64,000 nt of DNA from a virus. The position numbers were made by a program, and so were the translations under genes. The DNA lies in IMG/VR virus record IMGVR_UViG_3300035703_000011. One strand, written 5' to 3'. The notes under the pieces were generated by a model that did no database searches, had not been told where the DNA came from, and saw only the letters and a program-made list of their open reading frames with translations. Positions 1-64,000 of the stretch are shown piece after piece. Position 1 is the first letter of the stretch; each line of letters opens with the position of its first letter.

Positions 1-327
1 GAGCACCTGCAGCACCCTGTGCTCCTACAGCACCTTGAGCACCTGCAGCACCTTGTGCTCCTGTTGGACCTTGAGGTCCTTGTGATCCTTGAGCTCCTGC
101 AGCACCTTGAGCACCTGCAGCACCTTGTGCTCCTGTTGGACCTTGAGGTCCTATAGAACCTTGAGCACCTGCAGCACCTTGTGCTCCTGTTGGACCTTGA
201 GGTCCTTGAGCACCTGCAGCACCTTGAGCACCTTGAGCACCTGCAGCACCTTGTGCTCCTGTTGGACCTTGAGGTCCTCTGGCACCTTGAGCACCTGCAG
301 CACCCTGTGCTCCTTGAGGTCCACTAT
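1..327 (-). repeat. collagen-type G-X-Y coding tandem repeats (9-bp periodicity with longer ~60-70 bp units)
   Basis: Reverse complement reads GGT/GGA every third codon. Units such as gcaccttgagcacctgcagcaccttgtgctcctgttggaccttgaggtcc recur. Confidence 0.85.
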
Positions 328-1924
328 TTGGTGTGACCCATCTTAGACCAGACCCAGTGGAACTTAATACTGAACTAGCTGATCCCACATTATTATTAGA
401 ATCATAAATCCCACCAGTAATTCTTACATTACCTTGAACATGTAAATTCTGTGTTGAATTTGTGGTTCCTATGCCAACATTACCAATGCTTATTAATCCA
501 TTAGTGAATGTATGAATTCCTGTAATTGTTCTCCCTTCACTAATATGAACATACTGTGAATGATCATCATCAGATAAACCAGTTAAAGATCCATGATCAA
601 TAATTGTAGGTTGTGCTAATAAAGAAGCTGTTTGTGTTGTTCTTAAATCATATACTTCAATTAATCTTGCCTTTGGAGTATTTGTAAATGTACTATCAGT
701 CTCCCAAATAACCTTATAAAGAGGTCTAAATTCTAATGAAGGGAAATTGGGAAGATCTAAGTCATTAAAAGTAAGTGCCTCAATATCTGTCAGTTTATTT
801 GAAAATGTTTGTCCTAGTATTGCAAAAATTGGGTAGTTAAGATTATTGGAGGCAATAATCCATGAACATGTGTAATCTTTATTATTTGGACAATCTGGAG
901 TTGTCCAGGTTCCTCCTGTATTGAGATTATATTTTATCCTTGCTGTTCCCTGTTTAAGAGCATAGTCAGTAGGATAATCAAGAACCCATTCAGTTCCACT
1001 TAAATAAAATACTGGAATTCTTGCAGGACCTTCTAAATCTTGCTCCCAGGTATTTGCAGTAGGAGTATTGCTATGAGTAATATCAATTTGCAAATCCTCA
1101 TCAAAAATAGTTCCTCCTGCAATATCAAATTGAGCATCAGTATTTGAGGAACCATCACCTGTAGTAGTATAATTGGACATTCCAAGTCCATTTGCATAGA
1201 CTGCCCCACGAGTCCTATGTAAATATTCATGAGTAGCCCAATCTAGGGTCACACCATGTCTTTCATCTCCAAAATAATATGCAGTTCCTACACCTGCATT
1301 CCAATAGACATAAGCAGTTGGCGTATCATTATCCCAGACAAAATAACTTGACCTATAAGTAAGAATGCCAACAGGATCAAAATAAATGTAATAGATTCCT
1401 GATGTATTGGGGATTGTTGTAGATTGTGTTGTATTATAAGTATATTTTTCTGCCTGACACCATACATCAAAACTTGTGCTTACTGGTGAAATACTAAAGG
1501 TTCTATTGGATGAATTAAATGCAATTGTAGATTCATTTTTATCCTCATGACCTATTGGTTCTTTTGTTGCATCAGTGAGTTCTTTTGTTAGTACCTGATA
1601 CTGACCTTCATATAGTTGAGATGAGGTAGTGATTCCAGATACATTGACATCACCAACAACTGCCAATTTTACTGTTGGTAGAGTGCTTCCTACTCCAACA
1701 TTACCAGCAGTAAAATAAGTATTATATGCTGTACTTCCTACACCCACACTCCAAGGATTAATTGCAACAACTGTGGTCCCTATGCCAATGCTGCTCTGAT
1801 CCTTTTGAATATAAATTTTACCATCAAAAGTATTAATGGCTAACTCAGCTGCAGGCAAATCTGAAACTGTAGGGACTTTTCCGGGAACAGAAGATCTTTT
1901 AAACTTTACCTTTGGGTCAGCCAT
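1..1924 (-). CDS. tail-fibre-like structural protein with C-terminal collagen-like region (partial; 3' end runs off the window; absent from ORF track)
   Basis: Hand translation from the ATG (complement of 1922-1924, GAGG about 7 nt upstream) gives [41 protein letters not shown]. The frame stays open to position 1, and no other long ORF is listed here. Contains (V/I)G(I/V)G(T/S) fibre-type motifs. The last ~105 codons are G-X-Y ([13 protein letters not shown]). Confidence 0.75.
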
Positions 1925-1953
1925 TCAAAACCTCATTGATGGTATATACCTCT

Positions 1954-1975
1954 ATCCTCAGTATATACTGAGGAT
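1954..1975 (-). promoter_or_regulatory. 22-nt perfect palindrome (5' leader hairpin candidate)
   Basis: ATCCTCAGTATATACTGAGGAT lies between a late-promoter-like box (1984-1991) and the ATG at 1924. No T-run follows it, so it is not a classic terminator. Confidence 0.4.
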
Positions 1976-1983
1976 TATTAACT

Positions 1984-1991
1984 TATTTATC
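1984..1991 (-). promoter_or_regulatory. T4-type late promoter-like box (GATAAATA)
   Basis: Reverse complement of tatttatc, about 60 nt upstream of the ATG at 1924. It has the same CTTATTTATCAA context as the box at 24062. Confidence 0.4.
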
Positions 1992-2181
1992 AAAAATCAG
2001 ATGGTTCCTCTAATTTTTTTCTACTTTTAGATGACTCTAATTTAGTAATTTTATCTGTCAATTCACTAGTTAAGGATGATAAAGAAGTAATTTTAGCTTC
2101 ATAAATTACAACTTGATTTGATAACTCTGAAACTTTTTTTTGATATGCAGATAATAAAACTTGGTAATCAATATCGTTCAT
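1990..2181 (-). CDS. small coiled-coil protein (63 aa), possible fibre assembly/accessory protein
   Basis: Track ORF 1990..2196. The ATG at 2181 overlaps the TGA of the upstream gene (TGATG), so that start is preferred. Sequence is heptad-like (SELSNQVVIYEAKITSLSSLTSELTDKITKLE). Confidence 0.5.
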   Translation of the reverse strand: MNDIDYQVLLSAYQKKVSELSNQVVIYEAKITSLSSLTSELTDKITKLESSKSRKKLEEPSDF

Positions 2182-3842
2182 CAGAATGTCCCACAATCAA
2201 CTGTAATATTTTCCAAAAATCTTTGTGATGATGTGCAAGAAATTACCTGTGAAGTTCCAGCACAATCAGTCACCCAAAGATCTTTGATTTGAAGTGAAGC
2301 ATAAGCATTTGCAGTTAGCACACCAGTAGATTCAGATATATCAGATGCAATACCAACTCTTTGTAGACTGTCATCCCAATAGACTGATGCCTTTTTGGAA
2401 GATCCATTGTACCAATTGAATATAATTCCAAGATCAAGATTTAGATCTGAAGATGGTGGAACAAGAGATCCTCCACTATTAACTAGACCCAAATCAATTA
2501 AAGTGTCCTCAACTTTTAATGCAGAGGTATTAACTTCAGTTGTATTTCCTAGGACATACAAATTTCCACTAATTGTGACACTGTTTGCAAATCCTACAGC
2601 ACCAGTAGTATTAGTAATTGTAATTGCATTTGTGCCATCTTTTGCTTTTACTGCAGAAGTTTCTACAGTTGGCACATCAAGTAAAGTTGTAATATTGACT
2701 GTATCTGGCAAACCAACAGTAACTGTTTGACCAGAAACTGAGGTATTAACTTCATTTGCAGTTCCAGAAATTGTCAGAGTTTGTGAAGTATTAACTGTGC
2801 TTGGACCACCAGAATCTGCATTCAATCCAAGAGTTAAATCAACAGCATCTACATATGCCTTTACAGCTGCCTGAGTTGGTAAATATGAATTACTATTTTC
2901 TACAAGATTTGTACTTATAGAAATTCCAGTAATACCAATTCCTGAAGTTCCACTAAGTTTAAAAGTTCCTGTGGTAGTGATTCCAGAAACAGTAACATAA
3001 TCAAATTCACTATTGCCAAGAACATCAATTCCACCATTAAAATCAGAAAATCCAGAGAAAGTAGAAAGTCCAGATACACTTATATTTTGTCCAATATTTA
3101 AAGATTTTTGTAGTCCTACTCCTCCAATGAATATAAATGAACCATTAGAAGAAGTGGTTGAATCAGTGCCATTTGCAACAGTGGTTATACCAAGTATCCT
3201 AACATCACTATCTGCTAAGATAGTGCCATCAACCATCAAATCTCCACTTACTGAGGCTATGCCAACCACAGAAAGTTCTTGAATTTCAGCATGAGCCTGA
3301 ACATCAAGATTATTATTTGTAATTGTCAGTCCATTAAATGTAGAAATACCTGAAACATAGATATTTCCACCAATATTAACAGACTTTGATACTCCTAATC
3401 CCCCAGCAATTTGAACTGCCCCATTAGTATAAGCAGTGGAATCAGTAGTATTACTAAATGTGGCTATTCCACTAAATGATGCTTCTGGAAATTGATTAGA
3501 CCATTCTAGAGTTCCAGTAGAATTAGTCTTTAAGAAATAACCATTAACTATTGTTTCTGGGAATGTATAAGTTACACCAGCTCCAGAAATAGTATCTGGA
3601 GACTTCAATGATACAAACTTTACTCCATTTTTATCTACTAAATTTAACTTGAGAGCAGATGTTCCATTTTCTCTGATCCAATATCTAGAGCTACCAAAAA
3701 ATTTATTATTGGCAATAGTATTATCTAGACCAATATAAAAATCGTATCTGTCAGTAGTAAATCCAGGTTCACCTGCCTTAAAGCTAGTTACTCCTACATT
3801 AGAGGATGGACCTCTTTTAAACTGAAGTACTGGTGATGGCAT
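2181..3842 (-). CDS. tail-fibre-like structural protein (553 aa)
   Basis: The N-terminus MPSPVLQFKRGPSS...TDRYDFYIGL resembles the N-termini of the neighbouring fibre genes. The protein is Ser/Thr/Gly/Asn-rich and beta-rich throughout. Confidence 0.8.
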   Translation of the reverse strand: MPSPVLQFKRGPSSNVGVTSFKAGEPGFTTDRYDFYIGLDNTIANNKFFGSSRYWIRENGTSALKLNLVDKNGVKFVSLKSPDTISGAGVTYTFPETIVNGYFLKTNSTGTLEWSNQFPEASFSGIATFSNTTDSTAYTNGAVQIAGGLGVSKSVNIGGNIYVSGISTFNGLTITNNNLDVQAHAEIQELSVVGIASVSGDLMVDGTILADSDVRILGITTVANGTDSTTSSNGSFIFIGGVGLQKSLNIGQNISVSGLSTFSGFSDFNGGIDVLGNSEFDYVTVSGITTTGTFKLSGTSGIGITGISISTNLVENSNSYLPTQAAVKAYVDAVDLTLGLNADSGGPSTVNTSQTLTISGTANEVNTSVSGQTVTVGLPDTVNITTLLDVPTVETSAVKAKDGTNAITITNTTGAVGFANSVTISGNLYVLGNTTEVNTSALKVEDTLIDLGLVNSGGSLVPPSSDLNLDLGIIFNWYNGSSKKASVYWDDSLQRVGIASDISESTGVLTANAYASLQIKDLWVTDCAGTSQVISCTSSQRFLENITVDCGTF

Positions 3843-3861
3843 GACTTACTCCTATTTTTAC

Positions 3862-3869
3862 TATTTATT
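3862..3869 (-). promoter_or_regulatory. late promoter-like box (AATAAATA)
   Basis: Reverse complement of tatttatt, 19 nt upstream of the ATG at 3842. Confidence 0.4.
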
Positions 3870-3871
3870 TT

Positions 3872-4168
3872 TTAGAAAGTTCCTGCATCTAAATCAATTC
3901 TATCATCCAAATCTACATCCATTCTATTCAAGAATGTGGAGGCATATCCTACCAATCCTGGTTGAATAGATTCTGAACCTGCAGCATAATTTAGAACTTC
4001 ATCAGGATTTACCATCTTATACTTTTGGGATGATGCATCATACACTAACACGTATTTATCATTTGCTGATGATGGATCAAAATCTATTAAATCTTGAAGT
4101 CTTGTAGTGGGCACGTTAGATACTACCTCTAGTGTAGATGAAGTGGTTAATTCTACTTGTATGTCCAT
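3872..4168 (-). CDS. hypothetical structural-module protein (98 aa)
   Basis: ORF packed between fibre genes. Its start overlaps the stop of the upstream ORF at 4168. It ends in the same ...D-x-G-T-F motif as the 553-aa protein. Confidence 0.6.
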   Translation of the reverse strand: MDIQVELTTSSTLEVVSNVPTTRLQDLIDFDPSSANDKYVLVYDASSQKYKMVNPDEVLNYAAGSESIQPGLVGYASTFLNRMDVDLDDRIDLDAGTF

Positions 4169-4494
4169 TAGGATGAAGTTCCTTTTACTGTAATAGTTCC
4201 CTCTACAACTTTAGATGTAGATCCAGAAAAACTAATCAAAACATCATAAACATATCTTCCAATTGGAATGGTGGAGGTTATTGTACTTGCCATACCAATA
4301 GTAATTGTTCCTTCAGATGGTGAAACTATGTTAATAGTTAATGGATATGATGTAGAAGCCCCATAATGTTTTCTCATTTTTGAGGTGCAAGTATATCCAC
4401 CTAAGTTAATTGGAGCACCATCCTGCTTTAACTTTAATGATGTAAGAAAGGTGACTCCTTTATCAATAGTTAAATTTACTGAAGGTACTGCCAT
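4168..4494 (-). CDS. Ig-like/beta-sandwich structural protein (108 aa)
   Basis: The pattern DG.PINL.GYT....R.......PL...I......G.I.I........IP.G.Y.YD......G.....V.G.I.V is typical of phage Ig-like (BppU-N-like) domains. Motif-level call only. Confidence 0.55.
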   Translation of the reverse strand: MAVPSVNLTIDKGVTFLTSLKLKQDGAPINLGGYTCTSKMRKHYGASTSYPLTINIVSPSEGTITIGMASTITSTIPIGRYVYDVLISFSGSTSKVVEGTITVKGTSS

Positions 4495-4510
4495 TGTTCA
4501 AGTTTATAAT

Positions 4511-4518
4511 TATTTATA
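4511..4518 (-). promoter_or_regulatory. perfect T4 late promoter box (TATAAATA)
   Basis: Reverse complement of tatttata, 17 nt upstream of the ATG at 4494. Confidence 0.55.
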
Positions 4519-4525
4519 CTAACCA

Positions 4526-5209
4526 TCAAATCCAAAATGGGTCTTTACTGTAATTGAAAGTTTCAAAATCTTTTTTATATATTTGTTTCACCTTTTCTAT
4601 CATTTCATCATCATAATACTTTGAATAGTCTTTCACATAATTGCCAACATTAGTTTTTGTAGTCAATATATTTTTCAAATTGAAATCATTCCCAAGTTGT
4701 TGCAAATCATCTTCAATTTTATAGATTCTATCATACTTAATTTGACCATCAGAATTTGTCAAAAAGTCACATTGATTTGCAAATAGATTGATGGGAAAGG
4801 ATGGTTGAAGATCTAAAAAGTATTTGTAATCGAATACTTCCTTGAATGATAAAGTTCTATTAAATTCTGGAAAAAAATCAGATGAAAATGCTTTTAAAAT
4901 TTCATGATATGATGAAACTGCCCAAGCATAAGGATTTCTTACTATTGAAAAAATTTTTAGTTTACTGCAATTAAAAACTTTTTCATAAATGGATAATGGA
5001 ATATGCTTAGATAGTATTGGATAGGATTCTTTGAGAAGAGCAACATCTCTATTCAAAGTGAGATTATTCCACCAGTAATCATAAGCTTTATTTGTAATAT
5101 AGACGTTTTCAAAAATGTGATTATCAGAATTTAAAAATAATTCCTTTAAATTAGTTCCAGATGTTTTTGGTATATGAATATACAACCATTCTCTATTAAT
5201 TACAAACAC
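4526..5209 (-). CDS. sulfotransferase family protein (Sulfotransfer_2-like)
   Basis: IHIPKTSGTNL (5'-PSB-like PAPS loop) and VRNPYAWAVSSY (3'-PB-like RNPxxRxxS motif). Confidence 0.75.
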   Translation of the reverse strand: MFVINREWLYIHIPKTSGTNLKELFLNSDNHIFENVYITNKAYDYWWNNLTLNRDVALLKESYPILSKHIPLSIYEKVFNCSKLKIFSIVRNPYAWAVSSYHEILKAFSSDFFPEFNRTLSFKEVFDYKYFLDLQPSFPINLFANQCDFLTNSDGQIKYDRIYKIEDDLQQLGNDFNLKNILTTKTNVGNYVKDYSKYYDDEMIEKVKQIYKKDFETFNYSKDPFWI

Positions 5210-5210
5210 A

Positions 5211-6152
5211 CTAATTTAAATCAGTAGAATAACCAAACATCTCAAATTCATCCAGACATTTTTTCTGCACTGCTTTTATGGATTCCTCTGTATAAACATT
5301 AGTGTATTGTTTGCCAGGAACATCATTAACTTTTTTATCTGACCAACTGACTCCATTTTCTTGGAAAAATAATTTAACTTCAGTATTCAGATCTTCAAAT
5401 TTCATTATTTTCAAACTATCATCATATCCTTTAAGAAAAAATGTTTGTCCTTGCATAAAGTAATAGTGATTATAATTTCCATCTGCCCATGAAGTCACAA
5501 AATCATTAAATTTATCTTCCACTTCAGGAAATTCTAGATTCCCTGGAAGGCCATAAATTCTAGACCATTTCCATAAACTATAAACTCTATCATATGGATT
5601 TCTAACAACAGTAATAAACTTAACTCTTTCATCATTTGACAATTCTATATGTTCTTTTACAAAAGAAATTCTAGGAGCATTTTTAATTGGTGTGGAAAAA
5701 ATATTATTATTGACAAAGGGGTCTAAAATTTTGGAAGTTTCTACACATTCTTTGATTCTGGATTTAATAAACATTCCTGCAGTTTTAGGAATATGAATAT
5801 AAATCCATGCCTTACCTTGAGAATTTAAAATATTACTTAGACCTTCATTGCTACTAGAACCATTATTGTTATTTAAAACATATGTTCGTTTAGCTTCATC
5901 AAAAACTACATCTGGAAAATTTTCTTCTGCATAAGGTTCTAGTGCATCAAGATATGGTTGCAAAATTGAAACATCATTAAAAGATGACTCAATTATAGAT
6001 CCCTTTTTGAATTGAACAGACCCTTTTCCATCTTTCCATTCTATACTCTCTATATGATTATCATCAAAATCCCACTTTGGAATATTTAATGATACCTCAT
6101 CTGTTTTTATCCATCTCATTGATGGAACAATAGTTATGTTCATGGCAATCAA
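5211..6152 (-). CDS. sulfotransferase family protein with ~110-aa N-terminal extension
   Basis: IYIHIPKTAGMFI and VVRNPYDRVYSLW motifs. It is a paralogue-type neighbour of the ORF at 4526 and sits 1 nt from it. Confidence 0.75.
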   Translation of the reverse strand: MIAMNITIVPSMRWIKTDEVSLNIPKWDFDDNHIESIEWKDGKGSVQFKKGSIIESSFNDVSILQPYLDALEPYAEENFPDVVFDEAKRTYVLNNNNGSSSNEGLSNILNSQGKAWIYIHIPKTAGMFIKSRIKECVETSKILDPFVNNNIFSTPIKNAPRISFVKEHIELSNDERVKFITVVRNPYDRVYSLWKWSRIYGLPGNLEFPEVEDKFNDFVTSWADGNYNHYYFMQGQTFFLKGYDDSLKIMKFEDLNTEVKLFFQENGVSWSDKKVNDVPGKQYTNVYTEESIKAVQKKCLDEFEMFGYSTDLN

Positions 6153-6631
6153 TAAATTATACTGTTTCTCTTTATATCTATAAACAAAAATTTCATAGGT
6201 TTATCTGATAAATTATATCCCTCATGGATATAGTCCATTACTTCGTATATTTGAGGAACTCCTTCCTCCCAAAATACCTTTTCACCATTCCAAATCATAT
6301 AACATTTGTCTTTATCTGGTATTTCAATGGGAATTTGAATTCTTTTATATGGTTCTTTGTAAATATTTGGATCTTTATGAGGTCCAAGTTCTGTTCCTTG
6401 ATCAAAAACTGCAAACATTGAAAATAATATATCATCATTCTCTAATATTTTTTCTATTTTTTGATTTTTTATTGTACTTTTTCTTATTATAGAATTTTTT
6501 CTATTTTTCTTTAACCAACAAAATTTAATTGGAACTGAAGAATATCCATCAGCAGTAGGACCAAATCTTAATGGCAATTCAGTATTTTTTGCCCACTCAA
6601 AAAGAATATTTAATTCATTTTTTTCAATCAT
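6149..6631 (-). CDS. aspartyl/asparaginyl beta-hydroxylase-like (LpxO-like) 2OG-Fe(II) cupin
   Basis: LGPHKDPN...RIQIPIEIP...CYMIWNGEKVFWEEG...IHEGYNLSD...FLFIDI matches the pH.D...R.h.p...P...W.eG...H...N layout of the Asp_Arg_Hydrox family. There is a 4-nt overlap with the downstream gene. Confidence 0.6.
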   Translation of the reverse strand: MIEKNELNILFEWAKNTELPLRFGPTADGYSSVPIKFCWLKKNRKNSIIRKSTIKNQKIEKILENDDILFSMFAVFDQGTELGPHKDPNIYKEPYKRIQIPIEIPDKDKCYMIWNGEKVFWEEGVPQIYEVMDYIHEGYNLSDKPMKFLFIDIKRNSIIY

Positions 6632-6632
6632 T

Positions 6633-7124
6633 TTAAATTTGAGTAAAAATAACTGCTACTGAATTTTGGTTGAGATCTAAACTATATTCTTTTCCAGAAA
6701 CTAAAGATGCATAATTGTATCTTTTAAATTTTTTATCATTCACTATCATAGTACCATCTAAACAAATTAATATAGATTTTTTATCTTCTTTTATTATTTT
6801 TGTATTTTCATTCAACATTTTAGCATTCCAATGAATATTTTTATCCATTGTATTGAATCCAATTAGACAAAAGTCCTCATGAGATTGGAATATTACTTCA
6901 GAATTTACATAATCTCTAACATCTACTAACTTTTTTGATTCTATTAAAATGTAATCAGATTCAAAAATTTTTCCAAATTTTCCAGAACCATACAATCCAT
7001 AGTAAAAAATTGTATATCTTTCATTTGGATGCTCTGCTAGAACATAACCCTTTTCGCCAATATTAACACACAAAGTAAAATCTTCACAATTTCTATGAAA
7101 TCTTCTACAAGTAGGATCTCTCAT
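6633..7124 (-). CDS. hypothetical protein (163 aa), beta-rich, possibly cupin-like
   Basis: ORF abuts its neighbours (1-nt gaps). No diagnostic motif recognised. Confidence 0.55.
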   Translation of the reverse strand: MRDPTCRRFHRNCEDFTLCVNIGEKGYVLAEHPNERYTIFYYGLYGSGKFGKIFESDYILIESKKLVDVRDYVNSEVIFQSHEDFCLIGFNTMDKNIHWNAKMLNENTKIIKEDKKSILICLDGTMIVNDKKFKRYNYASLVSGKEYSLDLNQNSVAVIFTQI

Positions 7125-7466
7125 TTATAACATTGATGTAAATATGTGACTTCCATTTAGTATTTCTTCCAAATCAACACCAACAATTTTATCAACATAG
7201 TCATTCAAATCTTCAGAATCTATTTCCTCTACTATTTGATTTTCATGGTGAATTGGTTCATCTTCTATTTGCTTTCTGACAACATGCATCAAATTCATAA
7301 TTATTGAATGTTTAAAATTTTCATAACTACTAAAATCAATGTGCATAACATCTAAGGCAATAGAAGGATACTTATCTATTACTTTAGGAGCATTTTGCCT
7401 ACAACATTTTATTACAATTTGTTCAGTGTCTGGAAGATACTCTACTATTTTAAATATTAATTTCAT
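7125..7466 (-). CDS. hypothetical acidic protein (113 aa)
   Basis: First ORF behind the late-promoter-like box at 7487. Contiguous with the next ORF. Confidence 0.55.
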   Translation of the reverse strand: MKLIFKIVEYLPDTEQIVIKCCRQNAPKVIDKYPSIALDVMHIDFSSYENFKHSIIMNLMHVVRKQIEDEPIHHENQIVEEIDSEDLNDYVDKIVGVDLEEILNGSHIFTSML

Positions 7467-7486
7467 AAATTTGACCCTAGGTTTTT

Positions 7487-7494
7487 ATATTTAT
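7487..7494 (-). promoter_or_regulatory. late promoter-like box (AATAAATA)
   Basis: Reverse complement of tatttatt, 20 nt upstream of the ATG at 7466. It overlaps the stop of the glycine-rich ORF. Confidence 0.4.
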
Positions 7495-7898
7495 TCAGGT
7501 GTAGTAAAATAATCTATGCTTCCTATGATTGTTCCATTATTATATAAAGTCAAAAAATTTGGGAGAAAACCAGCAGCTGGAGTAACAAGTATAGCACCTC
7601 CATTTGCACCAGGATTTCCTCCACCTTGATTAGCAGTATCTTGTCCTTTCTGAGCATTTTGTGATGGATCTCCACCATCTCCACCACGACCTGCTTCTCT
7701 TCCTCCATTGCCACCAGTTCCTCTAACTGTTTCTGACCCTGCAGTTCCTGCAGATCCCGAACCTCCTTGTCCTGCTACACCAGTTGATGTAGTTGTTCCC
7801 CCTGCTCCTCCAGGAAGTCCAGCACCTCCACCTCCTCCACCTCCAGTGGAGGTTCCTCCACCTCCACCGCCGCCTCCGCCACCTCCTTTTCCTCCCAT
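7491..7898 (-). CDS. glycine-rich protein (135 aa; poly-Gly N-terminus)
   Basis: MGGKGGGGGGGGGGGTSTGGGGGGGAGLPGGAGG... A strong SD (TAAGGAGGT) lies 7 nt upstream of the ATG. The region is a GC-rich island in an AT-rich genome. Confidence 0.65.
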   Translation of the reverse strand: MGGKGGGGGGGGGGGTSTGGGGGGGAGLPGGAGGTTTSTGVAGQGGSGSAGTAGSETVRGTGGNGGREAGRGGDGGDPSQNAQKGQDTANQGGGNPGANGGAILVTPAAGFLPNFLTLYNNGTIIGSIDYFTTPE

Positions 7899-7910
7899 TA
7901 GTTTACCTCC

Positions 7911-8744
7911 TTACCTAGATCTAAATCCACCAGCACCACCACCACCAAATCCACACTGAATGTATCCATTATTTGTCAAAGTGGTTTGATAATCAATACC
8001 TATGGCACTGGATCCAGGAGATCCTGCACCAGCATTAAATGATACAGATGTTGCACTCCAATTTCTACGTGCCTCATATCCATAAAATCCATATTTTCCA
8101 CTTTGGATAAAAACTGTATTGCCTGGATACCATCCAGAAGTCCAATCCCCTGATGGTGGGGATGGATCATATCCTTTACATTGGGATAAGTATACATTAC
8201 CCTTATATTCTCTGAAATGAAGGCATGGTTCTGCATAAACTGCAGTTCCACTTTCACCTGTTGTTGTTGCAGTAAAGTCTCCTCCTTTACCACCAGAACC
8301 AATGATTCTTGCACTAGAACCCAAAAGAACCTCAAGAGTTGCTGAAGTTCCCCAAGTACCAGTTCTCAATGCCACATGATTTCTTGATGCACTAGAAGAT
8401 CCTATTGTCTTATTTACACTGACCAATATTCTTTTTTGACTTGGATCTGCAGGTCTAGATGTAAATCCTCCTATAACAGTGACACCAGCATTAGTATCAT
8501 ATTTTGATCTCATATTCACACGATCTTCTCTGGCACCAGAAATATCTACAACAATGTTTAATCTCTTTCCTCTTAATTGACTAAAACTAATTGGCCCACT
8601 TTGAGGAATACCTGTATCTAAAGGTAGGTTTGAATATAATCCTGCAGATTGAGATACTCTATATGCTCCTAGAGATTTAGATCCATTTCTACCAAATTCA
8701 GACTCTATATCAGAAAATGCTATAGTTCCTGTTGGAGTAGGCAT
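7911..8744 (-). CDS. fibre-associated protein with glycine-rich segments (277 aa)
   Basis: Lies directly downstream of the 1,621-aa fibre gene. The N-terminus TIAFSDIESEFG...SLGAYRV is followed by GSGGKGGDF, GAGSPGSS and a C-terminal GFGGGGAGGF. Confidence 0.7.
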   Translation of the reverse strand: MPTPTGTIAFSDIESEFGRNGSKSLGAYRVSQSAGLYSNLPLDTGIPQSGPISFSQLRGKRLNIVVDISGAREDRVNMRSKYDTNAGVTVIGGFTSRPADPSQKRILVSVNKTIGSSSASRNHVALRTGTWGTSATLEVLLGSSARIIGSGGKGGDFTATTTGESGTAVYAEPCLHFREYKGNVYLSQCKGYDPSPPSGDWTSGWYPGNTVFIQSGKYGFYGYEARRNWSATSVSFNAGAGSPGSSAIGIDYQTTLTNNGYIQCGFGGGGAGGFRSR

Positions 8745-8747
8745 TGT

Positions 8748-11700
8748 CTATCCTCCTAATTGTAATTTATCTATTTTGGAAGAAAGTTCTTTAATTGCTT
8801 CAATTAATAATGGAACAAGTTTTTCATATTTTACAGTTAAGTAATTATTATCTGCTGGTGCAGGAGCAATTGCCTCTGGAAGAACAGATTGAACTTCTTG
8901 AGCAGAAACTCCAGAATGTCTTATGTCCATTTTAAATCCAAGACTTTCGCCAATTTCATTAAAGTTGTATGTAAATCCTCTAAGTGAACAAACTTTTTCT
9001 AGGGCATTATTAATAATTTCAATATTTGTTTTAAGTCTTTCATCAGAAGCAAATGCAGTGATATCATTTGAGACAAAAAGATTATTTGTGCTTGGGTTAT
9101 AATATATTCCTGCATCAGTATAAAGAATTTCATTTGCACTAGATGCATTGTTAGAATCAACAAATGTAAGGTAGTGATCAGCATTTGCAGATGGTAATGA
9201 TGGTACAGATCTTGTGGCAATAGTACCGGCAGAAGTGGCATTTCCACTAAAACTAGTTGCTGTTACTGTCCCAGAAACTGAAAGGCTTCTGTAAAAATCA
9301 ATTGTACTGTTATCAAAAGTTGCTATATCTACATGTCCTGACCCAGTATATCTTTGAATGTAAAATTTAGAAGCAGCACTAGAATTAAATCTAGCTGCAA
9401 TATTAGTGGCATCACCATACCACCCAACATTTATTCCATTTCCAATTTCAAATAGACCAACACCAGAAACTATTAATTTTCCAGTTAATTTAATGTCACC
9501 ATTTTGTCCAGCAGCTCCACCAACATCAAGAGCATATGATGCTGTTGTTGAAGCTTTGTTAATGCTCAATCCAGTAGTAGTAAATCTTAAATTATTATCT
9601 CCAGTAGCAATATTGCTGTCATTTTTAAAGATTACTTGATTAGATAATCCAGCAGTTAATCCTGGACCTTGAGGACCTATTTGACCTTGAGGACCTATTG
9701 GACCCTGAGGTCCTCTAACTCCTTGAGCACCTTGTGGACCTATTGGACCTTGTGGTCCTTGTGGACCTCTTAATGAATTTCCTTGTGGTCCTATGGCACC
9801 TTGAGGACCTCTATTTCCAGTTCTAACAAACTGCACATAAAGTTGGGATCCCTCATAAAAATACATTGTGCCAGTTCCGCCCAAATATTGAACATTGATA
9901 GTAGAGTAATCAGCAAATGTTTGATTATCGCTAATTACAGAATAAATTTCAGTATCTGATGGAGAAGTAGATATAATTAAGTAACCTCTTTGGGAGCTAT
10001 TTGTAGAATCATCAAATGTACTAATCCATTGTGAAACATTTCCACCAAGACTAGAAAAATTATGAATATAAATCTGATTTACTAGTGAAAAATCTAAAGA
10101 ATTAAAACGTATATGTGCATATTGTGGAATAGGAGTGGTAACAGAAGAATAGTTGTACAGAACACCTGTATCAATACCTCTAACCCCTTGGGCACCTTGG
10201 GCACCTGCAGCACCTTGGGCACCTGCAGCACCTTGGGCACCTGCAGCACCTTGAGGTCCTTGAATTCCTTGTGGTCCCCTTGGACCTGGAACTGTACTGG
10301 GATCTCCAGCAGGACCTTGAGCACCTTGAGGTCCTTGAAATCCTTGTGGACCTATTGGACCTTGAGGTCCTCCTCCTTGTGGACCTTGGAAACCTTGTGG
10401 ACCTCTTGGTCCTTGTGGACCAATATTTCCCTGAGGTCCTATAGATCCACCTGATCCTTGAGGTCCTAAAGGTCCTTGAGGTCCTATTGATCCTTGTGGA
10501 CCTCTTGGTCCTTGTGGTCCAATAATACCCTGTGGTCCAATTTGCCCTTGAGGTCCAATAATACCCTGTGGTCCAATAATACCCTGTGGTCCAATTCTTC
10601 CTTGTGGACCTTGTGGTCCCAATGTCCCTTGTGGACCCAATGATCCAATTCCACCTTGAGGTCCAATTCCACCTTGAGGTCCTAGTAAACCTTGAGATCC
10701 CTGAGGACCTCTTGGCCCCTGTGGACCTATTGGACCTCTAATATTACCAACATTGTCCCAATCTGTACCATTATATACCCAAAGGTCTCCTGTATCTTGA
10801 GCGATTACGCCGTCACCAGTAGAAGGAGGATACCAAGAAAATCCAGAATCATCTGCAGTTAATGTAGTATGCGGAGATGATGTGGTTACTGAAGAAACTG
10901 ATCCTACAATAGTGACTGATGTTCCTGCAGCTCCTTGAGCACCTTGAGGTCCAAAGGGACCTTGAGGACCTTGTGGTCCAATAATACCTTGAGGACCTCT
11001 AACACCTTGAGGTCCAATGAGACCTTGACTTCCTTGAGGTCCAATTAATCCTTGTGGACCTCTAGGACCTTGTGGACCTTGAAAACCTTGAGGTCCTTGA
11101 AAACCTTGAACACCTTGTGGACCCATAGGACCTTCAGTACCTTGTGGTCCTACAATACCAGGACCACCAGCTGGACCTTGTGGTCCTTGAAACCCTTGAG
11201 GGCCTCTTTGTCCCTGAGGACCTTGAGGACCTATTTGTCCTTGTGGTCCAATGATACCTTGAGGACCTATTTGTCCTTGAGGACCTATTTGTCCTTGAGG
11301 ACCTATTTGTCCTTGAGGACCTTGAGAACCTTGTGGACCTCTTGATCCTTGTGGTCCAATATTTCCCTGAAAACCTTGAGGTCCTCTGGCACCTTGAGAT
11401 CCCTGAGGTCCTGAAGGTCCTTGAGGTCCTTGTGGACCAATGATACCTTGAGGACCTATTTGTCCTTGTGGACCAATGATACCTTGTGGACCAATGATAC
11501 CTTGAGGACCTATTTGTCCTTGTGGGCCAATGATACCTTGTGGACCAATAATACCTTGTGGTCCTATTAGACCTTGAAAACCTTGAGGCCCTCTTACCCC
11601 CTGAGGACCTATTTGTCCTTGAGGACCTATTTGTCCTTGAGGACCTATTTGTCCTTGAGGACCTTGAACCCCCTGAGGTCCTTGTGGACCAGTTAATCCT

Positions 11701-13613
11701 TGAGATCCTTGAGGACCTTGGAAACCTTGAAATCCTTGAGGACCTTGAAATCCTTGAGGTCCTACTCTTCCTTGAAATCCTTGAGCACCTGGAACACCAG
11801 GATTTCCTGATGTTCCTTGCGGACCTTGAAATCCTTGTGGTCCTATTTGTCCTTGTGGACCAATAGAACCTTGAGAACCTGTACTTCCTTGTGGACCTAC
11901 ATTTCCTTGAGGTCCTTGAAAACCTTGAGGTCCTATATTTCCTTGAGCACCTTGTGGTCCAGATAGTCCTTGAGATCCTGCAGTTCCTTGGGGTCCTCTG
12001 ACTCCTTGATCACCTTGAGATCCTTGAGGACCTCTAACTCCTTGAGCACCTTGAGCACCTTGAGGTCCAATATTTCCTTGTGATCCTTGAGGTCCTATAG
12101 ATCCAGTTGTTCCTCCTATACCAGGACTACCCTGAAATCCCTGAGCACCTTGAGGTCCAATATTTCCTTGTGATCCTTGAGGACCTCTAATTCCTTGAGC
12201 ACCTTGAGCGCCTTGAGGACCTCTAACTCCTTGAGCACCTTGAGGACCTTGCAATCCTTGAGAACCTTGTGGTCCTATTGGACCTTTAATAGTTCCAACA
12301 TCATCCCAATTTGATCCATCATAAACCCAAAGATTTCCTGTGTCTTGAGCAATTACACCATCTCCTGTGGATGGTGGATACCAAGAAAAAATAGAATCAT
12401 CAGCAGTTAATGAAGTATGTGGTGCTGATGTAGTTACTGAAGGAACTGATCCTACAATAGTAACAGATGTTCCATCATCTCCCTTTGGCCCTTGAGGTCC
12501 AATAATACCTTGAGGTCCTTGAAATCCTTGAGATCCTTGAGGTCCTTGCAATCCTTGAGATCCTTGAGGTCCTATGTCACCCTGAGCACCTTGAGGTCCT
12601 GTTGATCCAGTTGCACCTCCTTCTCCAGGAACTCCTTGAGCACCTTGTGGACCTATTAACCCTTGGGACCCTTGTGGTCCTATTAATCCTTGGTCCCCCT
12701 TAGCACCTTGTGGTCCTTGGAGACCTTGGAATCCTTGGAATCCTTGAGTGCCTTGAGGTCCTTGAAAACCTTGAGCACCTTGAGGACCCTGAAATCCTTG
12801 TGGCCCTATTGAACCCTGTGGACCCTGGAATCCTTGTGGACCCTGGAATCCTTGTGGTCCTATTGGACCTTGTGGTCCTTGAAATCCTTGGAATCCTTGT
12901 GGTCCCTGAAATCCTTGAGGACCTTGTAACCCCTGAAATCCTTGAAATCCTTGTGGTCCTAGAGGTCCAGAGGCATAAGCCCAAGTAAAACCTAATCCTG
13001 GACCAAGAGATGTTAATACTTGGTATATTCCACCAGATAGTCCTTCCCTATTAACTAAATCTCCAGTAACCCTAACTGAGTTGGTATTAATATCTACTGG
13101 ATAATTTGGTTGAGTATTTCCTATACCAAGATATCTAGAGTTTGGATTAAAGACCAATGTAGTAGGAGAAATCTCAAATCTTTCAAGATCCTCTCCAGAT
13201 CTTTCGCTAGTAAATCCAATATACCTTATATTAGAATCTGTAGGTTCTTCTACTGGGATATCTAAAACTGTAATAGTAGCAATACCCAATCCTGGAGATA
13301 CTTGCCCTGTTGCTACTACTCTTTTTCCTACAAAGTTTAACTTAGTAATAGATCCAGCTACACCTACCAGATTACCTTCATCAAAAACTGTGATTCCTAA
13401 TTCTAATAGACCAGGGGGAACTGGAGTCCAATATCTAAGTTTATCTCCCCCAATTCCAATAAGAACATATTGTGCCCCAATTGGAATAATTGGACTATTG
13501 GCAGGATCTCCCAAACTAGGCTCAGCTTGATTTAACCCCAGAAAATCATATCTGTCTGAGGTTAATCTTGAAAAAGGAGTATTTATAACTCTTCTACTTA
13601 AATATTTTGCCAT
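8748..13613 (-). CDS. giant collagen-like tail fibre protein with C-terminal intramolecular chaperone (peptidase S74) domain
   Basis: 1,621 aa with four G-X-Y blocks ([10 protein letters not shown]...), two duplicated globular inserts and a third globular domain. The C-terminus [31 protein letters not shown]...[15 protein letters not shown]...[16 protein letters not shown] is typical of the S74 auto-cleaving chaperone (predicted S|D cut between 9045 and 9044). Confidence 0.9.
9660..12972 (-). repeat. collagen G-X-Y coding repeat region, interrupted at ~12288-12472, ~10738-10925 and ~9830-10172
   Basis: Gly codon every third position over ~850 codons by my coordinate estimate. Many near-identical 18-45 bp units occur, for example ggacctatttgtccttga repeated. 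Confidence 0.9.
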
Positions 13614-13614
13614 A

Positions 13615-13635
13615 ATTGGGTTCCACTATCCCCCT
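13615..13635 (-). promoter_or_regulatory. conserved 21-nt leader element AGGGGGATAGTGGAACCCAAT (copy 1)
   Basis: Identical 21-mer to the one at 18090-18110. It lies immediately 5' of the start codon of the 1,621-aa gene, downstream of a NATAAATA box. Confidence 0.6.
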
Positions 13636-13645
13636 TTAATAAGTA

Positions 13646-13653
13646 TATTTATC
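13646..13653 (-). promoter_or_regulatory. late promoter-like box (GATAAATA)
   Basis: Reverse complement of tatttatc, 32 nt upstream of the ATG at 13613. Confidence 0.45.
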
Positions 13654-14032
13654 ACTGATTTAATGTCTCTAAAATAGAAACTGTATATTTTAAATGATTA
13701 GGAACTGATGTAGAAATTCCAGAGAGTCTAATACTATCAGTCCTTAAAGCAGTTCTTTCCAAAACAAGTCTTCCATCTAAAAGAATTAGAGCATCATTAG
13801 GGGGAACTATTCCTCTATAAATTATCTCATTTAATGATGTAGAAACACCACTTTGTGATCTAGTCTCCCTTTGATGGTAAAAGGAAGCTGTTCCAATTCC
13901 AGTTCCAACATTAGCTACTTGAGCATAAAGAATAATACTAGTATATCCTGTCTTTGTTCTATAAATTTCCTCATTAGTGGTGCTTACCACTCCAGTTCTA
14001 GTAACATAGGTATTTAAAGGTTGCTGTGCCAT
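13652..14032 (-). CDS. hypothetical structural-module protein (126 aa)
   Basis: ORF lies between the two giant genes, with short gaps on both sides. Confidence 0.6.
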   Translation of the reverse strand: MAQQPLNTYVTRTGVVSTTNEEIYRTKTGYTSIILYAQVANVGTGIGTASFYHQRETRSQSGVSTSLNEIIYRGIVPPNDALILLDGRLVLERTALRTDSIRLSGISTSVPNHLKYTVSILETLNQ

Positions 14033-14038
14033 AATAGG

Positions 14039-17000
14039 TTATTGTTGTAGTGCAATAATTAATGGGGTTACTTCTGCCTGTAAACTCTTACTGAATGCCT
14101 GTCCAGTAATTGTTCCTGTATTTTGATTAATTGTTATTCCTTCACTAATTCTAAAGTCTCCACTTTGATCTGTGCTTGTAAATGGCACTTTACCTCCATT
14201 AGTTGCTATGATTTGATTATCATCAATTGGAACTGCTCCCTTTGATGGGATGGCATTTACAATATTTATACCAGTGCCCACATATTCAAAAGTTATACTA
14301 CTTGCAATTACTTTACTTGATTGGAAGAAGAATACAGTTGAACCTAGTCCTATAGGATAAGTTACAAATTCATCAAATGTAACTGTTGTATTTCCTGTTT
14401 CGTCCACTGGTGTTGATGAAACTGGATTGAAGAAATATTTTTCCATTACTGCAACAGCAGTTGCTTGAGTTCCTATTCCAGGGCCAATTTGTGGGGGAGC
14501 TGCTATTGAAACTATTGGAGCACTTGATCCATATCCAGTTCCAGAAACTAGAACATCTATTCCTAAAATAGTTCCTCCAATTCCAATATTTGATTCAAAA
14601 ATTGCAGATTCTGCTGGAATAAAAAAGTCTGAATTTGGGGGAAGATCTACAGTTACTTCAACTGCTGCTGTTGGATCATAACCAAACCCAGGGTTAGTAA
14701 TTTCAATTCTACTGATGAAATAATATTGTGAATCAATGACTGCAATTTGTCCATCATAAGGTCTTTGTCCTTTTGGCAATTCTAACTGTGGAATTGCCTG
14801 TGTTCCTATTCCCAAAATGCTAGTAATGATACCTGCTCTAGATCTAATGAAAGGATCTATCAATGCAGAAGTTGTCATTCCTGATACTTTGACCTGAGAA
14901 ACTGACCCAATTCCAGTCTGATAACTAGTTGGAATTGTAAGATTTCTCACTATGTAAGTAGAAATGCCTGCAATATATTCAATTGCAGAAATTTCCAAAT
15001 CTCTTACATAACCTGGAACAAGTGTGCCAGGAGGAGGACTGGTTTCTGGAAGATACGTTATAGACCCATTATCAGAATCTCTATATGCTGATCCAGCATA
15101 TATTGAATTTAAATTGCCTAAGGTTAAAATATCAGAACAAATTGCCTCTATAATTAATCCAGAATCTCTCTTGCACTTTTCTCTTCCATTAACTGAACCA
15201 CCATAATCAAAATATGTTGCTCCTGCCCCAAGAGGTCCACTAGTGCTTGTAACAAACCCAACAACTTCAGAAGCAATAAAATCTTTATTTGCTCTTAAAA
15301 TTGTAACAGAATCTTTAAATGCCTGTGATGCCCCTACTCCAACATTAATAGTCAGACTATCCACATTGTCTGTATTTGGTACAGATGTGATTGTTCCTGC
15401 ATACTGTAATGGTGTTGCACCATCTGCTACTAATCCATAATTACCAAAAGAAACATTAGAGTTATTGAGATCTGTTACACCACCACTTCTTGCAGATACA
15501 GCAGTATCACAACAAATTGTGAATAAAGAAACTAACTGACTATACCCAAAATTGGTAAGGGAAACACCAATTCCACCTTGATTATATTGAGTATATGCAT
15601 CAAGAACCATAGATTTAAATCCACCTGCTCTATCACCATCAATTCTCATTCCAATACTATCTGGAACAAAATTTGTACAGTTCTGAACATATGGGGATTG
15701 CCAATTTTCTTCAGTTCCATTTGCATATCCAAGCCCCCTGGTTGGGAATGAAACCATTGCACTTCCAGGATTACTTGGTCCAACAAAAGACATTTGAGCA
15801 ATATAACATCCTCTTCTTACATGAAAAAGATCAGTTTTATCTTTTGTTGTAACTAGTGTTCTCCTTAAATCTTCACCAATTACAGCAACTCTTTCTGGAA
15901 CTTGTATAGGACCATCCTCTACATAAAGACCTGCAAATACTTTAATGGTATCACCAGATTCTGCAACTGAACATGCCTTTTTAATTGTTAAAAATGCATC
16001 TCCAGGACCTGTCCCTCCATTAAAATCACTTCCAAGTTTATTGACAAACCATTCATTTCCAATCTTAGGTCCTGGTGGTTGCCATACAACTTGACCAGAT
16101 GGGTAGTTAACTTTTGGTGCTACTTGTGTGCCAATTCCAATGATGCTGGTAATAATTCCAACACAAGAATAAATTGCAGATACTACATTAGCACACGCAT
16201 TTGGATTAGTATTGAGTTCTCCATCAGGAAGTATTTCTAAGTCAAATAATTGAGTTATTGTGGAGAATCCAGCTTGATATGATATGGGAATTGGGGAATT
16301 ATTAACTACATATCTTGACAAGAAAGCAATGCTAGAAATACCTGCTACTGTTGCCCTCTTTACATAATCAGCAGGCATTGGAGGAACAATTGCTGGATTA
16401 GGATCTAAATGAGATAGTGTCCCATCAACATAATAAGATAATCCTGCTCCAACACTTCCAGAATTTCCTCCTCTAGAAATATCAAATGCAATTGCATCTA
16501 TAATTAATCCTATATCCCTCTTACACTTTACTCTTCCAATCTCAACTCCAACTGTACCATAATCAAATAAATCACTAAGATCATTTCCATCAATATTTCC
16601 AAAAGGTCCTGAACTGGATGTGATAAATCCTACTACTTCTTCTGCAATAAATTCTTTATTTCTTACTAATAAATTTGCAGCATCAATAAATCTTCCACTA
16701 ACCCCAAGAGCCTGAGATCCTAGTACAGAATATGCATATCCAACATTATTACCAGAATCAACAATTTCTCCTCTAATTCTAAGATCACCTGCAACATCTA
16801 ATGTTCTTGTTGGTAATGTTGTATTGATTCCAACAATTGGGTGAATGTTCTTTAAGAAACTACCTGTATTTGATGTTACTGAACTAATTCCAAAACTTTG
16901 GAATTTGGCTAAAGTTGCCCCAATTCCAACATCAAGGAGTGCTGTTGTTGTTATCCCAGTTACAAGTAAAGTTTTAATAGTTGATATGCCAACATATTCA

Positions 17001-18091
17001 TTGGTAATAGTTGCAAATCCAACAGATGCAATACCAATGGTAGAAATACCAACAATTTCCTCAACAATATTTGCAGTTAATATTGTAGATAATCCTACAA
17101 ATTCTGATGATATTGTAGCTATGCCTACTGTTGCAATTCCAACATAGGCATTACTGATTGATGCTATACCAATAGTAGAAATTCCAACAAACTCATTAGT
17201 AATTGTTGCAATTCCTACTGTTGCAATTCCAACATAGGCATTACTGATTGATGCTATACCAATAGTAGAAATTCCAACAAACTCATTAGTAATTGTTGCA
17301 ATTCCTATTTTAGCAAAAATTATATCTGCATAAAGGGTTGTTGAAATTCCTGTGAAAGATTCTGTAATTGTGGCAAATCCAATAGTAGAAATTCCTACCC
17401 ATGCCTCAGTGATCGAAGAAACCCCAATTGTACTGATACCAGTATAAGATCCAGTAATTGTGGCAAATCCTATAGTAGAAATCCCAATATAAGATTGAGA
17501 AATAGTAGCAAATCCTACTACTCTTATATCACCATTAACATCTACATGATACTCTGGAATTATAGTATTGACACCTACATATCCCAAGTTAGAGATTACT
17601 ACATCTTTCCCAGTTGAACTAGATCTTAAATGAAAATCTTGTTGAGCAAATAGAGTTCCTATCCCAACAAAACCAGAATTTCCTATTGATACAACTGCAG
17701 TAGAAGATCCAGATCCTACAAAATGAAATCTTTGTTGAGGATTTAATATACCAAATCCAACATCACCAGATGTAGTTATAGCTACAACTTTATACTGTTC
17801 ATAGTTAACTTGAAATCTTTGGTCTGGTCTGGTTGTTCCAATTCCAACCCTATCAGAAAATATAGCATTTCCACGTACATCAACTTGTTGTAGTGGACCT
17901 AATGTACCTACACCAATTCTATTATCTACTAAAAGATTGGACTCTGTTCTTATTTCTCCAACAACATCTAGTTGATATGTTCCTTCAGATTTTCCTATGG
18001 ATACTTTCTTAGATGAAGCATCTGCATATAATGCATCTGTTCCTACACCTAATCCAGTTTTAACTTTAAAAAATGTATCTTGTGAAGGCAT
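14039..18091 (-). CDS. giant structural/fibre protein (1,350 aa) with 15-aa repeats and a right-handed beta-helix-like module
   Basis: N-terminal VGIGT..P...L.V.G motifs and about 12 copies of a 15-aa repeat (GISTIGFATITxxYx). An internal duplication is present (NLLVRNKEFIAEEVVGF...KCKRDIGLIIDAI versus ILRANKDFIASEVVGF...KCKRDSGLIIEAI). FVNKLGSDFNGGTGPGDAFLTIKKACSVAESGDTIKVFAGLYVE is typical of pectate-lyase-fold N-caps. Confidence 0.85.
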   Translation of the reverse strand: MPSQDTFFKVKTGLGVGTDALYADASSKKVSIGKSEGTYQLDVVGEIRTESNLLVDNRIGVGTLGPLQQVDVRGNAIFSDRVGIGTTRPDQRFQVNYEQYKVVAITTSGDVGFGILNPQQRFHFVGSGSSTAVVSIGNSGFVGIGTLFAQQDFHLRSSSTGKDVVISNLGYVGVNTIIPEYHVDVNGDIRVVGFATISQSYIGISTIGFATITGSYTGISTIGVSSITEAWVGISTIGFATITESFTGISTTLYADIIFAKIGIATITNEFVGISTIGIASISNAYVGIATVGIATITNEFVGISTIGIASISNAYVGIATVGIATISSEFVGLSTILTANIVEEIVGISTIGIASVGFATITNEYVGISTIKTLLVTGITTTALLDVGIGATLAKFQSFGISSVTSNTGSFLKNIHPIVGINTTLPTRTLDVAGDLRIRGEIVDSGNNVGYAYSVLGSQALGVSGRFIDAANLLVRNKEFIAEEVVGFITSSSGPFGNIDGNDLSDLFDYGTVGVEIGRVKCKRDIGLIIDAIAFDISRGGNSGSVGAGLSYYVDGTLSHLDPNPAIVPPMPADYVKRATVAGISSIAFLSRYVVNNSPIPISYQAGFSTITQLFDLEILPDGELNTNPNACANVVSAIYSCVGIITSIIGIGTQVAPKVNYPSGQVVWQPPGPKIGNEWFVNKLGSDFNGGTGPGDAFLTIKKACSVAESGDTIKVFAGLYVEDGPIQVPERVAVIGEDLRRTLVTTKDKTDLFHVRRGCYIAQMSFVGPSNPGSAMVSFPTRGLGYANGTEENWQSPYVQNCTNFVPDSIGMRIDGDRAGGFKSMVLDAYTQYNQGGIGVSLTNFGYSQLVSLFTICCDTAVSARSGGVTDLNNSNVSFGNYGLVADGATPLQYAGTITSVPNTDNVDSLTINVGVGASQAFKDSVTILRANKDFIASEVVGFVTSTSGPLGAGATYFDYGGSVNGREKCKRDSGLIIEAICSDILTLGNLNSIYAGSAYRDSDNGSITYLPETSPPPGTLVPGYVRDLEISAIEYIAGISTYIVRNLTIPTSYQTGIGSVSQVKVSGMTTSALIDPFIRSRAGIITSILGIGTQAIPQLELPKGQRPYDGQIAVIDSQYYFISRIEITNPGFGYDPTAAVEVTVDLPPNSDFFIPAESAIFESNIGIGGTILGIDVLVSGTGYGSSAPIVSIAAPPQIGPGIGTQATAVAVMEKYFFNPVSSTPVDETGNTTVTFDEFVTYPIGLGSTVFFFQSSKVIASSITFEYVGTGINIVNAIPSKGAVPIDDNQIIATNGGKVPFTSTDQSGDFRISEGITINQNTGTITGQAFSKSLQAEVTPLIIALQQ
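16975..17520 (-). repeat. 45-bp (15-codon) tandem repeat region inside the 1,350-aa gene
   Basis: Protein repeats: GISTIGFATITGSYT / GISTIGVSSITEAWV / GISTIGIASISNAYV / GIATVGIATITNEFV and similar. Confidence 0.8.
17124..17303 (-). repeat. perfect 2 x 90-bp tandem duplication
   Basis: cctactgttgcaattccaacataggcattactgattgatgctataccaatagtagaaattccaacaaactcattagtaattgttgcaatt occurs at 17124-17213 and again at 17214-17303. Confidence 0.9.
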
Positions 18092-18110
18092 TGGGTTCCA
18101 CTATCCCCCT
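18090..18110 (-). promoter_or_regulatory. conserved 21-nt leader element AGGGGGATAGTGGAACCCAAT (copy 2)
   Basis: Identical to 13615-13635. Here the final AT overlaps the ATG of the 1,350-aa gene. Confidence 0.6.
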
Positions 18111-18121
18111 GTTTATAAGAT

Positions 18122-18129
18122 TATTTATG
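18122..18129 (-). promoter_or_regulatory. late promoter-like box (CATAAATA)
   Basis: Reverse complement of tatttatg, 30 nt upstream of the ATG at 18091. It overlaps the stop codon of the relic fibre-gene end. Confidence 0.45.
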
Positions 18130-18191
18130 AAACTCTCATAATAAAGGCAATTGCAAAGTGTGGGGGTCTATTTTCGTGGTAGTCACTTCCA
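18125..18191 (-). repeat. 67-bp direct repeat, copy A (relic of the 3' end of the 1,702-aa fibre gene)
   Basis: Aligns with 18920-18986 with about 7 mismatches. In the fibre frame it would read GSDYHENRPPHFAIAFIMRVS*, compared with GSDYHENRPPYYALAFIMRVS* in the intact gene. Confidence 0.85.
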
Positions 18192-18894
18192 TACCAACTA
18201 AAACATAAGACCACCTTAAATGATTTTTATCTTTATTTATTACAGGACTATGTAACAAATTTGCATCATATAAGGTCATAGTTCCATACTCAGAAGGACA
18301 TTCGCCAATTTTTTGTAAGTAAGAATCTCCTTCGTAATTATCATACATTTCATAACGATTTAAAAAACTTGAAGCATAGTTTTGATAGTCCTCATTACTA
18401 TAGAGACTTTCTTTGTACTTCCAAAAAGCAGTACCTCCATTAAATCCCTCACTTAACCAAATATTAGATGCAACAATAGTCTTAAGATTTGAAGTTAAAG
18501 ATATATCACTATGAGGTAATAATGAAGTTTTTTGAGTTGTTATTTTTCCATACTTAAACAGATTTCCATAATCATTAAAAATTAAATTTTCACACTCATA
18601 ATTTAAATTATTTTTGATAAACTCCTTTAAAAAATATTTAAGGTTTCTCAATTGAAAAGATGGAAGATTTTGTTTAAAGAAACAATTGTATCCATATTCA
18701 TCAGTAGGATTAAAAATAGGAGAAAGTTTAGCAACTTCAACAAATAAGGAAAAATTTTTAAATAGGTTTTTAACTATCCAATAACCACAACCATCACAAA
18801 TTTCATGATACTTAATATCGATTTCTGAAAATGAGTTTAGTTGAATAGATTCAATTAAAAGTTCTTGATTTATAAAAGTTAAATCATTTTTCAT
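18136..18894 (-). CDS. 2OG-Fe(II) oxygenase-like protein, same family as 47545 and 48132, on an inserted cassette
   Basis: LLPHSD...IWLSEGFNGGTAFW...TMTLYDANLLHSP...RWSYVLVG parallels HTD/HSD...YLTPDAP..GGT...LILYPGNLFHAS...RLFQTFFF in the tandem pair. The last ~19 codons are read from repeat copy A in a shifted frame. Confidence 0.6.
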   Translation of the reverse strand: MKNDLTFINQELLIESIQLNSFSEIDIKYHEICDGCGYWIVKNLFKNFSLFVEVAKLSPIFNPTDEYGYNCFFKQNLPSFQLRNLKYFLKEFIKNNLNYECENLIFNDYGNLFKYGKITTQKTSLLPHSDISLTSNLKTIVASNIWLSEGFNGGTAFWKYKESLYSNEDYQNYASSFLNRYEMYDNYEGDSYLQKIGECPSEYGTMTLYDANLLHSPVINKDKNHLRWSYVLVGMEVTTTKIDPHTLQLPLL

Positions 18895-18919
18895 TTTAAA
18901 ATTTCAATTTTTAAGTATT

Positions 18920-18986
18920 TTATGAAACTCTCATAATAAATGCAAGTGCATAATATGGAGGTCTATTTTCGTGGTAGTCACTTCCA
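18920..18986 (-). repeat. 67-bp direct repeat, copy B (authentic 3' end of the 1,702-aa gene)
   Basis: See 18125-18191. The two copies are spaced 795 bp apart and exactly bracket the 252-aa ORF. Confidence 0.85.
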
Positions 18987-21900
18987 CCACGATTTCCAGT
19001 ATTTGATGTACTATATGTTGCAGAAACGTAATTACTGTTTTGACCAGGATTCATAAACCAAACATTTACTGCCGTCTGTAAACTATGATTGTGTTCAGGC
19101 ATCTCACCAATCGTTAACTGATGAGCAGTTGATCCACCAATATCTCCAGGTTCATAATTTTCAGAAATTGCTCCAGTTTCAGCATTAAATCCAGGACCTG
19201 TTTGAGTTGTTATTCCAGTTTTTGATGTATCATAAGAACCGACAATAAATCTATTTCTCAAATCTGGAGTTGATTGCGATCCATCACAAAGTGCCCATCC
19301 TGTTGGGACAGTAGTTCCAGACCACATAATAATTCCCCCAACTGGGATAATGCCATTTCCCACAAAAGAAGTTGCTGTGGCAATACCAGTCACCACAACT
19401 CCAGATGAATTAGTATCAAATGCAGTGGAATTTATTTCTCCTGTTACATTACCAATTAAAGGTCCACTGAAGAAAGATGCAGTTGCAACACCAGTTACTC
19501 TAAGTTGAGTTACTGTAGTAATACCAGCAGTAACTTGACCAAGATTTGATAATGCTGTAGTTGAATCTAATGAATCATTAATAGTAAGAGAATTTACTGT
19601 CAGACTATCAAAGAAATTACTCTCTTCAGAGACTTCACTGACATTAATTTCCTCCCCTGTTGTAGCATCATATTTTTTACGTCCAATGAAGAATTCGCCA
19701 TTACTATTCATTCCAGTATAAACTACCAATCCACCATGTGTAGGTAATGATTGTGAAATTAAAATCTCATCATTAGAAAGAACTCTATCTTGATTGGTTG
19801 GCATTCCAGTTGAATAATTTCCTGGACCAAATCCAGTATATTCAAAAGTGTGCCCAGATGCTCTAAGAATAGAATTTCTTCTAAGTTCTATTGGACTTAC
19901 TTTAACTCTTCTTATTGCTGATCCATTAACATGAGATTTTGCTTTTGTGCCTAAAGCACCTCTAATAGTTCTTATTTGTGAACCAGCAACTCTAGTGACT
20001 AAAAGAATTTCATCATCAATCTGAATAAAATCTCCCTTATCTAAACCTACAGGAGAATTTACATTGAAAAAGGTATCTGTAGAATTTATGCCATCAGAAT
20101 CATTAATTCTTGCTTTAAATCCATCAAGAGCAAAGAACTGTCTGGTAGAAGTATTTTCGTTAATTGAATTTGTATCTTTAATTTGAGATGTCAATCCAGA
20201 ACTATAAACTAAAGAAGCACCAGATGCATTACCATCAACAACAAATACAGTAGGAGATGTAACAGAACTAACTGTAAATTTACCAGAAACTCCTAAGAAA
20301 GAAACTGTGTTACCTACAAGGAATGGATGAGGAGCACTTGATAAACATGTTACTGTAGTTTTATTTGTTCCTGAAGAGTATGATGCACTAGCAGTATATG
20401 CTTGAATTGGAATAATTATTGATCTTGATGGTGATTCAGTTTTTCCAGAAGAATTAGAATAAGTTAAAGTTTTTGATCCAGATACAGTAACTTGAAAAAT
20501 TCCATTATTTTCAGGATATACTGAACCAAGGACTTGAATTACAGTATCCCCCTCTGGTAAAAGTGATGAAATTGTCACATTTGCCTGAGTTGTTGATCCT
20601 GGCAATCCTCTAATAATTAAAGCATCATTGATTGAATAACCAGATCCAGGATTTGAAATTGATACTGCAGTAACATTACCACTAGAAGAAACTGTAACTA
20701 CTGCAGTTGCTCCTTCTCCAGTCACCCCACTTCCAGGACATAAAGGAACATCATAATAAATTCCTTGCACAAAACCACTACCATCTGAGGTAATGGTTAC
20801 TGTTCTAACTCCATTTAAATTGTGCCAATTGGAAGTGACTAATGTACAAGTGCTTGTTGATGGAGACTTTGTAATACTAGAAACTTCAAAAGCACCTGAA
20901 AAATCTTTAAGATAATTAATTGCAGTCTCTTTTGTTGTGCTTAATTTGGGATCACTGACATCAACTTTTCCAATAAGACTTCTTGATGCAGAAGATACTG
21001 TATTGTCTAAATCTGAAATTACATTATCAAGATCAGACTCTGGAATAATGTTATTTAAATTCTGGGAAAGTTTATAACTTTGAATATTAAAATTAGAATC
21101 TGTTGGAGTATTTTTAAACACATTCAAGTAAACATGATAAATTCCATCAGAAACATTCTGAGCATATTTTTGAATGGTATTTACTTTGTAAATCTGATAA
21201 TCATTATTAATTTGTTCACATGTGAAATATGGTAGATTATTTCTATTAGAACTTAAAATTGTATATGGGGGCACTCTTGTCTGACTACTACAGTTTCTTT
21301 GATCTAGCCAGCTGGTAACTGAAGATGAAGTGACTGTATTAATTGTTCCTGGATTTGAGTAAATTCTATATCTAAATTGAAGATCGTCTACAACCTCAGA
21401 AACTTCAAAACGTCCATTAAAACCTGTTCCAGTTCCTAGACCAACGGGAGCAGGTTCACTAGTACTCTTAAGATTATAAATGTTAACTTTATTTCCAACT
21501 CTTAAATTATGAGGATTTTTAGTTACAATATTTGCAGTAATGACAGATCCAGAGGTTGTTGTCCAAGCATCAATAATAATATTATTATTTCTGACTAATT
21601 TAAATTTATTAGTGTCTACGCTATCATTCAAATCTACATCATCAGGTTGTGATAGAATAAAATCAAGAGGAGTAGAAGATTTTTGAATTACAAATCCTGA
21701 GGTTGGATCAGATGCATTTGATGCCTCTTTAGGTATTACTATTCTTGCCCTATAAACCTTATCATCAGAAGTTCTAGTATCTATAATTCTGCGAATATTA
21801 AAAGTTGGAGAAGAAAGCCCAGATAAATTATCAATAAATGATGAATTAGAACTAATTTGAAGATACCAATTTAAATTAGTAGAATCCCATTGTATAGGAT

Positions 21901-24028
21901 TTCCTTCATTATCAGGTAAAGAATCAGAAACCCTACTCACAAGCTTTAAATTATCCTCTACTTCAATTCCAATATCATTAATAATGTTAACAATATCAGT
22001 CCCATCAATGGTACTGGATAATTTTATGGTATTTGATGCTGGATTACTTTCTGGGTGAATGTAATATATTTTTTGTGGATCAAGTCCATCTGGGAGAACT
22101 GCATTGTTTGCAATGACTCTAACTGCTTGACCAGTTGAAATTCCAGTAACTGTCCCTTCTAAAATTAAAATATCTTGAGCAGAATTAATACTTTCTATAT
22201 TATAAGAAGTCTCATAATTTGGATTAATAGTTGCTGATATTACTCCAGAAGGAGATCCTAAAAATATTTGATCACCAGACTTTCCCCCAATGGTATATCC
22301 TCTAATTTTAGATTTTGGAGGATCAAATTCATCATCAAATCCTTTCAGATAAATTCTAGTATTATTTGGAGAATATGATGTTCTTAATGATGTTGTTAAT
22401 TCAACATCTATGTTATAACATACTATGTCACTAGTTTCAGATGAAACTTCTTTTGGAGGGATAATATGAGTTATAAATCCATGATTATCTTTACTGAGCT
22501 CATAGTCTTTAAACCCTCTAGAAACTAAAGAAATTGCCCCAAAATTACTGTTAGAGTTGGTAATACTTTGATCACCACCAGAATCTGCCACAAATTGCTT
22601 TGCATATCCAATGGCAAATATAGAAACACATTGAATAAAGGCATCATTAGATGCTTTTATATGAAAACTCTCCCAATCTGGTTTATAGATTGAACTAGAA
22701 TCTTGATGTAGACTTGTAGATGATCCTAAGTCTTCTTGAGATACATAACCACCACTTACTGAGTCATATTTTAAGAAAGCCCTATCATCTCTTTGAAGTG
22801 AAATTCCAGTAAATTGAGCAGTGACCATACTCTTAAATCCAGTCACCTTTGATCCATCTGCATGAAGTCCATTCATTCCATAAACAGACTTCAAACTACA
22901 ATTAAAAATATAAGGTGAGCTAGATGTAATTGTATCAGATAGAACAGTAACTTCAGCATTAGTTAGTGTTGGATCTGCAAGAATTGGTGCTGTAGGAAGT
23001 AAATATGTAAATTGAGTTGAATTTATTACTTGAGCAACAACAAAATTTCCATTGAATTGTTGACTTCCAGTAAGAGAATTGAGAGCTAATCCTGTAATTT
23101 GAATAGGTGTAAATGGAGTTAAATTATGAGCAGTGCTTGTAGTTACTGTTACTGTAGTTGTTGCTGTTGCTCCATCTCCAGAAATTGCATCAGTAATTTC
23201 AACTGGACCTTGACCAAGATCTCCTACTATTTTATTTTCTTCAGTATTAGGTTGGAAACTATCAAACCCATTTATAATATCTCTTCCAGAAAAAGATCCA
23301 TATGCTAAACTGAGCTTATAGTAATAAATTTCTAAGTCAGTTTTTGTATAAGTGATCCCATTTTTGGTATACTTATTTTTATTATCTACATATTCAAAAG
23401 CAGTTAATTTGTGATGAGAATATACTGGATTTACTGTACTTTCTGAGTAAGTATTATATACTCTACCTACAGGATCTCCATCAAAAATAGTAAATCCATA
23501 AATGTAAGATCCCCCAGTCAATCTAAAAATAGATGTTCTTTGAATATTTGGATTTGCAGGATCTGGAACAAATTTTGGTCTTATCTTTGTCTTTCTTAAA
23601 TCTGTTGCTACTAGTGATACACCTTTTGGAATAATTACTCCACCATCAGCACTATTGTAAATATAAAGTTCATTATTAGATTCACTTAAATTAAAATTAG
23701 AATTTACACTAAACTGTGTAATAGTTCTGGATGCCCCAGTAGCATCTAAAAGTTGAGTTCCATCATAATAATATCCAGGTCTATTATCAACATAGTGAGT
23801 TCCTGGGGAAATTAAAATGGTAGTTTGATCAAACAAATCATTATTTGATCCTGGAACATATGAAAAATTTGCTGCTTCTATTAATGCTCTTTGAATAGTT
23901 TTAAATGGTCTAGTTCTAGAATTCCCTCTATTTTCTATAGAATCACTAGAATCTAACTCATTAGGATCTACATAAAGAGTATTACCATTCAAATTTTTCA
24001 GAAAATTTTCTAATCTAGCTAAAGGCAT
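18920..24028 (-). CDS. giant tail fibre / receptor-binding-type protein (1,702 aa) with beta-helix N-cap and C-terminal phage tail collar domain
   Basis: N-terminus LYVDPNELDSSDSIENRGNSRTRPFKTIQRALIEA. GxGY repeats are present (NPGSGYSINDA). The C-terminus GGIIMWSGTTVPTGWALCDGS...PDLRNRFIVGS...GGSTAHQLTIGEMPEHNH...NRPPYYALAFIMR is the collar-domain pattern. Confidence 0.85.
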   Translation of the reverse strand: MPLARLENFLKNLNGNTLYVDPNELDSSDSIENRGNSRTRPFKTIQRALIEAANFSYVPGSNNDLFDQTTILISPGTHYVDNRPGYYYDGTQLLDATGASRTITQFSVNSNFNLSESNNELYIYNSADGGVIIPKGVSLVATDLRKTKIRPKFVPDPANPNIQRTSIFRLTGGSYIYGFTIFDGDPVGRVYNTYSESTVNPVYSHHKLTAFEYVDNKNKYTKNGITYTKTDLEIYYYKLSLAYGSFSGRDIINGFDSFQPNTEENKIVGDLGQGPVEITDAISGDGATATTTVTVTTSTAHNLTPFTPIQITGLALNSLTGSQQFNGNFVVAQVINSTQFTYLLPTAPILADPTLTNAEVTVLSDTITSSSPYIFNCSLKSVYGMNGLHADGSKVTGFKSMVTAQFTGISLQRDDRAFLKYDSVSGGYVSQEDLGSSTSLHQDSSSIYKPDWESFHIKASNDAFIQCVSIFAIGYAKQFVADSGGDQSITNSNSNFGAISLVSRGFKDYELSKDNHGFITHIIPPKEVSSETSDIVCYNIDVELTTSLRTSYSPNNTRIYLKGFDDEFDPPKSKIRGYTIGGKSGDQIFLGSPSGVISATINPNYETSYNIESINSAQDILILEGTVTGISTGQAVRVIANNAVLPDGLDPQKIYYIHPESNPASNTIKLSSTIDGTDIVNIINDIGIEVEDNLKLVSRVSDSLPDNEGNPIQWDSTNLNWYLQISSNSSFIDNLSGLSSPTFNIRRIIDTRTSDDKVYRARIVIPKEASNASDPTSGFVIQKSSTPLDFILSQPDDVDLNDSVDTNKFKLVRNNNIIIDAWTTTSGSVITANIVTKNPHNLRVGNKVNIYNLKSTSEPAPVGLGTGTGFNGRFEVSEVVDDLQFRYRIYSNPGTINTVTSSSVTSWLDQRNCSSQTRVPPYTILSSNRNNLPYFTCEQINNDYQIYKVNTIQKYAQNVSDGIYHVYLNVFKNTPTDSNFNIQSYKLSQNLNNIIPESDLDNVISDLDNTVSSASRSLIGKVDVSDPKLSTTKETAINYLKDFSGAFEVSSITKSPSTSTCTLVTSNWHNLNGVRTVTITSDGSGFVQGIYYDVPLCPGSGVTGEGATAVVTVSSSGNVTAVSISNPGSGYSINDALIIRGLPGSTTQANVTISSLLPEGDTVIQVLGSVYPENNGIFQVTVSGSKTLTYSNSSGKTESPSRSIIIPIQAYTASASYSSGTNKTTVTCLSSAPHPFLVGNTVSFLGVSGKFTVSSVTSPTVFVVDGNASGASLVYSSGLTSQIKDTNSINENTSTRQFFALDGFKARINDSDGINSTDTFFNVNSPVGLDKGDFIQIDDEILLVTRVAGSQIRTIRGALGTKAKSHVNGSAIRRVKVSPIELRRNSILRASGHTFEYTGFGPGNYSTGMPTNQDRVLSNDEILISQSLPTHGGLVVYTGMNSNGEFFIGRKKYDATTGEEINVSEVSEESNFFDSLTVNSLTINDSLDSTTALSNLGQVTAGITTVTQLRVTGVATASFFSGPLIGNVTGEINSTAFDTNSSGVVVTGIATATSFVGNGIIPVGGIIMWSGTTVPTGWALCDGSQSTPDLRNRFIVGSYDTSKTGITTQTGPGFNAETGAISENYEPGDIGGSTAHQLTIGEMPEHNHSLQTAVNVWFMNPGQNSNYVSATYSTSNTGNRGGSDYHENRPPYYALAFIMRVS

Positions 24029-24061
24029 CTCAGATTATTCCTGGATATTTTTCTTCTGTCT

Positions 24062-24069
24062 TATTTATC
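24062..24069 (-). promoter_or_regulatory. late promoter-like box (GATAAATA) for the 1,702-aa gene
   Basis: Reverse complement of tatttatc, 33 nt upstream of the ATG at 24028. Confidence 0.45.
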
Positions 24070-24077
24070 AATAAATA
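24070..24077 (+). promoter_or_regulatory. late promoter-like box (AATAAATA) for the plus-strand gene
   Basis: Directly abuts the minus-strand box (TATTTATC|AATAAATA) and lies 21 nt upstream of the ATG at 24099. Confidence 0.45.
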
Positions 24078-24098
24078 GATTATCAATATTTTTAAATC

Positions 24099-24827
24099 AT
24101 GGGAATAAGTACACAAACAGAAGCACTTATTGAATTTTATAATCAAAAAATTGCCTTAGATACAAAGCAAATAACTCAGGTTGGTATAGTAGAATCTGGA
24201 TATACAATAAAAACGGGAATTGGGACAACAGAACAAATTAGAGTTTATGGTCCCCAAGAACTGATAGACAATTATAATGTTCCAATTAACAAAATTGATA
24301 ATAAAGTTTTAGAATATAATAATCAAATTAGAAATTTACAAGACCAAGTACTAGTTTTGGGCCAACAAGCAAATGCTGTTGGATGTGGAACAGCTAGCGT
24401 TGATGCAGTAATAGTTTATAGAGATGATTTAAATTACACTGGATATAGTTTTAGTGCCCCAAATCCATTTTCCCCTTTAACTGGAACAATCACATCCTCA
24501 ACTCTTGGATTTGGGACAATTACTCAAGCAAATCCAGTTGCAATAGGTTCATATTATGGTGATGTAGGAACTTGCTATGATTTTCTTTGTGGAAATTGTT
24601 CTGGATTTGCTTCAAGCATTACTAACTTAAACACTCAAATTACAAATCTTAAGGCATTAAGAGATCCATTAATAGTCACAGTCAATCAATTAAAAGCATC
24701 TAGAATAGATTTTCAACTTCAAAAATATGCATATACTCAATCAAAAGTAAAACTTAATCAACAAATTCAAAGAACTCAATCAATCATATCATTTTTACAA
24801 GATCCTGCAAATGATGAGTGGTTATAA
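24099..24827 (+). CDS. hypothetical structural-module protein (242 aa), coiled-coil ends
   Basis: The only plus-strand ORF in the first 35 kb. It sits behind a late-promoter-like box. Confidence 0.65.
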   Translation: MGISTQTEALIEFYNQKIALDTKQITQVGIVESGYTIKTGIGTTEQIRVYGPQELIDNYNVPINKIDNKVLEYNNQIRNLQDQVLVLGQQANAVGCGTASVDAVIVYRDDLNYTGYSFSAPNPFSPLTGTITSSTLGFGTITQANPVAIGSYYGDVGTCYDFLCGNCSGFASSITNLNTQITNLKALRDPLIVTVNQLKASRIDFQLQKYAYTQSKVKLNQQIQRTQSIISFLQDPANDEWL

Positions 24828-24898
24828 AAAACCTTTTTTGCAATTTTTCCCCAGAATTTTTTCGAGGTAATTTTCGGAATTAAAAGTCAATTTTGAAA

Positions 24899-24972
24899 TA
24901 GGGATGGTGGGATTCGAACCCACACTGTGCGGTTTTTAAGACCGCTTTCTCTGCCTGTTGGAATACATCCCC
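24899..24972 (-). tRNA. solitary tRNA, anticodon UAA (Leu codon UUA) but with a short variable arm
   Basis: Reverse complement folds as GGGGATG-TA-TTCC-AACAGGCAG-AGAA-A-GCGGT-CTTAAAA-ACCGC-ACAGT-GTGGG-TTCGAAT-CCCAC-CATCCCT-A. It has a canonical T-arm, G1-U72 and A73. Confidence 0.75.
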
Positions 24973-24975
24973 AAT

Positions 24976-25005
24976 AAAAAAAGTATATCAAAAAGAAATA
25001 TACTT
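24976..25005 (-). terminator. weak AT-rich hairpin plus T-run (possible terminator)
   Basis: Minus sense reads AAGTATAT-ttctttttg-ATATACTT followed by TTTTTTTATT, just after the stop at 25007. The stem is almost all A-U. Confidence 0.3.
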
Positions 25006-25006
25006 G

Positions 25007-25177
25007 TCAACCATTATGGGCAAGTTCACCTTTCAATTCAGCAATCTTGGCAGTAGCAAAACACTCAACACAAGTCCAAAATGTTTCTCCACTCACCATA
25101 TTCTCACTACAGAAATGTGAGGCAACATCTTCAAGGATTCCATTGAGATCATCAAGTTGAGTGCGATTGATTTGCAT
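25007..25177 (-). CDS. small hypothetical protein (56 aa; below ORF-track cutoff)
   Basis: Hand translation: MQINRTQLDDLNGILEDVASHFCSENMVSGETFWTCVECFATAKIAELKGELAHNG*. Confidence 0.4.
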   Translation of the reverse strand: MQINRTQLDDLNGILEDVASHFCSENMVSGETFWTCVECFATAKIAELKGELAHNG

Positions 25178-25214
25178 GATAGGTACTGGTCTTGCTTACC
25201 CTACCATCATAGCA

Positions 25215-25922
25215 TCAAGAGCAGCAGTCTGCAAGTTTAGTGGACAGTTCATGAACTGTCTCCTTCAATGAATTGATTTGATTTTGTTGATCTTTGATTG
25301 CCTCTATTAATATTGCTGTTAGGTTTCCATATTCAACTGTCTTTAAGGTTTGATTTTCAATAACTTCTTCTACTATAACTTCAGGCAAAACTTTTTCAAC
25401 TTCTTGTGCTATCAATCCTATAGATTTTTTTTGTTTGGATGCTCTTTGAGAAACAACCTCAGGATTCCACTCAAAATAAACTCCTTGAAGTTTTAATACC
25501 TTATTCAAAGAATCATCTAGTTTCTCTACATTTATTTTTGCTCTTTCATCAGATGGGCAAGGAGCACAAATAGATGATCCATTGTACTTCCAAAACCCAT
25601 TCAAATCTCCATCTGGAGAATTGAAGTTAACTGTAATTGCAGAACTATCATAAAATGGTTGTGAATCATCATGTCCCCCAACAAAAACACCATGACCAAT
25701 ACCATTGTAAACTCCCAATTCATTCCAAACACCAAGACCATTATATAATCCAATTTGATTTTGCATTCCCTCACCTTGATGAATGCCAAAATTATGAATT
25801 GAAAATGGTTTTGAAGGATCTAAACTTTGTTCAAATGTAGCAGAAGAAATTGGAGGGACAATTCCTGCACCAACATGTAATTCTCCAGCATAAATTGATG
25901 TATGATTTGACATTATACCCAT
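25215..25922 (-). CDS. small spike/fibre-tip-like protein carrying a peptidase S74 intramolecular chaperone domain
   Basis: CPSDERAKINVEKLDDSLNKVLKLQGVYFEW...IGLIAQEVEKVLPEVI...VEYGNLTAILIEAIKDQ. The predicted S|D cut lies between 25550 and 25549. An alternative start is at 25913 (TAATG coupling). Confidence 0.75.
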   Translation of the reverse strand: MGIMSNHTSIYAGELHVGAGIVPPISSATFEQSLDPSKPFSIHNFGIHQGEGMQNQIGLYNGLGVWNELGVYNGIGHGVFVGGHDDSQPFYDSSAITVNFNSPDGDLNGFWKYNGSSICAPCPSDERAKINVEKLDDSLNKVLKLQGVYFEWNPEVVSQRASKQKKSIGLIAQEVEKVLPEVIVEEVIENQTLKTVEYGNLTAILIEAIKDQQNQINSLKETVHELSTKLADCCS

Positions 25923-26467
25923 CCCCCAAAAGAATTTAATACAGTATTAACAATATCCAAAACACCACTAGGAACTAGTTTTGATTTAGGTTCCACAATA
26001 AAAACATCACCACCTTCTGCAACCACATGAACATTTCCTTTAGACCTAATTATAGCATTTCTAGTTGCAGAAACAACAACATTAGCTCCTCTAATTCCTA
26101 TGTTATTTTTTGCATCTAAAGTAATACCACCATTTTCATTTTTTATGAGAAGATCTTTTGTAGCACTACTACTCTCAAATATTATTTGGTTGGCAGATAT
26201 TGTTAATTGCCCATCGCAACTTATTCTGAAATCACCTTTTGTCTTTAAATTTAATCCATCTTTAGCTTGACTGTAAATATTATCTGCCAAATCTGCAGAA
26301 TCATTACTCATCAATTCAAATCCACCATTCTGAAAAAGTTTCAAACTTCCTCCAGATGCAGATGCTAATTGAACTTGTCTGGGTCTTTTTTTGGTATTTT
26401 TATCTGATGCTAGAAATAAAGTGCCATTATCAGAATCATTAATTATAAAACCAGGATCAAATGTCAT
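25913..26467 (-). CDS. beta-helical needle-like protein (184 aa), gp5 C-terminal-like
   Basis: Repetitive short beta-strand pattern (ISCDGQLTISANQIIFES...ITLDAKNNIGIRGANVVVSA...). Overlaps the spike gene upstream by 11 nt. Confidence 0.55.
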   Translation of the reverse strand: MTFDPGFIINDSDNGTLFLASDKNTKKRPRQVQLASASGGSLKLFQNGGFELMSNDSADLADNIYSQAKDGLNLKTKGDFRISCDGQLTISANQIIFESSSATKDLLIKNENGGITLDAKNNIGIRGANVVVSATRNAIIRSKGNVHVVAEGGDVFIVEPKSKLVPSGVLDIVNTVLNSFGGWV

Positions 26468-28514
26468 TTTTTTCTGAGCAATAAATTACTGTTTTAACAT
26501 TATCCACATTCTTTTCAATTAAAGTTAATTGATCTAACTTCTTAAAAGATAAAACTGGTAAAAGGTCAGCACCCTCTCCAGATGAACTATTTATTTGAAG
26601 ATTTGGATAAGTATTAATGGAAGATCCTGAATTTATAACCTTAATATCAATGATTCTACCATCATCATCAACAACAGGATTGGCAAGGAAATTATTAGGA
26701 CAAGTAGAATCAGTTATAGAATCAGAAGAAGAATATCCTATGCCAGTATTAATTATGATAACTTTGGAAATTGATGAAGAAACTTCTGTTCCAGTTTCAG
26801 TTGATGGTTTTATAAAACATGGCGATGTTTCATTTTCATTTATTGGTCCAAGATAGTTATTTCCTGGATTGGTGACAACTATATTAGTTACCTCTCCTTG
26901 ATTTGAAATTTCTGCATATGCAGATGCACCTCCACCAAATCCACATGTATCAGTAATACTAACATAAGGGGGGGTGGTATATGAACTGCCTCTATTAGTA
27001 ATTAAGGCACCCATAATTTGACCAACTGAATTTACAACTGCCTCTGCATTTGCACCAAGTCCATTACCTCCAAATAATGTTATTCTTGGGAATCCACATT
27101 CAAAAACATTTGTATTACAAGAACCAAAATCTCCTCCAGTAGAATTGGTTGATATTCCAACCTGAGATAACCAATTATTAGTAACTGTCTTGGCATCTTT
27201 TGCTAAATTATTAGCACTGACAGTTAAAGAATAATTTAAAATTCTATCTAAATTTTGGTTAGATGGGTTAACAAATCCTTTATTCATTTCATAATCAAAG
27301 TTTTCATAACACTGCTTATCTTCACATGATAATAAACTTAGGACAGATTTAGTTATTCCTAAAGCCTTTCCTATAAAATTAGTGATTGATCCAAAAGATC
27401 CCCCAATCAATTGTGTAATTTGACTAAGAGCAGGTCCAATTGCAGAATTGATTGCATTTGTAATTGTTCCTATAATATTTCCAAGAAAAGATTCTACTGC
27501 ACAAACTGCAACATTTAAGACCTTACCTACCATATCAGTAAGAAAATTGATAACAAAAGATACTAACTGAGATAAAATTTTCTCAAAGGCACATATTATA
27601 CTGTCTATAATAGACTCTACTGCTGTTCTTTTTGCAAGTTTTATAACAGGAGGTTCAATACTGATACCAAAAAACTTAGACAGCATTTCATAGATTTTAT
27701 CTATTATATCATTTCTAACTGTTCTTATAATTCCAATGAGTATATCAGAGATAACATTTGCTACTGAAGATATTTCACCTGTTATACTCACTACTTTGTT
27801 TAAAACTTTATTGATATATTGTCCATTTATAATTTCTATTGTATTGAGAAATTTAATAAAATTAATTAGTGCTTGTTGCAGTTTATTAAATTTCTTATTG
27901 CCATTCTCACAATAACTTGGAACATTAACCACATTACCTGTGTTGTTAGTTATTACATCTCCCTTAGATTCTATAACCTCATTTGGTTTAACTGATTCTC
28001 CTGGATTAGAAGATGCATTTACTTTACCATCTGATTTTGGAATTCCTCTCCCAGCAGGTCTGAAAGCTCCAATAGGTTGGACCATTTTATTGTTAGGGAA
28101 CCTACCAACAAAAGGTTTAAACTCAGAAGTGCCTTGTGTTAATACTTGGGAAAAAGATTTTCCTTGAGCAATTCCATATCCACTTTCATATAAACTTCCA
28201 ATTATTATTGGCTGTTGAGCATCATCACCATCAAGAAAAAATCCTAATACAATTTCACCACCTCTAAAATTTGGGTTTACGCCAGAGTATCCAGAACCAC
28301 TCCCCAATCCAAGAGGCATCACTACATGTGCCCAAGGTAAATTATCATCTTTAATTTGATTATCCCCTGGATGATGACCAAGTATTCTAACTTTGGCTCT
28401 ACATCCAAGTTTATTATCTTTGCCAGAATCAGATGCTACTATTTGCCCTATAAACCACTTAAATCCATCTCTTCCAGCAAAATTTGGATTAATTAAAGTT
28501 TGCTCTAACATCAT
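26457..28514 (-). CDS. baseplate central spike protein, gp5/VgrG-like OB-fold N-terminus, no lysozyme domain
   Basis: FKWFIGQIV...KVRILGHHP...LPWAHVVMPLG...GGEIVLGFFLDGDDAQQPIIIGSLY is the gp5 N-terminal OB pattern. The middle is hydrophobic and helical. The C-terminus has GxxY repeats (NRGSSYTTPPYVSI, NPGNNYLGP). Confidence 0.7.
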   Translation of the reverse strand: MMLEQTLINPNFAGRDGFKWFIGQIVASDSGKDNKLGCRAKVRILGHHPGDNQIKDDNLPWAHVVMPLGLGSGSGYSGVNPNFRGGEIVLGFFLDGDDAQQPIIIGSLYESGYGIAQGKSFSQVLTQGTSEFKPFVGRFPNNKMVQPIGAFRPAGRGIPKSDGKVNASSNPGESVKPNEVIESKGDVITNNTGNVVNVPSYCENGNKKFNKLQQALINFIKFLNTIEIINGQYINKVLNKVVSITGEISSVANVISDILIGIIRTVRNDIIDKIYEMLSKFFGISIEPPVIKLAKRTAVESIIDSIICAFEKILSQLVSFVINFLTDMVGKVLNVAVCAVESFLGNIIGTITNAINSAIGPALSQITQLIGGSFGSITNFIGKALGITKSVLSLLSCEDKQCYENFDYEMNKGFVNPSNQNLDRILNYSLTVSANNLAKDAKTVTNNWLSQVGISTNSTGGDFGSCNTNVFECGFPRITLFGGNGLGANAEAVVNSVGQIMGALITNRGSSYTTPPYVSITDTCGFGGGASAYAEISNQGEVTNIVVTNPGNNYLGPINENETSPCFIKPSTETGTEVSSSISKVIIINTGIGYSSSDSITDSTCPNNFLANPVVDDDGRIIDIKVINSGSSINTYPNLQINSSSGEGADLLPVLSFKKLDQLTLIEKNVDNVKTVIYCSEKNDI

Positions 28515-28702
28515 AGGTCATAAATCCTACACTCAGGAGCACTTGGATTTTCATTGCAAAAAATTTCAAGACAATTCAAATTTGATTTTTCTTTCTTTAA
28601 AAAGTCCAATTCACTTTCCAAATATCTTCTCCTTTGTTTAGTTATAACATTAGTATCTAACTCTTTTTCTATATCTTTAATCTTTTGATCTGTGTTCATC
28701 AT
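28511..28702 (-). CDS. small hypothetical protein (63 aa)
   Basis: ORF has 4-nt overlaps at both ends. Confidence 0.5.
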   Translation of the reverse strand: MMNTDQKIKDIEKELDTNVITKQRRRYLESELDFLKKEKSNLNCLEIFCNENPSAPECRIYDL

Positions 28703-30030
28703 AAATCTCCATATGAGTCCCTTACTAATTTTAATCCAGTATATCCTTGGTTTTGAGAGAATAAATGAGATAATTCTTTTATTAAATATAATCCTGATTT
28801 TAAATTATCCTTTGTGCCTTGGTCAGAATCATTTTTAGTAATTTTCCCAAAGTTTAATTCTATCACATCACCAACAGTAAGATTTAAATTTAATGGTATA
28901 GTTATATTTAACATCTGAGTAAATGCTAAATTATATCTAGTAACTGATTGTGACTGATACTTAACCCTATCATCATTCTTAGTTTCAGGATCAATGCTAT
29001 TTGGAACTTTTACTAAACTATCAATAACCTTTACCATAATTCTAGAAGGAGAATCCTCCAACCCCTTTGGTATTTTTGGTTTCTCAGTCTTACTAGAAGA
29101 ATGTTTCATGATATCATAACTTTCTGTCAATTTATATTCATAAAAACTTGGTTGTCTAGTATTAATGTCATAAAAATAATTAACACTAGAGTACATACCT
29201 ATTCTCAAATTTTCAATAATGTTTACATTCTTCTCAAAAACAGGCATTGAAATAATTTTAAAATTTGATAGTTGATCAGCAGGAGTAGATATTGTATTGG
29301 TATAATAAAATTTTTGAATAGACTTAGAATCTCCACTCTGCTCTTTTAACTTGCCCATCAAATTATCTACACTCTTAAAATTATATCCATTTTTATTTTG
29401 ATAAAATAAAAATCCTGCTGTCCCAAAAGTATTACCAGATTTTCCTATATTTGGTATTGATTTGGGACACAACCATGTCAATGTTGTAAAAGGTTTTTTA
29501 GAATTGCCATAAAATGAATAAGAATTTAATGTAGGTTCTGTGCTAACAGGTCTATTAGATCTTAAGACATCTTTAATAATTTGACTTACTGATTTGTTTA
29601 TTGGTTGCTCTCCACTTTCAGGATATCTTTTAAAAACTCTTGTGGTCTCATTTGTAAAGACTTCTACTGGTGCAAGTTCTAAAGAAAAAACTTCTCTAGT
29701 AGATTCTGAAGTAGATCCATGAACTTTATAAATGTAATACTCATTCTTGTCTTCTTCTAATTTAATAGAATTTTTGGTTGCTGGTTGTTCTATAATTAAT
29801 CTAACTCTTTCTCCCCCCTTCAAACCAGGGCTCATAGACTTGTCTTCATTGGTCAGTGAAGTCAATATGCCATCAGTGTTAACCAAAGAGACTGAAATAA
29901 AAATGGCAGGAGAAAATAAATCTTCAAAATATTGAACTGAAGAGATGCACTGAGTCACATCTATGATTGATGTTCCATCCCATGATTCTATCAAAAATTC
30001 TTTTATTTTGTAATTAAAATATGATTCCAT
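28699..30030 (-). CDS. baseplate hub protein (gp27-like by position)
   Basis: 443-aa ORF between the tape-measure-like genes and the spike gene, which is the canonical TMP-hub-spike order. No diagnostic motif recognised. Confidence 0.5.
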   Translation of the reverse strand: MESYFNYKIKEFLIESWDGTSIIDVTQCISSVQYFEDLFSPAIFISVSLVNTDGILTSLTNEDKSMSPGLKGGERVRLIIEQPATKNSIKLEEDKNEYYIYKVHGSTSESTREVFSLELAPVEVFTNETTRVFKRYPESGEQPINKSVSQIIKDVLRSNRPVSTEPTLNSYSFYGNSKKPFTTLTWLCPKSIPNIGKSGNTFGTAGFLFYQNKNGYNFKSVDNLMGKLKEQSGDSKSIQKFYYTNTISTPADQLSNFKIISMPVFEKNVNIIENLRIGMYSSVNYFYDINTRQPSFYEYKLTESYDIMKHSSSKTEKPKIPKGLEDSPSRIMVKVIDSLVKVPNSIDPETKNDDRVKYQSQSVTRYNLAFTQMLNITIPLNLNLTVGDVIELNFGKITKNDSDQGTKDNLKSGLYLIKELSHLFSQNQGYTGLKLVRDSYGDL

Positions 30031-31853
30031 TATCCTAACTGTGATAACATTATTTTTTTGACAAGAGAGTTTTCAGTCTTAGTATTATTTAAGATTATTG
30101 TAGATCCTGAAGGCATTTGAGTAGAGGGTTGGGGTAGAGTGGATATAATTGGCACAAAAACTATTTTTTCTTCTGGATCATTGTAAGAAGGATATAGTGC
30201 TATATTTCTAGATTTTTGAACACTATCATAATTAAATGACTGAGGTTGTTCAAATTGTGGTGGTTCTGATTGTCTAGGATCTGGATTAACTTCCCCCTTT
30301 ATTTGCTGAGGATTTATTTTATCTGATCTTTTTTGTTGTTCTTGTTTTTTTGTAGGAATATTTTTATTTTTTTGCTTTTCTTTTTCAAAAAATTCATTCA
30401 AATATTTCCTAACTCTTCTAGATCCATTATAGTGTCTTTCATCAATTGGACCACTAGCACCCCATTGATACCCAGGAACATCAAATGCAAGACCAGAATA
30501 ATGAGATGACCCAGGTGTGTGCCCACCAACAGGATCAAATCCTTGAAATTCAGTGACATCAATTCCTTTAGACTCTAAGTATTTGTAAGCTCTAATAGCA
30601 AGTTCTCTATCTTTAAAAGCTACATGGTCATGATAATTGGCAGAGGTTCCATGAGATTCATCATATGCAGGACTTTTTGGATCTCCTGTTAAATATTGAG
30701 AAGTATATTGTGTAAATTCATATCCAGGTTCTTCTATGTAATCTTGATCTCCTATTAAATTTTCTACATTAGATGCTCTTCTCTGATCTTCTTCCTTACT
30801 GGTGCCACCAGAAATTGGTTTAAATATCTGAGAAAACTCTTCAAATTTTTTAACAACTTTTTCATATCTATTCAAAGTTTTCTTGAATGTTAATTCATTT
30901 TTACTCTCTGCATTTTTTTGCAGAGAGTCTTTCTGTTTCTTAGTTTGCTCTTGCAATCTTTCTTCTATTTTAGGTTTATTTTTTTGTGCCTCTTTTTCAC
31001 TTGCTCCACTAAGATCTCTGACTAAATTAACAACATCTAGTCCAAAAGAAGCTATAGATAAAAGACCTGCCACAGGCAATCCAATTCCAGTTGCTGCAGA
31101 GGCAGCAGCAAGAGCATCTAATGATGCTGAAGTTCCTGCTATTGCTGCTCCAGTAGTATCACCTTCCTGTGCTCTCATAGTTGCATCAACTGCACCAAGT
31201 GCTGCTCCTGCAATTGGAACTATTGACTTTCCAAATCTTCCAAATGCTTTTCCAACCCTAGAAAATCCTCCAACATCACCAGTTATTTTAGGTTTTTTTC
31301 TGAATGGATTTCTAAAATCTCCACTTTTGGTAACTTTAGGACTTCTTCTCAATGAATTTTCAAACCCAGGTGTCTTAGATCCTCCCTTAAAGGGACTACT
31401 TGCTCCCTTCCCAACTCCAAGACCAAGTAAAGATGAACCAGCAAAAATTCCAGTGGCTAGTAATCCAGGACCAAGGGCACCTAATAAATCACCCTTACTC
31501 CCCTTCTCAAATGAATTTAGAGCTGCCAGTGCTGCTAATTGTGTTGCAATGTCTCCAGATCCAGAAAAGAAAGTTCCTGCAAATTTTTTAATATTTATTT
31601 TTGAGGGTTCTTTAGATTTTCTGGAATATTGTCTTTTTTCTTTTTGTTTGTTTATAGAGTCTAATCTTCTTTTGTACCTATCAAGAACTGTTAATCTAGT
31701 TTTTTTCTGATAAGTTCCAGTTTCAAAAATCTTTCTCAATTTCAAAGAAGATTTTTTAGCTTCAGTAGAAACTTTAGATAAGCTGCTAAATTTATAAACT
31801 TTAGCCTCTATGGTTGGTGTCTTTGGTTTATTGAGAAGAAGTTCTGAGTTCAT
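30030..31853 (-). CDS. tape-measure-like/ejected protein with C-terminal peptidase M15A-like (LAS) cell-wall hydrolase domain
   Basis: Gly/Ala-rich membrane-like core (GPGLLATGIFAGSSLLGLGVG...). GFDPVGGHTPGSSHYSGLAFDV matches the GG...SxHxxGxAxD motif. The N-terminal third is paralogous to the 524-aa ORF. Confidence 0.65.
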   Translation of the reverse strand: MNSELLLNKPKTPTIEAKVYKFSSLSKVSTEAKKSSLKLRKIFETGTYQKKTRLTVLDRYKRRLDSINKQKEKRQYSRKSKEPSKINIKKFAGTFFSGSGDIATQLAALAALNSFEKGSKGDLLGALGPGLLATGIFAGSSLLGLGVGKGASSPFKGGSKTPGFENSLRRSPKVTKSGDFRNPFRKKPKITGDVGGFSRVGKAFGRFGKSIVPIAGAALGAVDATMRAQEGDTTGAAIAGTSASLDALAAASAATGIGLPVAGLLSIASFGLDVVNLVRDLSGASEKEAQKNKPKIEERLQEQTKKQKDSLQKNAESKNELTFKKTLNRYEKVVKKFEEFSQIFKPISGGTSKEEDQRRASNVENLIGDQDYIEEPGYEFTQYTSQYLTGDPKSPAYDESHGTSANYHDHVAFKDRELAIRAYKYLESKGIDVTEFQGFDPVGGHTPGSSHYSGLAFDVPGYQWGASGPIDERHYNGSRRVRKYLNEFFEKEKQKNKNIPTKKQEQQKRSDKINPQQIKGEVNPDPRQSEPPQFEQPQSFNYDSVQKSRNIALYPSYNDPEEKIVFVPIISTLPQPSTQMPSGSTIILNNTKTENSLVKKIMLSQLG

Positions 31854-31856
31854 TTA

Positions 31857-33431
31857 TCAAACTATCTGGTAAGTTAATTTTGAATATAATGTAAAAATAT
31901 TATCAGAATATGATGTTTCAAATGAAGGAACCACATCATTCTCTGTCACTGTTGATGTAGATGTGGGTCTGCTTGATGTGGGTGTAACAGTAGGAGGAAG
32001 AACTGGAGATGGTTTTTGTCTTGGTGGAGGTAACTGTCTAGGGGGAGTAGATCTAGGGGATACAGTTGATGGAGTAACATTTTGTTGATTTGCTCTTTCA
32101 GAACTTTTTACAACTTCTATTGTTGCATTTTTAAGAACCCCTGAACTTATTCCTCCGATAGATCTCATTGCTCCTTCACTTAAATCCAAAGATCTATTGT
32201 CTACAAATGGTCCTCTATCTGTAACTTTTACAACAACTGATTTTCCAGTATCATTATTAGTCACTCTAAGTAAAGTTCCAAAAGGAAGAGTTCTATGAGC
32301 AGCTGTCATTTCCTCTGGATTGAATACTGTACCACTAGCTGTTCTTCTTCCAGCAAATCCAGGTCCATAATAACTAATACCACCCCCAACATCAACAGAA
32401 CTTCCAGTAGGAACTACATTTTGTGGTGTGGGAGTTGTTGGTGTTGGTGAAGGGCCACCCCCACCTGAAGAAGAAATGGAGATTTTTTGATCTTCATCCT
32501 TCTGCCTCTTAATTAAAAAATCTAATGCCTCTTCAAATTTTTTATTTAATTTTTCAAACCTCTTTAAATCATCTTGAGGTATTGGAACTAAATTACTTGG
32601 ATCTGTTAATCCCTTTTGCTCCTCTGTCAATGATCTCAATCTTTGTTGCTGATCATCTTCATCAGATCCTCCACCAAAAATGCCACTGCCTAATGCAAGA
32701 CCCCCTCCAATTAAAGCAGCAGGGGCTGCAAATTTTTTAAGTCTGGACATTGAACCAATGCCTCTAGGACTCATTGGAGATTTAGATGCAGATTGAATAT
32801 TCCTAGACCCAAATAATTTTTTAGTTAACCCCTTTGCTATTCCTGCTCCTATACCAGCTCCTATAGCAGGCAAATAAGTGACACCAATTCCAAGTAAAGC
32901 AGATAAAGCTTTACCAAAATCTTGCTCTAAAATAGCATTGAATAAATTTAATGCTGCAAGTGATCTTATTCCTCCTCCAACACCACTAAAAAATGATCCT
33001 GCATATTTCTTTACTATGCCAGTCAGATCTTCCTTCTTATCTCCAAGTTCTTTCTTTCCAACAATTCTACCCCTATTAGCAATTCTCTTTCTATATTCTT
33101 CAACTTCCTTTTTATTCTGCTCTTTTGAATTTTTATAATCTTGTTCTATGACCTCTCTAATTTTATCTAAATTATCTGTAATATTCACTAAGTCTAAAAC
33201 AACTCTTCCAATTACAGAAACATCTTTTCTGGAAGATGAAATTGAATTATCTTCAGGTTCAGAATTTGTTTTTTGGAAAATTTGTTGAGGGAAAGCTCTT
33301 TTAGGAATTATCCTAGAGATGGAAGTAACTCTAGGCATGGTAAATGAACTAAATCCAAATCTGGACTTACTGCTTCCAGCAATAAATTTAGAAGTCTTTT
33401 GCTTTAGATAATTAAATCCTTCTGAAATCAT
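31857..33431 (-). CDS. tape-measure-like/ejected protein with RlpA-like double-psi beta-barrel (lytic transglycosylase-type) domain
   Basis: ISYYGPGFAGRRTASGTVFNPEEMTAAHRTLPFGTLLRVTNNDTGKSVVVKVTDRGPFVDNRSLDLSEGA is the DPBB_1/RlpA pattern. KKYAGSFFSGVGGGIRSLAALNLFN parallels KKFAGTFFSGSGDIATQLAALAALN in the next ORF. Confidence 0.75.
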   Translation of the reverse strand: MISEGFNYLKQKTSKFIAGSSKSRFGFSSFTMPRVTSISRIIPKRAFPQQIFQKTNSEPEDNSISSSRKDVSVIGRVVLDLVNITDNLDKIREVIEQDYKNSKEQNKKEVEEYRKRIANRGRIVGKKELGDKKEDLTGIVKKYAGSFFSGVGGGIRSLAALNLFNAILEQDFGKALSALLGIGVTYLPAIGAGIGAGIAKGLTKKLFGSRNIQSASKSPMSPRGIGSMSRLKKFAAPAALIGGGLALGSGIFGGGSDEDDQQQRLRSLTEEQKGLTDPSNLVPIPQDDLKRFEKLNKKFEEALDFLIKRQKDEDQKISISSSGGGGPSPTPTTPTPQNVVPTGSSVDVGGGISYYGPGFAGRRTASGTVFNPEEMTAAHRTLPFGTLLRVTNNDTGKSVVVKVTDRGPFVDNRSLDLSEGAMRSIGGISSGVLKNATIEVVKSSERANQQNVTPSTVSPRSTPPRQLPPPRQKPSPVLPPTVTPTSSRPTSTSTVTENDVVPSFETSYSDNIFTLYSKLTYQIV

Positions 33432-33607
33432 TTATTTGCTCTTTGTGATTTTTCTTCTTCCTCTCTAATATGATTCTCAAGAAGTGTTAGATAGATTTCT
33501 CTTTCCCAGGGAATCATGTTTTCAATTTCAGTCAAAGAGTATTTATGATACTGAAGTAGTGCAAAATTTACTCTAAAATAATTTTCCAAACTTTCATGAC
33601 CAATCAT
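33428..33607 (-). CDS. small protein (59 aa; just below ORF-track cutoff), translationally coupled at both ends
   Basis: MIGHESLENYFRVNFALLQYHKYSLTEIENMIPWEREIYLTLLENHIREEEEKSQRANK*. The start overlaps the upstream TGA (TGATG) and the stop overlaps the downstream ATG (ATGA). Confidence 0.55.
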   Translation of the reverse strand: MIGHESLENYFRVNFALLQYHKYSLTEIENMIPWEREIYLTLLENHIREEEEKSQRANK

Positions 33608-34338
33608 CAGCCGAAAAAACTTGAAAGACCCTCCAATACTATTTCACTCTCAACTTTAGTTTTTGGATTTAAAATTTTAACAGTATGAGAAATCTTTGGC
33701 ATAGTGTCAAAGAAATTTTCAATAGATTTAAATTGATTTGAATCAAAAGTTTGAAGCCAAGTAACCAATTCTTCCTTTGTGACATCAGAAGAAGACCAAG
33801 ATTCATCCTTGGTATAAACCATATCTACACAAGATGCAACTACTTCAAAAGATTTATTGATAACTTCTTTGCTAGTATTTTGGGTAGAAATGTTAAAGTT
33901 GTTATCTATAAATTCTTGTAGTGATGGATACTTCATTTTAATGGTGATATTATCATCCACCTTAATTTCGGAAGTATGACCTTCAGGAATAACAACACCA
34001 ATTTCATCTATATTAACTTTAATTTCAACTTTAGTCTCATCATCATCAGGACATATAACAATTAAATCTACAGTCTCTCCTACAGATTTTGCTCTAATAT
34101 TTAAAAACAAATATTCTATATCAAAGCTTGGGAGATTTTCTACTTTAATGCCCCTAGTCAAAATACAATCTTTAAGAGTATTTTTTACTGCTTCTGTTAT
34201 CTCTTTAGTATTCTCTCCTTCCATAGCAAGGATGAGAATTTTTTCTTCTCTCACAAGAAAGGGTCTATATTTAATTACTTTTTTATTTGATGGTAAAATC
34301 AACTCATATGTTGGAGTTGCAACTTTTGGTAAAGGCAT
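33607..34338 (-). CDS. baseplate/tail assembly protein (243 aa)
   Basis: ORF behind a late-promoter-like box in the hub module. No diagnostic motif recognised. Confidence 0.6.
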   Translation of the reverse strand: MPLPKVATPTYELILPSNKKVIKYRPFLVREEKILILAMEGENTKEITEAVKNTLKDCILTRGIKVENLPSFDIEYLFLNIRAKSVGETVDLIVICPDDDETKVEIKVNIDEIGVVIPEGHTSEIKVDDNITIKMKYPSLQEFIDNNFNISTQNTSKEVINKSFEVVASCVDMVYTKDESWSSSDVTKEELVTWLQTFDSNQFKSIENFFDTMPKISHTVKILNPKTKVESEIVLEGLSSFFG

Positions 34339-34363
34339 TTTAAATATTAAAATCAGTTAGAGT

Positions 34364-34371
34364 TATTTATG
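34364..34371 (-). promoter_or_regulatory. late promoter-like box (CATAAATA)
   Basis: Reverse complement of tatttatg, 25 nt upstream of the ATG at 34338. Confidence 0.4.
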
Positions 34372-35035
34372 TTCCCTGGACTGGGGTTATTAATCTTCCT
34401 TTATGAGTATGATAAACATATCTATCATAATTAAAAGTAATAGTGGTTCTTAAAATACTTGATTGTTCATAGGACACAGGTATAGAAATTATATTAATTG
34501 GATAAGCATTAAGTAATGTATATGTAGTGGATTTAGGGTCATTAATGATTCCTTCAGAAGATCCTTTAGATAACCTTTGTGCTGAAGGTCTCATATCACG
34601 TTCATATTTTATAATATTAATATCACATTCATATACTTCAGGGTAGTTAAATTTAATAAAAGATCCTTTATCAATAGACCTTCCTTGGAGTGGTGCAATT
34701 TTTTCAATCCAAGACTCAAAAAACTTAATGGTATCATATGATCTTCTAATATAAAAACTAACATCCACCTGAGGGTAAACTCTTTTTATTGGATATTGTT
34801 CTACTATTCCCTGAACATCTCCAGAAACTTGAGCCAGTTCCAAAGAAGTTCCTGGAAGAACTGCTTCATATGCTAAGAGAAAAATAGATTCATCTCCTTT
34901 AATTGGTGGTTTTTTTATATCAATGGCAAAACAGGATGAAATGGATAAATCTATTAAACTCATTACATCATTAGTTGACTTGAGCCAAAGACCCTCATTA
35001 ATGTAGATACTATTATTAGGGGTATTAATTGCCAT
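34367..35035 (-). CDS. baseplate hub / tail-tube-initiator-class protein (222 aa; gp26/gp54 class, uncertain)
   Basis: First gene of the hub operon, with a tube-protein-like pattern (LPGTSLE...YPIKRVYPQVDVSFYI...FNYDRYVY). Assignment rests on position and weak motif similarity only. Confidence 0.45.
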   Translation of the reverse strand: MAINTPNNSIYINEGLWLKSTNDVMSLIDLSISSCFAIDIKKPPIKGDESIFLLAYEAVLPGTSLELAQVSGDVQGIVEQYPIKRVYPQVDVSFYIRRSYDTIKFFESWIEKIAPLQGRSIDKGSFIKFNYPEVYECDINIIKYERDMRPSAQRLSKGSSEGIINDPKSTTYTLLNAYPINIISIPVSYEQSSILRTTITFNYDRYVYHTHKGRLITPVQGT

Positions 35036-35042
35036 CTAAATA
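35035..35042 (+). promoter_or_regulatory. possible late promoter variant (TCTAAATA)
   Basis: One mismatch from TATAAATA, 24 nt upstream of the ATG at 35067. Confidence 0.25.
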
Positions 35043-35066
35043 CTTTGAAGTGCCTATATTATATGT

Positions 35067-35501
35067 ATGAGTTATAAAGGTGTCTATAAACCATCAAACC
35101 CCAAAAAATATATTGGAGATCCAAAAAATATCATTTATAGATCTTTGTGGGAAAGAAAATTTATGGTTTGGTGTGACCTAAATGAAAATATTATAAAATG
35201 GTCTAGTGAAGAAATTTGGATTCCATATATATCTCCATTAGACAATAGATGCCACAAATACTTTCCTGACTTTTACATAAAATATAAAGATGCTGAAGGA
35301 ATTATTAAAGAAAGTTTGATTGAAGTAAAACCAAAAAGACAAGTTGAAGGTCCTAAACCACAAAAGAGGATGACTCAAAAACAAATGTATGAGTTAAAAG
35401 AGTTTGCTAAAAATCAAGCAAAGTGGAAAGCTGCAAAAGAGTTTTGTGAGGATAGAAGATGGAACTTTCAAATATTAACGGAGGATAATCTTGGCATATA
35501 A
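35067..35501 (+). CDS. gp4: head completion protein, T4 gp4-like
   Basis: YKGVYKPSNPKKYIGDPKNIIYRSLWERKFMVWCDLNENIIKWSSEEIWIPY...HKYFPDFYIKYKD...LIEVKPKRQ follows the gp4/gp50 family pattern as I recall it. Confidence 0.6.
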   Translation: MSYKGVYKPSNPKKYIGDPKNIIYRSLWERKFMVWCDLNENIIKWSSEEIWIPYISPLDNRCHKYFPDFYIKYKDAEGIIKESLIEVKPKRQVEGPKPQKRMTQKQMYELKEFAKNQAKWKAAKEFCEDRRWNFQILTEDNLGI

Positions 35502-36030
35502 AACTATCTTCGAGCAGATAAAAGAAAATTCTGGGGAAAGGAATCAATCAAGAGAATGGTACAGAGAACAATTGTTTGAGAGATCCCCAGAAGATATTAT
35601 AACAGAGGAGAGGTCTGATGAAGTTGGTGATGTATTAAAAAGAGACCAAAATAGAAGTACATCATTTCCTCTATTATTTAATTTAATGTTCTACAAATAT
35701 AGAGCAAAGACAAGAAGAGATCTTCCTTATTATGATAAGTATCCATTAGCATTTGTTTTAGAAATGGATGCAAGATCTTTTTTTGCTGTCAATCTTCATT
35801 ACTACAGTCCTAAGGAAAGACTGGGAATAGTAATGAGTCTGGCAGAAGATAGAATACCAAAGTTTCGTAAAGGAGCACATAAATACTTATTATCAGAGGT
35901 AAGAAGTCCTTATCTAATCTTAGCACAGCAAGAATGGCAAACCATGTGTCTACTACCAGTAGAAGAATTTGTAAGGGATTTGGGTGGGGTAGAAATACCT
36001 ATTCCTTCAGAAAAAGTGTGGGGTAGATAG
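35491..36030 (+). CDS. DNA end protector gp2-like protein (TTG start)
   Basis: There is no in-frame ATG before residue 66. The TTG at 35491 lies 6 nt after GGAGG (35480-35484). YKYRAKTRRDLPYYDKYPLAFVLEMD...FFAVNLHYYSPKERL resembles the gp2 core motif. Confidence 0.45.
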   Translation: MAYKTIFEQIKENSGERNQSREWYREQLFERSPEDIITEERSDEVGDVLKRDQNRSTSFPLLFNLMFYKYRAKTRRDLPYYDKYPLAFVLEMDARSFFAVNLHYYSPKERLGIVMSLAEDRIPKFRKGAHKYLLSEVRSPYLILAQQEWQTMCLLPVEEFVRDLGGVEIPIPSEKVWGR

Positions 36031-36032
36031 AT

Positions 36033-37436
36033 ATGGCAGGAACATATGGGGAACCAGGAAAAACTGAATTTCAACTAAAAAACATAGTAGGAAAATACTC
36101 TATTGTAGTAAATCCAGAAACAAAAATATCTCAAATTTATCAAAGAAAATCTCAATTTGATTTTCAGTCTATAGGAACATTAAATCTAGCAACAAATCAA
36201 TTAACATTTGATCAAAATGCTCCACTAACAAGAGAAAATAAATCTGATTTAAGTAAAAATATTGATACTTTTAGAAAACAATCTGTAGTTGTAGCAACTG
36301 TTGGAGGAGCAACAAATGCAGAAGAACTACTATTAGGAAACTCTGAGCAAGCACCAGGATCACCAACAGCAAATCCAGAAAATCCTGGAGAAATAACTGA
36401 TGAAAAACCTGGGGATGCTCCAGGATTAACAGACCTTAGTGAAAATTTTAGAGATAAAAATGAATTCAATAATATAAAAAAATTTTTATATTACCCAAAT
36501 ACCATACTAAGTAATGGTCAAGATAAATTATTAATATCTCAATATTCATATGTTCCTGCACCAATAACATCTGGTGGAGTAGAATCTGTACAATCAAACC
36601 TCACAAATAGAAACACTCAATTCACAGAGTGGTTAGGAACAGTAACTTTGCCAATACCAAATGATTTATCTGAGATGAATCAAGTTGGGTGGGGAGAAGA
36701 TAATTTATCTGGTATTACTGCATCTCTAATGGGAGCTGGGACTGGTATAGTAAAAGATCTTTCTGGGTTTGATGCTCAAGGATTGATAGGACAATTTGAA
36801 AATCTTGGTGGTATATTAGGATCAACTGCAGTAAAAACTAGATTGAAGCAATTTTTAACAGCAAGTACAAGTGCAGAAATATTAAAAAAAATAGGAATTA
36901 ATGTAAATCCAGAAGCATATATTAACAGAGTAACAGGAGCAGCAATTAATACAAATCTAGAACTTTTATTCAATGGTCCAAAGTTAAGACCATTCTCCCT
37001 ATCATTTAAAATGTCTCCAAGAAATAAAGATGAAGCTCAAAACATTAGATCTATTATAAAGTTTTTGAAAAAAGGAATGTCTCCAAAAAGATCTAAAAAT
37101 TCAGATGTAATGTATTTTCTTGGATCACCTAATGTATTTAAAATTAAATTTACAAAAGGAGAGAGCACATTAGATGACCCATTAAATATAAAAGACTTAG
37201 ATAGTATAGGAAGATTTAAAACCTGTGCTTTAGTTTCTTGTGGAGTAAATTATACACCAGATGGAGTTTATGCTTCATTTAATGATCCAATAGTTGGTTC
37301 CCAACCAATTGCAGTTTTAGTGACACTATCATTCATAGAACTAACACCAATTTTTAATGATGAGTATGAAGATTCTTCTACAATTGGACCTGAAAGAATT
37401 AATGAAAAGTTTGAATATCAAGAAAGTACAAATTAA
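36033..37436 (+). CDS. baseplate tail tube cap, gp48-like (gp19/48/54 fold family)
   Basis: The C-terminal half LELLFNGPKLRPFSLSFKMSPRNKDEAQNIRSIIKFLKKGMSP...VFKIKF...CALVSCGVNYTPDGVYASF...PIAVLVTLSFIELTPIF fits the tube-family pattern. Confidence 0.5.
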   Translation: MAGTYGEPGKTEFQLKNIVGKYSIVVNPETKISQIYQRKSQFDFQSIGTLNLATNQLTFDQNAPLTRENKSDLSKNIDTFRKQSVVVATVGGATNAEELLLGNSEQAPGSPTANPENPGEITDEKPGDAPGLTDLSENFRDKNEFNNIKKFLYYPNTILSNGQDKLLISQYSYVPAPITSGGVESVQSNLTNRNTQFTEWLGTVTLPIPNDLSEMNQVGWGEDNLSGITASLMGAGTGIVKDLSGFDAQGLIGQFENLGGILGSTAVKTRLKQFLTASTSAEILKKIGINVNPEAYINRVTGAAINTNLELLFNGPKLRPFSLSFKMSPRNKDEAQNIRSIIKFLKKGMSPKRSKNSDVMYFLGSPNVFKIKFTKGESTLDDPLNIKDLDSIGRFKTCALVSCGVNYTPDGVYASFNDPIVGSQPIAVLVTLSFIELTPIFNDEYEDSSTIGPERINEKFEYQESTN

Positions 37437-37441
37437 GACCA

Positions 37442-38104
37442 ATGACATATTTTAGAGAAGTATCAGATTTACTTTACCAATCACAACAACCAAACAGAAA
37501 CTCTTCATATGACTATGTAAGGGTTAAGAATTTTTTCAGAAGAGCAAAAATTCGTGATGACTTTTTTCAAAGTGCTGTTACATTTACAAAGTATAAAATT
37601 ATTGGCGAAGAAAGACCAGATCAAATATCAAAAAAAGTATATGGAAGTCCTCAATATGATTGGGTAGTTCTAATATCAAATAATATCCTAAACCTTAGAA
37701 CTGAATGGCCACTTTCTGATGGGGAGTTTTCTGAATATCTGGAAAGAAAGTACACAGAAGCAGAACTAAATTCACCTCACCATTATGAAACCACAACTGT
37801 TTTAGACTCTAGAGGTAAACTAATTATACCAGAAGGAAAAGAAGTTGATGCTAATTTTAGTGTTACATATTTTGATGAATTAAAAGGACAATCAGTCACA
37901 ACAAATCCAGTAAAACTAATAAGCATTTATGAATATGAAATTCTACAAAATAATAAAAAAAGAAATATCTACCTCCTAAGAGATAGATATTTACAAACTG
38001 CTATTGATGATATGAGAACTATTATGTCTTATGGCTTTTCATCTCAATATGTAGATGACTTTACAAAGAAAGGAGATAACTTAAGACTTATAGTCCCAAG
38101 ATAA
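37442..38104 (+). CDS. baseplate wedge protein, gp53-like (LysM-like segment)
   Basis: Assigned by position after the gp48-like gene. YKIIGEERPDQISKKVYGSPQYDWVVLISNNI is LysM-like. Confidence 0.4.
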   Translation: MTYFREVSDLLYQSQQPNRNSSYDYVRVKNFFRRAKIRDDFFQSAVTFTKYKIIGEERPDQISKKVYGSPQYDWVVLISNNILNLRTEWPLSDGEFSEYLERKYTEAELNSPHHYETTTVLDSRGKLIIPEGKEVDANFSVTYFDELKGQSVTTNPVKLISIYEYEILQNNKKRNIYLLRDRYLQTAIDDMRTIMSYGFSSQYVDDFTKKGDNLRLIVPR

Positions 38105-39007
38105 TCACTCTTCAGCAAGTTTTTGGAAATAACTCAGTGTATCATCCTCATCATCAAAAGATGATTTGTTAGATGAAATGCTATTGAGTTCATCTCTAAG
38201 ACTTTCAGTTAGAGGAGGAGCAGACCCTTCATCCTCATTATCATAAGATTCATCTTGCTTGACTGGCTTTTTACCTAGAACTGCCTTGAGACGAGTATCA
38301 AGTTGCTCATAAGATTTAAATGCTTCTGGTTTTACAAACTCTTCAAGAGAGTATGCTTTCTTCCAGATAGATTCAAGCACATCATCATCAAAATTACCAA
38401 GAGTTCCTGGAGAATCAAACTCTGATTTATCATAATTCCAGTAACCATCTTTTTTGGTAATTTTCAATTTGAAATTAGCACCACCCCAAAAATCAAAGGG
38501 ATCAATTGGAGTTTCATCATCAAATTCTGGTTGCATTGCTGCAGAAATTTTATCAAAGATTTTTTTACCATACTTAAAGAGAAATACTTTACCCTCATTT
38601 TCTGGGTGTGCCTTATCTTGAACAACATAAATGTTGCTGTAATAAGACAGCTTTCTCTTTCTTTGCCTAACAATATCTTGATTGGATTTACTTCCAGTAT
38701 TCCACAACTCACGATTAGATTCACATACTGGACAAGATTGATTAATAGTTGTCAGGCAGTTATCAATCAACCATCCCCCAGTGCCCTGAAAGGCATGAGT
38801 GTATACTTTAGCCCAGGGAAGTTCTTCACCTTCAGGGGAGGGAAGAAATCTAACAACAGCAAATCCATTACCAGCTTTGTCTACTTCAGGCTTCCAAAGA
38901 CGATCATCTGAAGATCCTCCAGAGGAATTCATTTTTTCAACTTCATTGAGAAGTTTAGAAGTCAATGTTCCTAGAGAAGATTTCTTTTTGAGATCAGAAA
39001 AAGACAT
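38105..39007 (-). CDS. gp32: single-stranded DNA-binding protein gp32
   Basis: RLWKPEVDKAGNGFAVVRFLPSPEGEELPWAKVYTHAF...NQSCPVCE (Zn-finger region) with an acidic C-terminus. The true start is the ATG at 39007, with GAGGT 7 nt upstream. The track's longer ORF starts at a TTG. Confidence 0.9.
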   Translation of the reverse strand: MSFSDLKKKSSLGTLTSKLLNEVEKMNSSGGSSDDRLWKPEVDKAGNGFAVVRFLPSPEGEELPWAKVYTHAFQGTGGWLIDNCLTTINQSCPVCESNRELWNTGSKSNQDIVRQRKRKLSYYSNIYVVQDKAHPENEGKVFLFKYGKKIFDKISAAMQPEFDDETPIDPFDFWGGANFKLKITKKDGYWNYDKSEFDSPGTLGNFDDDVLESIWKKAYSLEEFVKPEAFKSYEQLDTRLKAVLGKKPVKQDESYDNEDEGSAPPLTESLRDELNSISSNKSSFDDEDDTLSYFQKLAEE

Positions 39008-39065
39008 TAGATTACCTCGGATTAATTGGATTAAAAGGTTACAGGTTAGTTTAAGATGACTGGAG

Positions 39066-39407
39066 TTATTTGTCAATTCCAGTCATCAGGTTAGAGATGG
39101 TCATTTTCATGGTCCTAAAAATTGAATTAATATCAGAATTTTTAAATCCAAGCAACTTAGAAGATTCTAGTATCTGATTTTTCATCTCAATCGCATTAGG
39201 ATCATCAGATAAACTCAATCTTGTATATAACAGTTGCTGTTTGTCTAACAAATCAGAAAGTATTTTAATATGCTTCTCTTTTTCTACTTTACTCATAGAA
39301 GGAAATCTAAAAATTTCTTTTCCAATTTCCTTTTGAAGTCTATTAATATCCTCTAATTCTTGCTTAACAATTTCAGAATCAAAGAATGCCATCAGATTTT
39401 CTCCCAA
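39066..39407 (-). CDS. hypothetical protein (113 aa)
   Basis: ORF between gp59 and gp32. Confidence 0.5.
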   Translation of the reverse strand: MGENLMAFFDSEIVKQELEDINRLQKEIGKEIFRFPSMSKVEKEKHIKILSDLLDKQQLLYTRLSLSDDPNAIEMKNQILESSKLLGFKNSDINSIFRTMKMTISNLMTGIDK

Positions 39408-39987
39408 TTATAGAAGTTAACACTTTTTTATAAGACTTAATATCAATATTTAGAAATGGAGAATACTTTTTAATTTTTAAAGATACAGATTCCCACACAG
39501 GATCTAAAAGTTTATTGTCAAATTGATCACTGAATAAAAAGATTTTATTAAAAATTACCAAAGTTTCTGAATTAATTTTTTTACTTAAATATTTTTTGAG
39601 TATTGGTGGATGAGTTTTTGAGCAATCAAACAAATCATTCAGTTCAAATTCAACAAATAATTGTTCTGATTGCTCTTTAAAAATATAAGATAAACTTTGT
39701 TGCCTTTTTGTCCAATCTTTATAAACACTTTCTCCAGTTCTACTAAGTTCACCTATCCAAAGTCTAGAGGGATCATCAACTTCAATAAAATTTGCAATAA
39801 AAAAATTTTTTATTTCATCATCAGATTTTTGTCTAGAGAGTTTTTCATACCAATACTTATCTTTCCTTTTATTAAAAGATTCTATTGATGCTCTGGTTTT
39901 TCCAGCATATTTGATGTAATCATAACTTGGTTTACTAAAGTGATTCTTTAGAGCCACATAAGTTTTATATACATCAAAGGGTGTCAT
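39379..39987 (-). CDS. gp59: gp59 helicase-loading protein
   Basis: YKTYVALKNHFSKPSYDYIKYAGKTRASIESFNKRKDKYWYEKLSRQK parallels the T4 gp59 N-terminus. The 59-32 synteny is also conserved. Confidence 0.7.
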   Translation of the reverse strand: MTPFDVYKTYVALKNHFSKPSYDYIKYAGKTRASIESFNKRKDKYWYEKLSRQKSDDEIKNFFIANFIEVDDPSRLWIGELSRTGESVYKDWTKRQQSLSYIFKEQSEQLFVEFELNDLFDCSKTHPPILKKYLSKKINSETLVIFNKIFLFSDQFDNKLLDPVWESVSLKIKKYSPFLNIDIKSYKKVLTSIIGRKSDGIL

Positions 39988-40241
39988 ATTAACAATTTAG
40001 CTCTAGAAGTACGCTTTAAGAAATTGAGATTTATAGCATCACATTTAATTTTTTCTTTAAGTGGTTTGCTTATTAATTTTGATACTGATTCAACCTCTAA
40101 ATTATTTTCCTCACAATAATGAACTATAGCATCAATATAGTTCATATCGCTATTTCTTTTTACAATATCTTCTATAATTTTAGAAAATTTTGTTTGGCAT
40201 AAAAATTTAGATTCCAGCAAAGATTCTAATTTATTTTCCAT
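39984..40241 (-). CDS. gp33: late transcription accessory protein gp33-like
   Basis: 85-aa acidic helical ORF in the T4-conserved 33-59-32 position, with the YIDAIVHYCEENNLEVESVSKLIS...LKEKI pattern. Confidence 0.5.
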   Translation of the reverse strand: MENKLESLLESKFLCQTKFSKIIEDIVKRNSDMNYIDAIVHYCEENNLEVESVSKLISKPLKEKIKCDAINLNFLKRTSRAKLLI

Positions 40242-40911
40242 ATTCTTTTAGTTTAAAGTTCACAAAGTCTTCAATATAAGTTTTTAAAAGTTTAATGTAT
40301 TTAACTTTATCATACTGTTCATAAACCACACACTCACCATCTTCACAAGCCATAATAATAACTAATTTCTTAACTGGAATATTTGTAAGTTCATAGAACA
40401 TACAAGCATAAGCAGCTGCTTGAACAAAGTAATGTTCAATCCACTCTAGGGGTTTTGCTTTCTTGGAAGTTTTAAAATCAATAATAGACAGTTCATTATT
40501 ATATTCTGCAATACAATCAACTGTTCCAGCAATACCTAAAACCTTACTATACAATGATCTCTCAAGTGCATGAATATTATTGATCTTGTTTAGTTCAGGT
40601 CTTATTATCTTAAAAAGATGTTTTGAAATCAAAGATGATTCAGGAAGTTCTGGAATATTAAGAAGATAATTTTCAACTATACTATGAAGTTCTGTTCCTC
40701 TTGAAGTAGCTTGCTTGTTGATTCTATTTGCTTCCTCTTCCCCAACCTTTTGCCTCCACTGTTCAAAAATATGCTTATTGTGATGACTTGTTACGGAAGT
40801 AATGGAGACAAACTTCATTAGTTCATCTCCATGTGGAATTTTGTAATATCTTACTCCATCAATAGTCTCCCTTTCAAGAGAAGGGAGACTTATATTAACA
40901 TGATCAAACAT
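40231..40911 (-). CDS. PD-(D/E)XK (RecB/Cas4-like) nuclease
   Basis: GTVDCIAE...LSIIDFKTSKK...QAAAYACMF gives the D...(D/E)xK...QxxxY arrangement. Confidence 0.6.
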   Translation of the reverse strand: MFDHVNISLPSLERETIDGVRYYKIPHGDELMKFVSITSVTSHHNKHIFEQWRQKVGEEEANRINKQATSRGTELHSIVENYLLNIPELPESSLISKHLFKIIRPELNKINNIHALERSLYSKVLGIAGTVDCIAEYNNELSIIDFKTSKKAKPLEWIEHYFVQAAAYACMFYELTNIPVKKLVIIMACEDGECVVYEQYDKVKYIKLLKTYIEDFVNFKLKEYGK

Positions 40912-41669
40912 TAAAATCCTGCTGCAATTTTATTGACAATATAAGATTTTACAAGTCCAGATCTTACAATATCATCTACACCAAATTCTATAGTTTCAAA
41001 TTCAGGCATCCTTTGTATAATCTTCATAAAATCTAAAATACCACTTCTTTCATTAGTTTTGGTTAAGTCGGATTGTGTGGCATCTCCACAGAACATGATT
41101 CTTGAGTTGTCTCCAACTCTTGTAATTATACTATCAAGTTCATGAAAGTTCAAGTTTTGACATTCATCAACTATGATAATTGAATTATCTAAAGTTGTTC
41201 CTCTAATAAAAGATGTGCTCCAAAATGTAACTGTTTCTTGAGATTTCAAATTACCATAGAGCATTTCAAATTCAGCATCAGTAGGCATTTCAAACATATA
41301 CTTCACCATATTTTTATATGGTATTTGATATAGTGAAGATTTGTCATCATGAGTTCCAGGAAGAAATCCTATTTCTCTTGTTGCTACAAGTGATCTGACA
41401 ATAACAATTTTTTGATATGGTGTAATTTCACTTAAAACATCCTTAAGAGCAAGATACAAAGCACAGAATGTTTTTCCTGTTCCTGCACATCCATAGACAA
41501 ACAAGTGTTTGTCAGAATCATAAGCATCAAAAAGTTTTGCTTGATTTTCTGTTGCTGGAGTAATATTTAAAAGAAGATCTGTATTTATTGGTTTTCTTCT
41601 TTTCATTTGTTTAGTGGTCAATCCAATGCCAATTGGATTTGCATCATTGCTTCTTCTTTTTCTTGCCAT
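40911..41669 (-). CDS. phoH: PhoH-like ATPase
   Basis: Walker A YGCAGTGKTF, plus GFLPG...K, IIVDECQN and FCGD motifs. Confidence 0.9.
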   Translation of the reverse strand: MARKRRSNDANPIGIGLTTKQMKRRKPINTDLLLNITPATENQAKLFDAYDSDKHLFVYGCAGTGKTFCALYLALKDVLSEITPYQKIVIVRSLVATREIGFLPGTHDDKSSLYQIPYKNMVKYMFEMPTDAEFEMLYGNLKSQETVTFWSTSFIRGTTLDNSIIIVDECQNLNFHELDSIITRVGDNSRIMFCGDATQSDLTKTNERSGILDFMKIIQRMPEFETIEFGVDDIVRSGLVKSYIVNKIAAGF

Positions 41670-41911
41670 TAGAGTTTCTTTACACGGGAACCTGGAGCTT
41701 TGCTTGCTTTAGCAAGCACATCATTCCATCCTGGATTTCTGCTGATTAGTTTATTTCTCCAATCACCAGTCTCTCCTGGACTTGCACATCCTTCAGACCA
41801 ATCTCTTTTCCATTCAGGATTGTCTTTATACCATTGAGTTATCTCATGAACACTTTTTTCAATAACTCTTTTTTCTCCAGTATCTTTATGAATGATTGGA
41901 TATATTGCCAT
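41669..41911 (-). CDS. hypothetical protein (80 aa)
   Basis: ORF abuts the phoH start. AATAAATA lies at 41933-41940 upstream. Confidence 0.55.
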   Translation of the reverse strand: MAIYPIIHKDTGEKRVIEKSVHEITQWYKDNPEWKRDWSEGCASPGETGDWRNKLISRNPGWNDVLAKASKAPGSRVKKL

Positions 41912-41935
41912 ATTTTATAGTTGTTACAAAAATAT

Positions 41936-42094
41936 TTATTCTATACAAATGGAAGGTGCATCATCACACTCTATACAATTAATACACTCTTCCATGTCTG
42001 GATTATCTTCTATGAATTGATCAAACTCTTTTTTAGTAAAGAGAACTTTAAAGATGTGCCCAGTTAGATTGTCTTTGATGCACCAAGTTTTCAT
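41936..42094 (-). CDS. small Cys-rich protein (52 aa; below ORF-track cutoff)
   Basis: MKTWCIKDNLTGHIFKVLFTKKEFDQFIEDNPDMEECINCIECDDAPSICIE*. The start lies 2 nt after the thyX stop. Confidence 0.4.
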   Translation of the reverse strand: MKTWCIKDNLTGHIFKVLFTKKEFDQFIEDNPDMEECINCIECDDAPSICIE

Positions 42095-42096
42095 TT

Positions 42097-42849
42097 TTAT
42101 GGAGATAGCTTTGCTCTATGTAGACGCTTTTCCTCATAATAATTCCAAACATTTGGAGACCAAGACTTAAGATGAGGAGCAAATTGTTCGCATAAAGCTT
42201 GAATTTCCAGTTGAGCATCCATCTTTGCTCTTAGATCCATGAAGTGAAGTACAGATCTAAGATTGAATGAGACTACAAAGTTCTGACGAATTGCTTGTGC
42301 AAGATAATCCCTAATGTGCTCTTCACACATTCCTTTTTCGTACTTATATGCATAACGCTTGCATCCTTCATAAATGAAGTCTAATTCATCATTGTAGTCT
42401 GCCAGAGTCCAATCATATTTTTTACCATAACGATTGGTATAAAATCCAGGAGGTCTAACATAAAAAACTTCCTCAGGTTTTAATTCACCATTAGCAACTT
42501 TAATTACTCTCTTTCCAGTATACCTTTGGGATTGAACATCAAAGCTTATACCCACTCTATGAGTCCTTGCTTGCATTGCAACATTATGAACATACCCAGA
42601 CACTGAAAAAGTAATTCCTGGGTGTTCTAATGGACCCCAGTGACCTTTATCATTACTCAGTAGACGTTCTACAATCCATTCTCCACATTTTGTAGAGGAA
42701 GGAATTTCTTGATCATGAATTGGTGTTTCTGAATAATCGTTCTTTCCAGCTTGATATACTACTTGCTCTGGAATTGGATAACATTGAAGTTTAACAACTT
42801 GTAGATTTTTATCAAGTTCAACTAGATCTTTTGCTTTAATAGGCTTCAT
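42097..42849 (-). CDS. thyX: flavin-dependent thymidylate synthase ThyX
   Basis: ARTHRVGISFDVQSQRY is a ThyX RHR...SxR motif variant. HWGPLEH and the C-terminal RA...AQLEI pattern are also present. Confidence 0.85.
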   Translation of the reverse strand: MKPIKAKDLVELDKNLQVVKLQCYPIPEQVVYQAGKNDYSETPIHDQEIPSSTKCGEWIVERLLSNDKGHWGPLEHPGITFSVSGYVHNVAMQARTHRVGISFDVQSQRYTGKRVIKVANGELKPEEVFYVRPPGFYTNRYGKKYDWTLADYNDELDFIYEGCKRYAYKYEKGMCEEHIRDYLAQAIRQNFVVSFNLRSVLHFMDLRAKMDAQLEIQALCEQFAPHLKSWSPNVWNYYEEKRLHRAKLSP

Positions 42850-42853
42850 GTTG

Positions 42854-43021
42854 TCAATAATCCTCCTCTACAAAAACCTCATCATAATCATTTAATGAAT
42901 CTAAATATCCTGAAATATTTGTAGAATGATTTACTTCAGAATTTGAATTAATTTCTTTTTTTAAAGAATCTACTAATAACTCTAAGTTTCTAACAATTAA
43001 TTGTATTCTATCTTTATCCAT
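42854..43021 (-). CDS. small acidic protein (55 aa; below ORF-track cutoff)
   Basis: MDKDRIQLIVRNLELLVDSLKKEINSNSEVNHSTNISGYLDSLNDYDEVFVEEDY*. Confidence 0.35.
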   Translation of the reverse strand: MDKDRIQLIVRNLELLVDSLKKEINSNSEVNHSTNISGYLDSLNDYDEVFVEEDY

Positions 43022-43029
43022 TATTCAAA

Positions 43030-43467
43030 TCAAGATGAGAATACAATTTCAGGAAAAGCATCTTGAACTACTGCTTTTGTTAATTTGTATCTTTTGTGAA
43101 TTTGTTTATCCTTCATAAGACAAAGTAGTTCAGCATCAGAAGAATGTAAAGCTTCAAGAAGCTGAACAAACATCATTTCCTTTTTAAACTTGGTGACATT
43201 TGAGACACCCTTAACAAAGTGATTAAACTTTTGCCACTCATGTTCAATCCTAGAATGCTCTGTTCCAATTGGAGCATCATTTGGGGTATAAGGGACTTCT
43301 CCTTCTGGAAGATCTGATTGCACAGAATCATCAAAATTCCAAATAAGAATAGCTCTCAAAGCAGGGGTATCATAGTGTCTGAGGATTGCAATTTTTTCGT
43401 CTCTAGTTTTAGCATTAGAAACTCTTTGAATAACCTCAGACACCAATTGATTTGGTGGTAATTTCAT
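43030..43467 (-). CDS. conserved phage hypothetical protein (145 aa)
   Basis: ORF with a GGAGAG SD. The LPEGEVPYTPND...MMFVQLLEALHSSDAELL pattern is common in T4-like phage hypotheticals, as I recall it. Confidence 0.55.
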   Translation of the reverse strand: MKLPPNQLVSEVIQRVSNAKTRDEKIAILRHYDTPALRAILIWNFDDSVQSDLPEGEVPYTPNDAPIGTEHSRIEHEWQKFNHFVKGVSNVTKFKKEMMFVQLLEALHSSDAELLCLMKDKQIHKRYKLTKAVVQDAFPEIVFSS

Positions 43468-43485
43468 AATTTACTCTCCATTTAA

Positions 43486-43704
43486 TTAATCTTCTAAATC
43501 AGGTTCTTCTTCTGTGTTTTCTTCAAATCTAAAAGCAATGATTTCATCAGGGATAACATTTCCATTCTCATCATACATTTCTGGATGCATTCTCATAGTT
43601 TGATTTGACCAAACATATTCTCTATAAATCCACCCAACTACTCCACCAACAATAAGTGAAATGATAAAAAACATTACAGAAAAAACTAAAGAAATTGCTA
43701 TCAT
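43486..43704 (-). CDS. small membrane protein (72 aa)
   Basis: N-terminal TM segment (IAISLVFSVMFFIISLIVGGVVGWIY). A strong SD (TAAGGAG) lies 6 nt upstream. Confidence 0.6.
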   Translation of the reverse strand: MIAISLVFSVMFFIISLIVGGVVGWIYREYVWSNQTMRMHPEMYDENGNVIPDEIIAFRFEENTEEEPDLED

Positions 43705-43896
43705 TTTTTTACTCCTTACTTTGAGATTTCCTTATATCAAAGGAAAAATTAAGGGAAATAAATATTTCTCTTTTTAAAAGAAATATTTTTTTTTCAAACA
43801 CAAATAAAAATGTTTTTTTCTTAAGATTTTTCTTTCTTAATATCAACTCAATTCCTCTATTCATATTAGAAGAATCTGTATTATTTATAGCAGACA

Positions 43897-44145
43897 TCAA
43901 AGAATGGAATTTTCAATCAAATACTTAACTGTATCTGAACACCCCCCAAGGTGTTTTGTGTCCATGATAACTTGAGGAAAAGTAGATCCTTCACCAAACT
44001 CTGAATAAAATTCTTCTCTGGTAAAGTCTGCATTTAATTCATAAAAAACTGAAGTATATCCTTTTTTTATACTCAAATCTTCAAGTATCACTTTAATTTT
44101 ATCGCAGTATGGGCATCCCCTTTTACTGTAAACTGTGAAATTCAT
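43897..44145 (-). CDS. glutaredoxin (NrdC-like)
   Basis: CPYC active site at residues 11-14, and a TFPQV...GG motif. Confidence 0.8.
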   Translation of the reverse strand: MNFTVYSKRGCPYCDKIKVILEDLSIKKGYTSVFYELNADFTREEFYSEFGEGSTFPQVIMDTKHLGGCSDTVKYLIENSIL

Positions 44146-44150
44146 AATAG

Positions 44151-45404
44151 TTAAATTCTTACTGGATGTGGTCTACGTTTATTAGATTTTACAGCACATA
44201 ACCAAGCAGTTGTAACTGCAATACCATCTTCCCACCAATTAGTTTCCAATCTAAATTCTTGAAATTTAATTGAGGTGTTTCTTATATATTGTGCTTTGTC
44301 TGCTCTGGTATAATACCAAAAACTATTTTGATTCCAAAAACTCACATGAGTTGGATCTTGCCATGCACCTCTACCATCAGTAGAAGGTACTTCAATAAAT
44401 GCCCAACCTCCATCACAAAGAACTCTATAAATTTCACTCATGGTCTTTACTGGATTCCTTAAATGTTCAATAACATGACTGGCATTAATTACACCAACAC
44501 TATTATCTGGTAAAGGTATTCCATCATTCAAATCACAAGTGATATCAGCACCTTCTTGATCAATTGTAACATATCCTGGTCTTGGAAACAATCCTCCCCC
44601 AATATCAACTTTCAAAAGTCCTTTAAGTTCTGCATCACGTTCTGCAAGTTGCTGCCCATATTGATGAAACAATTCAAAGGTTTTAATTTGTATGTCATCA
44701 ATTCTTTGAGTCTGTGTATTATCATTACCAGGAAGCCATCTATAATAATAAAGAACTTTTGGTATGAAGCAGAACTTAGTTTTCAAATAACTTCTAATAA
44801 CCAGTTCATGATCATCGCAAATATTTAAATCTGGGTTATGACCTCCAAGTTCCTGGTATATACTTTTTCTCCATGCTCTCACATGATCTGGTGCATACCA
44901 AATAATTCCTATACTATGACTCGTTGGTGGAAAAGCATCAATTTTTATAAAATCTTCCCCCCTAAAATTCATCCATTTGTAGGTCCATCCATTTTCTGGA
45001 TTCCAAGGAATTTTATATTCATCACCTCTCATATCATAAAGAAGATCTTCGCTATAAGCAAATCCAACTTCTTCATCTTGAAAAGCAATATTCAACTCTT
45101 CCAAACAATCTTCAGAAAGAAGATCATCATGATCAACTTCTACTAAAATATCACCCTTGCCCAACTGAAAAGCTTTATTTTTAACAAATCCTACATTTTG
45201 ATTGGTTATTCCTGTATAGATTTTAACCTTACTATCATCTTTTAATTCTTGTGGAATATCAGAAACTTTACAGTTTCCATTTAGATAAAGGACCCATTCC
45301 CAATTCTCATAAGTTTGAGATTTTATAGTCTCATATAACTCCATCAAAAATGGAATATTTTCTTTTTTATGCTCAGGAGTAATTATACTAAATTTATGAT
45401 TCAT
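44151..45404 (-). CDS. bifunctional GT2 glycosyltransferase / class I SAM-methyltransferase fusion
   Basis: N-terminus FSIITPEH...VEVDHDDLL (GT-A, DxD). C-terminus VDIGGG...INASHVIEHL...YRVLCDGGWAFIEVP (methyltransferase type 11 pattern). Confidence 0.7.
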   Translation of the reverse strand: MNHKFSIITPEHKKENIPFLMELYETIKSQTYENWEWVLYLNGNCKVSDIPQELKDDSKVKIYTGITNQNVGFVKNKAFQLGKGDILVEVDHDDLLSEDCLEELNIAFQDEEVGFAYSEDLLYDMRGDEYKIPWNPENGWTYKWMNFRGEDFIKIDAFPPTSHSIGIIWYAPDHVRAWRKSIYQELGGHNPDLNICDDHELVIRSYLKTKFCFIPKVLYYYRWLPGNDNTQTQRIDDIQIKTFELFHQYGQQLAERDAELKGLLKVDIGGGLFPRPGYVTIDQEGADITCDLNDGIPLPDNSVGVINASHVIEHLRNPVKTMSEIYRVLCDGGWAFIEVPSTDGRGAWQDPTHVSFWNQNSFWYYTRADKAQYIRNTSIKFQEFRLETNWWEDGIAVTTAWLCAVKSNKRRPHPVRI

Positions 45405-46479
45405 GTTTAAACTTATTCATTGCAGACTCAATGACAACATGCATATCCATGTACTTGTACTCAGCTAATCTACCACCAAAAATAAAATTAGTCAATGGTT
45501 TAGTTTTCTCTAAGTATTTTTTGTATATCTTTTGATTATCATCACTGTTTATTGGATAGTATGGAATTAATCCCTTTACATAATTTTGAGAATATTCATG
45601 AGTAATCACTGTTTTATTTGAATTAGTTCCTTCAAAATGTTTGTGCTCTATGCACCTCATCATCTTATGCTCTTTATCGCAGTAATTGACTACAGCATTT
45701 CCTTGCCAATTCTTCATATCTATTGTGTGGTTCACAAAATGTAAAGACCTATAATTTAGTTCTCCATATTCATAATCAAAAAATTCATCTATACACCCAG
45801 TGAATACTATTTTTCTTGCCAAGGAGTTAAAATAGTTTCTATTTGAAAAATAATTAGTTTGTAATTGTATATCAACCCCATCCAACATTTTTTCAAACAT
45901 TTTAGTATATCCCCCAACAGGAATACCTTGATATAAATCATTGAAATAATTATTGTCAAAAGTAAATCTCAGTGGCAATCTTTTGATAATAAAAGGTGGT
46001 AATTCTTTAGGACTTTTCCCCCACTGCTTTTCTGTATAATTTTTAATTAACAAATTGTAGATGTCTTCTCCAACTAAAGATAAAGATTGTTCCTCTAAAT
46101 TAGAAGGTGTTCCTTTATATCTTTGCTTATCTATTATTGCCTTAGCTTCATGTGGATATTTAACCCCCCATATTTCATAAAATGTATTCATGTTAAAGGG
46201 AAGTGAATACATTTTCCCCCCAGATATTGCCTTAGGCGAATTAATATAATTATTAAATCTAGAAAATCTATTCACAAAATCCCATACAACTTTATTACTA
46301 GTATGAAAAATATGAGCTCCATATTTGTGTACATTAATACCTTCTATATTTTCAGTATAACAATTTCCTGCTATGTGATCTCTAGAATCTAAAATCAAAC
46401 AAGACTTTCCAGAATCAGTAGCAAGTCTCGCAAAAGATGTGCCAAATAAACCACATCCTATAATTAGATAATCATACAT
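45394..46479 (-). CDS. glf: UDP-galactopyranose mutase
   Basis: YDYLIIGCGLFG (FAD fold), GAHIFHT, FNMNTF, YTEKQWG, YEYGELNYRS, EY...YYP and GRLAEYKYMDMH motifs. Confidence 0.9.
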   Translation of the reverse strand: MYDYLIIGCGLFGTSFARLATDSGKSCLILDSRDHIAGNCYTENIEGINVHKYGAHIFHTSNKVVWDFVNRFSRFNNYINSPKAISGGKMYSLPFNMNTFYEIWGVKYPHEAKAIIDKQRYKGTPSNLEEQSLSLVGEDIYNLLIKNYTEKQWGKSPKELPPFIIKRLPLRFTFDNNYFNDLYQGIPVGGYTKMFEKMLDGVDIQLQTNYFSNRNYFNSLARKIVFTGCIDEFFDYEYGELNYRSLHFVNHTIDMKNWQGNAVVNYCDKEHKMMRCIEHKHFEGTNSNKTVITHEYSQNYVKGLIPYYPINSDDNQKIYKKYLEKTKPLTNFIFGGRLAEYKYMDMHVVIESAMNKFKHES

Positions 46480-47548
46480 TGGACAGAGCTATATTATGAA
46501 GATATTGAATATATCCCCCAGTATCATTATATGCAGAATTATGAATTAAGAATACTGAATTGGGGAATGGATTTTTCCTTTCAGGATGCATCAAAATAGT
46601 TGTATACTCTAACATAGTCTTGTAATCACCCATACAGTGATATGTTTCTGCTAATCCACAGTAGTGCTCATTTCTTGTGGAGCAGTACTTTTGTGCCTTG
46701 GCAAAAGCAGTTATAGCATTTTGATATTCTCCACAAAACTTATAGGCATTTCCTACCATATATTGAGCATAATAGACCATCTCATCTTCTCTGTTGACAT
46801 AATCCACAAAACTTTGAGAATAAAAGATGCACCTACGAGCATACTCTTTTTGATGTTCATAACCTAAAGGAAAATTTGAATTTGTATAGCAATCATTATA
46901 ACTTTTGGCCACATAGAAAAAATGATAACAATCAGAAAGTAAAGTTTCTTTTGTTATATGATGGTTTTCAAGTTCTAAAGCATCAGAAAGAAACTTTGAA
47001 GAGTTCGTCCATGTCTCTCCATCATTTGTTATGATATGTCTAAAACTCTTTGGAAGATTTATTCTTTGAAATTCTTCAGTTCCTTCTAACAAAATACACT
47101 CATGTCTTTTGTCATGTCTAAATGACCAAGGCAATTTAGCATTCCAAATCCAAGTCCTATAATAAAAAGAACCTGGATCTTGAGCCATGATATTAAAACT
47201 TTGAATCATTGTTTGATCAAATATAGACCAATTAAAATCATCATCCACTTTAAGTTGCTCATCTGCATCCATTCTCAAAATCCAATCACATTGATGATCA
47301 GATTCTAGACATTTTTTCAGAGCATGATCTCTATTCCATCCTGGATAATTCCATTCAATTTGATATGTAAATCCTGGTATTTTTTTATCTTCAAAAAAAT
47401 CTTTAATAATCTTTTCAGTATTATCCTGCCCATTACATTGAATTACATAGTAATCAATGTATTCATAACAAGACTCAAGCATCCTCAAAATAACTTTCTC
47501 TTCATTTCCAACCATAGAATGAAGGCAAATTTTAGTGTTTTTCATCAA
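46472..47548 (-). CDS. GT2-like glycosyltransferase with C-terminal TPR repeats
   Basis: ICLHSMVGNEEKVILRMLES...RMDADEQL in the N-terminal part. TPR-like AQYMVGNAYKFCGEYQNAITAFAKAQ and GLAETYHCMGDYKTMLEY in the C-terminal part. Confidence 0.65.
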   Translation of the reverse strand: MMKNTKICLHSMVGNEEKVILRMLESCYEYIDYYVIQCNGQDNTEKIIKDFFEDKKIPGFTYQIEWNYPGWNRDHALKKCLESDHQCDWILRMDADEQLKVDDDFNWSIFDQTMIQSFNIMAQDPGSFYYRTWIWNAKLPWSFRHDKRHECILLEGTEEFQRINLPKSFRHIITNDGETWTNSSKFLSDALELENHHITKETLLSDCYHFFYVAKSYNDCYTNSNFPLGYEHQKEYARRCIFYSQSFVDYVNREDEMVYYAQYMVGNAYKFCGEYQNAITAFAKAQKYCSTRNEHYCGLAETYHCMGDYKTMLEYTTILMHPERKNPFPNSVFLIHNSAYNDTGGYIQYLHNIALSNV

Positions 47549-48135
47549 TCAAAAAAGAACATGTGAAATAGTCTAGAATCTGACAACTCTTTACCAAAAT
47601 ACTTAGAGGCAGAGTGTATACATTTACCATTAAAAATAACTAATCTATTGAAAACATTTCCTATAGAATCTACCAATTCAAATTTAGTACCATCATAAAA
47701 CCCGCCATCAAATGCAGTATCAATACCTAAGTCTGTTATATGTCTCGCTCTAGTGCCTTTGTGAGCAAACATTGAAGTGCCAGACTCAAATGGAGCATCA
47801 GGAGTCAAATAAACCATTCCAGCCCATTCTTGGAAGTCCGTGTGATAGACAAGGGGATCCTCTGCATTACATGTCTGAAAGACTCCATTCATTCCATATT
47901 CATCCCAGACAGTAATATCTTGCCCTATAATTTTTTCAAATATCTTTTTAGTTCCTGGAACTATAAACTGCTGCTCAGTCCTTTTTCCTTTATAATATCT
48001 TAAGTCTGCTTTAAAATCTTGCTGAAGTGCATACTCTCTTACTGCATAAGGATCAGTATAAAAGTTATCTACTACAAAAATTCTTTTATTATATTCAGGA
48101 TTAATTGCACAGTTAGTAATAAAATTCATGATCAA
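47545..48135 (-). CDS. 2OG-Fe(II) oxygenase-like protein (tandem paralogue 1)
   Basis: YHTDFQEWAGMVYLTPDAPFESGTSMF...LVIFNGKCIHSASKYFG...RLFHMFFF gives an HxD...H facial triad arrangement. Confidence 0.6.
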   Translation of the reverse strand: MIMNFITNCAINPEYNKRIFVVDNFYTDPYAVREYALQQDFKADLRYYKGKRTEQQFIVPGTKKIFEKIIGQDITVWDEYGMNGVFQTCNAEDPLVYHTDFQEWAGMVYLTPDAPFESGTSMFAHKGTRARHITDLGIDTAFDGGFYDGTKFELVDSIGNVFNRLVIFNGKCIHSASKYFGKELSDSRLFHMFFFD

Positions 48136-48698
48136 TATCTAGTATTAAAAAAGAATGTCTGGAAAAGTCTCCCATTGTGCAGATTATTTCCAAAATAATC
48201 TACTGAGGCATGAAAAAGATTGCCTGGATATAAAATCAACCTGTTGTAAATATTTCCTACTCTATCTACAACTTCCCACTTAGTATAGTCTCTAGCATCT
48301 TCTCCATAGTCTTTATTATCTACAGACATTCTGTCCATAGACTCTTTATGTCTATAAAGTGCAGTTCCCCCACTCAAAGGGGCATCTGGTGTTAGATAAC
48401 AAACACCAGCCCACATATTATTATAGTCAGAGTGAATCCAAGTCCTGTCCTCTGATGTGCAAATTTGAAAGGCACCAGTATATCCATCTCCATTTTCATC
48501 TAAAAGCCAATCAGTAACTCCACCACCTGCATGTGAAACTAAAGAACTAATCACTTCTTTATGACTTTCATTTAAAAATGATCTGGTACGAAGACCTGGA
48601 TAATTACCTCTAACAGAGTATTCTTGTGATAATGCAAAGTTTCTAACATCGTCTGGATTATCATAAAAATTATCTGCAACAATCAAATTAACCTTCAC
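48132..48698 (-). CDS. 2OG-Fe(II) oxygenase-like protein (tandem paralogue 2)
   Basis: IHSDYNNMWAGVCYLTPDAPLSGGTALY...LILYPGNLFHASVDYFG...RLFQTFFF. Confidence 0.6.
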   Translation of the reverse strand: MKVNLIVADNFYDNPDDVRNFALSQEYSVRGNYPGLRTRSFLNESHKEVISSLVSHAGGGVTDWLLDENGDGYTGAFQICTSEDRTWIHSDYNNMWAGVCYLTPDAPLSGGTALYRHKESMDRMSVDNKDYGEDARDYTKWEVVDRVGNIYNRLILYPGNLFHASVDYFGNNLHNGRLFQTFFFNTRY

Positions 48699-49446
48699 TC
48701 CAATATCCTCCAGTCCTAGAGCAATATTTTACATTAGGATCAATGTACTTAAATCCATCCCATCCAGGTTCATTTTCTGAGACTCTTTTGCCATGGAAAT
48801 AATCTCCAATATGATTGACCATTATTCCTCCATCAGAAGTTTTTAATAGACCTGCTCCAATATTATACTTTTGCTGCAAATAATTGGCAATAACAGATTC
48901 TGATGGATTAAATCCTGTTTCTTCAAATATTGGTTCTCTAGCAATCCATGCTGGGTATAAAGACATCAACATCCAAAAGTATGGAGTTGCTTTTTCATAC
49001 CTATAATTTTTAAATATCACATCATCATCTTTTGGTCCTATTTCATCAGTTTCAAATTCATACCAATTGTTTCTTTTTAACTGAACCTGTGAAAGTGTAT
49101 TGTCTTGAGAAAGAAGTTCCACAAGATCCATTACTTTCAATGGATGCATAACTTCTACATCATCTTCATGATGAAAAATATAATCATAATCTCTTTCCTT
49201 TACTATATCAAAAAGTTGTTGCCATGTTTTAGTAATGCCTAAATTTTCTTCATGTAATATTGCCTCATCATATCCATTGGAAAAAACAAACTTCAATAGA
49301 GAATCATTATCTCTACCCATTGGATAATCATCAATAAACAGATGATGAACATCTAATCCAGAAAAATCAAGTTTTTTATTTGCTTCAAATGTTTTTTCAA
49401 GAAACTCTACTCTGTTGGTAGAAAAAACTACATGTAATACTTTCAT
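48688..49446 (-). CDS. putative GT-A fold glycosyltransferase (252 aa)
   Basis: VLHVVFSTNRVEFLEKTF...IFHHEDDVEV is a Rossmann-like N-terminus plus an acidic DxD-like motif. Weak call. Confidence 0.4.
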   Translation of the reverse strand: MKVLHVVFSTNRVEFLEKTFEANKKLDFSGLDVHHLFIDDYPMGRDNDSLLKFVFSNGYDEAILHEENLGITKTWQQLFDIVKERDYDYIFHHEDDVEVMHPLKVMDLVELLSQDNTLSQVQLKRNNWYEFETDEIGPKDDDVIFKNYRYEKATPYFWMLMSLYPAWIAREPIFEETGFNPSESVIANYLQQKYNIGAGLLKTSDGGIMVNHIGDYFHGKRVSENEPGWDGFKYIDPNVKYCSRTGGYWSEG

Positions 49447-49751
49447 ACAATTACTGGTTCTCCTTTTCCTTGTGGTAATACTTTAGGTCTTGAATTTAGA
49501 TTTGAATTTTTAATGACAATAAACTTATCTCTTGGCAAGGTCCCAGCAACTTGAACTATAAACTCATCATCACCAGACCATCCAAGATCTCTCATAATTT
49601 GAAATACATCTTTCATTACATACTCAAATTTTTGCTCTTCTCTGGATTTGAGAGCAAGATCCTTAATCAGAGACTTATAGAGATCATCTATATTTTTTTC
49701 TCCAGATCTAAATGGATTGTTGTATGTTTCTTTTGTCATTTTTATTTTCAT
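49443..49751 (-). CDS. hypothetical protein (102 aa)
   Basis: ORF with a 4-nt overlap with the downstream gene. Confidence 0.5.
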   Translation of the reverse strand: MKIKMTKETYNNPFRSGEKNIDDLYKSLIKDLALKSREEQKFEYVMKDVFQIMRDLGWSGDDEFIVQVAGTLPRDKFIVIKNSNLNSRPKVLPQGKGEPVIV

Positions 49752-49850
49752 CTATCAAGTTATTATAGTCTCTTTTAAATGACATGTAAAGTTGTGGCCA
49801 AGTATTCCTAATAATTTCTGCCAATTTATATGGTGTCTCAGAACTAATCA

Positions 49851-50555
49851 TTAATACTTTTCTAGACAGTATACTCCATTTTTCTCAACAATTGCAGAAC
49901 AAGTATCACACCAATCACCGCAGCACATATATGTAATCTTACCAAAACTCCTAATATTGGCATGATGTATATGACCACAAATTACACCAGAATATTTCTT
50001 ATCTCTTTGCACACAAAATGAAGCAATATCAGTCTCATATTGATTAATGTAATTCTTACCACGAACACTATTCTTTAATGCATAAACCAAAGAGAACCGA
50101 AAAAATCTCTCCAACCAAAAACTTAATGGAGTAATAATCTCATATCCCTTATTAAACATCAACTGCTTCCAAGATCCAGAAGAATACTCTGAATACTTAT
50201 CTCCATGAACACACAGAATCTTATTGCCCTTTGAATCCTTATGAGTATATTCATCTACCATTTGAAAGTTCTTGTTCTCAAAGTTTGTATAACGACGAAT
50301 CTGTGCCTCATGATTTCCAAGAATATAAACTACCTCTGTTCCCTTCTTTGCAAGGTTAAGAATCTGATGAACACATTCCGTATGTTCTTTCTTCCAATGA
50401 GTATTGTATTTCTCTAAACAATGAATATCAATAATATCTCCAACTAAAACCAATTTCTTTGTCTTAAGTTCTTTGAGAAACTTTAAAAACTTTTGAGTAT
50501 TACAACGAGGGGTTCCCAAGTGAACATCTGAAACAAAAACTGTATCGTAAGTCAT
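49851..50555 (-). CDS. calcineurin-like metallophosphoesterase (LpxH-like)
   Basis: VFVSDVHLG, VGDIIDI, GNHE, VHGD and GHIHH motifs in canonical order. Confidence 0.8.
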   Translation of the reverse strand: MTYDTVFVSDVHLGTPRCNTQKFLKFLKELKTKKLVLVGDIIDIHCLEKYNTHWKKEHTECVHQILNLAKKGTEVVYILGNHEAQIRRYTNFENKNFQMVDEYTHKDSKGNKILCVHGDKYSEYSSGSWKQLMFNKGYEIITPLSFWLERFFRFSLVYALKNSVRGKNYINQYETDIASFCVQRDKKYSGVICGHIHHANIRSFGKITYMCCGDWCDTCSAIVEKNGVYCLEKY

Positions 50556-50557
50556 AA

Positions 50558-50719
50558 TCAGAATCTTGATGGGGTATATTCCATATCTTCAGTTAAATTA
50601 TCTAACATTTTTCCATATTCTTTGAATCTTTTATCTCCCGCAATAAAACGACGTTGACGCATCCAAACTGCATCTGCCAGAAGTTTAATCTCTTCTTCTG
50701 TGAAAGTTATAGTTTTCAT
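50558..50719 (-). CDS. small hypothetical protein (53 aa; below ORF-track cutoff)
   Basis: MKTITFTEEEIKLLADAVWMRQRRFIAGDKRFKEYGKMLDNLTEDMEYTPSRF*. It ends 2 nt before the next ATG. Confidence 0.4.
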   Translation of the reverse strand: MKTITFTEEEIKLLADAVWMRQRRFIAGDKRFKEYGKMLDNLTEDMEYTPSRF

Positions 50720-50825
50720 AGTTAAAAGGTAACTATTGTATGTATTAAAGTTCTTGTGTGAAAGACATTAGGAACATAAAGATTCCAAAGAGTTGGAAGA
50801 GGAGGAGGATGAGAAGGAAGGTCAT

Positions 50826-50851
50826 AAAAAAAGGAGTCCTTTTGGAACTCC
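50826..50851 (-). terminator. rho-independent terminator downstream of psbA
   Basis: Minus sense reads GGAGTTCC-AAAA-GGACTCC (7 bp, one bulge) followed by TTTTTTT, 22 nt after the psbA stop. Confidence 0.65.
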
Positions 50852-50873
50852 CTTATTTATTTTAGGTTTTATA

Positions 50874-51953
50874 TCAACCGATGGTTGGAGCAGTAAGAGC
50901 AACAGGAGTTACGTCAGCAGAAGCAAGGTCCAGAGGGAAGTTGTGAGCATTACGTTCATGCATCACTTCCATTCCAAGTCCAGCACGATTAAGAATGTCT
51001 GCCCATGTATTAATCACATGACCTTGACTATCTTGAATTGACTGATTGAAGTTGAAACCATTAAGGTTGAATGCCATGGTGCTAACACCAAGAGCAGCAA
51101 ACCAGATGCCTACAACTGGCCAGGCAGCAAGGAAGAAGTGAAGACTGCGAGAGTTGTTGAACGATGCATACTGGAAGATAAGACGACCAAAATATCCATG
51201 AGCAGCAACAATGTTATAAGTCTCTTCTTCTTGACCGAACTTGTAACCATAGTTCTGTGATTCAGTTTCAGTGGTTTCACGAACCAGTGAAGAAGTCACA
51301 AGAGAACCGTGCATAGCACTAAATAGAGAACCACCGAAGACACCAGCAACTCCAAGCATATGGAAGGGGTGCATCAGGATGTTGTGCTCTGCCTGGAACA
51401 CAAACATATAGTTGAAGGTTCCAGAAATACCCAGAGGCATCGCATCAGAGAAAGAACCTTGCCCAAAAGGATATACTAGGAATACAGCAGATGCAGCAGC
51501 AACAGGAGCACTGTAAGCAACCATAATCCAAGGACGCATTCCAAGACGGTATGAGAGTTCCCATTCACGACCCATGTAGCAGTAGATGCCAATGAGGAAG
51601 TGGAACACAATCAGTTGGAAAGGTCCACCATTATAAAGCCATTCATCAAGACTTGCTGCTTCCCAGATGGGATAGAAGTGAAGACCAATGGCGTTGCTTG
51701 AAGGAACAACAGCACCAGAGATAATGTTGTTTCCGTACATGAGTGAACCAGCAACAGGTTCACGAATTCCGTCGATGTCAACGGGAGGTGCAGCAATAAA
51801 GGCAACAATAAAGCAAACAGTTGCTGTAAGAAGGGTAGGAATCATAAGAGTTCCAAACCAACCAACATAAAGACGATTGTTGGTTGATGTTACCCACTCA
51901 CAAAACTGTTCCCATGTATTGCTACCACGCTGTTGAGCGATAGTTGCAGTCAT
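50874..51953 (-). CDS. psbA: photosystem II D1 protein
   Basis: [34 protein letters not shown]...[13 protein letters not shown] is full-length and uninterrupted D1. The start is taken at the conserved MT..., 17 codons inside the track ORF. Confidence 0.97.
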
Positions 51954-51986
51954 AGAAATACTCCGAGTAATTGGGGGGAATGTATT

Positions 51987-52012
51987 GTTAAGAAATGTTT
52001 TCATTCCTTAAC
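51987..52012 (-). promoter_or_regulatory. psbA 5'-leader stem-loop
   Basis: Minus sense reads GTTAAGGAATG-AAAA-CATTTCTTAAC (11 bp including one G-U), starting about 8 nt after the -10 box. Confidence 0.5.
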
Positions 52013-52020
52013 ATTTATTT

Positions 52021-52049
52021 ATCATAGCATTGTTAGGAAATGCTGGCAA
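52021..52049 (-). promoter_or_regulatory. sigma70-type promoter of psbA (TTGCCA-17 nt-TATGAT), overlapping a GATAAATA late box
   Basis: Minus sense reads TTGCCAgcatttcctaacaatgcTATGATAAATAAATG. The -35 and -10 boxes each match 5 of 6 positions with a 17-nt spacer. GATAAATA is at 52016-52023. Confidence 0.55.
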
Positions 52050-52098
52050 TAGGCACGATGACTCATTCTACCTAAATACTTAAAATTGCTCTCATGCC

Positions 52099-52290
52099 AT
52101 GCCAAGGGAATGGAATACTCCCAAGCGTGAACCTTGGAATGCCCCAATACATCAAATGTTAAAAGCAATAGACAATCACACTCAAGAATATTTTAAGAGT
52201 GGTAACATTTGGCATTTAGAAAAAGCAGAAATATTAAGACAATATTTACATGAACTTAAAACCTGGATTCATTCACAGGAAGGAAGATGA
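52099..52290 (+). CDS. small hypothetical protein (63 aa)
   Basis: Plus-strand ORF divergent from psbA. Its stop overlaps the next ATG (ATGA). Confidence 0.45.
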   Translation: MPREWNTPKREPWNAPIHQMLKAIDNHTQEYFKSGNIWHLEKAEILRQYLHELKTWIHSQEGR

Positions 52291-52526
52291 AACTTAATTT
52301 AACCAAACTCATTTTTATTGTGTGTTTTTCTGCAATAGGATTTGTAGGAATCAATTTCATCTCATGCAATTTTATGTTTCCAGGTTCAATAAATTCAGCA
52401 AATGCACTAGGAAAATTAAAAAATCCTCCTCCCTTAGATTGCAAAGAATCTGAGAGAAGAGGATATGAGGTTTTATTATCAATTTTAACTACAGTAATTG
52501 CACTGAGAACTAAAGTAGAAGATTAG
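52287..52526 (+). CDS. small membrane protein (79 aa; two hydrophobic segments)
   Basis: LIFIVCFSAIGFVGINFI and VLLSILTTVIAL hydrophobic segments. Converges on the lysozyme gene. Confidence 0.5.
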   Translation: MKLNLTKLIFIVCFSAIGFVGINFISCNFMFPGSINSANALGKLKNPPPLDCKESERRGYEVLLSILTTVIALRTKVED

Positions 52527-52987
52527 GAATTCCAAAGTTTTCCCTCTGCAATTCTTCTTCTTCTCAATCCTGCTTCCACTTTTGATCCAGGGTTGCGATA
52601 CATTTCAAGAGTTGCAGGAATTGCTTTCCAATCTTTTTCCTTCAACTTTCTAGTAATTGTGTTAAATCCAGGTGCATTATAAAAATCTGCACCTAAATTA
52701 TAAGCAAAAGAAAGTAATGCCCCCCTTTGTTTTTCATTCATTTCATTCCAGTAAGGAATTTTAGAAAGTTTAGGAAGAAAACGATTCAATACATCGTACT
52801 CTAAAAGACGATCAGCATACTCTTGAGTAATGACTCTATCTCTTTTAAATGGAGTATAGTCAAAATCTCTTGTGCTACCCCAACCAATAGTAATTGGAAG
52901 TCCTCCAGTCAAAGGATCTGGGTATGCTTTTAAATGAAGTCCTTCAAATTCTTTAATCAATTTAATTCCAACAAATGGAATTTTCAT
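52523..52987 (-). CDS. GH24-type phage lysozyme (endolysin)
   Basis: GIKLIKEFEGLHLKAYPDPLTGGLPITIGWGST is the E...D...T catalytic region pattern. Confidence 0.8.
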   Translation of the reverse strand: MKIPFVGIKLIKEFEGLHLKAYPDPLTGGLPITIGWGSTRDFDYTPFKRDRVITQEYADRLLEYDVLNRFLPKLSKIPYWNEMNEKQRGALLSFAYNLGADFYNAPGFNTITRKLKEKDWKAIPATLEMYRNPGSKVEAGLRRRRIAEGKLWNS

Positions 52988-53688
52988 GACTTTTTTCCTT
53001 TAAATATTCTTCCCCATCCAGATTTTGGACCATCAACTGTCCATCTCTTTTCCAAAACTGACTTCTTATATACAGCACCTTTTCCATTAGTAACAGCACC
53101 AGTATACCCATCATTGAGTGATCCATAAGGATCATTGACAACATAGTCTCCAGCAGGAGTCTTGCCAATTACTACTATCATGTGTCCACCAGTAGGAGCA
53201 GATAAAGGACCCCTATGGAGTATACCAATAACAACAGGTCTATTATTAGAGAGTTCAAAATCAAGATCTGAAAAAGATAGATGATAATTAAAGGATGATT
53301 CTATCCCATAACTCATCAATACCTTTGTCTGAACTACATGATCAGTAGTATCTCCAATTGAAAATACTTTTCTAACATAATCATCATCACCTTTTGGCCC
53401 TTTTAACGTGCCTGGTTTAAAATATTCAAGACACATAGCACAACTAGAACTGTTACAAGTACGGTTAGCATCTCTGTAATTGTCTGTTTGTGGATAAAAT
53501 GGTACAGTTAAAATATTTACTTTTGGCGATTCTATTTTTGTTCTAAAAATTCTGACCCAATTTGAGGTATCTTCAACCAAATCATCAGCTCTGAGTAGAA
53601 GATCTTTTTGAAATTGCTCCACAGCAGCTAAATGCTTTGGATTTTTTTCATCAAAATGTTTAAAGAAATTAATAAGATCTATTTTCAT
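52984..53688 (-). CDS. papain-like C39_2-type cysteine peptidase (possible cell-wall peptidase)
   Basis: NRTCNSSSCAMCLEYF (Cys), GGHMIVVIGK (His) and VNDPYG (Asp) occur in the family order. Confidence 0.5.
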   Translation of the reverse strand: MKIDLINFFKHFDEKNPKHLAAVEQFQKDLLLRADDLVEDTSNWVRIFRTKIESPKVNILTVPFYPQTDNYRDANRTCNSSSCAMCLEYFKPGTLKGPKGDDDYVRKVFSIGDTTDHVVQTKVLMSYGIESSFNYHLSFSDLDFELSNNRPVVIGILHRGPLSAPTGGHMIVVIGKTPAGDYVVNDPYGSLNDGYTGAVTNGKGAVYKKSVLEKRWTVDGPKSGWGRIFKGKKS

Positions 53689-53709
53689 TTTACTTTATAA
53701 AATTAGTAC

Positions 53710-53871
53710 TTAATATCTATATTCTTCAATTTTATCTAACAACTTATTCAAATATTTGTTAGCAAGACTCTTTGGATCTGAAGTGTAAGTGACATCTTCA
53801 CAATGTAATTCATACTTTAATTTCAATGCATACATTTTAATTTCATCTCTAGTCAATTGATTTCTTGGCAT
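53710..53871 (-). CDS. small hypothetical protein (53 aa; below ORF-track cutoff)
   Basis: MPRNQLTRDEIKMYALKLKYELHCEDVTYTSDPKSLANKYLNKLLDKIEEYRY*. Confidence 0.35.
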   Translation of the reverse strand: MPRNQLTRDEIKMYALKLKYELHCEDVTYTSDPKSLANKYLNKLLDKIEEYRY

Positions 53872-53876
53872 AAAAG

Positions 53877-53918
53877 AAAAAACTCTAAGGATATTTAGAA
53901 TAATCCTTAGAGTTTTTT
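53877..53918 (-). terminator. strong rho-independent terminator (16-bp stem)
   Basis: aaaaaactctaaggat / atccttagagtttttt with a 10-nt loop. In minus sense it is followed by TTTTCTTTT. It is symmetric, so it could also act on the plus strand. Confidence 0.7.
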
Positions 53919-53919
53919 A

Positions 53920-54006
53920 TTAATATGTCTTGAATATCTGATTTACTGAATGAAATAGAAGAACTAAAAAAGTTATACTTGTTACTGTAAATACAACTTC
54001 TCCCAT
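53920..54006 (-). CDS. 28-aa single-TM micro-ORF coupled to hli
   Basis: MGEVVFTVTSITFLVLLFHSVNQIFKTY*. Its ATG overlaps the hli TGA (TGATG), and its stop lies 2 nt before the terminator stem. Confidence 0.4.
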   Translation of the reverse strand: MGEVVFTVTSITFLVLLFHSVNQIFKTY

Positions 54007-54224
54007 CACCAGATACCAGGAATAATTTGTCCTGTCAGAGCATATGCACCAAGAGCAGCAATTACTCCAAGCATAGCAAGTCTTCCATTCAAACGTTCTG
54101 CACGCTCATTGTGGGTTTCATACATGTTGTTGTCCATTTTTTCTTGTACCTCAGGGTCAATATACATTGTTGGTTCTTTGGCAAACATATTTTGTTGGCC
54201 AAATTCATTAGTTGTTACTACCAT
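54006..54224 (-). CDS. hli: high-light-inducible protein (HLIP)
   Basis: ERLNGRLAMLGVIAALGAYALTGQIIPG is the CAB/HLIP helix. The track start at 54242 is a TTG, and the first ATG is at 54224, so the start is ambiguous. Confidence 0.9.
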   Translation of the reverse strand: MVVTTNEFGQQNMFAKEPTMYIDPEVQEKMDNNMYETHNERAERLNGRLAMLGVIAALGAYALTGQIIPGIW

Positions 54225-54272
54225 TGTTAAGTTTTTTAACAACCATTAGTATATAGCATTTAAGACCTCCTG

Positions 54273-55055
54273 TCAACCCACAAGAGGTTCCCAGAAAGAA
54301 TAATATTCATAGTCTAACAGTTCAGGTGTTCCTAACTCTGGAGGTCTATTCTTCCAAAAATTCATCACTCCTTCTACATTTTGTTTGTGAAAAATTTCAA
54401 CATGATCTTGATGAATACCAGAATCAAAATCATACCTATATGTAAAAAGAGGCATTGAATATGTTTTGCCAGTATTGTAGATAATTTCTTCTGAAGTTGC
54501 TCTAGGTTTTAATTTTTGATCTAGTCTAAATTTATCACCTCTAGTATGTAACTTAAGTATCTTAGAAGCATGATGCCTAGTAATAACATAAAATGCTGCA
54601 CAGAAATCATTAATTAATCTTGGATGAAGATTTGCTCTTAAATTTTTGGTACTAGTAATCGCGCACTGCAATACATCCCAATCATATGGAGCATAAGACA
54701 TAAATCCACTCCAAGTAAAAGGCCAATAAGGGACTGTATCAAATACTATGTCATCTTCACATATGATAATATAATCTAAATCTGTCTCATCATGAAAATA
54801 TTTTATAGCCTTAAGATGGGACATTGTGCATCCAAGTTCACCCTGAGTAATCAATTCTGGGAATCTCCCAACTAAAAGATCACTAACATCATTATTCCCT
54901 CTGGCATCAATTGCTGAAATTCTAGTATTTTCAATTTCATATTGATCAAACAGACTATTCATATGTGTCTGCCTATCAGTTTCAGTATCAAGATTAATCC
55001 ATAATATTGGACCAATTCCCTTTAATTTTTTTCTAATTGTAGATGTGTCTGTCAT
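54273..55055 (-). CDS. glycosyltransferase family 25 (LPS-type)
   Basis: ILWINLDTETDRQTHMNSLF...ISAIDA...GELGCTMSHLKAI...IICEDDIVF. Confidence 0.8.
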   Translation of the reverse strand: MTDTSTIRKKLKGIGPILWINLDTETDRQTHMNSLFDQYEIENTRISAIDARGNNDVSDLLVGRFPELITQGELGCTMSHLKAIKYFHDETDLDYIIICEDDIVFDTVPYWPFTWSGFMSYAPYDWDVLQCAITSTKNLRANLHPRLINDFCAAFYVITRHHASKILKLHTRGDKFRLDQKLKPRATSEEIIYNTGKTYSMPLFTYRYDFDSGIHQDHVEIFHKQNVEGVMNFWKNRPPELGTPELLDYEYYSFWEPLVG

Positions 55056-55705
55056 GGTCTACCCCACTCAGGATATCTATGTCCTTTCAAAAAACTATAA
55101 TCAACAAAAGTTCTTTCAATATCAGAATAAGTATTCCTCTGCCATGAAAGATGAGGAATAATTACATAGGCATTAATTTCCTTATGAGATTCTGCATAAT
55201 GAAGATCATTGATTTTACTGATATTCATTAACTTGTCTATAAAATAATCATAGACAGTATTCTTAATTCCTACAGATTGTGCTGCAAGGGTATAAACACA
55301 CTTGTATACATTTTCACTTATTTGGGGCATATCCATTCCATGAAAATGCTGTCCTCCAAGATAAAGCATATCCCAATCGTCTGGAACCTGAGGAAGAATA
55401 TCAAAAAACTTTTGATTGACCTCATCATCAAAAACTACATCATCTTCAAGAAGAAGAAAGTTTTCTAGATTATTTTGTTTGGCAAGTTTAATAGTAAACA
55501 AATGAGACAAAGAGCAACCAACTGCACCTTCTTTAATCTCTGGTGGAAATTCCAATCCGAGAGCGCTACCATCAAATCCAGAAACTCTTTCAACATTAAG
55601 ATTGAGTTTTTCAAATTGTGGTTGTGCTAATTCCCATCTATCAGTTCTTTTATCTAAATTAATGCAATAAATTTTTTTAAAGTAATCATTTAATATTTTT
55701 GTCAT
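55052..55705 (-). CDS. glycosyltransferase family 25 (LPS-type)
   Basis: IYCINLDKRTDRWELAQPQF...VSGFDG...GAVGCSLSHLFTI...LLLEDDVVF. The ATG at 55705 overlaps the upstream TGA (ATGA). The track start at 55717 is a TTG. Confidence 0.8.
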   Translation of the reverse strand: MTKILNDYFKKIYCINLDKRTDRWELAQPQFEKLNLNVERVSGFDGSALGLEFPPEIKEGAVGCSLSHLFTIKLAKQNNLENFLLLEDDVVFDDEVNQKFFDILPQVPDDWDMLYLGGQHFHGMDMPQISENVYKCVYTLAAQSVGIKNTVYDYFIDKLMNISKINDLHYAESHKEINAYVIIPHLSWQRNTYSDIERTFVDYSFLKGHRYPEWGRP

Positions 55706-56490
55706 AAAATTTCCCAATCAGAACAGTACAAGTCAAAAGTTTTATTGTGCTCAAGAGATGATCCAAACCATTTTTTTGGTGCCACTACATGCTTACTTTC
55801 AGATAACCAAACACCCCACCAACTAAATGAACTATTTGCCATAATATGATGAGAGCACATTGTCATCATACAAAGATCATAGGCAATATCATTTGATTCA
55901 GAAATTAAAAATCTATCAGAGGAAAATGTATCATTGTCTTTACACCAATCAACATCATTTGAAAAAATTAATACTGGAATATTTGAATCAAATTTAGACA
56001 AAGCTTCATTATAATATTCAACTGATGGCAATGGATGAAAGGATTGTAAATTCAAATAGTCACCCCTCCTTACATGTAAGGAAATAACATCTCCATTTGG
56101 TGAAATATTCTGTACAAAGGTTTTACAATCACCTACAACATTTTCATTAAAAGAAAAATCTCTTTTAATCTCATCTTTAATATTAATGAAATACTTTTCA
56201 GTTTGAAAATACCCATTCAAGTTTATGTTGTCTGGACAATTATTAAATAAATCTTCATCAAAGTGATAAAATTTTTCTTCTATGGTTGGGCCATCAATGA
56301 ATTGAGAATTACATTTAATATCAAAACATTGATAGATGTGACTCAAAAGATTATAATGATTGCCAAAATACTGCTTATCAGGTATACACCAATCATATCC
56401 ATTATTCAATGCTATCCCTTTTAATGATGCATACTGAAACATTTGATTTCCCAAATGTCCATAATTACCAAAGTTATTAAATCCAATCAT
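55702..56490 (-). CDS. alpha-1,2-fucosyltransferase (GT11)
   Basis: GHLGNQMFQYA, LHVRRGDY and SSFSWWG are the three GT11 signature motifs. Confidence 0.85.
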   Translation of the reverse strand: MIGFNNFGNYGHLGNQMFQYASLKGIALNNGYDWCIPDKQYFGNHYNLLSHIYQCFDIKCNSQFIDGPTIEEKFYHFDEDLFNNCPDNINLNGYFQTEKYFINIKDEIKRDFSFNENVVGDCKTFVQNISPNGDVISLHVRRGDYLNLQSFHPLPSVEYYNEALSKFDSNIPVLIFSNDVDWCKDNDTFSSDRFLISESNDIAYDLCMMTMCSHHIMANSSFSWWGVWLSESKHVVAPKKWFGSSLEHNKTFDLYCSDWEIL

Positions 56491-57305
56491 CTTGATAAAT
56501 TATTTTCCAAATATGTTTTATAGATAAAATCTTCAAGAACTTCTATTTTTTTAACTCTTTCTAAGTTATCTAAAATAGCATCCATTTTGCTGTAGTATAT
56601 TTCTTCAGATACTTCAAACTCTTCTGTTAAATTTATTATTCCATCAAGATTGAAATAGTCTCCAATGTCTGGAGTTCCTAAGTATACTGGTATAGTTCCA
56701 GTAGCAAAACAATCTAGAATCTTTTCTGTAAAATATGTTTCATACACTCCATTCTCAATGACTACAGAAAACATATAGTCACAAAGAGCTTCTTCCTTAT
56801 CTTCAATTTCATTAAATCCTCTACCATAGAGATCTACTTGATCCCCAATCATATCAACCCACTCAAGTCTTTTTTGATGGCCCTTAGTAAAATTTTTATT
56901 GGATGTTATAAAGGAAATCATTTTGTCTTTTGGATAAATTTTTGCATCCTTTATCCAATATCCATTGGCAGGACACCATTTAAATCTATCATCTAATTTT
57001 AATAACTCTTTATTATGAGTAAAAATAAATTTAAATTTATCTAAGTATAACTTATAATTTTCCTTTACATGACTGACTATATCTGGAGTTACATACTTAG
57101 ATTCCAATAACCATCCATATTTGACTCCCTGTATATCATCATGAAGACCTTGCTCAATCCAACTATCTACATAGAAAGTTTCTCCTATATCATTATCATT
57201 AATCCATTGAATATATTGAGATTCTTTTCCATGAACTGAATATCCTTTATTCCCAGAGGTTAAATGTGTAAATGAATCTCCAATTAAATTAATTTTATAT
57301 TTCAT
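56487..57305 (-). CDS. GT10-like (alpha-1,3-fucosyltransferase-type) glycosyltransferase
   Basis: YMFSVVIENGVYETYFTEKILDCFATGTIPVYLG matches the GT10 C-terminal EN...Y.TEK...P.Y.G motif. Confidence 0.6.
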   Translation of the reverse strand: MKYKINLIGDSFTHLTSGNKGYSVHGKESQYIQWINDNDIGETFYVDSWIEQGLHDDIQGVKYGWLLESKYVTPDIVSHVKENYKLYLDKFKFIFTHNKELLKLDDRFKWCPANGYWIKDAKIYPKDKMISFITSNKNFTKGHQKRLEWVDMIGDQVDLYGRGFNEIEDKEEALCDYMFSVVIENGVYETYFTEKILDCFATGTIPVYLGTPDIGDYFNLDGIINLTEEFEVSEEIYYSKMDAILDNLERVKKIEVLEDFIYKTYLENNLSR

Positions 57306-58027
57306 TTCAAAAATTCTAAATTGTCAGGAAGGATTTTATTTTCATATAACTTTCTATTTTTGTTATAGATATCAACATCATCATAATAATAGTTAGCAAC
57401 TTTGTCAACAAATAAGGAACATACTTTAATATTTCTGAGATCTTTTACTCTATATCCAAATCTATATGCTCTGTTTGCCATATCTGCATCTGCATAATAA
57501 TATCTATATTCATTATTATACATTCCAATATTCCTGAAAATGTTCTTTTTGTAAAGTCCATAATTCATGACTATTTCATTATTGCCATCAACAGGTGTTT
57601 CAATATTATTTAAAAGGCACCAACTTCCTACCTGATGATTATGTCCATATAACCAATTTGGATCAGTAATATCTTCTACTGATCCGTACTTCCAATTGAA
57701 AAGATAAAAATCATGATCCTCATCAATTTCAGAAATAACCTCATCCCAGTCATTAGACAGTAACACATCATCATTCCACTGACACACTATTTCATGAGTA
57801 GCATTTTGAATTGCCACATTCATAAAGTGGGGATATGGACTTCTACCACCAAGTTCAATTAACTTAATCCTAGGGTGGGTTTCCTCTTTAATATATTCTA
57901 TAGTCCCATCAGTGCTTCCACCATCTACCAGGACCAATTCTAATTTTTCATTTGCCTCAACTGTATTTTCTATCAGTCTTGGTAAAAGTGGACCTCTATT
58001 TAGTGTCCCTGTAATAATACTAATCAT
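57302..58027 (-). CDS. glycosyltransferase family 2
   Basis: ISIITGTLNRGPLLPRLIENTV...LVLVDGGSTDGT...WNDDV. Confidence 0.75.
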   Translation of the reverse strand: MISIITGTLNRGPLLPRLIENTVEANEKLELVLVDGGSTDGTIEYIKEETHPRIKLIELGGRSPYPHFMNVAIQNATHEIVCQWNDDVLLSNDWDEVISEIDEDHDFYLFNWKYGSVEDITDPNWLYGHNHQVGSWCLLNNIETPVDGNNEIVMNYGLYKKNIFRNIGMYNNEYRYYYADADMANRAYRFGYRVKDLRNIKVCSLFVDKVANYYYDDVDIYNKNRKLYENKILPDNLEFLK

Positions 58028-58893
58028 ACTTTTAGAGATAATTCTAAGATTGAAGACTCTACATCACTAAATTCACTAGTTTTTTCAAATACAAAACTAC
58101 ATTCAATATTCATATCATAATAAAAACAATCAGTTTCTCTTTCCCCAAAAGCATAAAATGTTTTTTGTGGATCCATCATATTTTCCCCAGTGGTAGAAAA
58201 ACAAAAAGGACCAGAGTTTCTTCCAATTATTAAATTGCAGTGTTTTGAAATATATGAAATTTCATTTAGATCGCAAGTGTCTGATTGTATAATATCACTT
58301 GTAAATTTAATATTACTTGAATTAGTGTCAAATTTATAAGTTGCTATAAAAAGTTTTTCTGGATTAGACAAAGCACACTTTTCTATAATTTCTGACATAT
58401 CACCATTGTAATGTGATTGACCAGAAAGACAAGGACCATTAGAAAAAAGAATTTTCTTTTCTGAATGATCATTTAAAAATTGATCAATTCTTGAACAATC
58501 AAATTTAGAATAATCTACAAATGGAAAATACTTCTCTATTGAATTTAAATGCAGGTTACTGTCAAAAAATTGATTAAGATATTCATATATTTCACCAAAC
58601 ATTTGATATGAAAACCTTAGAGTACACTCTCCATTAAAAGGTTTATTACTATCAAAATAACATCCAATCCAAGTATTTACATATAATATATTGTCTGAAT
58701 CTACAAATTTGCTATATGGTGATAGATTTGGAATTTGAGTATGAGGTATGTCAAGATCAGAAATAACTACTGGATTATTTGTATGAGCATATTCAAATTC
58801 TGTATCAATTATTTCTACTATTTCTTTGATGAATGCCTTGCTGTGAAACAAGTCCCCATTATGGTAATGATTAAAAAAGCAAATTTTTTTCAC
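58024..58893 (-). CDS. hypothetical glycan-cluster protein (289 aa)
   Basis: ORF with 4-nt overlaps at both ends. No diagnostic motif recognised. Confidence 0.55.
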   Translation of the reverse strand: MKKICFFNHYHNGDLFHSKAFIKEIVEIIDTEFEYAHTNNPVVISDLDIPHTQIPNLSPYSKFVDSDNILYVNTWIGCYFDSNKPFNGECTLRFSYQMFGEIYEYLNQFFDSNLHLNSIEKYFPFVDYSKFDCSRIDQFLNDHSEKKILFSNGPCLSGQSHYNGDMSEIIEKCALSNPEKLFIATYKFDTNSSNIKFTSDIIQSDTCDLNEISYISKHCNLIIGRNSGPFCFSTTGENMMDPQKTFYAFGERETDCFYYDMNIECSFVFEKTSEFSDVESSILELSLKV

Positions 58894-59237
58894 CCATCAA
58901 CTCCCTTATAAAGTTTTACTGAATCTTCCCTAAGAGATTTGTTTTGTGCAATGGCATTATCAACTAGTAAATTAATAGCTTGTACAAGTCTTGGTCTTTT
59001 AACTTTAAAGCAAATATCAATTTTTTTCTTTATCTCAGCAATTTCAGAATCACTCTTTGCTTCTTGAATTGCATCTTCCAACATCCATGTTCTAATATGA
59101 AGAATAGAAAGTTTTTCAACTACTTCTCCAAGATTATCTGTCTCTACATACTCAACATCAGGAAGTTCTCTCCTAGAAAGAACTTCATTAACTGTATGCT
59201 GAATACAGTCTTCCATGAGATTTCCAATTTTTTCCAT
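58890..59237 (-). CDS. DUF4254-like protein (115 aa)
   Basis: LGEVVEKLSILHIRTWMLEDAIQEAKSD...KKKIDICFKVKRPRLVQAINLLVD resembles the DUF4254 pattern often found in glycan clusters, as I recall it. Confidence 0.45.
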   Translation of the reverse strand: MEKIGNLMEDCIQHTVNEVLSRRELPDVEYVETDNLGEVVEKLSILHIRTWMLEDAIQEAKSDSEIAEIKKKIDICFKVKRPRLVQAINLLVDNAIAQNKSLREDSVKLYKGVDG

Positions 59238-59248
59238 TTAAATTTCTC

Positions 59249-60001
59249 CTATTTTCTAAATTCTAAATTTTTATCTAAGTATATCACATTTAAATTTGGA
59301 TTCAAAATCCTAGCATAGTTAATGATATTAGATGTTTTGCAAATTACTGTTTTACAATTTGCAATTGAATGAGAGTCTAAAAGAACTTCATCTCCTAATT
59401 TTATTCTAGTATCAGAATCAAATCCAGTCCAATGTAATGACTGTGATGTTTTAGATTTAGTAGTGTGATTGTGATATATTTCTACACCATCAAAAAAATC
59501 TTCAAATGGTTCTAAAATATTAGCCTCATCTGTAGCAAGAAAAACAGATTCATATTCATTTCTTTCTATTTCTTCTGATATTTCAGAAAAGAATGTTTCC
59601 AGACTAACTCTATCCACATGCTTTTTATGATCTGTTCCTCTGTAATGTATCCCCAAACAATTATCAAATTTAACTAAACTAGATTCTAGTAATGAATTAA
59701 TTCTAGAATTGTATGGAAAATATTTAATATACTGAGACAAGTTTAATTGCTCTTCTGTTGGCCAAGGATCAATGTCTATAAATTGAGTTGACCCAAAAAT
59801 TTCAGCATCTTCTGGATGATCTACTTTTGATTCCAGAAACCAATTGATAGGGTTTCCATATAATGAAAACATTTCTGGTGAGATAAAAATATCATCTCCA
59901 TTATATCCCCTTCTACCAACTAATTCTCTGAGAGTAATAAGAATTGTAGTGTAATTGGATAAAAATCCCCTAGGGAGACCTTCTGTTATAACTGCAGTCA
60001 T
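59249..60001 (-). CDS. putative GDP-sugar (fucosyl-type) transferase (250 aa)
   Basis: CLGIHYRGTDHKKH resembles the HxRRGD nucleotide-sugar motif of the GT11/GT23 superfamily. Weak call. Confidence 0.4.
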   Translation of the reverse strand: MTAVITEGLPRGFLSNYTTILITLRELVGRRGYNGDDIFISPEMFSLYGNPINWFLESKVDHPEDAEIFGSTQFIDIDPWPTEEQLNLSQYIKYFPYNSRINSLLESSLVKFDNCLGIHYRGTDHKKHVDRVSLETFFSEISEEIERNEYESVFLATDEANILEPFEDFFDGVEIYHNHTTKSKTSQSLHWTGFDSDTRIKLGDEVLLDSHSIANCKTVICKTSNIINYARILNPNLNVIYLDKNLEFRK

Positions 60002-61161
60002 TGTAATTCTAATAAAATTTTCTCTAAAAGTTTCATGTCATGATGATTTATAAATTGATTATTTCCAATGTATACTCCATTTTCATGAACAATATCTACA
60101 TTTAAACAATCACTTCCACATTCAATTTCATAGTTTAAATATGGCTGTCTTAGTAAATTACCACTAACAACAGGTCTGTATTCAACTTTATATTTTTCAA
60201 ATAAGAAAATTAATTTATTTTTAATTTCTCTAGTTTTACAAATAAATGGGAAACAAAAAGAACTATTGCCCCAGCTATATTTTAATGGATAGAAATTTTC
60301 ATTACCATACATTAACTCAATAAAAGTTTCATAGTTACTTCTTCTAATATCAATGAATTTATCAAGTCTCTTCAGTTGAGATAGTCCAAGAACAGCAGAT
60401 ATTTCAGTGTTCCTAAAATTATAACCATCAGTTACAAACAAAAATGATTTTTGAATGTCTGGGTATTTTTTAACATACTCATCAAAATTATCAGAAACTC
60501 TTGCAAGACCATGAGATCTTTTTAATTTCATCAGATCATATAGTTCACTGTTATTAGTTGAAATCATTCCACCTTCTACTGTAGACATATGATGTCCAAA
60601 ATAGAAACTAAATGTTGCTCCCAAACTATTAGACCCAATAATGTCCCCATAGACATCAGAACATCCATGTGATTCACAGACATCATCTATAAAAATTGCC
60701 TCAGGAAATATTTCTCTATATAGATGATTGTCTGCAGGAATTCCCAAAAGATGAGTAACAAAAACAAGTTTAATATCTGGATGCTTTTGAGATATTCTTT
60801 TTAGGTTATCAATATCAAAACTATAATTTTGTAAGTTTATGTCACAAAAAATAGGGGTAAGTCCAAGTTGAAAAATTGGATTAATGTTAGTGACCCAAGT
60901 ACAAGCAGGTAGTAAAACCTTATCCCCTCTTTTTAAATTATATTTTTCTATTACTGCTGCAACTAATAGAAAATTAGCAGTGCTTCCAGATGTAACAAAA
61001 AGAGAATGTTTACACCCAACCCATTCTGACCACTTCTGTTCAAACTCTTTTACTTTATTTCCTTGAGTGAATTTGTCTGAGGTTAAAATGAATTTTGCTA
61101 ACCTAGCTCTATCTAAAAAAGATAGAGTATTTTTCATAAGTGGCCACTTATACTCTGACAT
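59998..61161 (-). CDS. PLP/PMP-dependent sugar 3-dehydratase of the DegT family (ColD/RfbH type)
   Basis: DegT/DnrJ/EryC1 architecture, but the Schiff-base Lys position reads SFYFGHHMSTVEGG. His replaces Lys there, as in ColD and E1 3-dehydratases. Confidence 0.75.
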   Translation of the reverse strand: MSEYKWPLMKNTLSFLDRARLAKFILTSDKFTQGNKVKEFEQKWSEWVGCKHSLFVTSGSTANFLLVAAVIEKYNLKRGDKVLLPACTWVTNINPIFQLGLTPIFCDINLQNYSFDIDNLKRISQKHPDIKLVFVTHLLGIPADNHLYREIFPEAIFIDDVCESHGCSDVYGDIIGSNSLGATFSFYFGHHMSTVEGGMISTNNSELYDLMKLKRSHGLARVSDNFDEYVKKYPDIQKSFLFVTDGYNFRNTEISAVLGLSQLKRLDKFIDIRRSNYETFIELMYGNENFYPLKYSWGNSSFCFPFICKTREIKNKLIFLFEKYKVEYRPVVSGNLLRQPYLNYEIECGSDCLNVDIVHENGVYIGNNQFINHHDMKLLEKILLELQ

Positions 61162-62092
61162 AATTTCCCCTATTTTGCAAAAACCAATCTATAGTAATTT
61201 TTAATCCATCTTCCAAAGATGTCTTAGATTTCCATCCCAAAGAATCCATCTTAGAAGTATCTAGTGCCCTCCTTGGAGTTCCATTTGGTTTATTAGTATC
61301 CCAAACAATTTCACCAGTATAACCAACTAATCTAGCTACAATTTCAGATAGTTCTTTGATGCTAACTTCTCTTTGAGGTCCAATATTAATAATATTAGGA
61401 TCTTCATAATTATTCATTAAGAATATTAGTCCATCAGCAAGATCATCTGAAAAAAGAAATTCTCTAGTTGGACTACCATCCCCAAAACAAACTACTTCAG
61501 GATCATTATTTTCTTTTGCCTGAATGAATCTATTGATGAAACTTGGAATTACATGGCACTGCTCTGGGATAAAATTATCATTAATGCCATAAAGATTGTT
61601 TGGCATTACAGAAACAGTAGAAAGACCATATTGCTCTGTGTATTTTTTACACATCATATACCCAGCAATTTTTGCCAAAGAATATGAAATATTAGTTTCT
61701 TCAAGGGGACCAGTCATTAAATACTCTTCTTTAATTGGGACTGGTGCATGTTTTGGGTAAATGCAAGCAGATCCTAGAAACAGAAGTTTCTTACATCCAT
61801 TTCTGTATGCAGAATCAATTACATTAGTTTGAATCTGCAAATTCTCTCTTATAAAGTCTGCAGGGTATTCTTTATTATATCCAATTCCACCCACTTTTGC
61901 TGCTGCAAGAAAGACATATTCTGGTTTATGCTTCTCAAAAAAATTATCTACTTGCTGTTGATCAGTCAAGTCCAACAAAGATTTCCTAATTCCAAGGACA
62001 TTAGTATGTCCAAGTTCCTTCAATTTTCTGGATATAGAAGATCCAACAAGACCTCTATGTCCAGCAATAAAAATTTTACTATCACTGTCCAT
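61148..62092 (-). CDS. fcl: GDP-L-fucose synthase family epimerase/reductase (Fcl/WcaG or ColC)
   Basis: [27 protein letters not shown] and NLYG motifs. The ATG is at 62092. The track start at 62110 is a TTG. Confidence 0.9.
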
Positions 62093-63083
62093 AAATGCAC
62101 ATATCCTCAACTAATTGTTTAAAAGAAATTTCAGGTTCCCAACCCAACTTTTCCTTTGCCTTAGTGGCATCACCTAACAAGGTCTCTACCTCAGCAGGTC
62201 TGAAGTATTTAGGACTGACCCTGATGACAATTTTATCAGTATTAGTATCATATCCAACCTCATCTAAACCTTCTCCCCTCCACTCAATATTCATACCAAA
62301 GTATGGTGCAGCCTGCTCAACAAATTCTCTTACAGAATACTGCTCCCCAGTAGCAATAACAAAGTCATCAGGTTCATCCTGTTGAAGCATCAACCACATT
62401 GCTCTGACAAAATCTTTAGCATGTCCCCAATCACGCTTTGCATTAAGGTTTCCTAGATACAAACATTCTTGGAGACCACTAGAAATTCTAGATAATCCAA
62501 TGGTAATCTTTCTGGTTACAAATGTTTCACCTCTTCTTGGAGATTCATGATTGAAAAGAATGCCTGTACAAGCATACATTCCATAGGATTCTCTATAATT
62601 TTTAGTAATCCAATATCCATAAATCTTTGCTACCCCATATGGTGATCTTGGATAAAATGGAGTAGTTTCTTTTTGTGGAATTTCCTGAACAAGACCAAAC
62701 AATTCTGAGGTAGATGCCTGATAAATTTTAGTCTTTTTTTCCATACCAAGAAGACGAACTGCTTCCAAGATTCTTAGAGTTCCAAGTCCATCAACCTGTC
62801 CAGTAAATTCAGGAACCTCAAAAGAAACTTTCACATGACTCTGAGCACCAAGATTATAAATTTCATGTGGTTGAACTTCTTGAATGATTCTAATTAAACT
62901 TGTAGAATCTGATAGATCTCCATAATGAAGATTTAATTTATCATAGATGTGATCTATACGATGTGTATTAATCAAAGAAGATCTTCTTACAATACCATGA
63001 ACTTCATATCCTTTTTCCAATAGAAGTTCAGCAAGATAAGACCCATCCTGACCAGTGATTCCAGTAATTAATGCTACTTTCAT
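62082..63083 (-). CDS. gmd: GDP-mannose 4,6-dehydratase
   Basis: [28 protein letters not shown]...STSELFG...[14 protein letters not shown]...[19 protein letters not shown]. Confidence 0.95.
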
Positions 63084-63103
63084 ATAATCTGATATTTTTA
63101 AAT

Positions 63104-63132
63104 ATTCTAAAATATCAGCAAAAAAATGTCAA
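63104..63132 (-). promoter_or_regulatory. near-consensus sigma70 promoter (TTGACA-17 nt-TAGAAT) upstream of gmd
   Basis: Minus sense reads TTGACAtttttttgctgatatttTAGAATatttaaaaatatcagattatATG. The inverted repeat CTGATAT/ATATCAG (63089-63095 and 63112-63118) flanks the -10 box. Confidence 0.6.
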
Positions 63133-63206
63133 CATCCTCTGCAGGATTTGAACCTGCGACTTCTTGGTTCGTAGCCAAGCACTCTAGTCCACTGAGTTAA
63201 GAGGAT
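63133..63206 (-). tRNA. tRNA-Arg (ACG)
   Basis: ATCCTCT-TA-ACTC-AGTGGACTA-GAGT-G-CTTGG-CTACGAA-CCAAG-AAGTC-GCAGG-TTCAAAT-CCTGC-AGAGGAT-G. Confidence 0.85.
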
Positions 63207-63209
63207 AGG

Positions 63210-63281
63210 CGAAGGGCCAGAGATTTGAACTCTGATCTTTGGTTTTGGAGACCAAGATGCTACCAATTGCACCAACCCAAC
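63210..63281 (-). tRNA. tRNA-Trp (CCA) with two U-U mismatches in the acceptor stem (possibly degenerate)
   Basis: GTTGGGT-TG-GTGC-AATTGGTA-GCAT-C-TTGGT-CTCCAAA-ACCAA-AGAT-CAGAG-TTCAAAT-CTCTG-GCCCTTC-G. Positions 2-71 and 3-70 are U-U. Confidence 0.65.
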
Positions 63282-63285
63282 ATGA

Positions 63286-63358
63286 TGTCCATGAGAGGAT
63301 TCGAACCTCCAACAAATAGATCCTTAGTCTATTGCCTCTTCCATTGGGCTACATGGAC
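63286..63358 (-). tRNA. tRNA with anticodon AAG (Leu codon CUU) and a short variable arm
   Basis: GTCCATG-TA-GCCC-AATGGAAG-AGGC-A-ATAGA-CTAAGGA-TCTAT-TTGTT-GGAGG-TTCGAAT-CCTCT-CATGGAC-A. Confidence 0.7.
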
Positions 63359-63360
63359 AA

Positions 63361-63432
63361 TTCCAGAACTAGGATTCGAACCTAGACATACACCTTCAAA
63401 GGGTGCTGACCTGCCAATTAGTCGATTCTGGA
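63361..63432 (-). tRNA. tRNA-Gln (UUG)
   Basis: TCCAGAA-TC-GACT-AATTGGCA-GGTC-A-GCACC-CTTTGAA-GGTGT-ATGT-CTAGG-TTCGAAT-CCTAG-TTCTGGA-A. It has U1-A72, as in bacterial tRNA-Gln. Confidence 0.85.
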
Positions 63433-63437
63433 GTAGG

Positions 63438-63513
63438 AGTCTAGGGTGGGATTCGAACCCACGATGATAAGAGTTTTGCAGACTCTCGCATTCGACCACT
63501 CTGCCACCTAGAC
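63438..63513 (-). tRNA. tRNA-Cys (GCA)
   Basis: GTCTAGG-TG-GCAG-AGTGGTCGA-ATGC-G-AGAGT-CTGCAAA-ACTCT-TATCATC-GTGGG-TTCGAAT-CCCAC-CCTAGAC-T. The U73 discriminator fits Cys. Confidence 0.8.
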
Positions 63514-63518
63514 ATTTG

Positions 63519-63543
63519 AACTATCTGGTATTTCCAGATAGTT
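63519..63543 (-). other. 10-bp perfect hairpin in the only long spacer of the tRNA array
   Basis: aactatctgg-tattt-ccagatagtt lies between tRNA-Thr and tRNA-Cys. Confidence 0.6.
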
Positions 63544-63546
63544 GAG

Positions 63547-63617
63547 AGCCCAATAACAGAATTGAACTGTTCTCTGCAGTTTACTAAACTGCTGCATCAC
63601 CACAATGCTTATCGGGC
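63547..63617 (-). tRNA. tRNA-Thr (AGU)
   Basis: GCCCGAT-AA-GCAT-TGTGGTG-ATGC-A-GCAGT-TTAGTAA-ACTGC-AGAG-AACAG-TTCAATT-CTGTT-ATTGGGC-T. It has A34, and A8 in place of the usual U8. Confidence 0.7.
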
Positions 63618-63619
63618 GG

Positions 63620-63691
63620 GGTGCCATATGAGATTTGAACTCATCTACCCAGTTTCACAAACTGGTTCCTTAACCACTAGGATAATGGCAC
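63620..63691 (-). tRNA. tRNA-His (GUG)
   Basis: GTGCCAT-TA-TCCT-AGTGGTTA-AGGA-A-CCAGT-TTGTGAA-ACTGG-GTAG-ATGAG-TTCAAAT-CTCAT-ATGGCAC-C. It has C73, but position -1 is encoded as U, not G. Confidence 0.85.
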
Positions 63692-63692
63692 A

Positions 63693-63764
63693 AGGCAGTG
63701 GGTAGAATTGAACTACCGACATAGAGGGTATGAATCTCTTGTTCTACCACTGAACTACACTGCC
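63693..63764 (-). tRNA. tRNA with anticodon CAU (elongator Met or lysidine-type Ile2)
   Basis: GGCAGTG-TA-GTTC-AGTGGTA-GAAC-A-AGAGA-TTCATAC-CCTCT-ATGTC-GGTAG-TTCAATT-CTACC-CACTGCC-T. There are no initiator features. Confidence 0.8.
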
Positions 63765-63766
63765 AA

Positions 63767-63851
63767 CGGAGAGTAGAGGATTCGAACCTCTGGTGCTGTT
63801 ACACACAAGACCTTTCCAAGATCTCACCATAAACCACTCGGACAACTCTCC
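63767..63851 (-). tRNA. tRNA-Ser (GGA), class II
   Basis: Acceptor GGAGAGT/ACTCTCC, anticodon arm AGATC-TTGGAAA-GGTCT, a long variable arm, T-arm AGAGG-TTCGAAT-CCTCT and G73. Confidence 0.8.
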
Positions 63852-63854
63852 AGG

Positions 63855-63943
63855 CGGAAGTGGTTGGATTTGAACCAACGGTGCCAATTACTTGACACGG
63901 AATCTTAGCAGGATTCTGCAATAAGCCTCTCTGCCACACTTCC
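63855..63943 (-). tRNA. tRNA-Ser (GCU), class II
   Basis: Acceptor GGAAGTG/CACTTCC, anticodon arm GAATC-CTGCTAA-GATTC, variable arm GTGTCAA-GTAA-TTGGCAC, T-arm GTTGG-TTCAAAT-CCAAC and G73. Confidence 0.8.
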
Positions 63944-64000
63944 ATAAAGGGGATAGTCATTCCCCTGCCTTTATTCTCCTTGTTGGAATACTTATCTATT

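Follow-up and report, generated by a model that had tools for sequence, protein, structure and literature searches.

What is a block of five tightly packed genes, among them putative sulfotransferases and a hydroxylase-like protein, doing between the tail-fibre genes of a marine virus? The question arises from a 64,000-nucleotide stretch of viral DNA, analysed here at full length and referred to as the window. Its source is an uncultured T4-like cyanomyovirus, recognised by the marker genes psbA, gp32, gp59 and baseplate genes. The answer favoured here, with roughly even chances of being correct, is that the block is a late-expressed cassette for modification or maturation of the fibre tip, for which we infer the substrate and the chemistry. 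The best explanation of its setting is that uncultured marine T4-like cyanophages share a conserved tail-fibre-tip module, and that the block makes up the end of it that bears the enzymes.

The gene block and its fibre neighbourhood

All five genes lie on the minus strand. From 5' to 3' they are ORF5 (7125-7466, 113 aa), ORF4 (6633-7124, 163 aa), HYD (6149-6631, 160 aa), ST2 (5211-6152 from a TTG codon, 313 aa) and ST1 (4526-5209, 227 aa, GTG start). The homologues of ST2 begin at MNITIV; consequently, the ATG at 6143 is the likely start rather than the TTG at 6152, giving a gene at 5211-6143 and a protein of 310 aa. The original prediction described the five ORFs as separated by gaps of 0-1 nt or a 4-nt overlap. 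All five are present and the gaps are real, with spacings of 0, 1 and 1 nt inside the block, while the overlap hinges on the TTG start of ST2; the ATG start would leave a 5-nt gap and no overlap. Every peptide motif quoted in that prediction was found in the translations. In GC3 the block matches the background of the genome, which indicates that the genes are long-resident and not a recent import. No signal peptide or membrane helix was read in the N-termini of any of the five proteins, so they are likely to be soluble and to work in the cytoplasm of the infected cell.

A T4-type late-promoter-like motif, AATAAATA (of the form NATAAATA), lies on the minus strand at 7488-7495, 22 nt 5' of the ORF5 start codon. 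The promoter box proposed for the block is thus present, at this position and not at 7487-7494. As a bare motif, AATAAATA is not above chance (10 found, 12.7 expected). The placement of NATAAATA sites is far from random: 11 of the 23 in the window sit 12-34 nt 5' of a same-strand gene start, including those preceding P553, P108, the collagen-fibre gene, P1350, P1702 and ORF5. Because qualifying positions make up just 3.3% of the window, only about 0.8 of the 23 would be expected there. The canonical T4 late-promoter motif TATAAATA (4511-4518, minus strand), found in the 31-nt gap 3' of ST1 and 17 nt before P108, is the downstream limit of the block, within which no terminator-like site was found on the minus strand. 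The P-HM2 homologue of HYD, PHM2_185 (52% identical), is classed as 'Late (D)' in an infection time course, where both of its neighbours are middle genes (PMC5082946, supplementary file 3). Late expression of the block, as first suggested, is therefore plausible, since the motif stands at the same distance as at the neighbouring fibre genes and this homologue is late.

The block was described as lying between fibre genes, and collagen-like fibre proteins were indeed identified on both sides, with Gly-rich proteins upstream. Directly upstream is GLY135 (7491-7898, minus strand), a protein of 135 aa with 39% glycine that forms the separate C-terminal half of a gp38-like adhesin and is the leading candidate for what the cassette acts on, as substrate or client. 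Past the TAA stop of P277, the GLY135 gene has a separate GGAGGT ribosome-binding site, and the protein keeps a conserved framework, GGGGGGGAGxPxG...EAGxGGxGG. The adhesin-like P277 (7911-8744, minus strand) matches phrog_11439 (tail fibre, E=5e-7); its alignment reveals a conserved N-domain of ~150 aa and glycine-rich motifs broken by a lineage-specific hypervariable insert of ~75 aa. No Pfam GP38 match was obtained for the window's own P277, and a PDB profile search did not find any gp38 structure. Among its homologues in metagenomic contigs (numbered L), GP38 matches are weak in L014 (E=1.5e-4) and L003, and for L022 and L024 the precomputed tables list them at E<=1e-5. The Gly-rich half is fused to a P277-like N-domain in L003, L008, L010, L022, L023 and L024; it has an ORF to itself in the window, L006, L014 and L025. 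Heading the module is a long fibre of 1621 aa (8748-13613, minus strand) with collagen-like GPQG repeats and a Peptidase_S74-type (endosialidase-chaperone-like) C-terminal end. Over its C-terminal ~110-140 aa, it shares 40-76% identity with the C-termini of the module-leading fibres of L003, L008, L010, L022 and L025, and Pfam Peptidase_S74 is present in the fibres of L003 and L022. Farther upstream lie fibres matching phrog_17885 and phrog_529, and a DUF6445 gene (18136-18894) is a further insertion among the fibre genes. On the other side, the first structural gene 3' of the block is P108 (4168-4494, minus strand), which has its own late-promoter motif and matches phrog_1084 (E=1e-23) and phrog_3304, 'L-shaped tail fiber protein assembly' (E=1e-21). 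Its adjacency to ST1 is conserved in L002, L005 and an NCBI contig. Beyond it come a 553-aa structural protein and a second collagen-like fibre running off the window start.

Predicted folds and families of the five proteins

HYD matches Asp_Arg_Hydrox in Pfam (35.3 bits, E=1.3e-8, gathering score 22.6) and phrog_25655 (E=1.6e-60). Its AF2 model (pLDDT 94.1) retrieves L-proline cis-4-hydroxylase (4p7x, E=8e-9, TMq 0.68) and human AspH (E~2e-7, TMq 0.65-0.69) in Foldseek, and the protein is predicted to be an AspH-like double-stranded beta-helix (cupin) metalloenzyme. With human AspH and the bacterial proline hydroxylase it shares the Pfam family (PF05118) and this fold. In the alignment to AspH, H85 corresponds to H679, D87 to G681, R97 to R688 and H136 to H725, so the two proteins have the metal ligands His...His and the counterpart of R688 in common. 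The H85-x-D87...H136 triad and R97 are invariant among HYD homologues, and the invariance of the metal-binding triad across 231 clusters points to a catalytic function. HYD differs from AspH in being 160 aa long without a TPR or membrane region, in an identity of only 17-18%, in a full HxD...H triad instead of HxG, and in having no EGF-like substrate present with it. Furthermore, the two AspH residues that bind the C5 end of 2-oxoglutarate, R735 and S668, are replaced by Met146 and by Ala or a variable residue, respectively, in the HYD family. Consequently, canonical 2-oxoglutarate binding is doubtful, and 'Asp/Asn beta-hydroxylase', the name under which HYD was first described, is a label for a fold and superfamily, not for a reaction; the Pfam family, the fold and the HxD...H layout stand. 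The only NCBIfam matches of HYD are the lipid hydroxylases LpxO and OlsC, which belong to the same Pfam superfamily. Membership in either was rejected, as the scores of 38 and 27 bits fall far under the equivalog cut-offs of 500 and 450. Inspection of the translation by eye revealed no hydrophobic segment resembling a membrane anchor.

Both sulfotransferase assignments hold in Pfam, with the 5'-PSB and 3'-PB motifs intact. ST1 matches Sulfotransfer_2 (33.2 bits, E=7.9e-8) and Sulfotransfer_1 (30.1 bits, E=4.2e-7; gathering score 22), as well as the PHROG 'Galactose-3-O-sulfotransferase', and is a stand-alone PAPS-type sulfotransferase. In its alignment with SULT2B1, the His of 'KHIP' corresponds to that of SSHLP, and RNPYAWAVS to RNPRDVVVS. 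ST2 matches Sulfotransfer_1 (28.5 bits, E=1.2e-6, exceeding the gathering score of 22) and phrog_3347, and carries HIPKTAG and RNPYDRVYS. It consists of an N-terminal domain of ~105 aa, which has no Pfam match, and a sulfotransferase domain at ~110-313 (numbered from the TTG start). The H-x-P-K-T-x-G (5'-PSB) and R-N-P-Y...S (3'-PB) motifs are invariant over 19 family members. The resemblance to Sulfotransfer_2 and Gal-3-O-sulfotransferases would suit both carbohydrates and proteins as acceptors.

No sequence-family match was found for ORF4 in Pfam, PHROG or NCBIfam, and its 94 homologue clusters (at least 50% identity) all come from marine metagenomes. Its all-beta AF2 model (pLDDT 94.3) matches bicupins in Foldseek (3rns, E=1.6e-6; YhaK, TMq 0.69; BacB, AerE and HutD, TMq ~0.6). 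The top structural matches are all cupin or cyclic-nucleotide-binding-type barrels, the viral ones unannotated, with no fibre chaperone among them. The predicted structure of ORF4, a bicupin built of two small beta-barrels, is of high confidence. The classical cupin His motif is absent; the invariant residues include C6, C19 and E31, and H32 is nearly invariant. Among the uncharacterised proteins, ORF4 is the best-conserved partner of HYD. ORF5, also without a match in Pfam, PHROG and NCBIfam, is conserved over its N-terminal ~60 aa, varies at its acidic C-terminus, and may be an adaptor or chaperone. An exhaustive HMMER search yielded 84 representative relatives, nearly all standalone proteins of 105-130 aa. 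In ten contigs (L003, L005, L006, L008, L010, L014, L017, L022, L024 and L025), a relative with 33-68% identity to ORF5 lies directly before ORF4 or a sulfotransferase gene.

A conserved core with variable enzymes

HYD was found inside a fibre module in 13 independent contigs: the window, L005, GCA_041442895.1 (NCBI), L003/L004, L017, L008/L009, L010, L014, L018, L022, L023, L024 and L025. Contigs of sufficient reach show the order long S74-end fibre, gp38-like Gly-rich adhesin, ORF5 and ORF4, HYD and the next fibre; L018 begins inside ORF4, so the genes upstream cannot be seen there. The pattern holds despite divergence to 50-65% identity for HYD and ORF4 and 33-46% for ORF5 and the adhesin N-domain. 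Within the collection of 50,697 phage records, no cultured phage carries the module, and ORF4 and P277 match uncultured viruses only.

The enzymes that accompany this order vary. ORF5-ORF4-HYD is the conserved core and the sulfotransferases are accessory, their position changing with the lineage or the genes being absent. The sulfotransferases recur in five different arrangements: HYD-ST2-ST1 in the window, HYD-ST2-X-ST1-TauD-Oxy_3 in L018, HYD-ST2-Oxy_3 in L025, ORF5-ST-ORF4-HYD-Oxy_3 in L003/L017 and HYD-x-ORF4-Oxy_5-Oxy_3-ST in L023. The ST2 orthologues of L018 and L025, both following HYD, are 71% and 65% identical, respectively. Elsewhere, the variable enzymes are P4H-like, TauD-like or 2OG-FeII_Oxy_5 oxygenases, and in other lineages 2OG-FeII_Oxy_5 and Oxy_3 genes lie on either side of the adhesin gene. 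In the contigs examined, the sulfotransferase genes are never within or beside glycosyltransferase genes or a glycan cluster. Outside the module, a homologue in L016 adjoins a helicase gene, its 5-kb and 9.8-kb contigs being without HYD, and more distant homologues are present in a giant-virus contig.

The domain calls of the original prediction survive, whereas the fixed five-gene unit is not borne out. Its proposed association with fibre genes holds for Gly-rich ones in the 13 contigs but not for the collagen-like protein as a constant neighbour, because the collagen-like long fibre at the module is restricted to the window's lineage. Placement next to unrelated non-structural genes, which would speak against a fibre role, was found in a minority of lineages: HYD stands alone among such genes in P-HM1/P-HM2/MED4-213 and L015, and L007 has an ORF4-HYD pair among small non-structural ORFs, away from any adhesin gene. 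L006 and L027 retain ORF4 without HYD.

Candidate roles of the module

Known gp38-type adhesins offer the closest comparison for the fibre part. The receptor-binding tips of Pam3 gp24 and S16 gp38 are glycine-rich (PMC9608196). The module shares with T2/S16-type gp38 and Pam3 gp24 the position of a small adhesin gene behind the gene for the long distal fibre. It also shares an N-terminal attachment domain that is conserved, and motifs rich in glycine (GGGGxGG-type, ~39% Gly) that are broken by hypervariable segments; unlike in those systems, the glycine-rich half is frequently made as a polypeptide of its own. We know of no gp38 system with linked oxygenase or sulfotransferase genes. Virus-carried enzymes that post-translationally modify their own surface structural proteins are a shared principle with mimivirus L230, a lysyl hydroxylase/glycosyltransferase working on viral collagen-like proteins, with the PBCV-1 prolyl 4-hydroxylase and with mycobacteriophage virion glycosylation. 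These cases differ from the module in enzyme families and viruses; to our knowledge, none involves sulfation, an AspH-like cupin, a polyglycine receptor-binding tip or a T4-like phage.

The first description of the block knew of no characterised fibre-modification operon of this composition in phages; a bacterial precedent exists as a prediction. Iyer, Abhiman, de Souza and Aravind (2010, NAR; PMC2938197) predicted bacterial beta-hydroxylase and sulfotransferase operons in which co-encoded Gly-rich, collagen-like or tail-collar proteins are hydroxylated and then sulfated. These operons likewise combine a 2OG-type oxygenase of the Asp/Asn/Pro beta-hydroxylase family, a P-loop sulfotransferase and a Gly-rich, collagen-like or phage-fibre-like protein. 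They differ in being cellular and solely computational predictions, and in including PhyH-methyltransferase fusions and often PAPS synthetase, neither of which was found in the window. In the window, the client would be a genuine virion fibre tip, and the core contains two families, ORF4 and ORF5, that are absent from the description of those operons. By analogy, the same hydroxylate-then-sulfate logic would be the most economical reading of this block.

Three other explanations have to be weighed. It is unlikely that the sulfotransferases and HYD remodel host lipopolysaccharide, exopolysaccharide, a lipid or a phage-built glycan, as a superinfection block or release aid, with the fibre region simply tolerating insertions. 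The galactose-3-O-sulfotransferase match of ST1, the superfamily-level kinship of HYD with LpxO and OlsC, a ~19-kb glycan cluster in the window (GT2, Glf, GT25, GT10, GT11, DegT and GDP-mannose dehydratase), the occurrence of HYD outside fibre regions (P-HM2 group, L015, L007) and the DUF6445 insertion all fit this explanation. However, the LpxO and OlsC scores are far too low, HYD has no apparent membrane-anchoring segment, and the sulfotransferases keep apart from glycosyltransferase genes. Late co-expression with structural genes is compatible with remodelling but not required by it. Gene order and adhesin adjacency persist across lineages that have diverged to ~50-60% identity while the flanking fibres vary, which makes permissive insertion alone hard to accept. 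Fibre chaperone genes typically lie directly 3' of receptor-binding protein genes (PMC9608196), which is where ORF5 and ORF4 are found, so these two may not be enzymatic. That they, possibly with HYD, are chaperones or transient scaffolds folding the polyglycine adhesin tip, analogous to T4 gp38/gp57A or the Tfa proteins of Mu and Pam3, with the sulfotransferases as unrelated passengers, is nevertheless rather improbable. In its favour, no other genes accompany the adhesin as constantly as ORF5 and ORF4, which are kept without HYD in L006 and L027; ORF4 lacks the classical cupin metal motif, and ORF5 and the adhesin N-domain diverge equally fast, as binding partners would. Against this stand the invariant metal-binding triad of HYD, the ORF4-HYD pair of L007 away from any adhesin gene, the absence of fibre chaperones among the structural matches of ORF4, and a slot that repeatedly takes up bona fide enzymes (Oxy_3, Oxy_5, TauD and sulfotransferases).

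Very improbable is small-molecule chemistry. Here the target of HYD, ORF4 and the sulfotransferases, instead of a protein, would be a free amino acid or metabolite that is needed late in infection, for example a hydroxyproline-type or sulfated compound, and they would add hydroxyl and sulfate groups to it. The top structural match of HYD is a free-amino-acid hydroxylase, the bicupins BacB and AerE work on small molecules, HYD stands alone in P-HM2, and cyanophage dioxygenase arrays have been suggested to make secondary metabolites (Iyer et al., 2010; PMC2938197). This would leave the persistent linkage to the adhesin gene unexplained, and none of the modules examined contains genes for a biosynthetic scaffold (NRPS, ATP-grasp or similar).

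Modification or maturation of the fibre tip can be outlined as follows, starting from what is directly supported, namely which genes are present, their folds, their synteny, the conservation of motifs, the placement of promoter motifs and the late expression of a single homologue. The block would be transcribed late from the NATAAATA promoter along with the fibre genes of the module, that is, a self-cleaving S74-type long fibre, a gp38-like adhesin, ORF5, ORF4, HYD, the variable enzymes (in this phage two PAPS-dependent sulfotransferases) and the next fibre. The proteins would act at the time of fibre assembly, in the cytoplasm of the infected cell. We infer the reaction and the order of the steps: HYD may hydroxylate side chains of the fibre tip or of the adhesin, which binds the receptor through its glycine-rich domain and is here divided into proteins of 277 and 135 aa, with ORF4 as a putative partner and ORF5 as a putative adaptor or chaperone. 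With PAPS from the host as the donor, ST1 and ST2 would then O-sulfate either the new hydroxyls or the residues Ser, Thr or Tyr. The receptor-binding tip would thereby be altered chemically and carry a negative charge. As members of a conserved module behind a Gly-rich fibre-tip gene, the five genes probably modify or help assemble the host-recognising part of the virus.

The five-gene block and its expression

The window derives from an uncultured T4-like cyanomyovirus that encodes a gp5-like hub, T4_baseplate, gp53, gp32, gp59, PhoH, ThyX and psbA. Exact matching of its proteins assigns it to a JGI metagenome contig of 182.5 kb. A megablast search of the window against 50,697 phage records gave no match, and sensitive blastn against the same records matched only the gene of the AspH-like cupin (HYD) of P-HM1 and P-HM2. 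Tail-fibre genes are continuous over positions 1-24 kb, and the block lies inside that stretch. The five back-to-back ORFs proposed on the minus strand (7466-4526) are present in translation, and every peptide motif quoted in the original prediction was found in them. In the order of transcription, these minus-strand genes are ORF5 (7125-7466, 113 aa), ORF4 (6633-7124, 163 aa), HYD (6149-6631, 160 aa), and the sulfotransferases ST2 (5211-6152, 313 aa, or 5211-6143, 310 aa, with the ATG placed as in homologues) and ST1 (4526-5209, 227 aa, GTG start). No signal peptide or membrane helix is seen by inspection at the five N-termini. The low G+C content of the block (24-29%) was considered as a sign of recent horizontal transfer, and this was rejected: GC3 (0.13-0.20) equals the genome background. 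Consequently, the block is regarded as long-resident, and the dip in G+C follows from amino-acid composition.

Other features of the window include a further fibre gene (1-1924, minus strand; at least 641 aa), which runs off the window start and has a fibre-type N-terminus and a collagen-like repeat region. Three DUF6445 genes lie on the minus strand. One (18136-18894) stands alone between the tail-fibre genes P1350 and P1702, and is therefore another enzyme-like insert in the fibre run; the other two (47545-48135 and 48132-48698) lie inside a glycan-biosynthesis cluster of about 19 kb (44151-63083, minus strand). This cluster contains a GT2 fused to a methyltransferase, UDP-galactopyranose mutase, more GT2 genes, two GT25 genes, GT11 and GT10 fucosyltransferase-type genes, a DegT aminotransferase, an NAD epimerase and GDP-mannose 4,6-dehydratase. 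It is broken up by psbA (50874-52004) and by genes for a Metallophos phosphoesterase, a lysozyme and a Peptidase_C39_2 protein. Beside the baseplate genes, an opposite-strand island (35067-38104) comprises a gene with a TnsA-like endonuclease N-terminal domain (35067-35501, plus strand; E=5e-25) and three further plus-strand ORFs.

The late promoter box proposed ahead of the block, AATAAATA, is present, one base away from its original placement, at 7488-7495. The count of AATAAATA was rejected as standalone evidence, its frequency being not above chance, and a positional enrichment test was used instead. The window has 23 NATAAATA sites, and 11 of them precede a gene start of their own strand by 12-34 nt, a placement for which only 3.3% of positions qualify, so that their distribution is strongly non-random. 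The motif occurs 22 nt before ORF5 and also precedes five adjacent fibre or structural genes, all among the 11 placed sites. After the block comes a canonical TATAAATA, placed 17 nt ahead of the next structural gene. No terminator-like site was found on the minus strand inside the block, and scans for sigma-70 promoters and terminators remained at chance level.

In the Prochlorococcus phage P-HM2, the HYD homologue PHM2_185 (52% identity) is classed as 'Late (D)' in light and in dark infections alike, and its neighbours PHM2_184 and PHM2_187 as 'Mid' (PMC5082946, supplementary file 3). Around PHM2_185, ATAAATA was found 0 times against 5.1 expected in 16.2 kb (P-HM2 record 154146-170374). PHM2_185 and PHM2_186 are late, with middle genes on either side, yet ATAAATA is missing locally; their late promoter differs from the canonical motif. 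Late expression of the block is supported by the motif geometry in this phage together with the experimentally determined class of the P-HM2 homologue.

Enzymes and small proteins of the block

The proposed assignment of HYD to Asp_Arg_Hydrox (PF05118) is confirmed by Pfam (35.3 bits against a gathering score of 22.6; E=1.3e-8). A direct sequence search of the PDB returned nothing useful and a profile search gave only marginal AspH matches, which made structure prediction necessary. The AlphaFold (AF2) model, with a pLDDT of 94.1, has a double-stranded beta-helix fold and matches L-proline cis-4-hydroxylase (4p7x, E=8e-9) and human AspH (E~2e-7; TMq 0.65-0.69). The metal-site residues of the His-x-Asp/Glu...His type, H85, D87 and H136, show no variation in either the 9 homologues defined by context or the 31 from the database, and R97 is invariant in 31 diverse homologues; these four residues align with AspH H679, G681, H725 and R688, respectively. 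In AspH, the C5-carboxylate of 2-oxoglutarate is bound by R735 and S668, a numbering taken from established knowledge and PDB variant entries. In the homologue alignments, equivalents of these two residues are not present in HYD: Met146, ten residues past H136 at the R735 position, is conserved in at least 90% of sequences, and the S668-equivalent column is Ala or variable. Because of these two positions, HYD is best described as a superfamily member that binds metal and for which the co-substrate is in doubt, and the Arg-to-Met change raises the possibility that it may use a non-canonical one.

Identification of HYD as LpxO or OlsC was rejected with the NCBIfam equivalogs (38.3 bits, with a cut-off of 500, and 27.2 bits, with a cut-off of 450, respectively). 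No EGF-like domain was found near HYD. A scan of GTDB genomes with the HYD profile, in which a cellular origin was sought, yielded one match; the 5.3-kb contig concerned, labelled 'Dehalococcoidia MAG', is probably phage DNA binned in error.

Both sulfotransferase calls are likewise borne out by Pfam. ST1 scores 33.2 bits with Sulfotransfer_2 (E=7.9e-8) and 30.1 bits with Sulfotransfer_1, and ST2 scores 28.5 bits with Sulfotransfer_1 (E=1.2e-6) over its C-terminal ~200 aa, all above the gathering score of 22; the Sulfotransfer_2 score of ST2 (16.4) is under threshold. The 5'-phosphosulfate-binding loop, sought as a P-K-x-x-G-T type, appears as H-x-P-K-T-x-G, invariant or nearly so in 19 family members (IHIPKTSGT in ST1, IHIPKTAGM in ST2). 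The 3'-phosphate-binding motif (R-x7-S), with R91, N92, P93, Y94 and S99, is equally conserved in these 19 members, and RNPYAWAVS of ST1 aligns with RNPRDVVVS of human SULT2B1. The candidate catalytic base of ST1, the His of 'KHIP', aligns with that of SSHLP in SULT2B1; most cyanophage members keep it, and family-wide the column falls short of invariance. The invariant H12 beside the phosphosulfate loop could serve as an alternative catalytic base. No PAPS-synthesis gene was found among the annotated ORFs of the window, and host PAPS is consequently assumed.

ST1 and ST2 are paralogues (26-27% identity), and ST2 carries an additional N-terminal domain of ~105 aa with no assigned function. A 207-aa sulfotransferase (10001-10624 of L020/L021), 32% identical to ST1, adjoins a 1933-aa protein in this giant-virus-like contig, which encodes the Rpb1 RNA polymerase subunit. 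The family is thus common to marine phages and NCLDV-like viruses. As exceptions to the fibre-module setting, one homologue lies beside a helicase (L016), and those of the L020 contig are more distant.

ORF4 and ORF5 have no match in Pfam, PHROGs or NCBIfam. Homologues of ORF4, 50% identical or more, form 94 clusters, exclusively from marine metagenomes. ORF4 is modelled (pLDDT 94.3) as a compact bicupin with two tandem barrels, and Foldseek matches it to 3rns, YhaK, BacB, AerE and HutD. The classical cupin metal motif G(X)5HXH(X)3-4E ... H was not found in ORF4, in which only E31, H32 and E35 approach it; C6 and C19 are invariant. Nearly all of the 84 representative relatives of ORF5 are standalone, unannotated proteins of 105-130 aa; the same three databases and the homologue search assigned ORF5 to no family or fold and revealed no remote relative. 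ORF4 and ORF5 are defined here as two new virus-restricted protein families.

The putative Gly-rich adhesin and the recurrent module

Upstream of ORF5 lie P277 (277 aa) and the Gly-rich GLY135 (135 aa). P277 itself has no Pfam GP38 (PF05268) match at E<0.1, and its homologues reach 22.1 and 18.9 bits, under the gathering score of 25; the P277 homologues of L022 and L024 (L numbers denote the viral loci and contigs compared) have precomputed GP38 matches at E<=1e-5. A PDB profile search with the P277 family for S16 gp38 returned only low-complexity or poly-Gly linker artefacts. In the family alignment, a conserved N-domain is followed by Gly-rich motifs with lineage-specific inserts. Gly accounts for 29-44% of the Gly-rich part across lineages and 39% in the window protein; in this it resembles the receptor-binding tips of S16 gp38 and Pam3 gp24. 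This architecture, with Gly-rich motifs and hypervariable segments encoded after a distal long-fibre gene, fits a gp38-type adhesin. As a candidate substrate, the Gly-rich part has conserved GG(D/N)GG-type positions, which are only suggestive for Asp/Asn hydroxylation.

The adhesin is split at 7898-7913 by TAA, a GGAGGT ribosome-binding site and ATG, with both ORFs in the same frame. Since this arrangement recurs in L006, L014, L025 and the NCBI contig GCA_041442895.1, interpretation of the split as a pseudogene or frameshift error was rejected. In several lineages, the adhesin is a single fused ORF. A Peptidase_S74 chaperone domain occupies the split point in L014, suggesting release or assembly of the Gly-rich half as a polypeptide of its own. 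A 1621-aa collagen-like fibre (8748-13613, minus strand) carries two near-identical non-collagen inserts (TSVTIVGSV...WDDVG) amid long GPQG tracts, and its end resembles the Peptidase_S74-containing C-termini of other module-leading fibres.

Gene contexts were gathered via homologues of ST1, ORF4 and HYD. The HYD gene is located within a fibre module in 13 distinct contigs. Where the contigs reach, the order is a long fibre ending in Peptidase_S74, a P277-like protein with a Gly-rich C-part (fused or split), ORF5, ORF4, HYD and the next fibre. This synteny is taken as the decisive evidence for the proposed module. Across module lineages, HYD and ORF4 share 50-65% identity, and ORF5 and the adhesin N-domain 33-46%; for these last two, L006 and L025, which are nearer, give 55-68%. 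The enzymes that accompany this core vary. The window, L005 and the NCBI contig have HYD-ST2-ST1; L025 has HYD-ST2-Oxy_3; L003 and L017 have ORF5-ST-ORF4-HYD-Oxy_3; and L023 has HYD-x-ORF4-Oxy_5-Oxy_3-ST, in which the small gene between HYD and ORF4 has no ORF5 match. L008, L010, L022 and L024 are without a sulfotransferase and carry an Oxy_5 gene ahead of the adhesin gene, with an Oxy_3 gene after the adhesin gene in L008 as well.

L018, which begins inside ORF4 so that the upstream genes lie beyond the contig, has the order HYD-ST2-X183-ST1-TauD-2OG-FeII_Oxy_3. Its additions are an unannotated 183-aa ORF between the sulfotransferases (1551-2102) and a TauD-family dioxygenase after them (2816-3874). 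Sulfonates, sulfate esters and amino acids are substrates of the TauD family, and given this substrate range, sulfur-related chemistry may be elaborated further in L018.

Exceptions to the module were also found. L006 and the uncultured MH319720.1 (L027) retain ORF4 without HYD, an ORF4-HYD pair in L007 lies amid small non-structural ORFs, and HYD is solitary outside the fibre region in P-HM1, P-HM2, MED4-213 and L015. In L027 (uncultured marine virus AG-345-D19, record 36000-54000), the slot is filled by different genes, in the order S74 fibre, 698-aa P277-like protein, SNase-like nuclease, cytidylyltransferase-like protein, 122-aa ORF, ORF4-like bicupin (31% identity) and 1013-aa protein. 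Searches of phages by tblastn with ST1, ORF4 and P277 gave only weak or uncultured matches and no cultured carrier of the module, which is so far known from uncultured viruses only.

Proposed function and its alternatives

By its gene order, the block reads as the enzyme-bearing end of a fibre-tip module, with a three-gene conserved core and swappable enzymes. What is established comprises only the genes present, the protein folds, the conservation of motifs, synteny, the placement of the promoter motif and the late class of a single homologue; the substrate and chemistry of the cassette, like any function beyond fold and motif, are inferred. The original prediction, in which the block decorates virion fibres, keeps its direction; it requires revision in the separation of core from accessory genes, in the partner, which is Gly-rich rather than collagen-like, in the non-canonical HYD site and in the existence of a precedent.

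The most parsimonious mechanism would be modification of the adhesin or fibre tip after translation, late in infection and in the cytoplasm, a reading that we consider evenly poised between right and wrong. HYD would act together with ORF4 and ORF5 to hydroxylate this target, after which ST1 and ST2 would O-sulfate it from host PAPS, in agreement with the scheme put forward for bacterial operons by Iyer et al. (2010, PMC2938197). Remodelling of the host surface or of a glycan would assign the same enzymes to another target, and is unlikely. A role of ORF5 and ORF4, and possibly HYD, as assembly chaperones instead of modifiers is somewhat less probable again, and small-molecule chemistry is the most doubtful of these explanations. 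Extended to the group, modification of the tip would mean that marine T4-like cyanophages diversify the receptor-binding fibre tip: an AspH-like cupin, a bicupin and an adaptor would hydroxylate a polyglycine adhesin, and swappable enzymes (sulfotransferases, P4H-like, TauD-like and Oxy_5) would elaborate it, here by O-sulfation. This broader proposal is tentative, and we lean slightly against it.

Virus-encoded modification of virion surface proteins is known from a collagen hydroxylase/glycosyltransferase in mimivirus, a prolyl hydroxylase in PBCV-1 and the glycosylation of mycobacteriophage virions. The literature searched contained no account of such a cassette on a phage receptor-binding tip. 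A bacterial precedent exists in operons predicted to combine a beta-hydroxylase and a sulfotransferase with Gly-rich, collagen-like or tail-collar proteins (Iyer et al. 2010, PMC2938197), and no later characterisation of these systems was found in the literature searched. The block resembles them in that HYD, ST1 and ST2 adjoin GLY135, P277 and a collagen-like fibre, but their PhyH-methyltransferase fusion and PAPS synthetase are missing from the block and from the Pfam-scanned ORFs of the window.

Whatever the mechanism, a previously undescribed module recurs, composed of an S74 fibre, a gp38-like Gly-rich adhesin, ORF5, a bicupin, an AspH-like cupin and variable enzymes, and a hot spot at which enzymes are gained and lost adjoins a receptor-binding gene. 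The broader proposal, if true, would describe the first enzymatic hydroxylation/sulfation system for a phage receptor-binding protein, and host range would be set in part by post-translational chemistry, not by sequence alone. If the fibre tip is modified, the module would provide the first experimental handle on the bacterial hydroxylase-sulfotransferase systems, and receptor recognition by abundant ocean cyanophages would rest on post-translational chemistry invisible to sequence-based host-range prediction.

Follow-up and report, generated by a model that had tools for sequence, protein, structure and literature searches.

The question raised by this locus is how a small gene for a putative oxygenase came to lie between two tail-fibre genes, with the 3' end of a fibre gene on both sides of it. 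The window, that is, the whole stretch of DNA analysed here, is 64,000 nucleotides of the IMG/VR virus record IMGVR_UViG_3300035703_000011. It belongs to a T4-like cyanomyovirus, with a gp5-like hub, a gp48-like cap and psbA. There is no close sequenced isolate. Megablast of positions 17000–20500 against 50,697 phage records gave no match, and megablast of 26000–50000 against phage records gave only a 1.1-kb match of 73.5% identity to S-SKS1. The features of the locus are listed below; all genes concerned are on the minus strand.

18920..24028, minus strand: fibre gene A, 1702 aa, with a C-terminal tail-collar domain (phrog_529 tail fiber, E=0)
18920..19474, minus strand: collar-type C-terminal domain of fibre A, 555 bp, between the conserved motifs GGIIMWSG and PPYYALAFIMRVS (11 fibre ends aligned)
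18920..18986, minus strand: repeat copy A, the last 22 codons and stop of fibre A, reading GSDYHENRPPYYALAFIMRVS and then the stop
18895..18919, minus strand: 25-nt spacer from the fibre stop to the DUF6445 ATG, reading ATAAAATA, without ATAAATA box (from the sequence)
18136..18894, minus strand: cassette gene, encoding a 252-aa DUF6445 protein, predicted to be 2OG-Fe(II)-oxygenase-like (Pfam PF20043, phrog_1644)
18136..18192, minus strand: relic-encoded tail of the DUF6445 ORF, residues 235–252 (MEVTTTKIDPHTLQLPLL), and its TGA stop (from the sequence and the homologue alignment)
18125..18191, minus strand: repeat copy B, orphan relic of a collar-type fibre-gene 3' end
18122..18129, minus strand: CATAAATA, T4-type late-promoter-like box, overlapping the relic TAA (18125–18127)
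18090..18109, minus strand: conserved leader GGGGGATAGTGGAACCCAAT, running into the fibre B ATG and found in 22 IMG/VR stretches
14039..18091, minus strand: fibre gene B, 1350 aa, starting MPSQDTFFK (phrog_17885 tail fiber, 1.2e-117)

Residues 1539–1700 of fibre A match phrog_1800, tail collar fiber protein (4.8e-21), and the Pfam family Collar (PF07484) is matched at 24.0 bits, with a cut-off of 24. By tblastn, matches to annotated tail collar or fibre proteins are found in 128 phage records.

In the MAFFT alignment, copy B is identical to the last 67 nt of fibre gene A at 61 of 67 positions. The earlier note had counted about 7 mismatches; there are 6, and the repeat itself stands, with its copies 795 nt apart. 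An independent repeat search pairs 18124–18191 with 18919–18986 (68 nt, 91% identity, spacing 795, family D10). Both copies contain the 26-nt core GGAAGTGACTACCACGAAAATAGACC without a mismatch; it has no third site in the window, and two matches were seen in none of 100 shuffles. The fibre-end repeat is thus real and beyond chance. Nor is the arrangement an assembly artefact: it is identical in an independent Logan assembly (L001), and a diverged copy of the same junction is present in JGI and ENA contigs (L005 and L006). The exact 26-mer has no match in IMG/VR.

The two copies need not be a duplication of one sequence, because their identity of 91% is little above the 78–85% seen between fibre ends of this type in different phages. 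The 6 mismatches are packed within 19 nt (P=0.004), and the 5' 27 nt are the same in both copies, yet variable among other phages. Copies A and B of the window also agree with each other at three sites against copy A of L005 and of L002. The clustering and the identical 5' part hint, too thinly for a claim, at gene conversion between the copies or at a history more complex than one event.

In the fibre frame, copy B can still be read to its stop, as GSDYHENRPPHFAIAFIMRVS. Going upstream from the conserved fibre-end motif, stops close this frame after only 21 codons, 9 codons upstream of the repeat. Copy B is therefore an orphan, and its earlier description as a relic of a fibre-gene 3' end holds. 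In 113 loci with 103 fibre-end motifs, the window lineage and the L005 lineage are alone in having an orphan relic.

The 252-aa ORF starts 25 nt past the stop of copy A and ends at a TGA inside copy B, out of the fibre frame, so that its last 18 residues are encoded by the relic. The shifted read-through had been recognised before, with about 19 residues given instead of 18. The ORF had also been said to be exactly enclosed by the copies; it lies between them and stops within copy B. The homologues P0002–P0005 stop 4 residues after VLVGM (native end VLVGMxxxx and stop), at the place where the native C-terminus had been expected. Residues 239–252 are seen only in the window protein and its 97% relative, and have no counterpart in other homologues. 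An exhaustive HMMER scan over 1.84 billion representatives gave 23 related clusters, and no match among them goes past query residue 238. Word-indexed protein searches returned only 5–6 homologues. A protein-based search for the cassette-gene locus in IMG/VR and JGI metagenome contigs found nothing, and the sole match to the junction 20-mer in JGI metagenomes was the already known JGI contig with the same junction.

Copy B is followed by the box and the leader of the next giant gene, as the earlier note stated. CATAAATA lies 30 nt upstream of the fibre B ATG, with the A of ATAAATA at -37. In the window, the coding strand has 20 ATAAATA sites and the other strand 3; each of the three giant genes has one at -37 to -40. 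The leader GGGGGATAGTGGAACCCAAT is also found before the 1621-aa gene (13614–13651). In all related loci the ATAAATA box is invariant, 10–14 nt ahead of the leader. T4-type late promoters have a TATAAATA-like box at about -10 of the transcript of late (structural) genes. Based on this consensus and on the conservation, CATAAATA probably acts as the late promoter of fibre B. No ATAAATA is present within 70 nt upstream of the DUF6445 ORF, which may be co-transcribed with the fibre gene. Scanning of 17800–19200 for sigma-70 promoters and terminators gave no promoter-like excess and no terminator.

Collar-type fibre genes here end in a strongly conserved PPYYALAFIMRVS and a TAA stop that lies inside the ATAAATA box of the next gene. 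Since the fibre stop is embedded in the late-promoter box, an insert between a fibre gene and the next gene must either destroy one of them or keep a second fibre end. The duplicated fibre end that comes with the inserted gene is explained by this overlap, which represents a structural constraint on the locus.

Nine related viral contigs read fibre end, TAAATAA, leader and ATG, without the cassette. They include L013, L017, L021, L022, L024, L028 and L029; in L018, also an empty site, the stop is followed a few bases later by the ATAAATA box. An empty site reading fibre stop-CATAAATA-leader-ATG, as predicted, therefore exists. The closest relative, L022, is 95.7% identical to 25370–19475 of the window and 95.05% identical to 18173–13709. 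It has another C-terminal domain and no cassette, its fibre A lies directly before fibre B, and the homology resumes inside the relic, at window position 18173. The block swapped relative to L022 extends from about 19474 to about 18174 and consists of the whole 555-bp collar C-terminal domain, the spacer and the DUF6445 gene. The cassette is absent from L022, but the exchanged block is larger than the cassette of the earlier proposal: the collar C-terminal domain was swapped with it. Because the C-terminal domain of L022 belongs entirely to a different subtype, L022 is no simple empty site, and the comparison gives no direction of events: either the window or L022 may be the derived state.

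A second lineage carries the same oxygenase-relic junction. It is represented by L005 and L006, from the samples JGI 3300010354 and ENA ERZ27275033. The identity between the window and L005 is 78.6% in the C-terminal domain, 89.6% in copy A, 100% in the spacer, 96.9% in DUF6445 and 86.6% in the relic. Outside the segments from the C-terminal domain to the relic there is no homology on either side, and the downstream module of this 97% relative is a different one. Past its relic, L005 and L006 have a hairpin and a TTGACA-N17-TATAAT element, as is also found after intact fibre ends in L035, L045–47 and L055–56. This alternative module is seen only in part, because the contigs are only 1.4–1.7 kb long. 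The spacer is identical at 25 of 25 positions in L005, despite a neutral divergence of about 0.15 there.

More distant is L002 (ENA ERZ28594217, 56% protein identity), in which a collar fibre end is followed by a 15-nt spacer and DUF6445, without a clear relic. In view of L002, the left junction between fibre and DUF6445 is ancient, so the DUF6445 gene is no recent arrival between two copies of a single end. The oxygenase 3' end of L002 and its downstream sequence align weakly with the relic and promoter of the window (p=0.005, uncorrected over 24 tests), so that a shorter and older relic may exist in L002. No relic was found after the native-end homologues in L007, L008 and L010.

The most probable origin of copy B, at a rough probability of 0.78, is a non-functional recombination scar left by a collar-type fibre 3' end, to which the block was joined via TGGA microhomology. 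The relic would stem from a collar-type fibre gene that the late promoter and leader of fibre B once followed directly. The joined block would be composed of the collar C-terminal domain, the short spacer and the DUF6445 gene, and would have come in by two steps. The left step would be a homologous exchange within fibre sequence. The right step would be an illegitimate join at TGGA, connecting the oxygenase 3' end (GGT ATG GAx) to the resident fibre, 67 bp ahead of its stop (GGT GGA AGT). The microhomology is seen when the native 3' end of the closest homologue, in L007, GGTATGGATATTATTACATAA, is compared with the window, GGTATGGAAGTGACTACC, and the fibre, GGTGGAAGTGACTACC. The join would have removed the last about four codons of the oxygenase and its stop, leaving the ORF to continue into the relic in another frame, up to a chance TGA, with a gain of 13 residues. 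The relic would have drifted neutrally afterwards. It would also have served as a homology patch, since it still resembles every collar-type fibre end, and the 97% relative has another downstream module. A recombinant between copies A and B is predicted to have the end of fibre A fused to TAAATAATCTTATAAACA-leader. This scheme departs from the earlier note, which had invoked a crossover across homologous fibre-gene ends: the right junction connects an oxygenase 3' end with a fibre 3' end and would be illegitimate.

If copy B were instead kept because it is functional, it could be a useful C-terminal extension of the oxygenase, or a fibre-like peptide (YHENRPPHFAIAFIMRVS at its end) added by programmed frameshifting, through which the enzyme would be directed to the fibre or virion. 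In both lineages the relic is indeed stop-free in the fibre frame, with 5 conservative amino-acid differences (Y/H, Y/F, L/I, M/I and S/L), and the out-of-frame stop has kept its position, as TGA in the window and as TAA in L005. Four of the 9 nucleotide changes are synonymous in the fibre frame, but this proportion is indistinguishable from neutrality. The DUF6445 gene is under strong purifying selection (dN 0.007, dS 0.152 and dN/dS about 0.05 against L005), whereas the relic diverges by 13.4%, matching the dS of the adjacent gene. Its tail differs from that of L005 at 4 of 18 residues (22%), against 4 of 234 (1.7%) in the rest of the protein. Relic and tail thus diverge at the neutral rate. 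The tail, shared with no other homologue, is predicted to be disordered (pLDDT 30–36). The stops upstream of the motif close the fibre frame, and no slippery site is evident. A retained function is very improbable on these grounds.

A deletion scar is unlikely, yet deserves more weight than a function. The order would have been fibre A, DUF6445 with its native end, a third collar-type fibre, promoter and leader, and fibre B, and the third fibre would have been deleted to 67 bp before its stop, with nothing imported. The TGGA microhomology would serve equally well for such an event, and the fibre-DUF6445 junction is older than the relic junction. In L002–L004 the oxygenase homologue is followed by a 51-aa ORF and then by another giant (collagen-like) gene; the 3' end of the downstream gene in L002 is not comparable, as it lies beyond the contig. 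Against this, no relative with an intact third fibre gene here was found, and in L022 fibre B follows fibre A directly. The difference from L022 is a block replacement that includes the C-terminal domain, which a pure deletion does not explain. Direct repeats around a single accessory ORF, with close homologues of the gene in unrelated contexts (L007; L008 and L009), could also recall a mobile or homing element that duplicated its target site. However, domain search of the neighbouring ORFs revealed no transposase, integrase or homing endonuclease in or beside the cassette, 67 bp far exceeds known target-site duplications, the copies are only 91% identical, and one repeat boundary falls inside the cassette ORF. 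A false repeat from a chimeric assembly conflicts with the same junction in three independent assemblies (Logan, JGI and ENA). The probability of either an element or a chimera is close to nil.

The cassette protein matches PF20043 with 35.2 bits (cut-off 24, E=1.6e-8) over profile positions 5–208 of 224. Only DUF6445 is matched, and no named 2OG-FeII_Oxy Pfam family. Two further members are encoded elsewhere in the window.

47545..48135 and 48132..48698, minus strand: two tandem distant DUF6445 paralogues, 196 and 188 aa (Pfam 3.8e-11 and 1.2e-13, 43.8 and 51.9 bits; phrog_1644)

The earlier assignment of the cassette and these tandem genes to one family is right insofar as they share DUF6445 and phrog_1644; they are not close kin, being 14–20% identical to the cassette protein. 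At this identity, the tandem ORFs were rejected as a source of the cassette gene.

Fe(II)/2-oxoglutarate oxygenases are characterised by an iron-binding facial triad, HxD/E...H. H128, D130 and H215 are invariant in 10 sequences, including the distant paralogues and the S-ShM2 homologue. In this superfamily the basic residue of an RxS motif, about 10 residues after the distal His, binds the C5 carboxylate of 2OG. R227 and S229 are invariant in six close homologues and unaligned in the two window paralogues. A first structure model, from a 6-sequence alignment, was unusable (pLDDT 46.5); a second AF2 model is moderate (pLDDT 64.6, pTM 0.68). The top 50 Foldseek matches in PDB are all Fe/2OG oxygenases (OGFOD1, KanJ, PtlH, EctD and proline hydroxylases), although they are weak, with a best E of 0.02 and TM of at most 0.44. 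Alignment with 2OG-FeII_Oxy_5 by hhalign is non-significant (probability 3%), though the motifs are in register. PDB searches with the cassette protein by sequence and by sequence profile found nothing, and a literature search returned no paper mentioning DUF6445. The motif HxD...H...RxS and the weak fold matches suggest a 2OG-Fe(II)-oxygenase-like product; they do not establish the hydroxylase-type enzyme suggested before. The nearest homologues (62–72% identity) are in non-fibre contexts, beside small ORFs (L007) or a HAD/PNKP gene (L008 and L009). The S-ShM2 homologue is located among three 2OG-FeII_Oxy_5 genes.

It can be speculated that the collar-type fibre tip and the DUF6445 gene are a co-transferred host-range module, whose enzyme would be co-transcribed late and would modify after translation, for example hydroxylate, the fibre tip or the neighbouring collagen-like fibre proteins. 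In favour of this, two lineages 56% apart both show the adjacency, and the gene, which lacks its own promoter box, is strongly constrained by purifying selection and was swapped along with the C-terminal domain. On the other hand, 79 other collar-type fibre ends are without the gene, and its nearest homologues are away from fibre genes. The module is improbable; the idea that an oxygenase-like enzyme may act on fibre proteins is the only part with higher potential. A general link of DUF6445 to collar-type fibre tips was rejected, as none of the 79 collar-type fibre ends in IMG/VR has a homologue within 3.5 kb downstream. No DUF6445 homologue was found anywhere in 101 IMG/VR loci.

As a neutral recombination scar with breakpoints mapped against L022, the locus bears out part of the earlier proposal, a footprint of modular gene shuffling in the host-range region; neither of the two outcomes named beforehand as a refutation was observed. 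It is an unusually clear yet ordinary footprint of the phage shuffling that remodels host-recognition genes, here in an uncultured cyanophage. No new mechanism or kind of element is involved; mosaic fibres, accessory 2OG-oxygenases of cyanomyoviruses and repeat-mediated shuffling are all established. The case is well resolved: a 95% relative allows both breakpoints to be mapped, the empty site is found, and the illegitimate junction is readable at single-base level. Synonymous divergence in the adjacent gene provides a clock for dating the scar, which may later serve as a portable homology arm in new swaps.

In T-even and other T4-type phages, segments of tail fibres or adhesins are reportedly exchanged as modules by recombination between conserved motifs (Tetart et al. 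1998, J Mol Biol; Trojet et al. 2011). Similarly, a variable receptor-binding segment is located here between short conserved coding motifs (GGIIMWSG and PPYYALAFIMRVS), and the near-identical phages of the window and L022 differ by exactly that segment. Unlike in T-even fibre swapping, the block carries an extra unrelated enzyme-like gene, one junction would be illegitimate and leaves an orphan out-of-frame fibre end, and the right homology patch extends over the stop codon and over the late promoter and leader of the following gene. In modules of the T4 gp37-gp38 type, a fibre gene is followed by a gene for an assembly protein or adhesin. The cassette resembles them as a small gene 15–25 nt past the fibre gene, without its own promoter box and exchanged with the fibre C-terminal domain (window and L005, L002). 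It differs in that its protein has no similarity in sequence or fold to known fibre chaperones or adhesins, in the 79 collar-type ends that lack such a gene, and in the non-fibre contexts of its closest homologues.

PeSL-type regulatory cassettes have repeats that consist of an intergenic sigma-70-like promoter and a stem-loop terminator (Arbiol 2010, PMC2839356; Comeau et al. 2014, PMC4122927). Here as well, short repeats surround a non-essential ORF that some close relatives have and others lack (absent in L022), and may act as recombination substrates. The hairpin and TTGACA-N17-TATAAT after collar-type fibre ends in related contigs and after the L005/L006 relic are also PeSL-like. In contrast to PeSL, the repeats of the window are derived from coding sequence, the fibre 3' end, with no sigma-70 promoter or terminator detected, and the window lacks the element that L005 and L007 contain. 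Marine cyanomyoviruses have multiple genes of the 2OG-Fe(II) oxygenase superfamily (Sullivan et al. 2010, PMC3037559). The T4-like window, with its three DUF6445 genes, is like them in this respect, and differs from the usual accessory-cluster oxygenases in that the cassette copy is located inside the fibre module.

The locus consists of two giant tail fibre genes and the 252-aa cassette gene between them:
18920-24028, minus strand, 1702-aa tail fibre gene (phrog_529, E=0)
18136-18894, minus strand, 252-aa cassette gene (DUF6445, phrog_1644)
14039-18091, minus strand, 1350-aa tail fibre gene (phrog_17885, 1.2e-117)

The 1702-aa fibre ends in a tail-collar domain, as indicated by phrog_1800 (4.8e-21) and by a Pfam Collar match whose score lies at the gathering threshold. 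The window comes from a T4-like cyanomyovirus; it encodes psbA, a hub protein resembling gp5 and a tube cap resembling gp48. Megablast of 17000-20500 against 50,697 phage records gave zero matches, and outside the locus the sole match is S-SKS1 (73.5% across 1.1 kb); thus, a sequenced close relative is absent.

The last 67 nt of the 1702-aa fibre gene (copy A, 18920-18986) recur at 18125-18191 (copy B). As the earlier note proposed, the two are direct repeats enclosing the 252-aa ORF. A repeat search pairs 18124-18191 with 18919-18986 (68 nt, 91% identity, spacing 795), and a MAFFT alignment recovers the same block, with 61 of the 67 positions identical. The two copies share an exact 26-nt core that occurs nowhere else in the window; two matches of it were reached in none of 100 shuffles. 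Copy A encodes the final 21 residues of the fibre, GSDYHENRPPYYALAFIMRVS and stop. Copy B in the fibre frame reads GSDYHENRPPHFAIAFIMRVS and stop, and this frame is open for just 21 codons. The ORF starts 25 nt past the end of copy A. Its overlap with copy B begins with the second base of the Met235 codon, and it ends at a TGA within that copy. Copy B is therefore, as suspected, a relic of a fibre-gene end read out of frame. Among 103 fibre-end motifs, such orphan relics are seen only in the window lineage and in that of the JGI/ENA contigs L005 and L006.

Same-subtype fibre ends from different phages are 78-85% identical. Since 91% is barely above this range, the common descent of the two copies from one duplicated sequence is not required. 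All six mismatches lie inside the middle 19 nt (P=0.004). The 5' 27 nt, which vary among other phages, are identical in both copies (18960-18986 and 18165-18191), and at three sites copy A agrees with copy B against the corresponding fibre ends of L005 and L002. The mismatch clustering and the three shared sites give a thin hint of gene conversion between the copies.

The C-terminal tail is foreign to the DUF6445 protein. Four homologues (56-72% identity) stop four residues past ...VLVGM, in agreement with the expected native C-terminus near ...YVLVG. An exhaustive HMMER scan of 1.84 billion representatives gave 23 related clusters, and all their matches end by query residue 238. The extension is present only in a 97%-identical protein, P0001, which differs at 4 of 18 tail residues and at 4 of 234 elsewhere. 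Between the window and L005, the DUF6445 gene shows 96.9% nucleotide identity (dN 0.007, dS 0.152), the relic 86.6%, which is the neutral rate, and the 25-nt spacer 100%. With matches ending by residue 238 and the relic at the neutral rate, an independently conserved tail is not seen. The tail is disordered in the predicted model.

The leader GGGGGATAGTGGAACCCAAT precedes the 1350-aa and 1621-aa genes (18090-18109 and 13614-13651). The exact 20 nt are found in 22 IMG/VR stretches (L012-L033) from many metagenomes, irrespective of the upstream sequence. The leader enters the ATG of giant fibre genes, and an invariant ATAAATA box lies 10-14 nt upstream. The leader may act in ribosome binding, through RNA structure or as the site of a regulator. 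The T4 late-promoter consensus is TATAAATA. In the window, the coding strand holds 20 copies of ATAAATA and the opposite strand 3. Each of the three giant genes has one at -37 to -40, and none is seen for the DUF6445 ORF. In seven of the relatives (L013, L017, L021, L022, L024, L028, and L029), the collar-type fibre end ...PPYYALAFIMR(V/T)x and stop lies directly before the leader, its TAA being part of the ATAAATA box. In the variant L018 the stop is TGA, and the box comes a few bases later. The predicted empty site, fibre stop-CATAAATA-leader-ATG, thus exists. Because the stop codon and the putative promoter box overlap, inserting a gene between a collar-type fibre gene and its downstream neighbour requires keeping a second fibre end, as is retained in the window.

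L022 (IMGVR_UViG_3300044681_000823), one of the relatives with the empty site, is 95.7% identical to window 25370-19475 and 95.05% to 18173-13709. Between these regions the window has ~1300 bp, which run from the 555-bp collar C-terminal domain through the spacer and DUF6445 into the first ~18 nt of the relic. L022 has ~527 bp there, with a different collar subtype (...GSSGTNANLPPYYALAFIMRVS and stop) and no cassette. This indicates that fibre tip and oxygenase gene were exchanged as one unit, whose left limit is close to the conserved GGIIMWSG region and whose right limit lies within the conserved fibre end.

The nearest native 3' end, in L007, reads GGT ATG GAT ATT ATT ACA TAA. The fibre reads GGT GGA AGT GAC TAC and the window fusion GGT ATG GAA GTG ACT ACC, which places the crossover within a TGGA microhomology. 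The right junction is thus best read as an illegitimate join at TGGA, not as the crossover across homologous fibre-gene ends envisaged earlier. Such a join would have cost the oxygenase gene its own stop codon while leaving 67 bp of a fibre gene behind. A block of collar tip and DUF6445 was probably imported, its left side through a homologous exchange inside fibre sequence and its right side through the TGGA join. Less probably, an intervening third fibre gene was deleted with no import, which would leave an identical scar.

As for the probable import of tip and oxygenase together, its two junctions differ in age. In L002-L004, the lineage of the 56%-identity homologue, a same-subtype collar fibre end is followed by a 15-nt spacer and a native-length oxygenase gene; further on come a TATAAATA box, a 51-aa ORF and one more giant gene. 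This makes the left junction far older than the right one. In sum, the observation of the earlier note is confirmed and its interpretation partly supported: it is right that copy B is a relic, that empty sites exist and that the tail is non-native, and it needs refining as to which segment moved, what kind of join the right junction is and how old the left junction is. The 62-72% homologues have unrelated gene contexts, and no oxygenase homologue is seen at 79 other collar-type fibre ends or 101 IMG/VR loci. In L002 (10690-10735), the last three oxygenase codons, the stop and the TATAAATA region align with the 3' part of the relic and the putative promoter (TGAAAATGCC-TTCTTA--AGAGTCATATAAATA versus TGCAATTGCCTTTATTATGAGAGTTTCATAAATA; shuffle p 0.005, uncorrected, 24 comparisons). 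The aligned stretch may represent a relic that is older and has become shorter.

The junction GGTATGGAAGTGACTACC is identical in L005/L006 and the window, and the fibre body upstream of the collar domain is unrelated. Past the relic stop in L005/L006, an element of hairpin, TATAAT and AAGGAG replaces the putative late promoter and leader. In L035, L036, L045-47, and L055-56 such elements trail intact collar-type fibre ends; in L007 one trails the oxygenase gene with the native end. The relic thus always adjoins a context normally found after a fibre gene. The comparison shows an apparent swap of the downstream module at the relic after the junction formed, with the relic as a homology patch. 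The PeSL-like intergenic elements comprise a hairpin (GTGCCAC...GTGGCAC or CCAGTT...ACTGG), TTGACA-N17-TATAAT, and then AAGGAG or ACGGAA; none was found in the window. They are located as follows:
L005, 1494-1600
L006, 1223-1320
L007, 1161-1255

The window (19341-18987) and L005 (267-630) share a collar domain that is itself mosaic: dS is 0.4-2 in the first ~85 codons and 0.05 in the next 30 (…HNHSLQTAVNVWFMNPGQNSNYVSATYSTS), indicating an additional breakpoint within the domain.

Motif-mediated swapping of fibre/adhesin segments in T4-type phages was reportedly described by Tetart in 1998. The window event belongs with this swapping (Trojet 2011, PMC3157838) and with PeSL repeat-mediated modular shuffling (Arbiol 2010, PMC2839356; Comeau 2014, PMC4122927). 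Unlike PeSL, the window repeat is coding-derived and a scan of its region found no sigma-70 promoter or terminator; it is therefore not a PeSL.

The cassette protein matches Pfam DUF6445 at 35.2 bits (cut-off 24) as well as phrog_1644. H128xD130, H215, and R227xS229 are invariant in its close homologues, and the HxD...H triad is unchanged even among distant paralogues. The AlphaFold model is moderate (pLDDT 64.6); its top 50 PDB matches are all Fe/2OG oxygenases, weak ones (best E 0.02, TM not above 0.44). In a profile comparison with 2OG-FeII_Oxy_5, the motifs are in register and the score is not significant. The label 2OG-oxygenase-like is reasonable for this putative enzyme beside the fibres, which would be at most a putative hydroxylase. 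Multiple 2OG-oxygenase genes are a known cyanomyovirus feature (Sullivan 2010, PMC3037559). The tandem ORFs at 47545-48698 share the Pfam family as proposed, but at just 14-20% identity the cassette gene is no recent copy of them. It can be speculated, as a long shot, that the enzyme serves as a modifying factor linked to the fibre tip and is exchanged along with it. A literature search found no mention of DUF6445.

A GT2 glycosyltransferase/TPR protein (46472-47548) adjoins the tandem paralogues, and together these genes (46472-48698) may form a cluster for the modification of proteins or glycans. The DUF6445/phrog_1644 homologue of S-ShM2 (NC_015281.1, 36954-37670) and S-RIM44 is annotated as "minor coat protein", which looks unsupported by sequence; in S-ShM2 it is placed among three 2OG-FeII_Oxy_5 genes.

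In the 1621-aa protein (8748-13613), ~20 matches to collagen triple-helix repeats accompany a Peptidase_S74 domain (an intramolecular chaperone) at the C-terminus; Peptidase_S74 is also present in a 235-aa ORF (25215-25922). Long stretches of 9-nt-period collagen-type repeats occupy 1-340. The 1350-aa fibre gene has six repeat copies at 45-nt spacing (family D7, 17082-17426), across which the alignment of relatives is variable. Between the 1350-aa and 1621-aa genes lies a 126-aa ORF (13652-14032; phrog_1276, function not annotated), whose 3' end is kept together with the ATAAATA box and leader in L013, L017, L020, L023, L025, L028, and L031.
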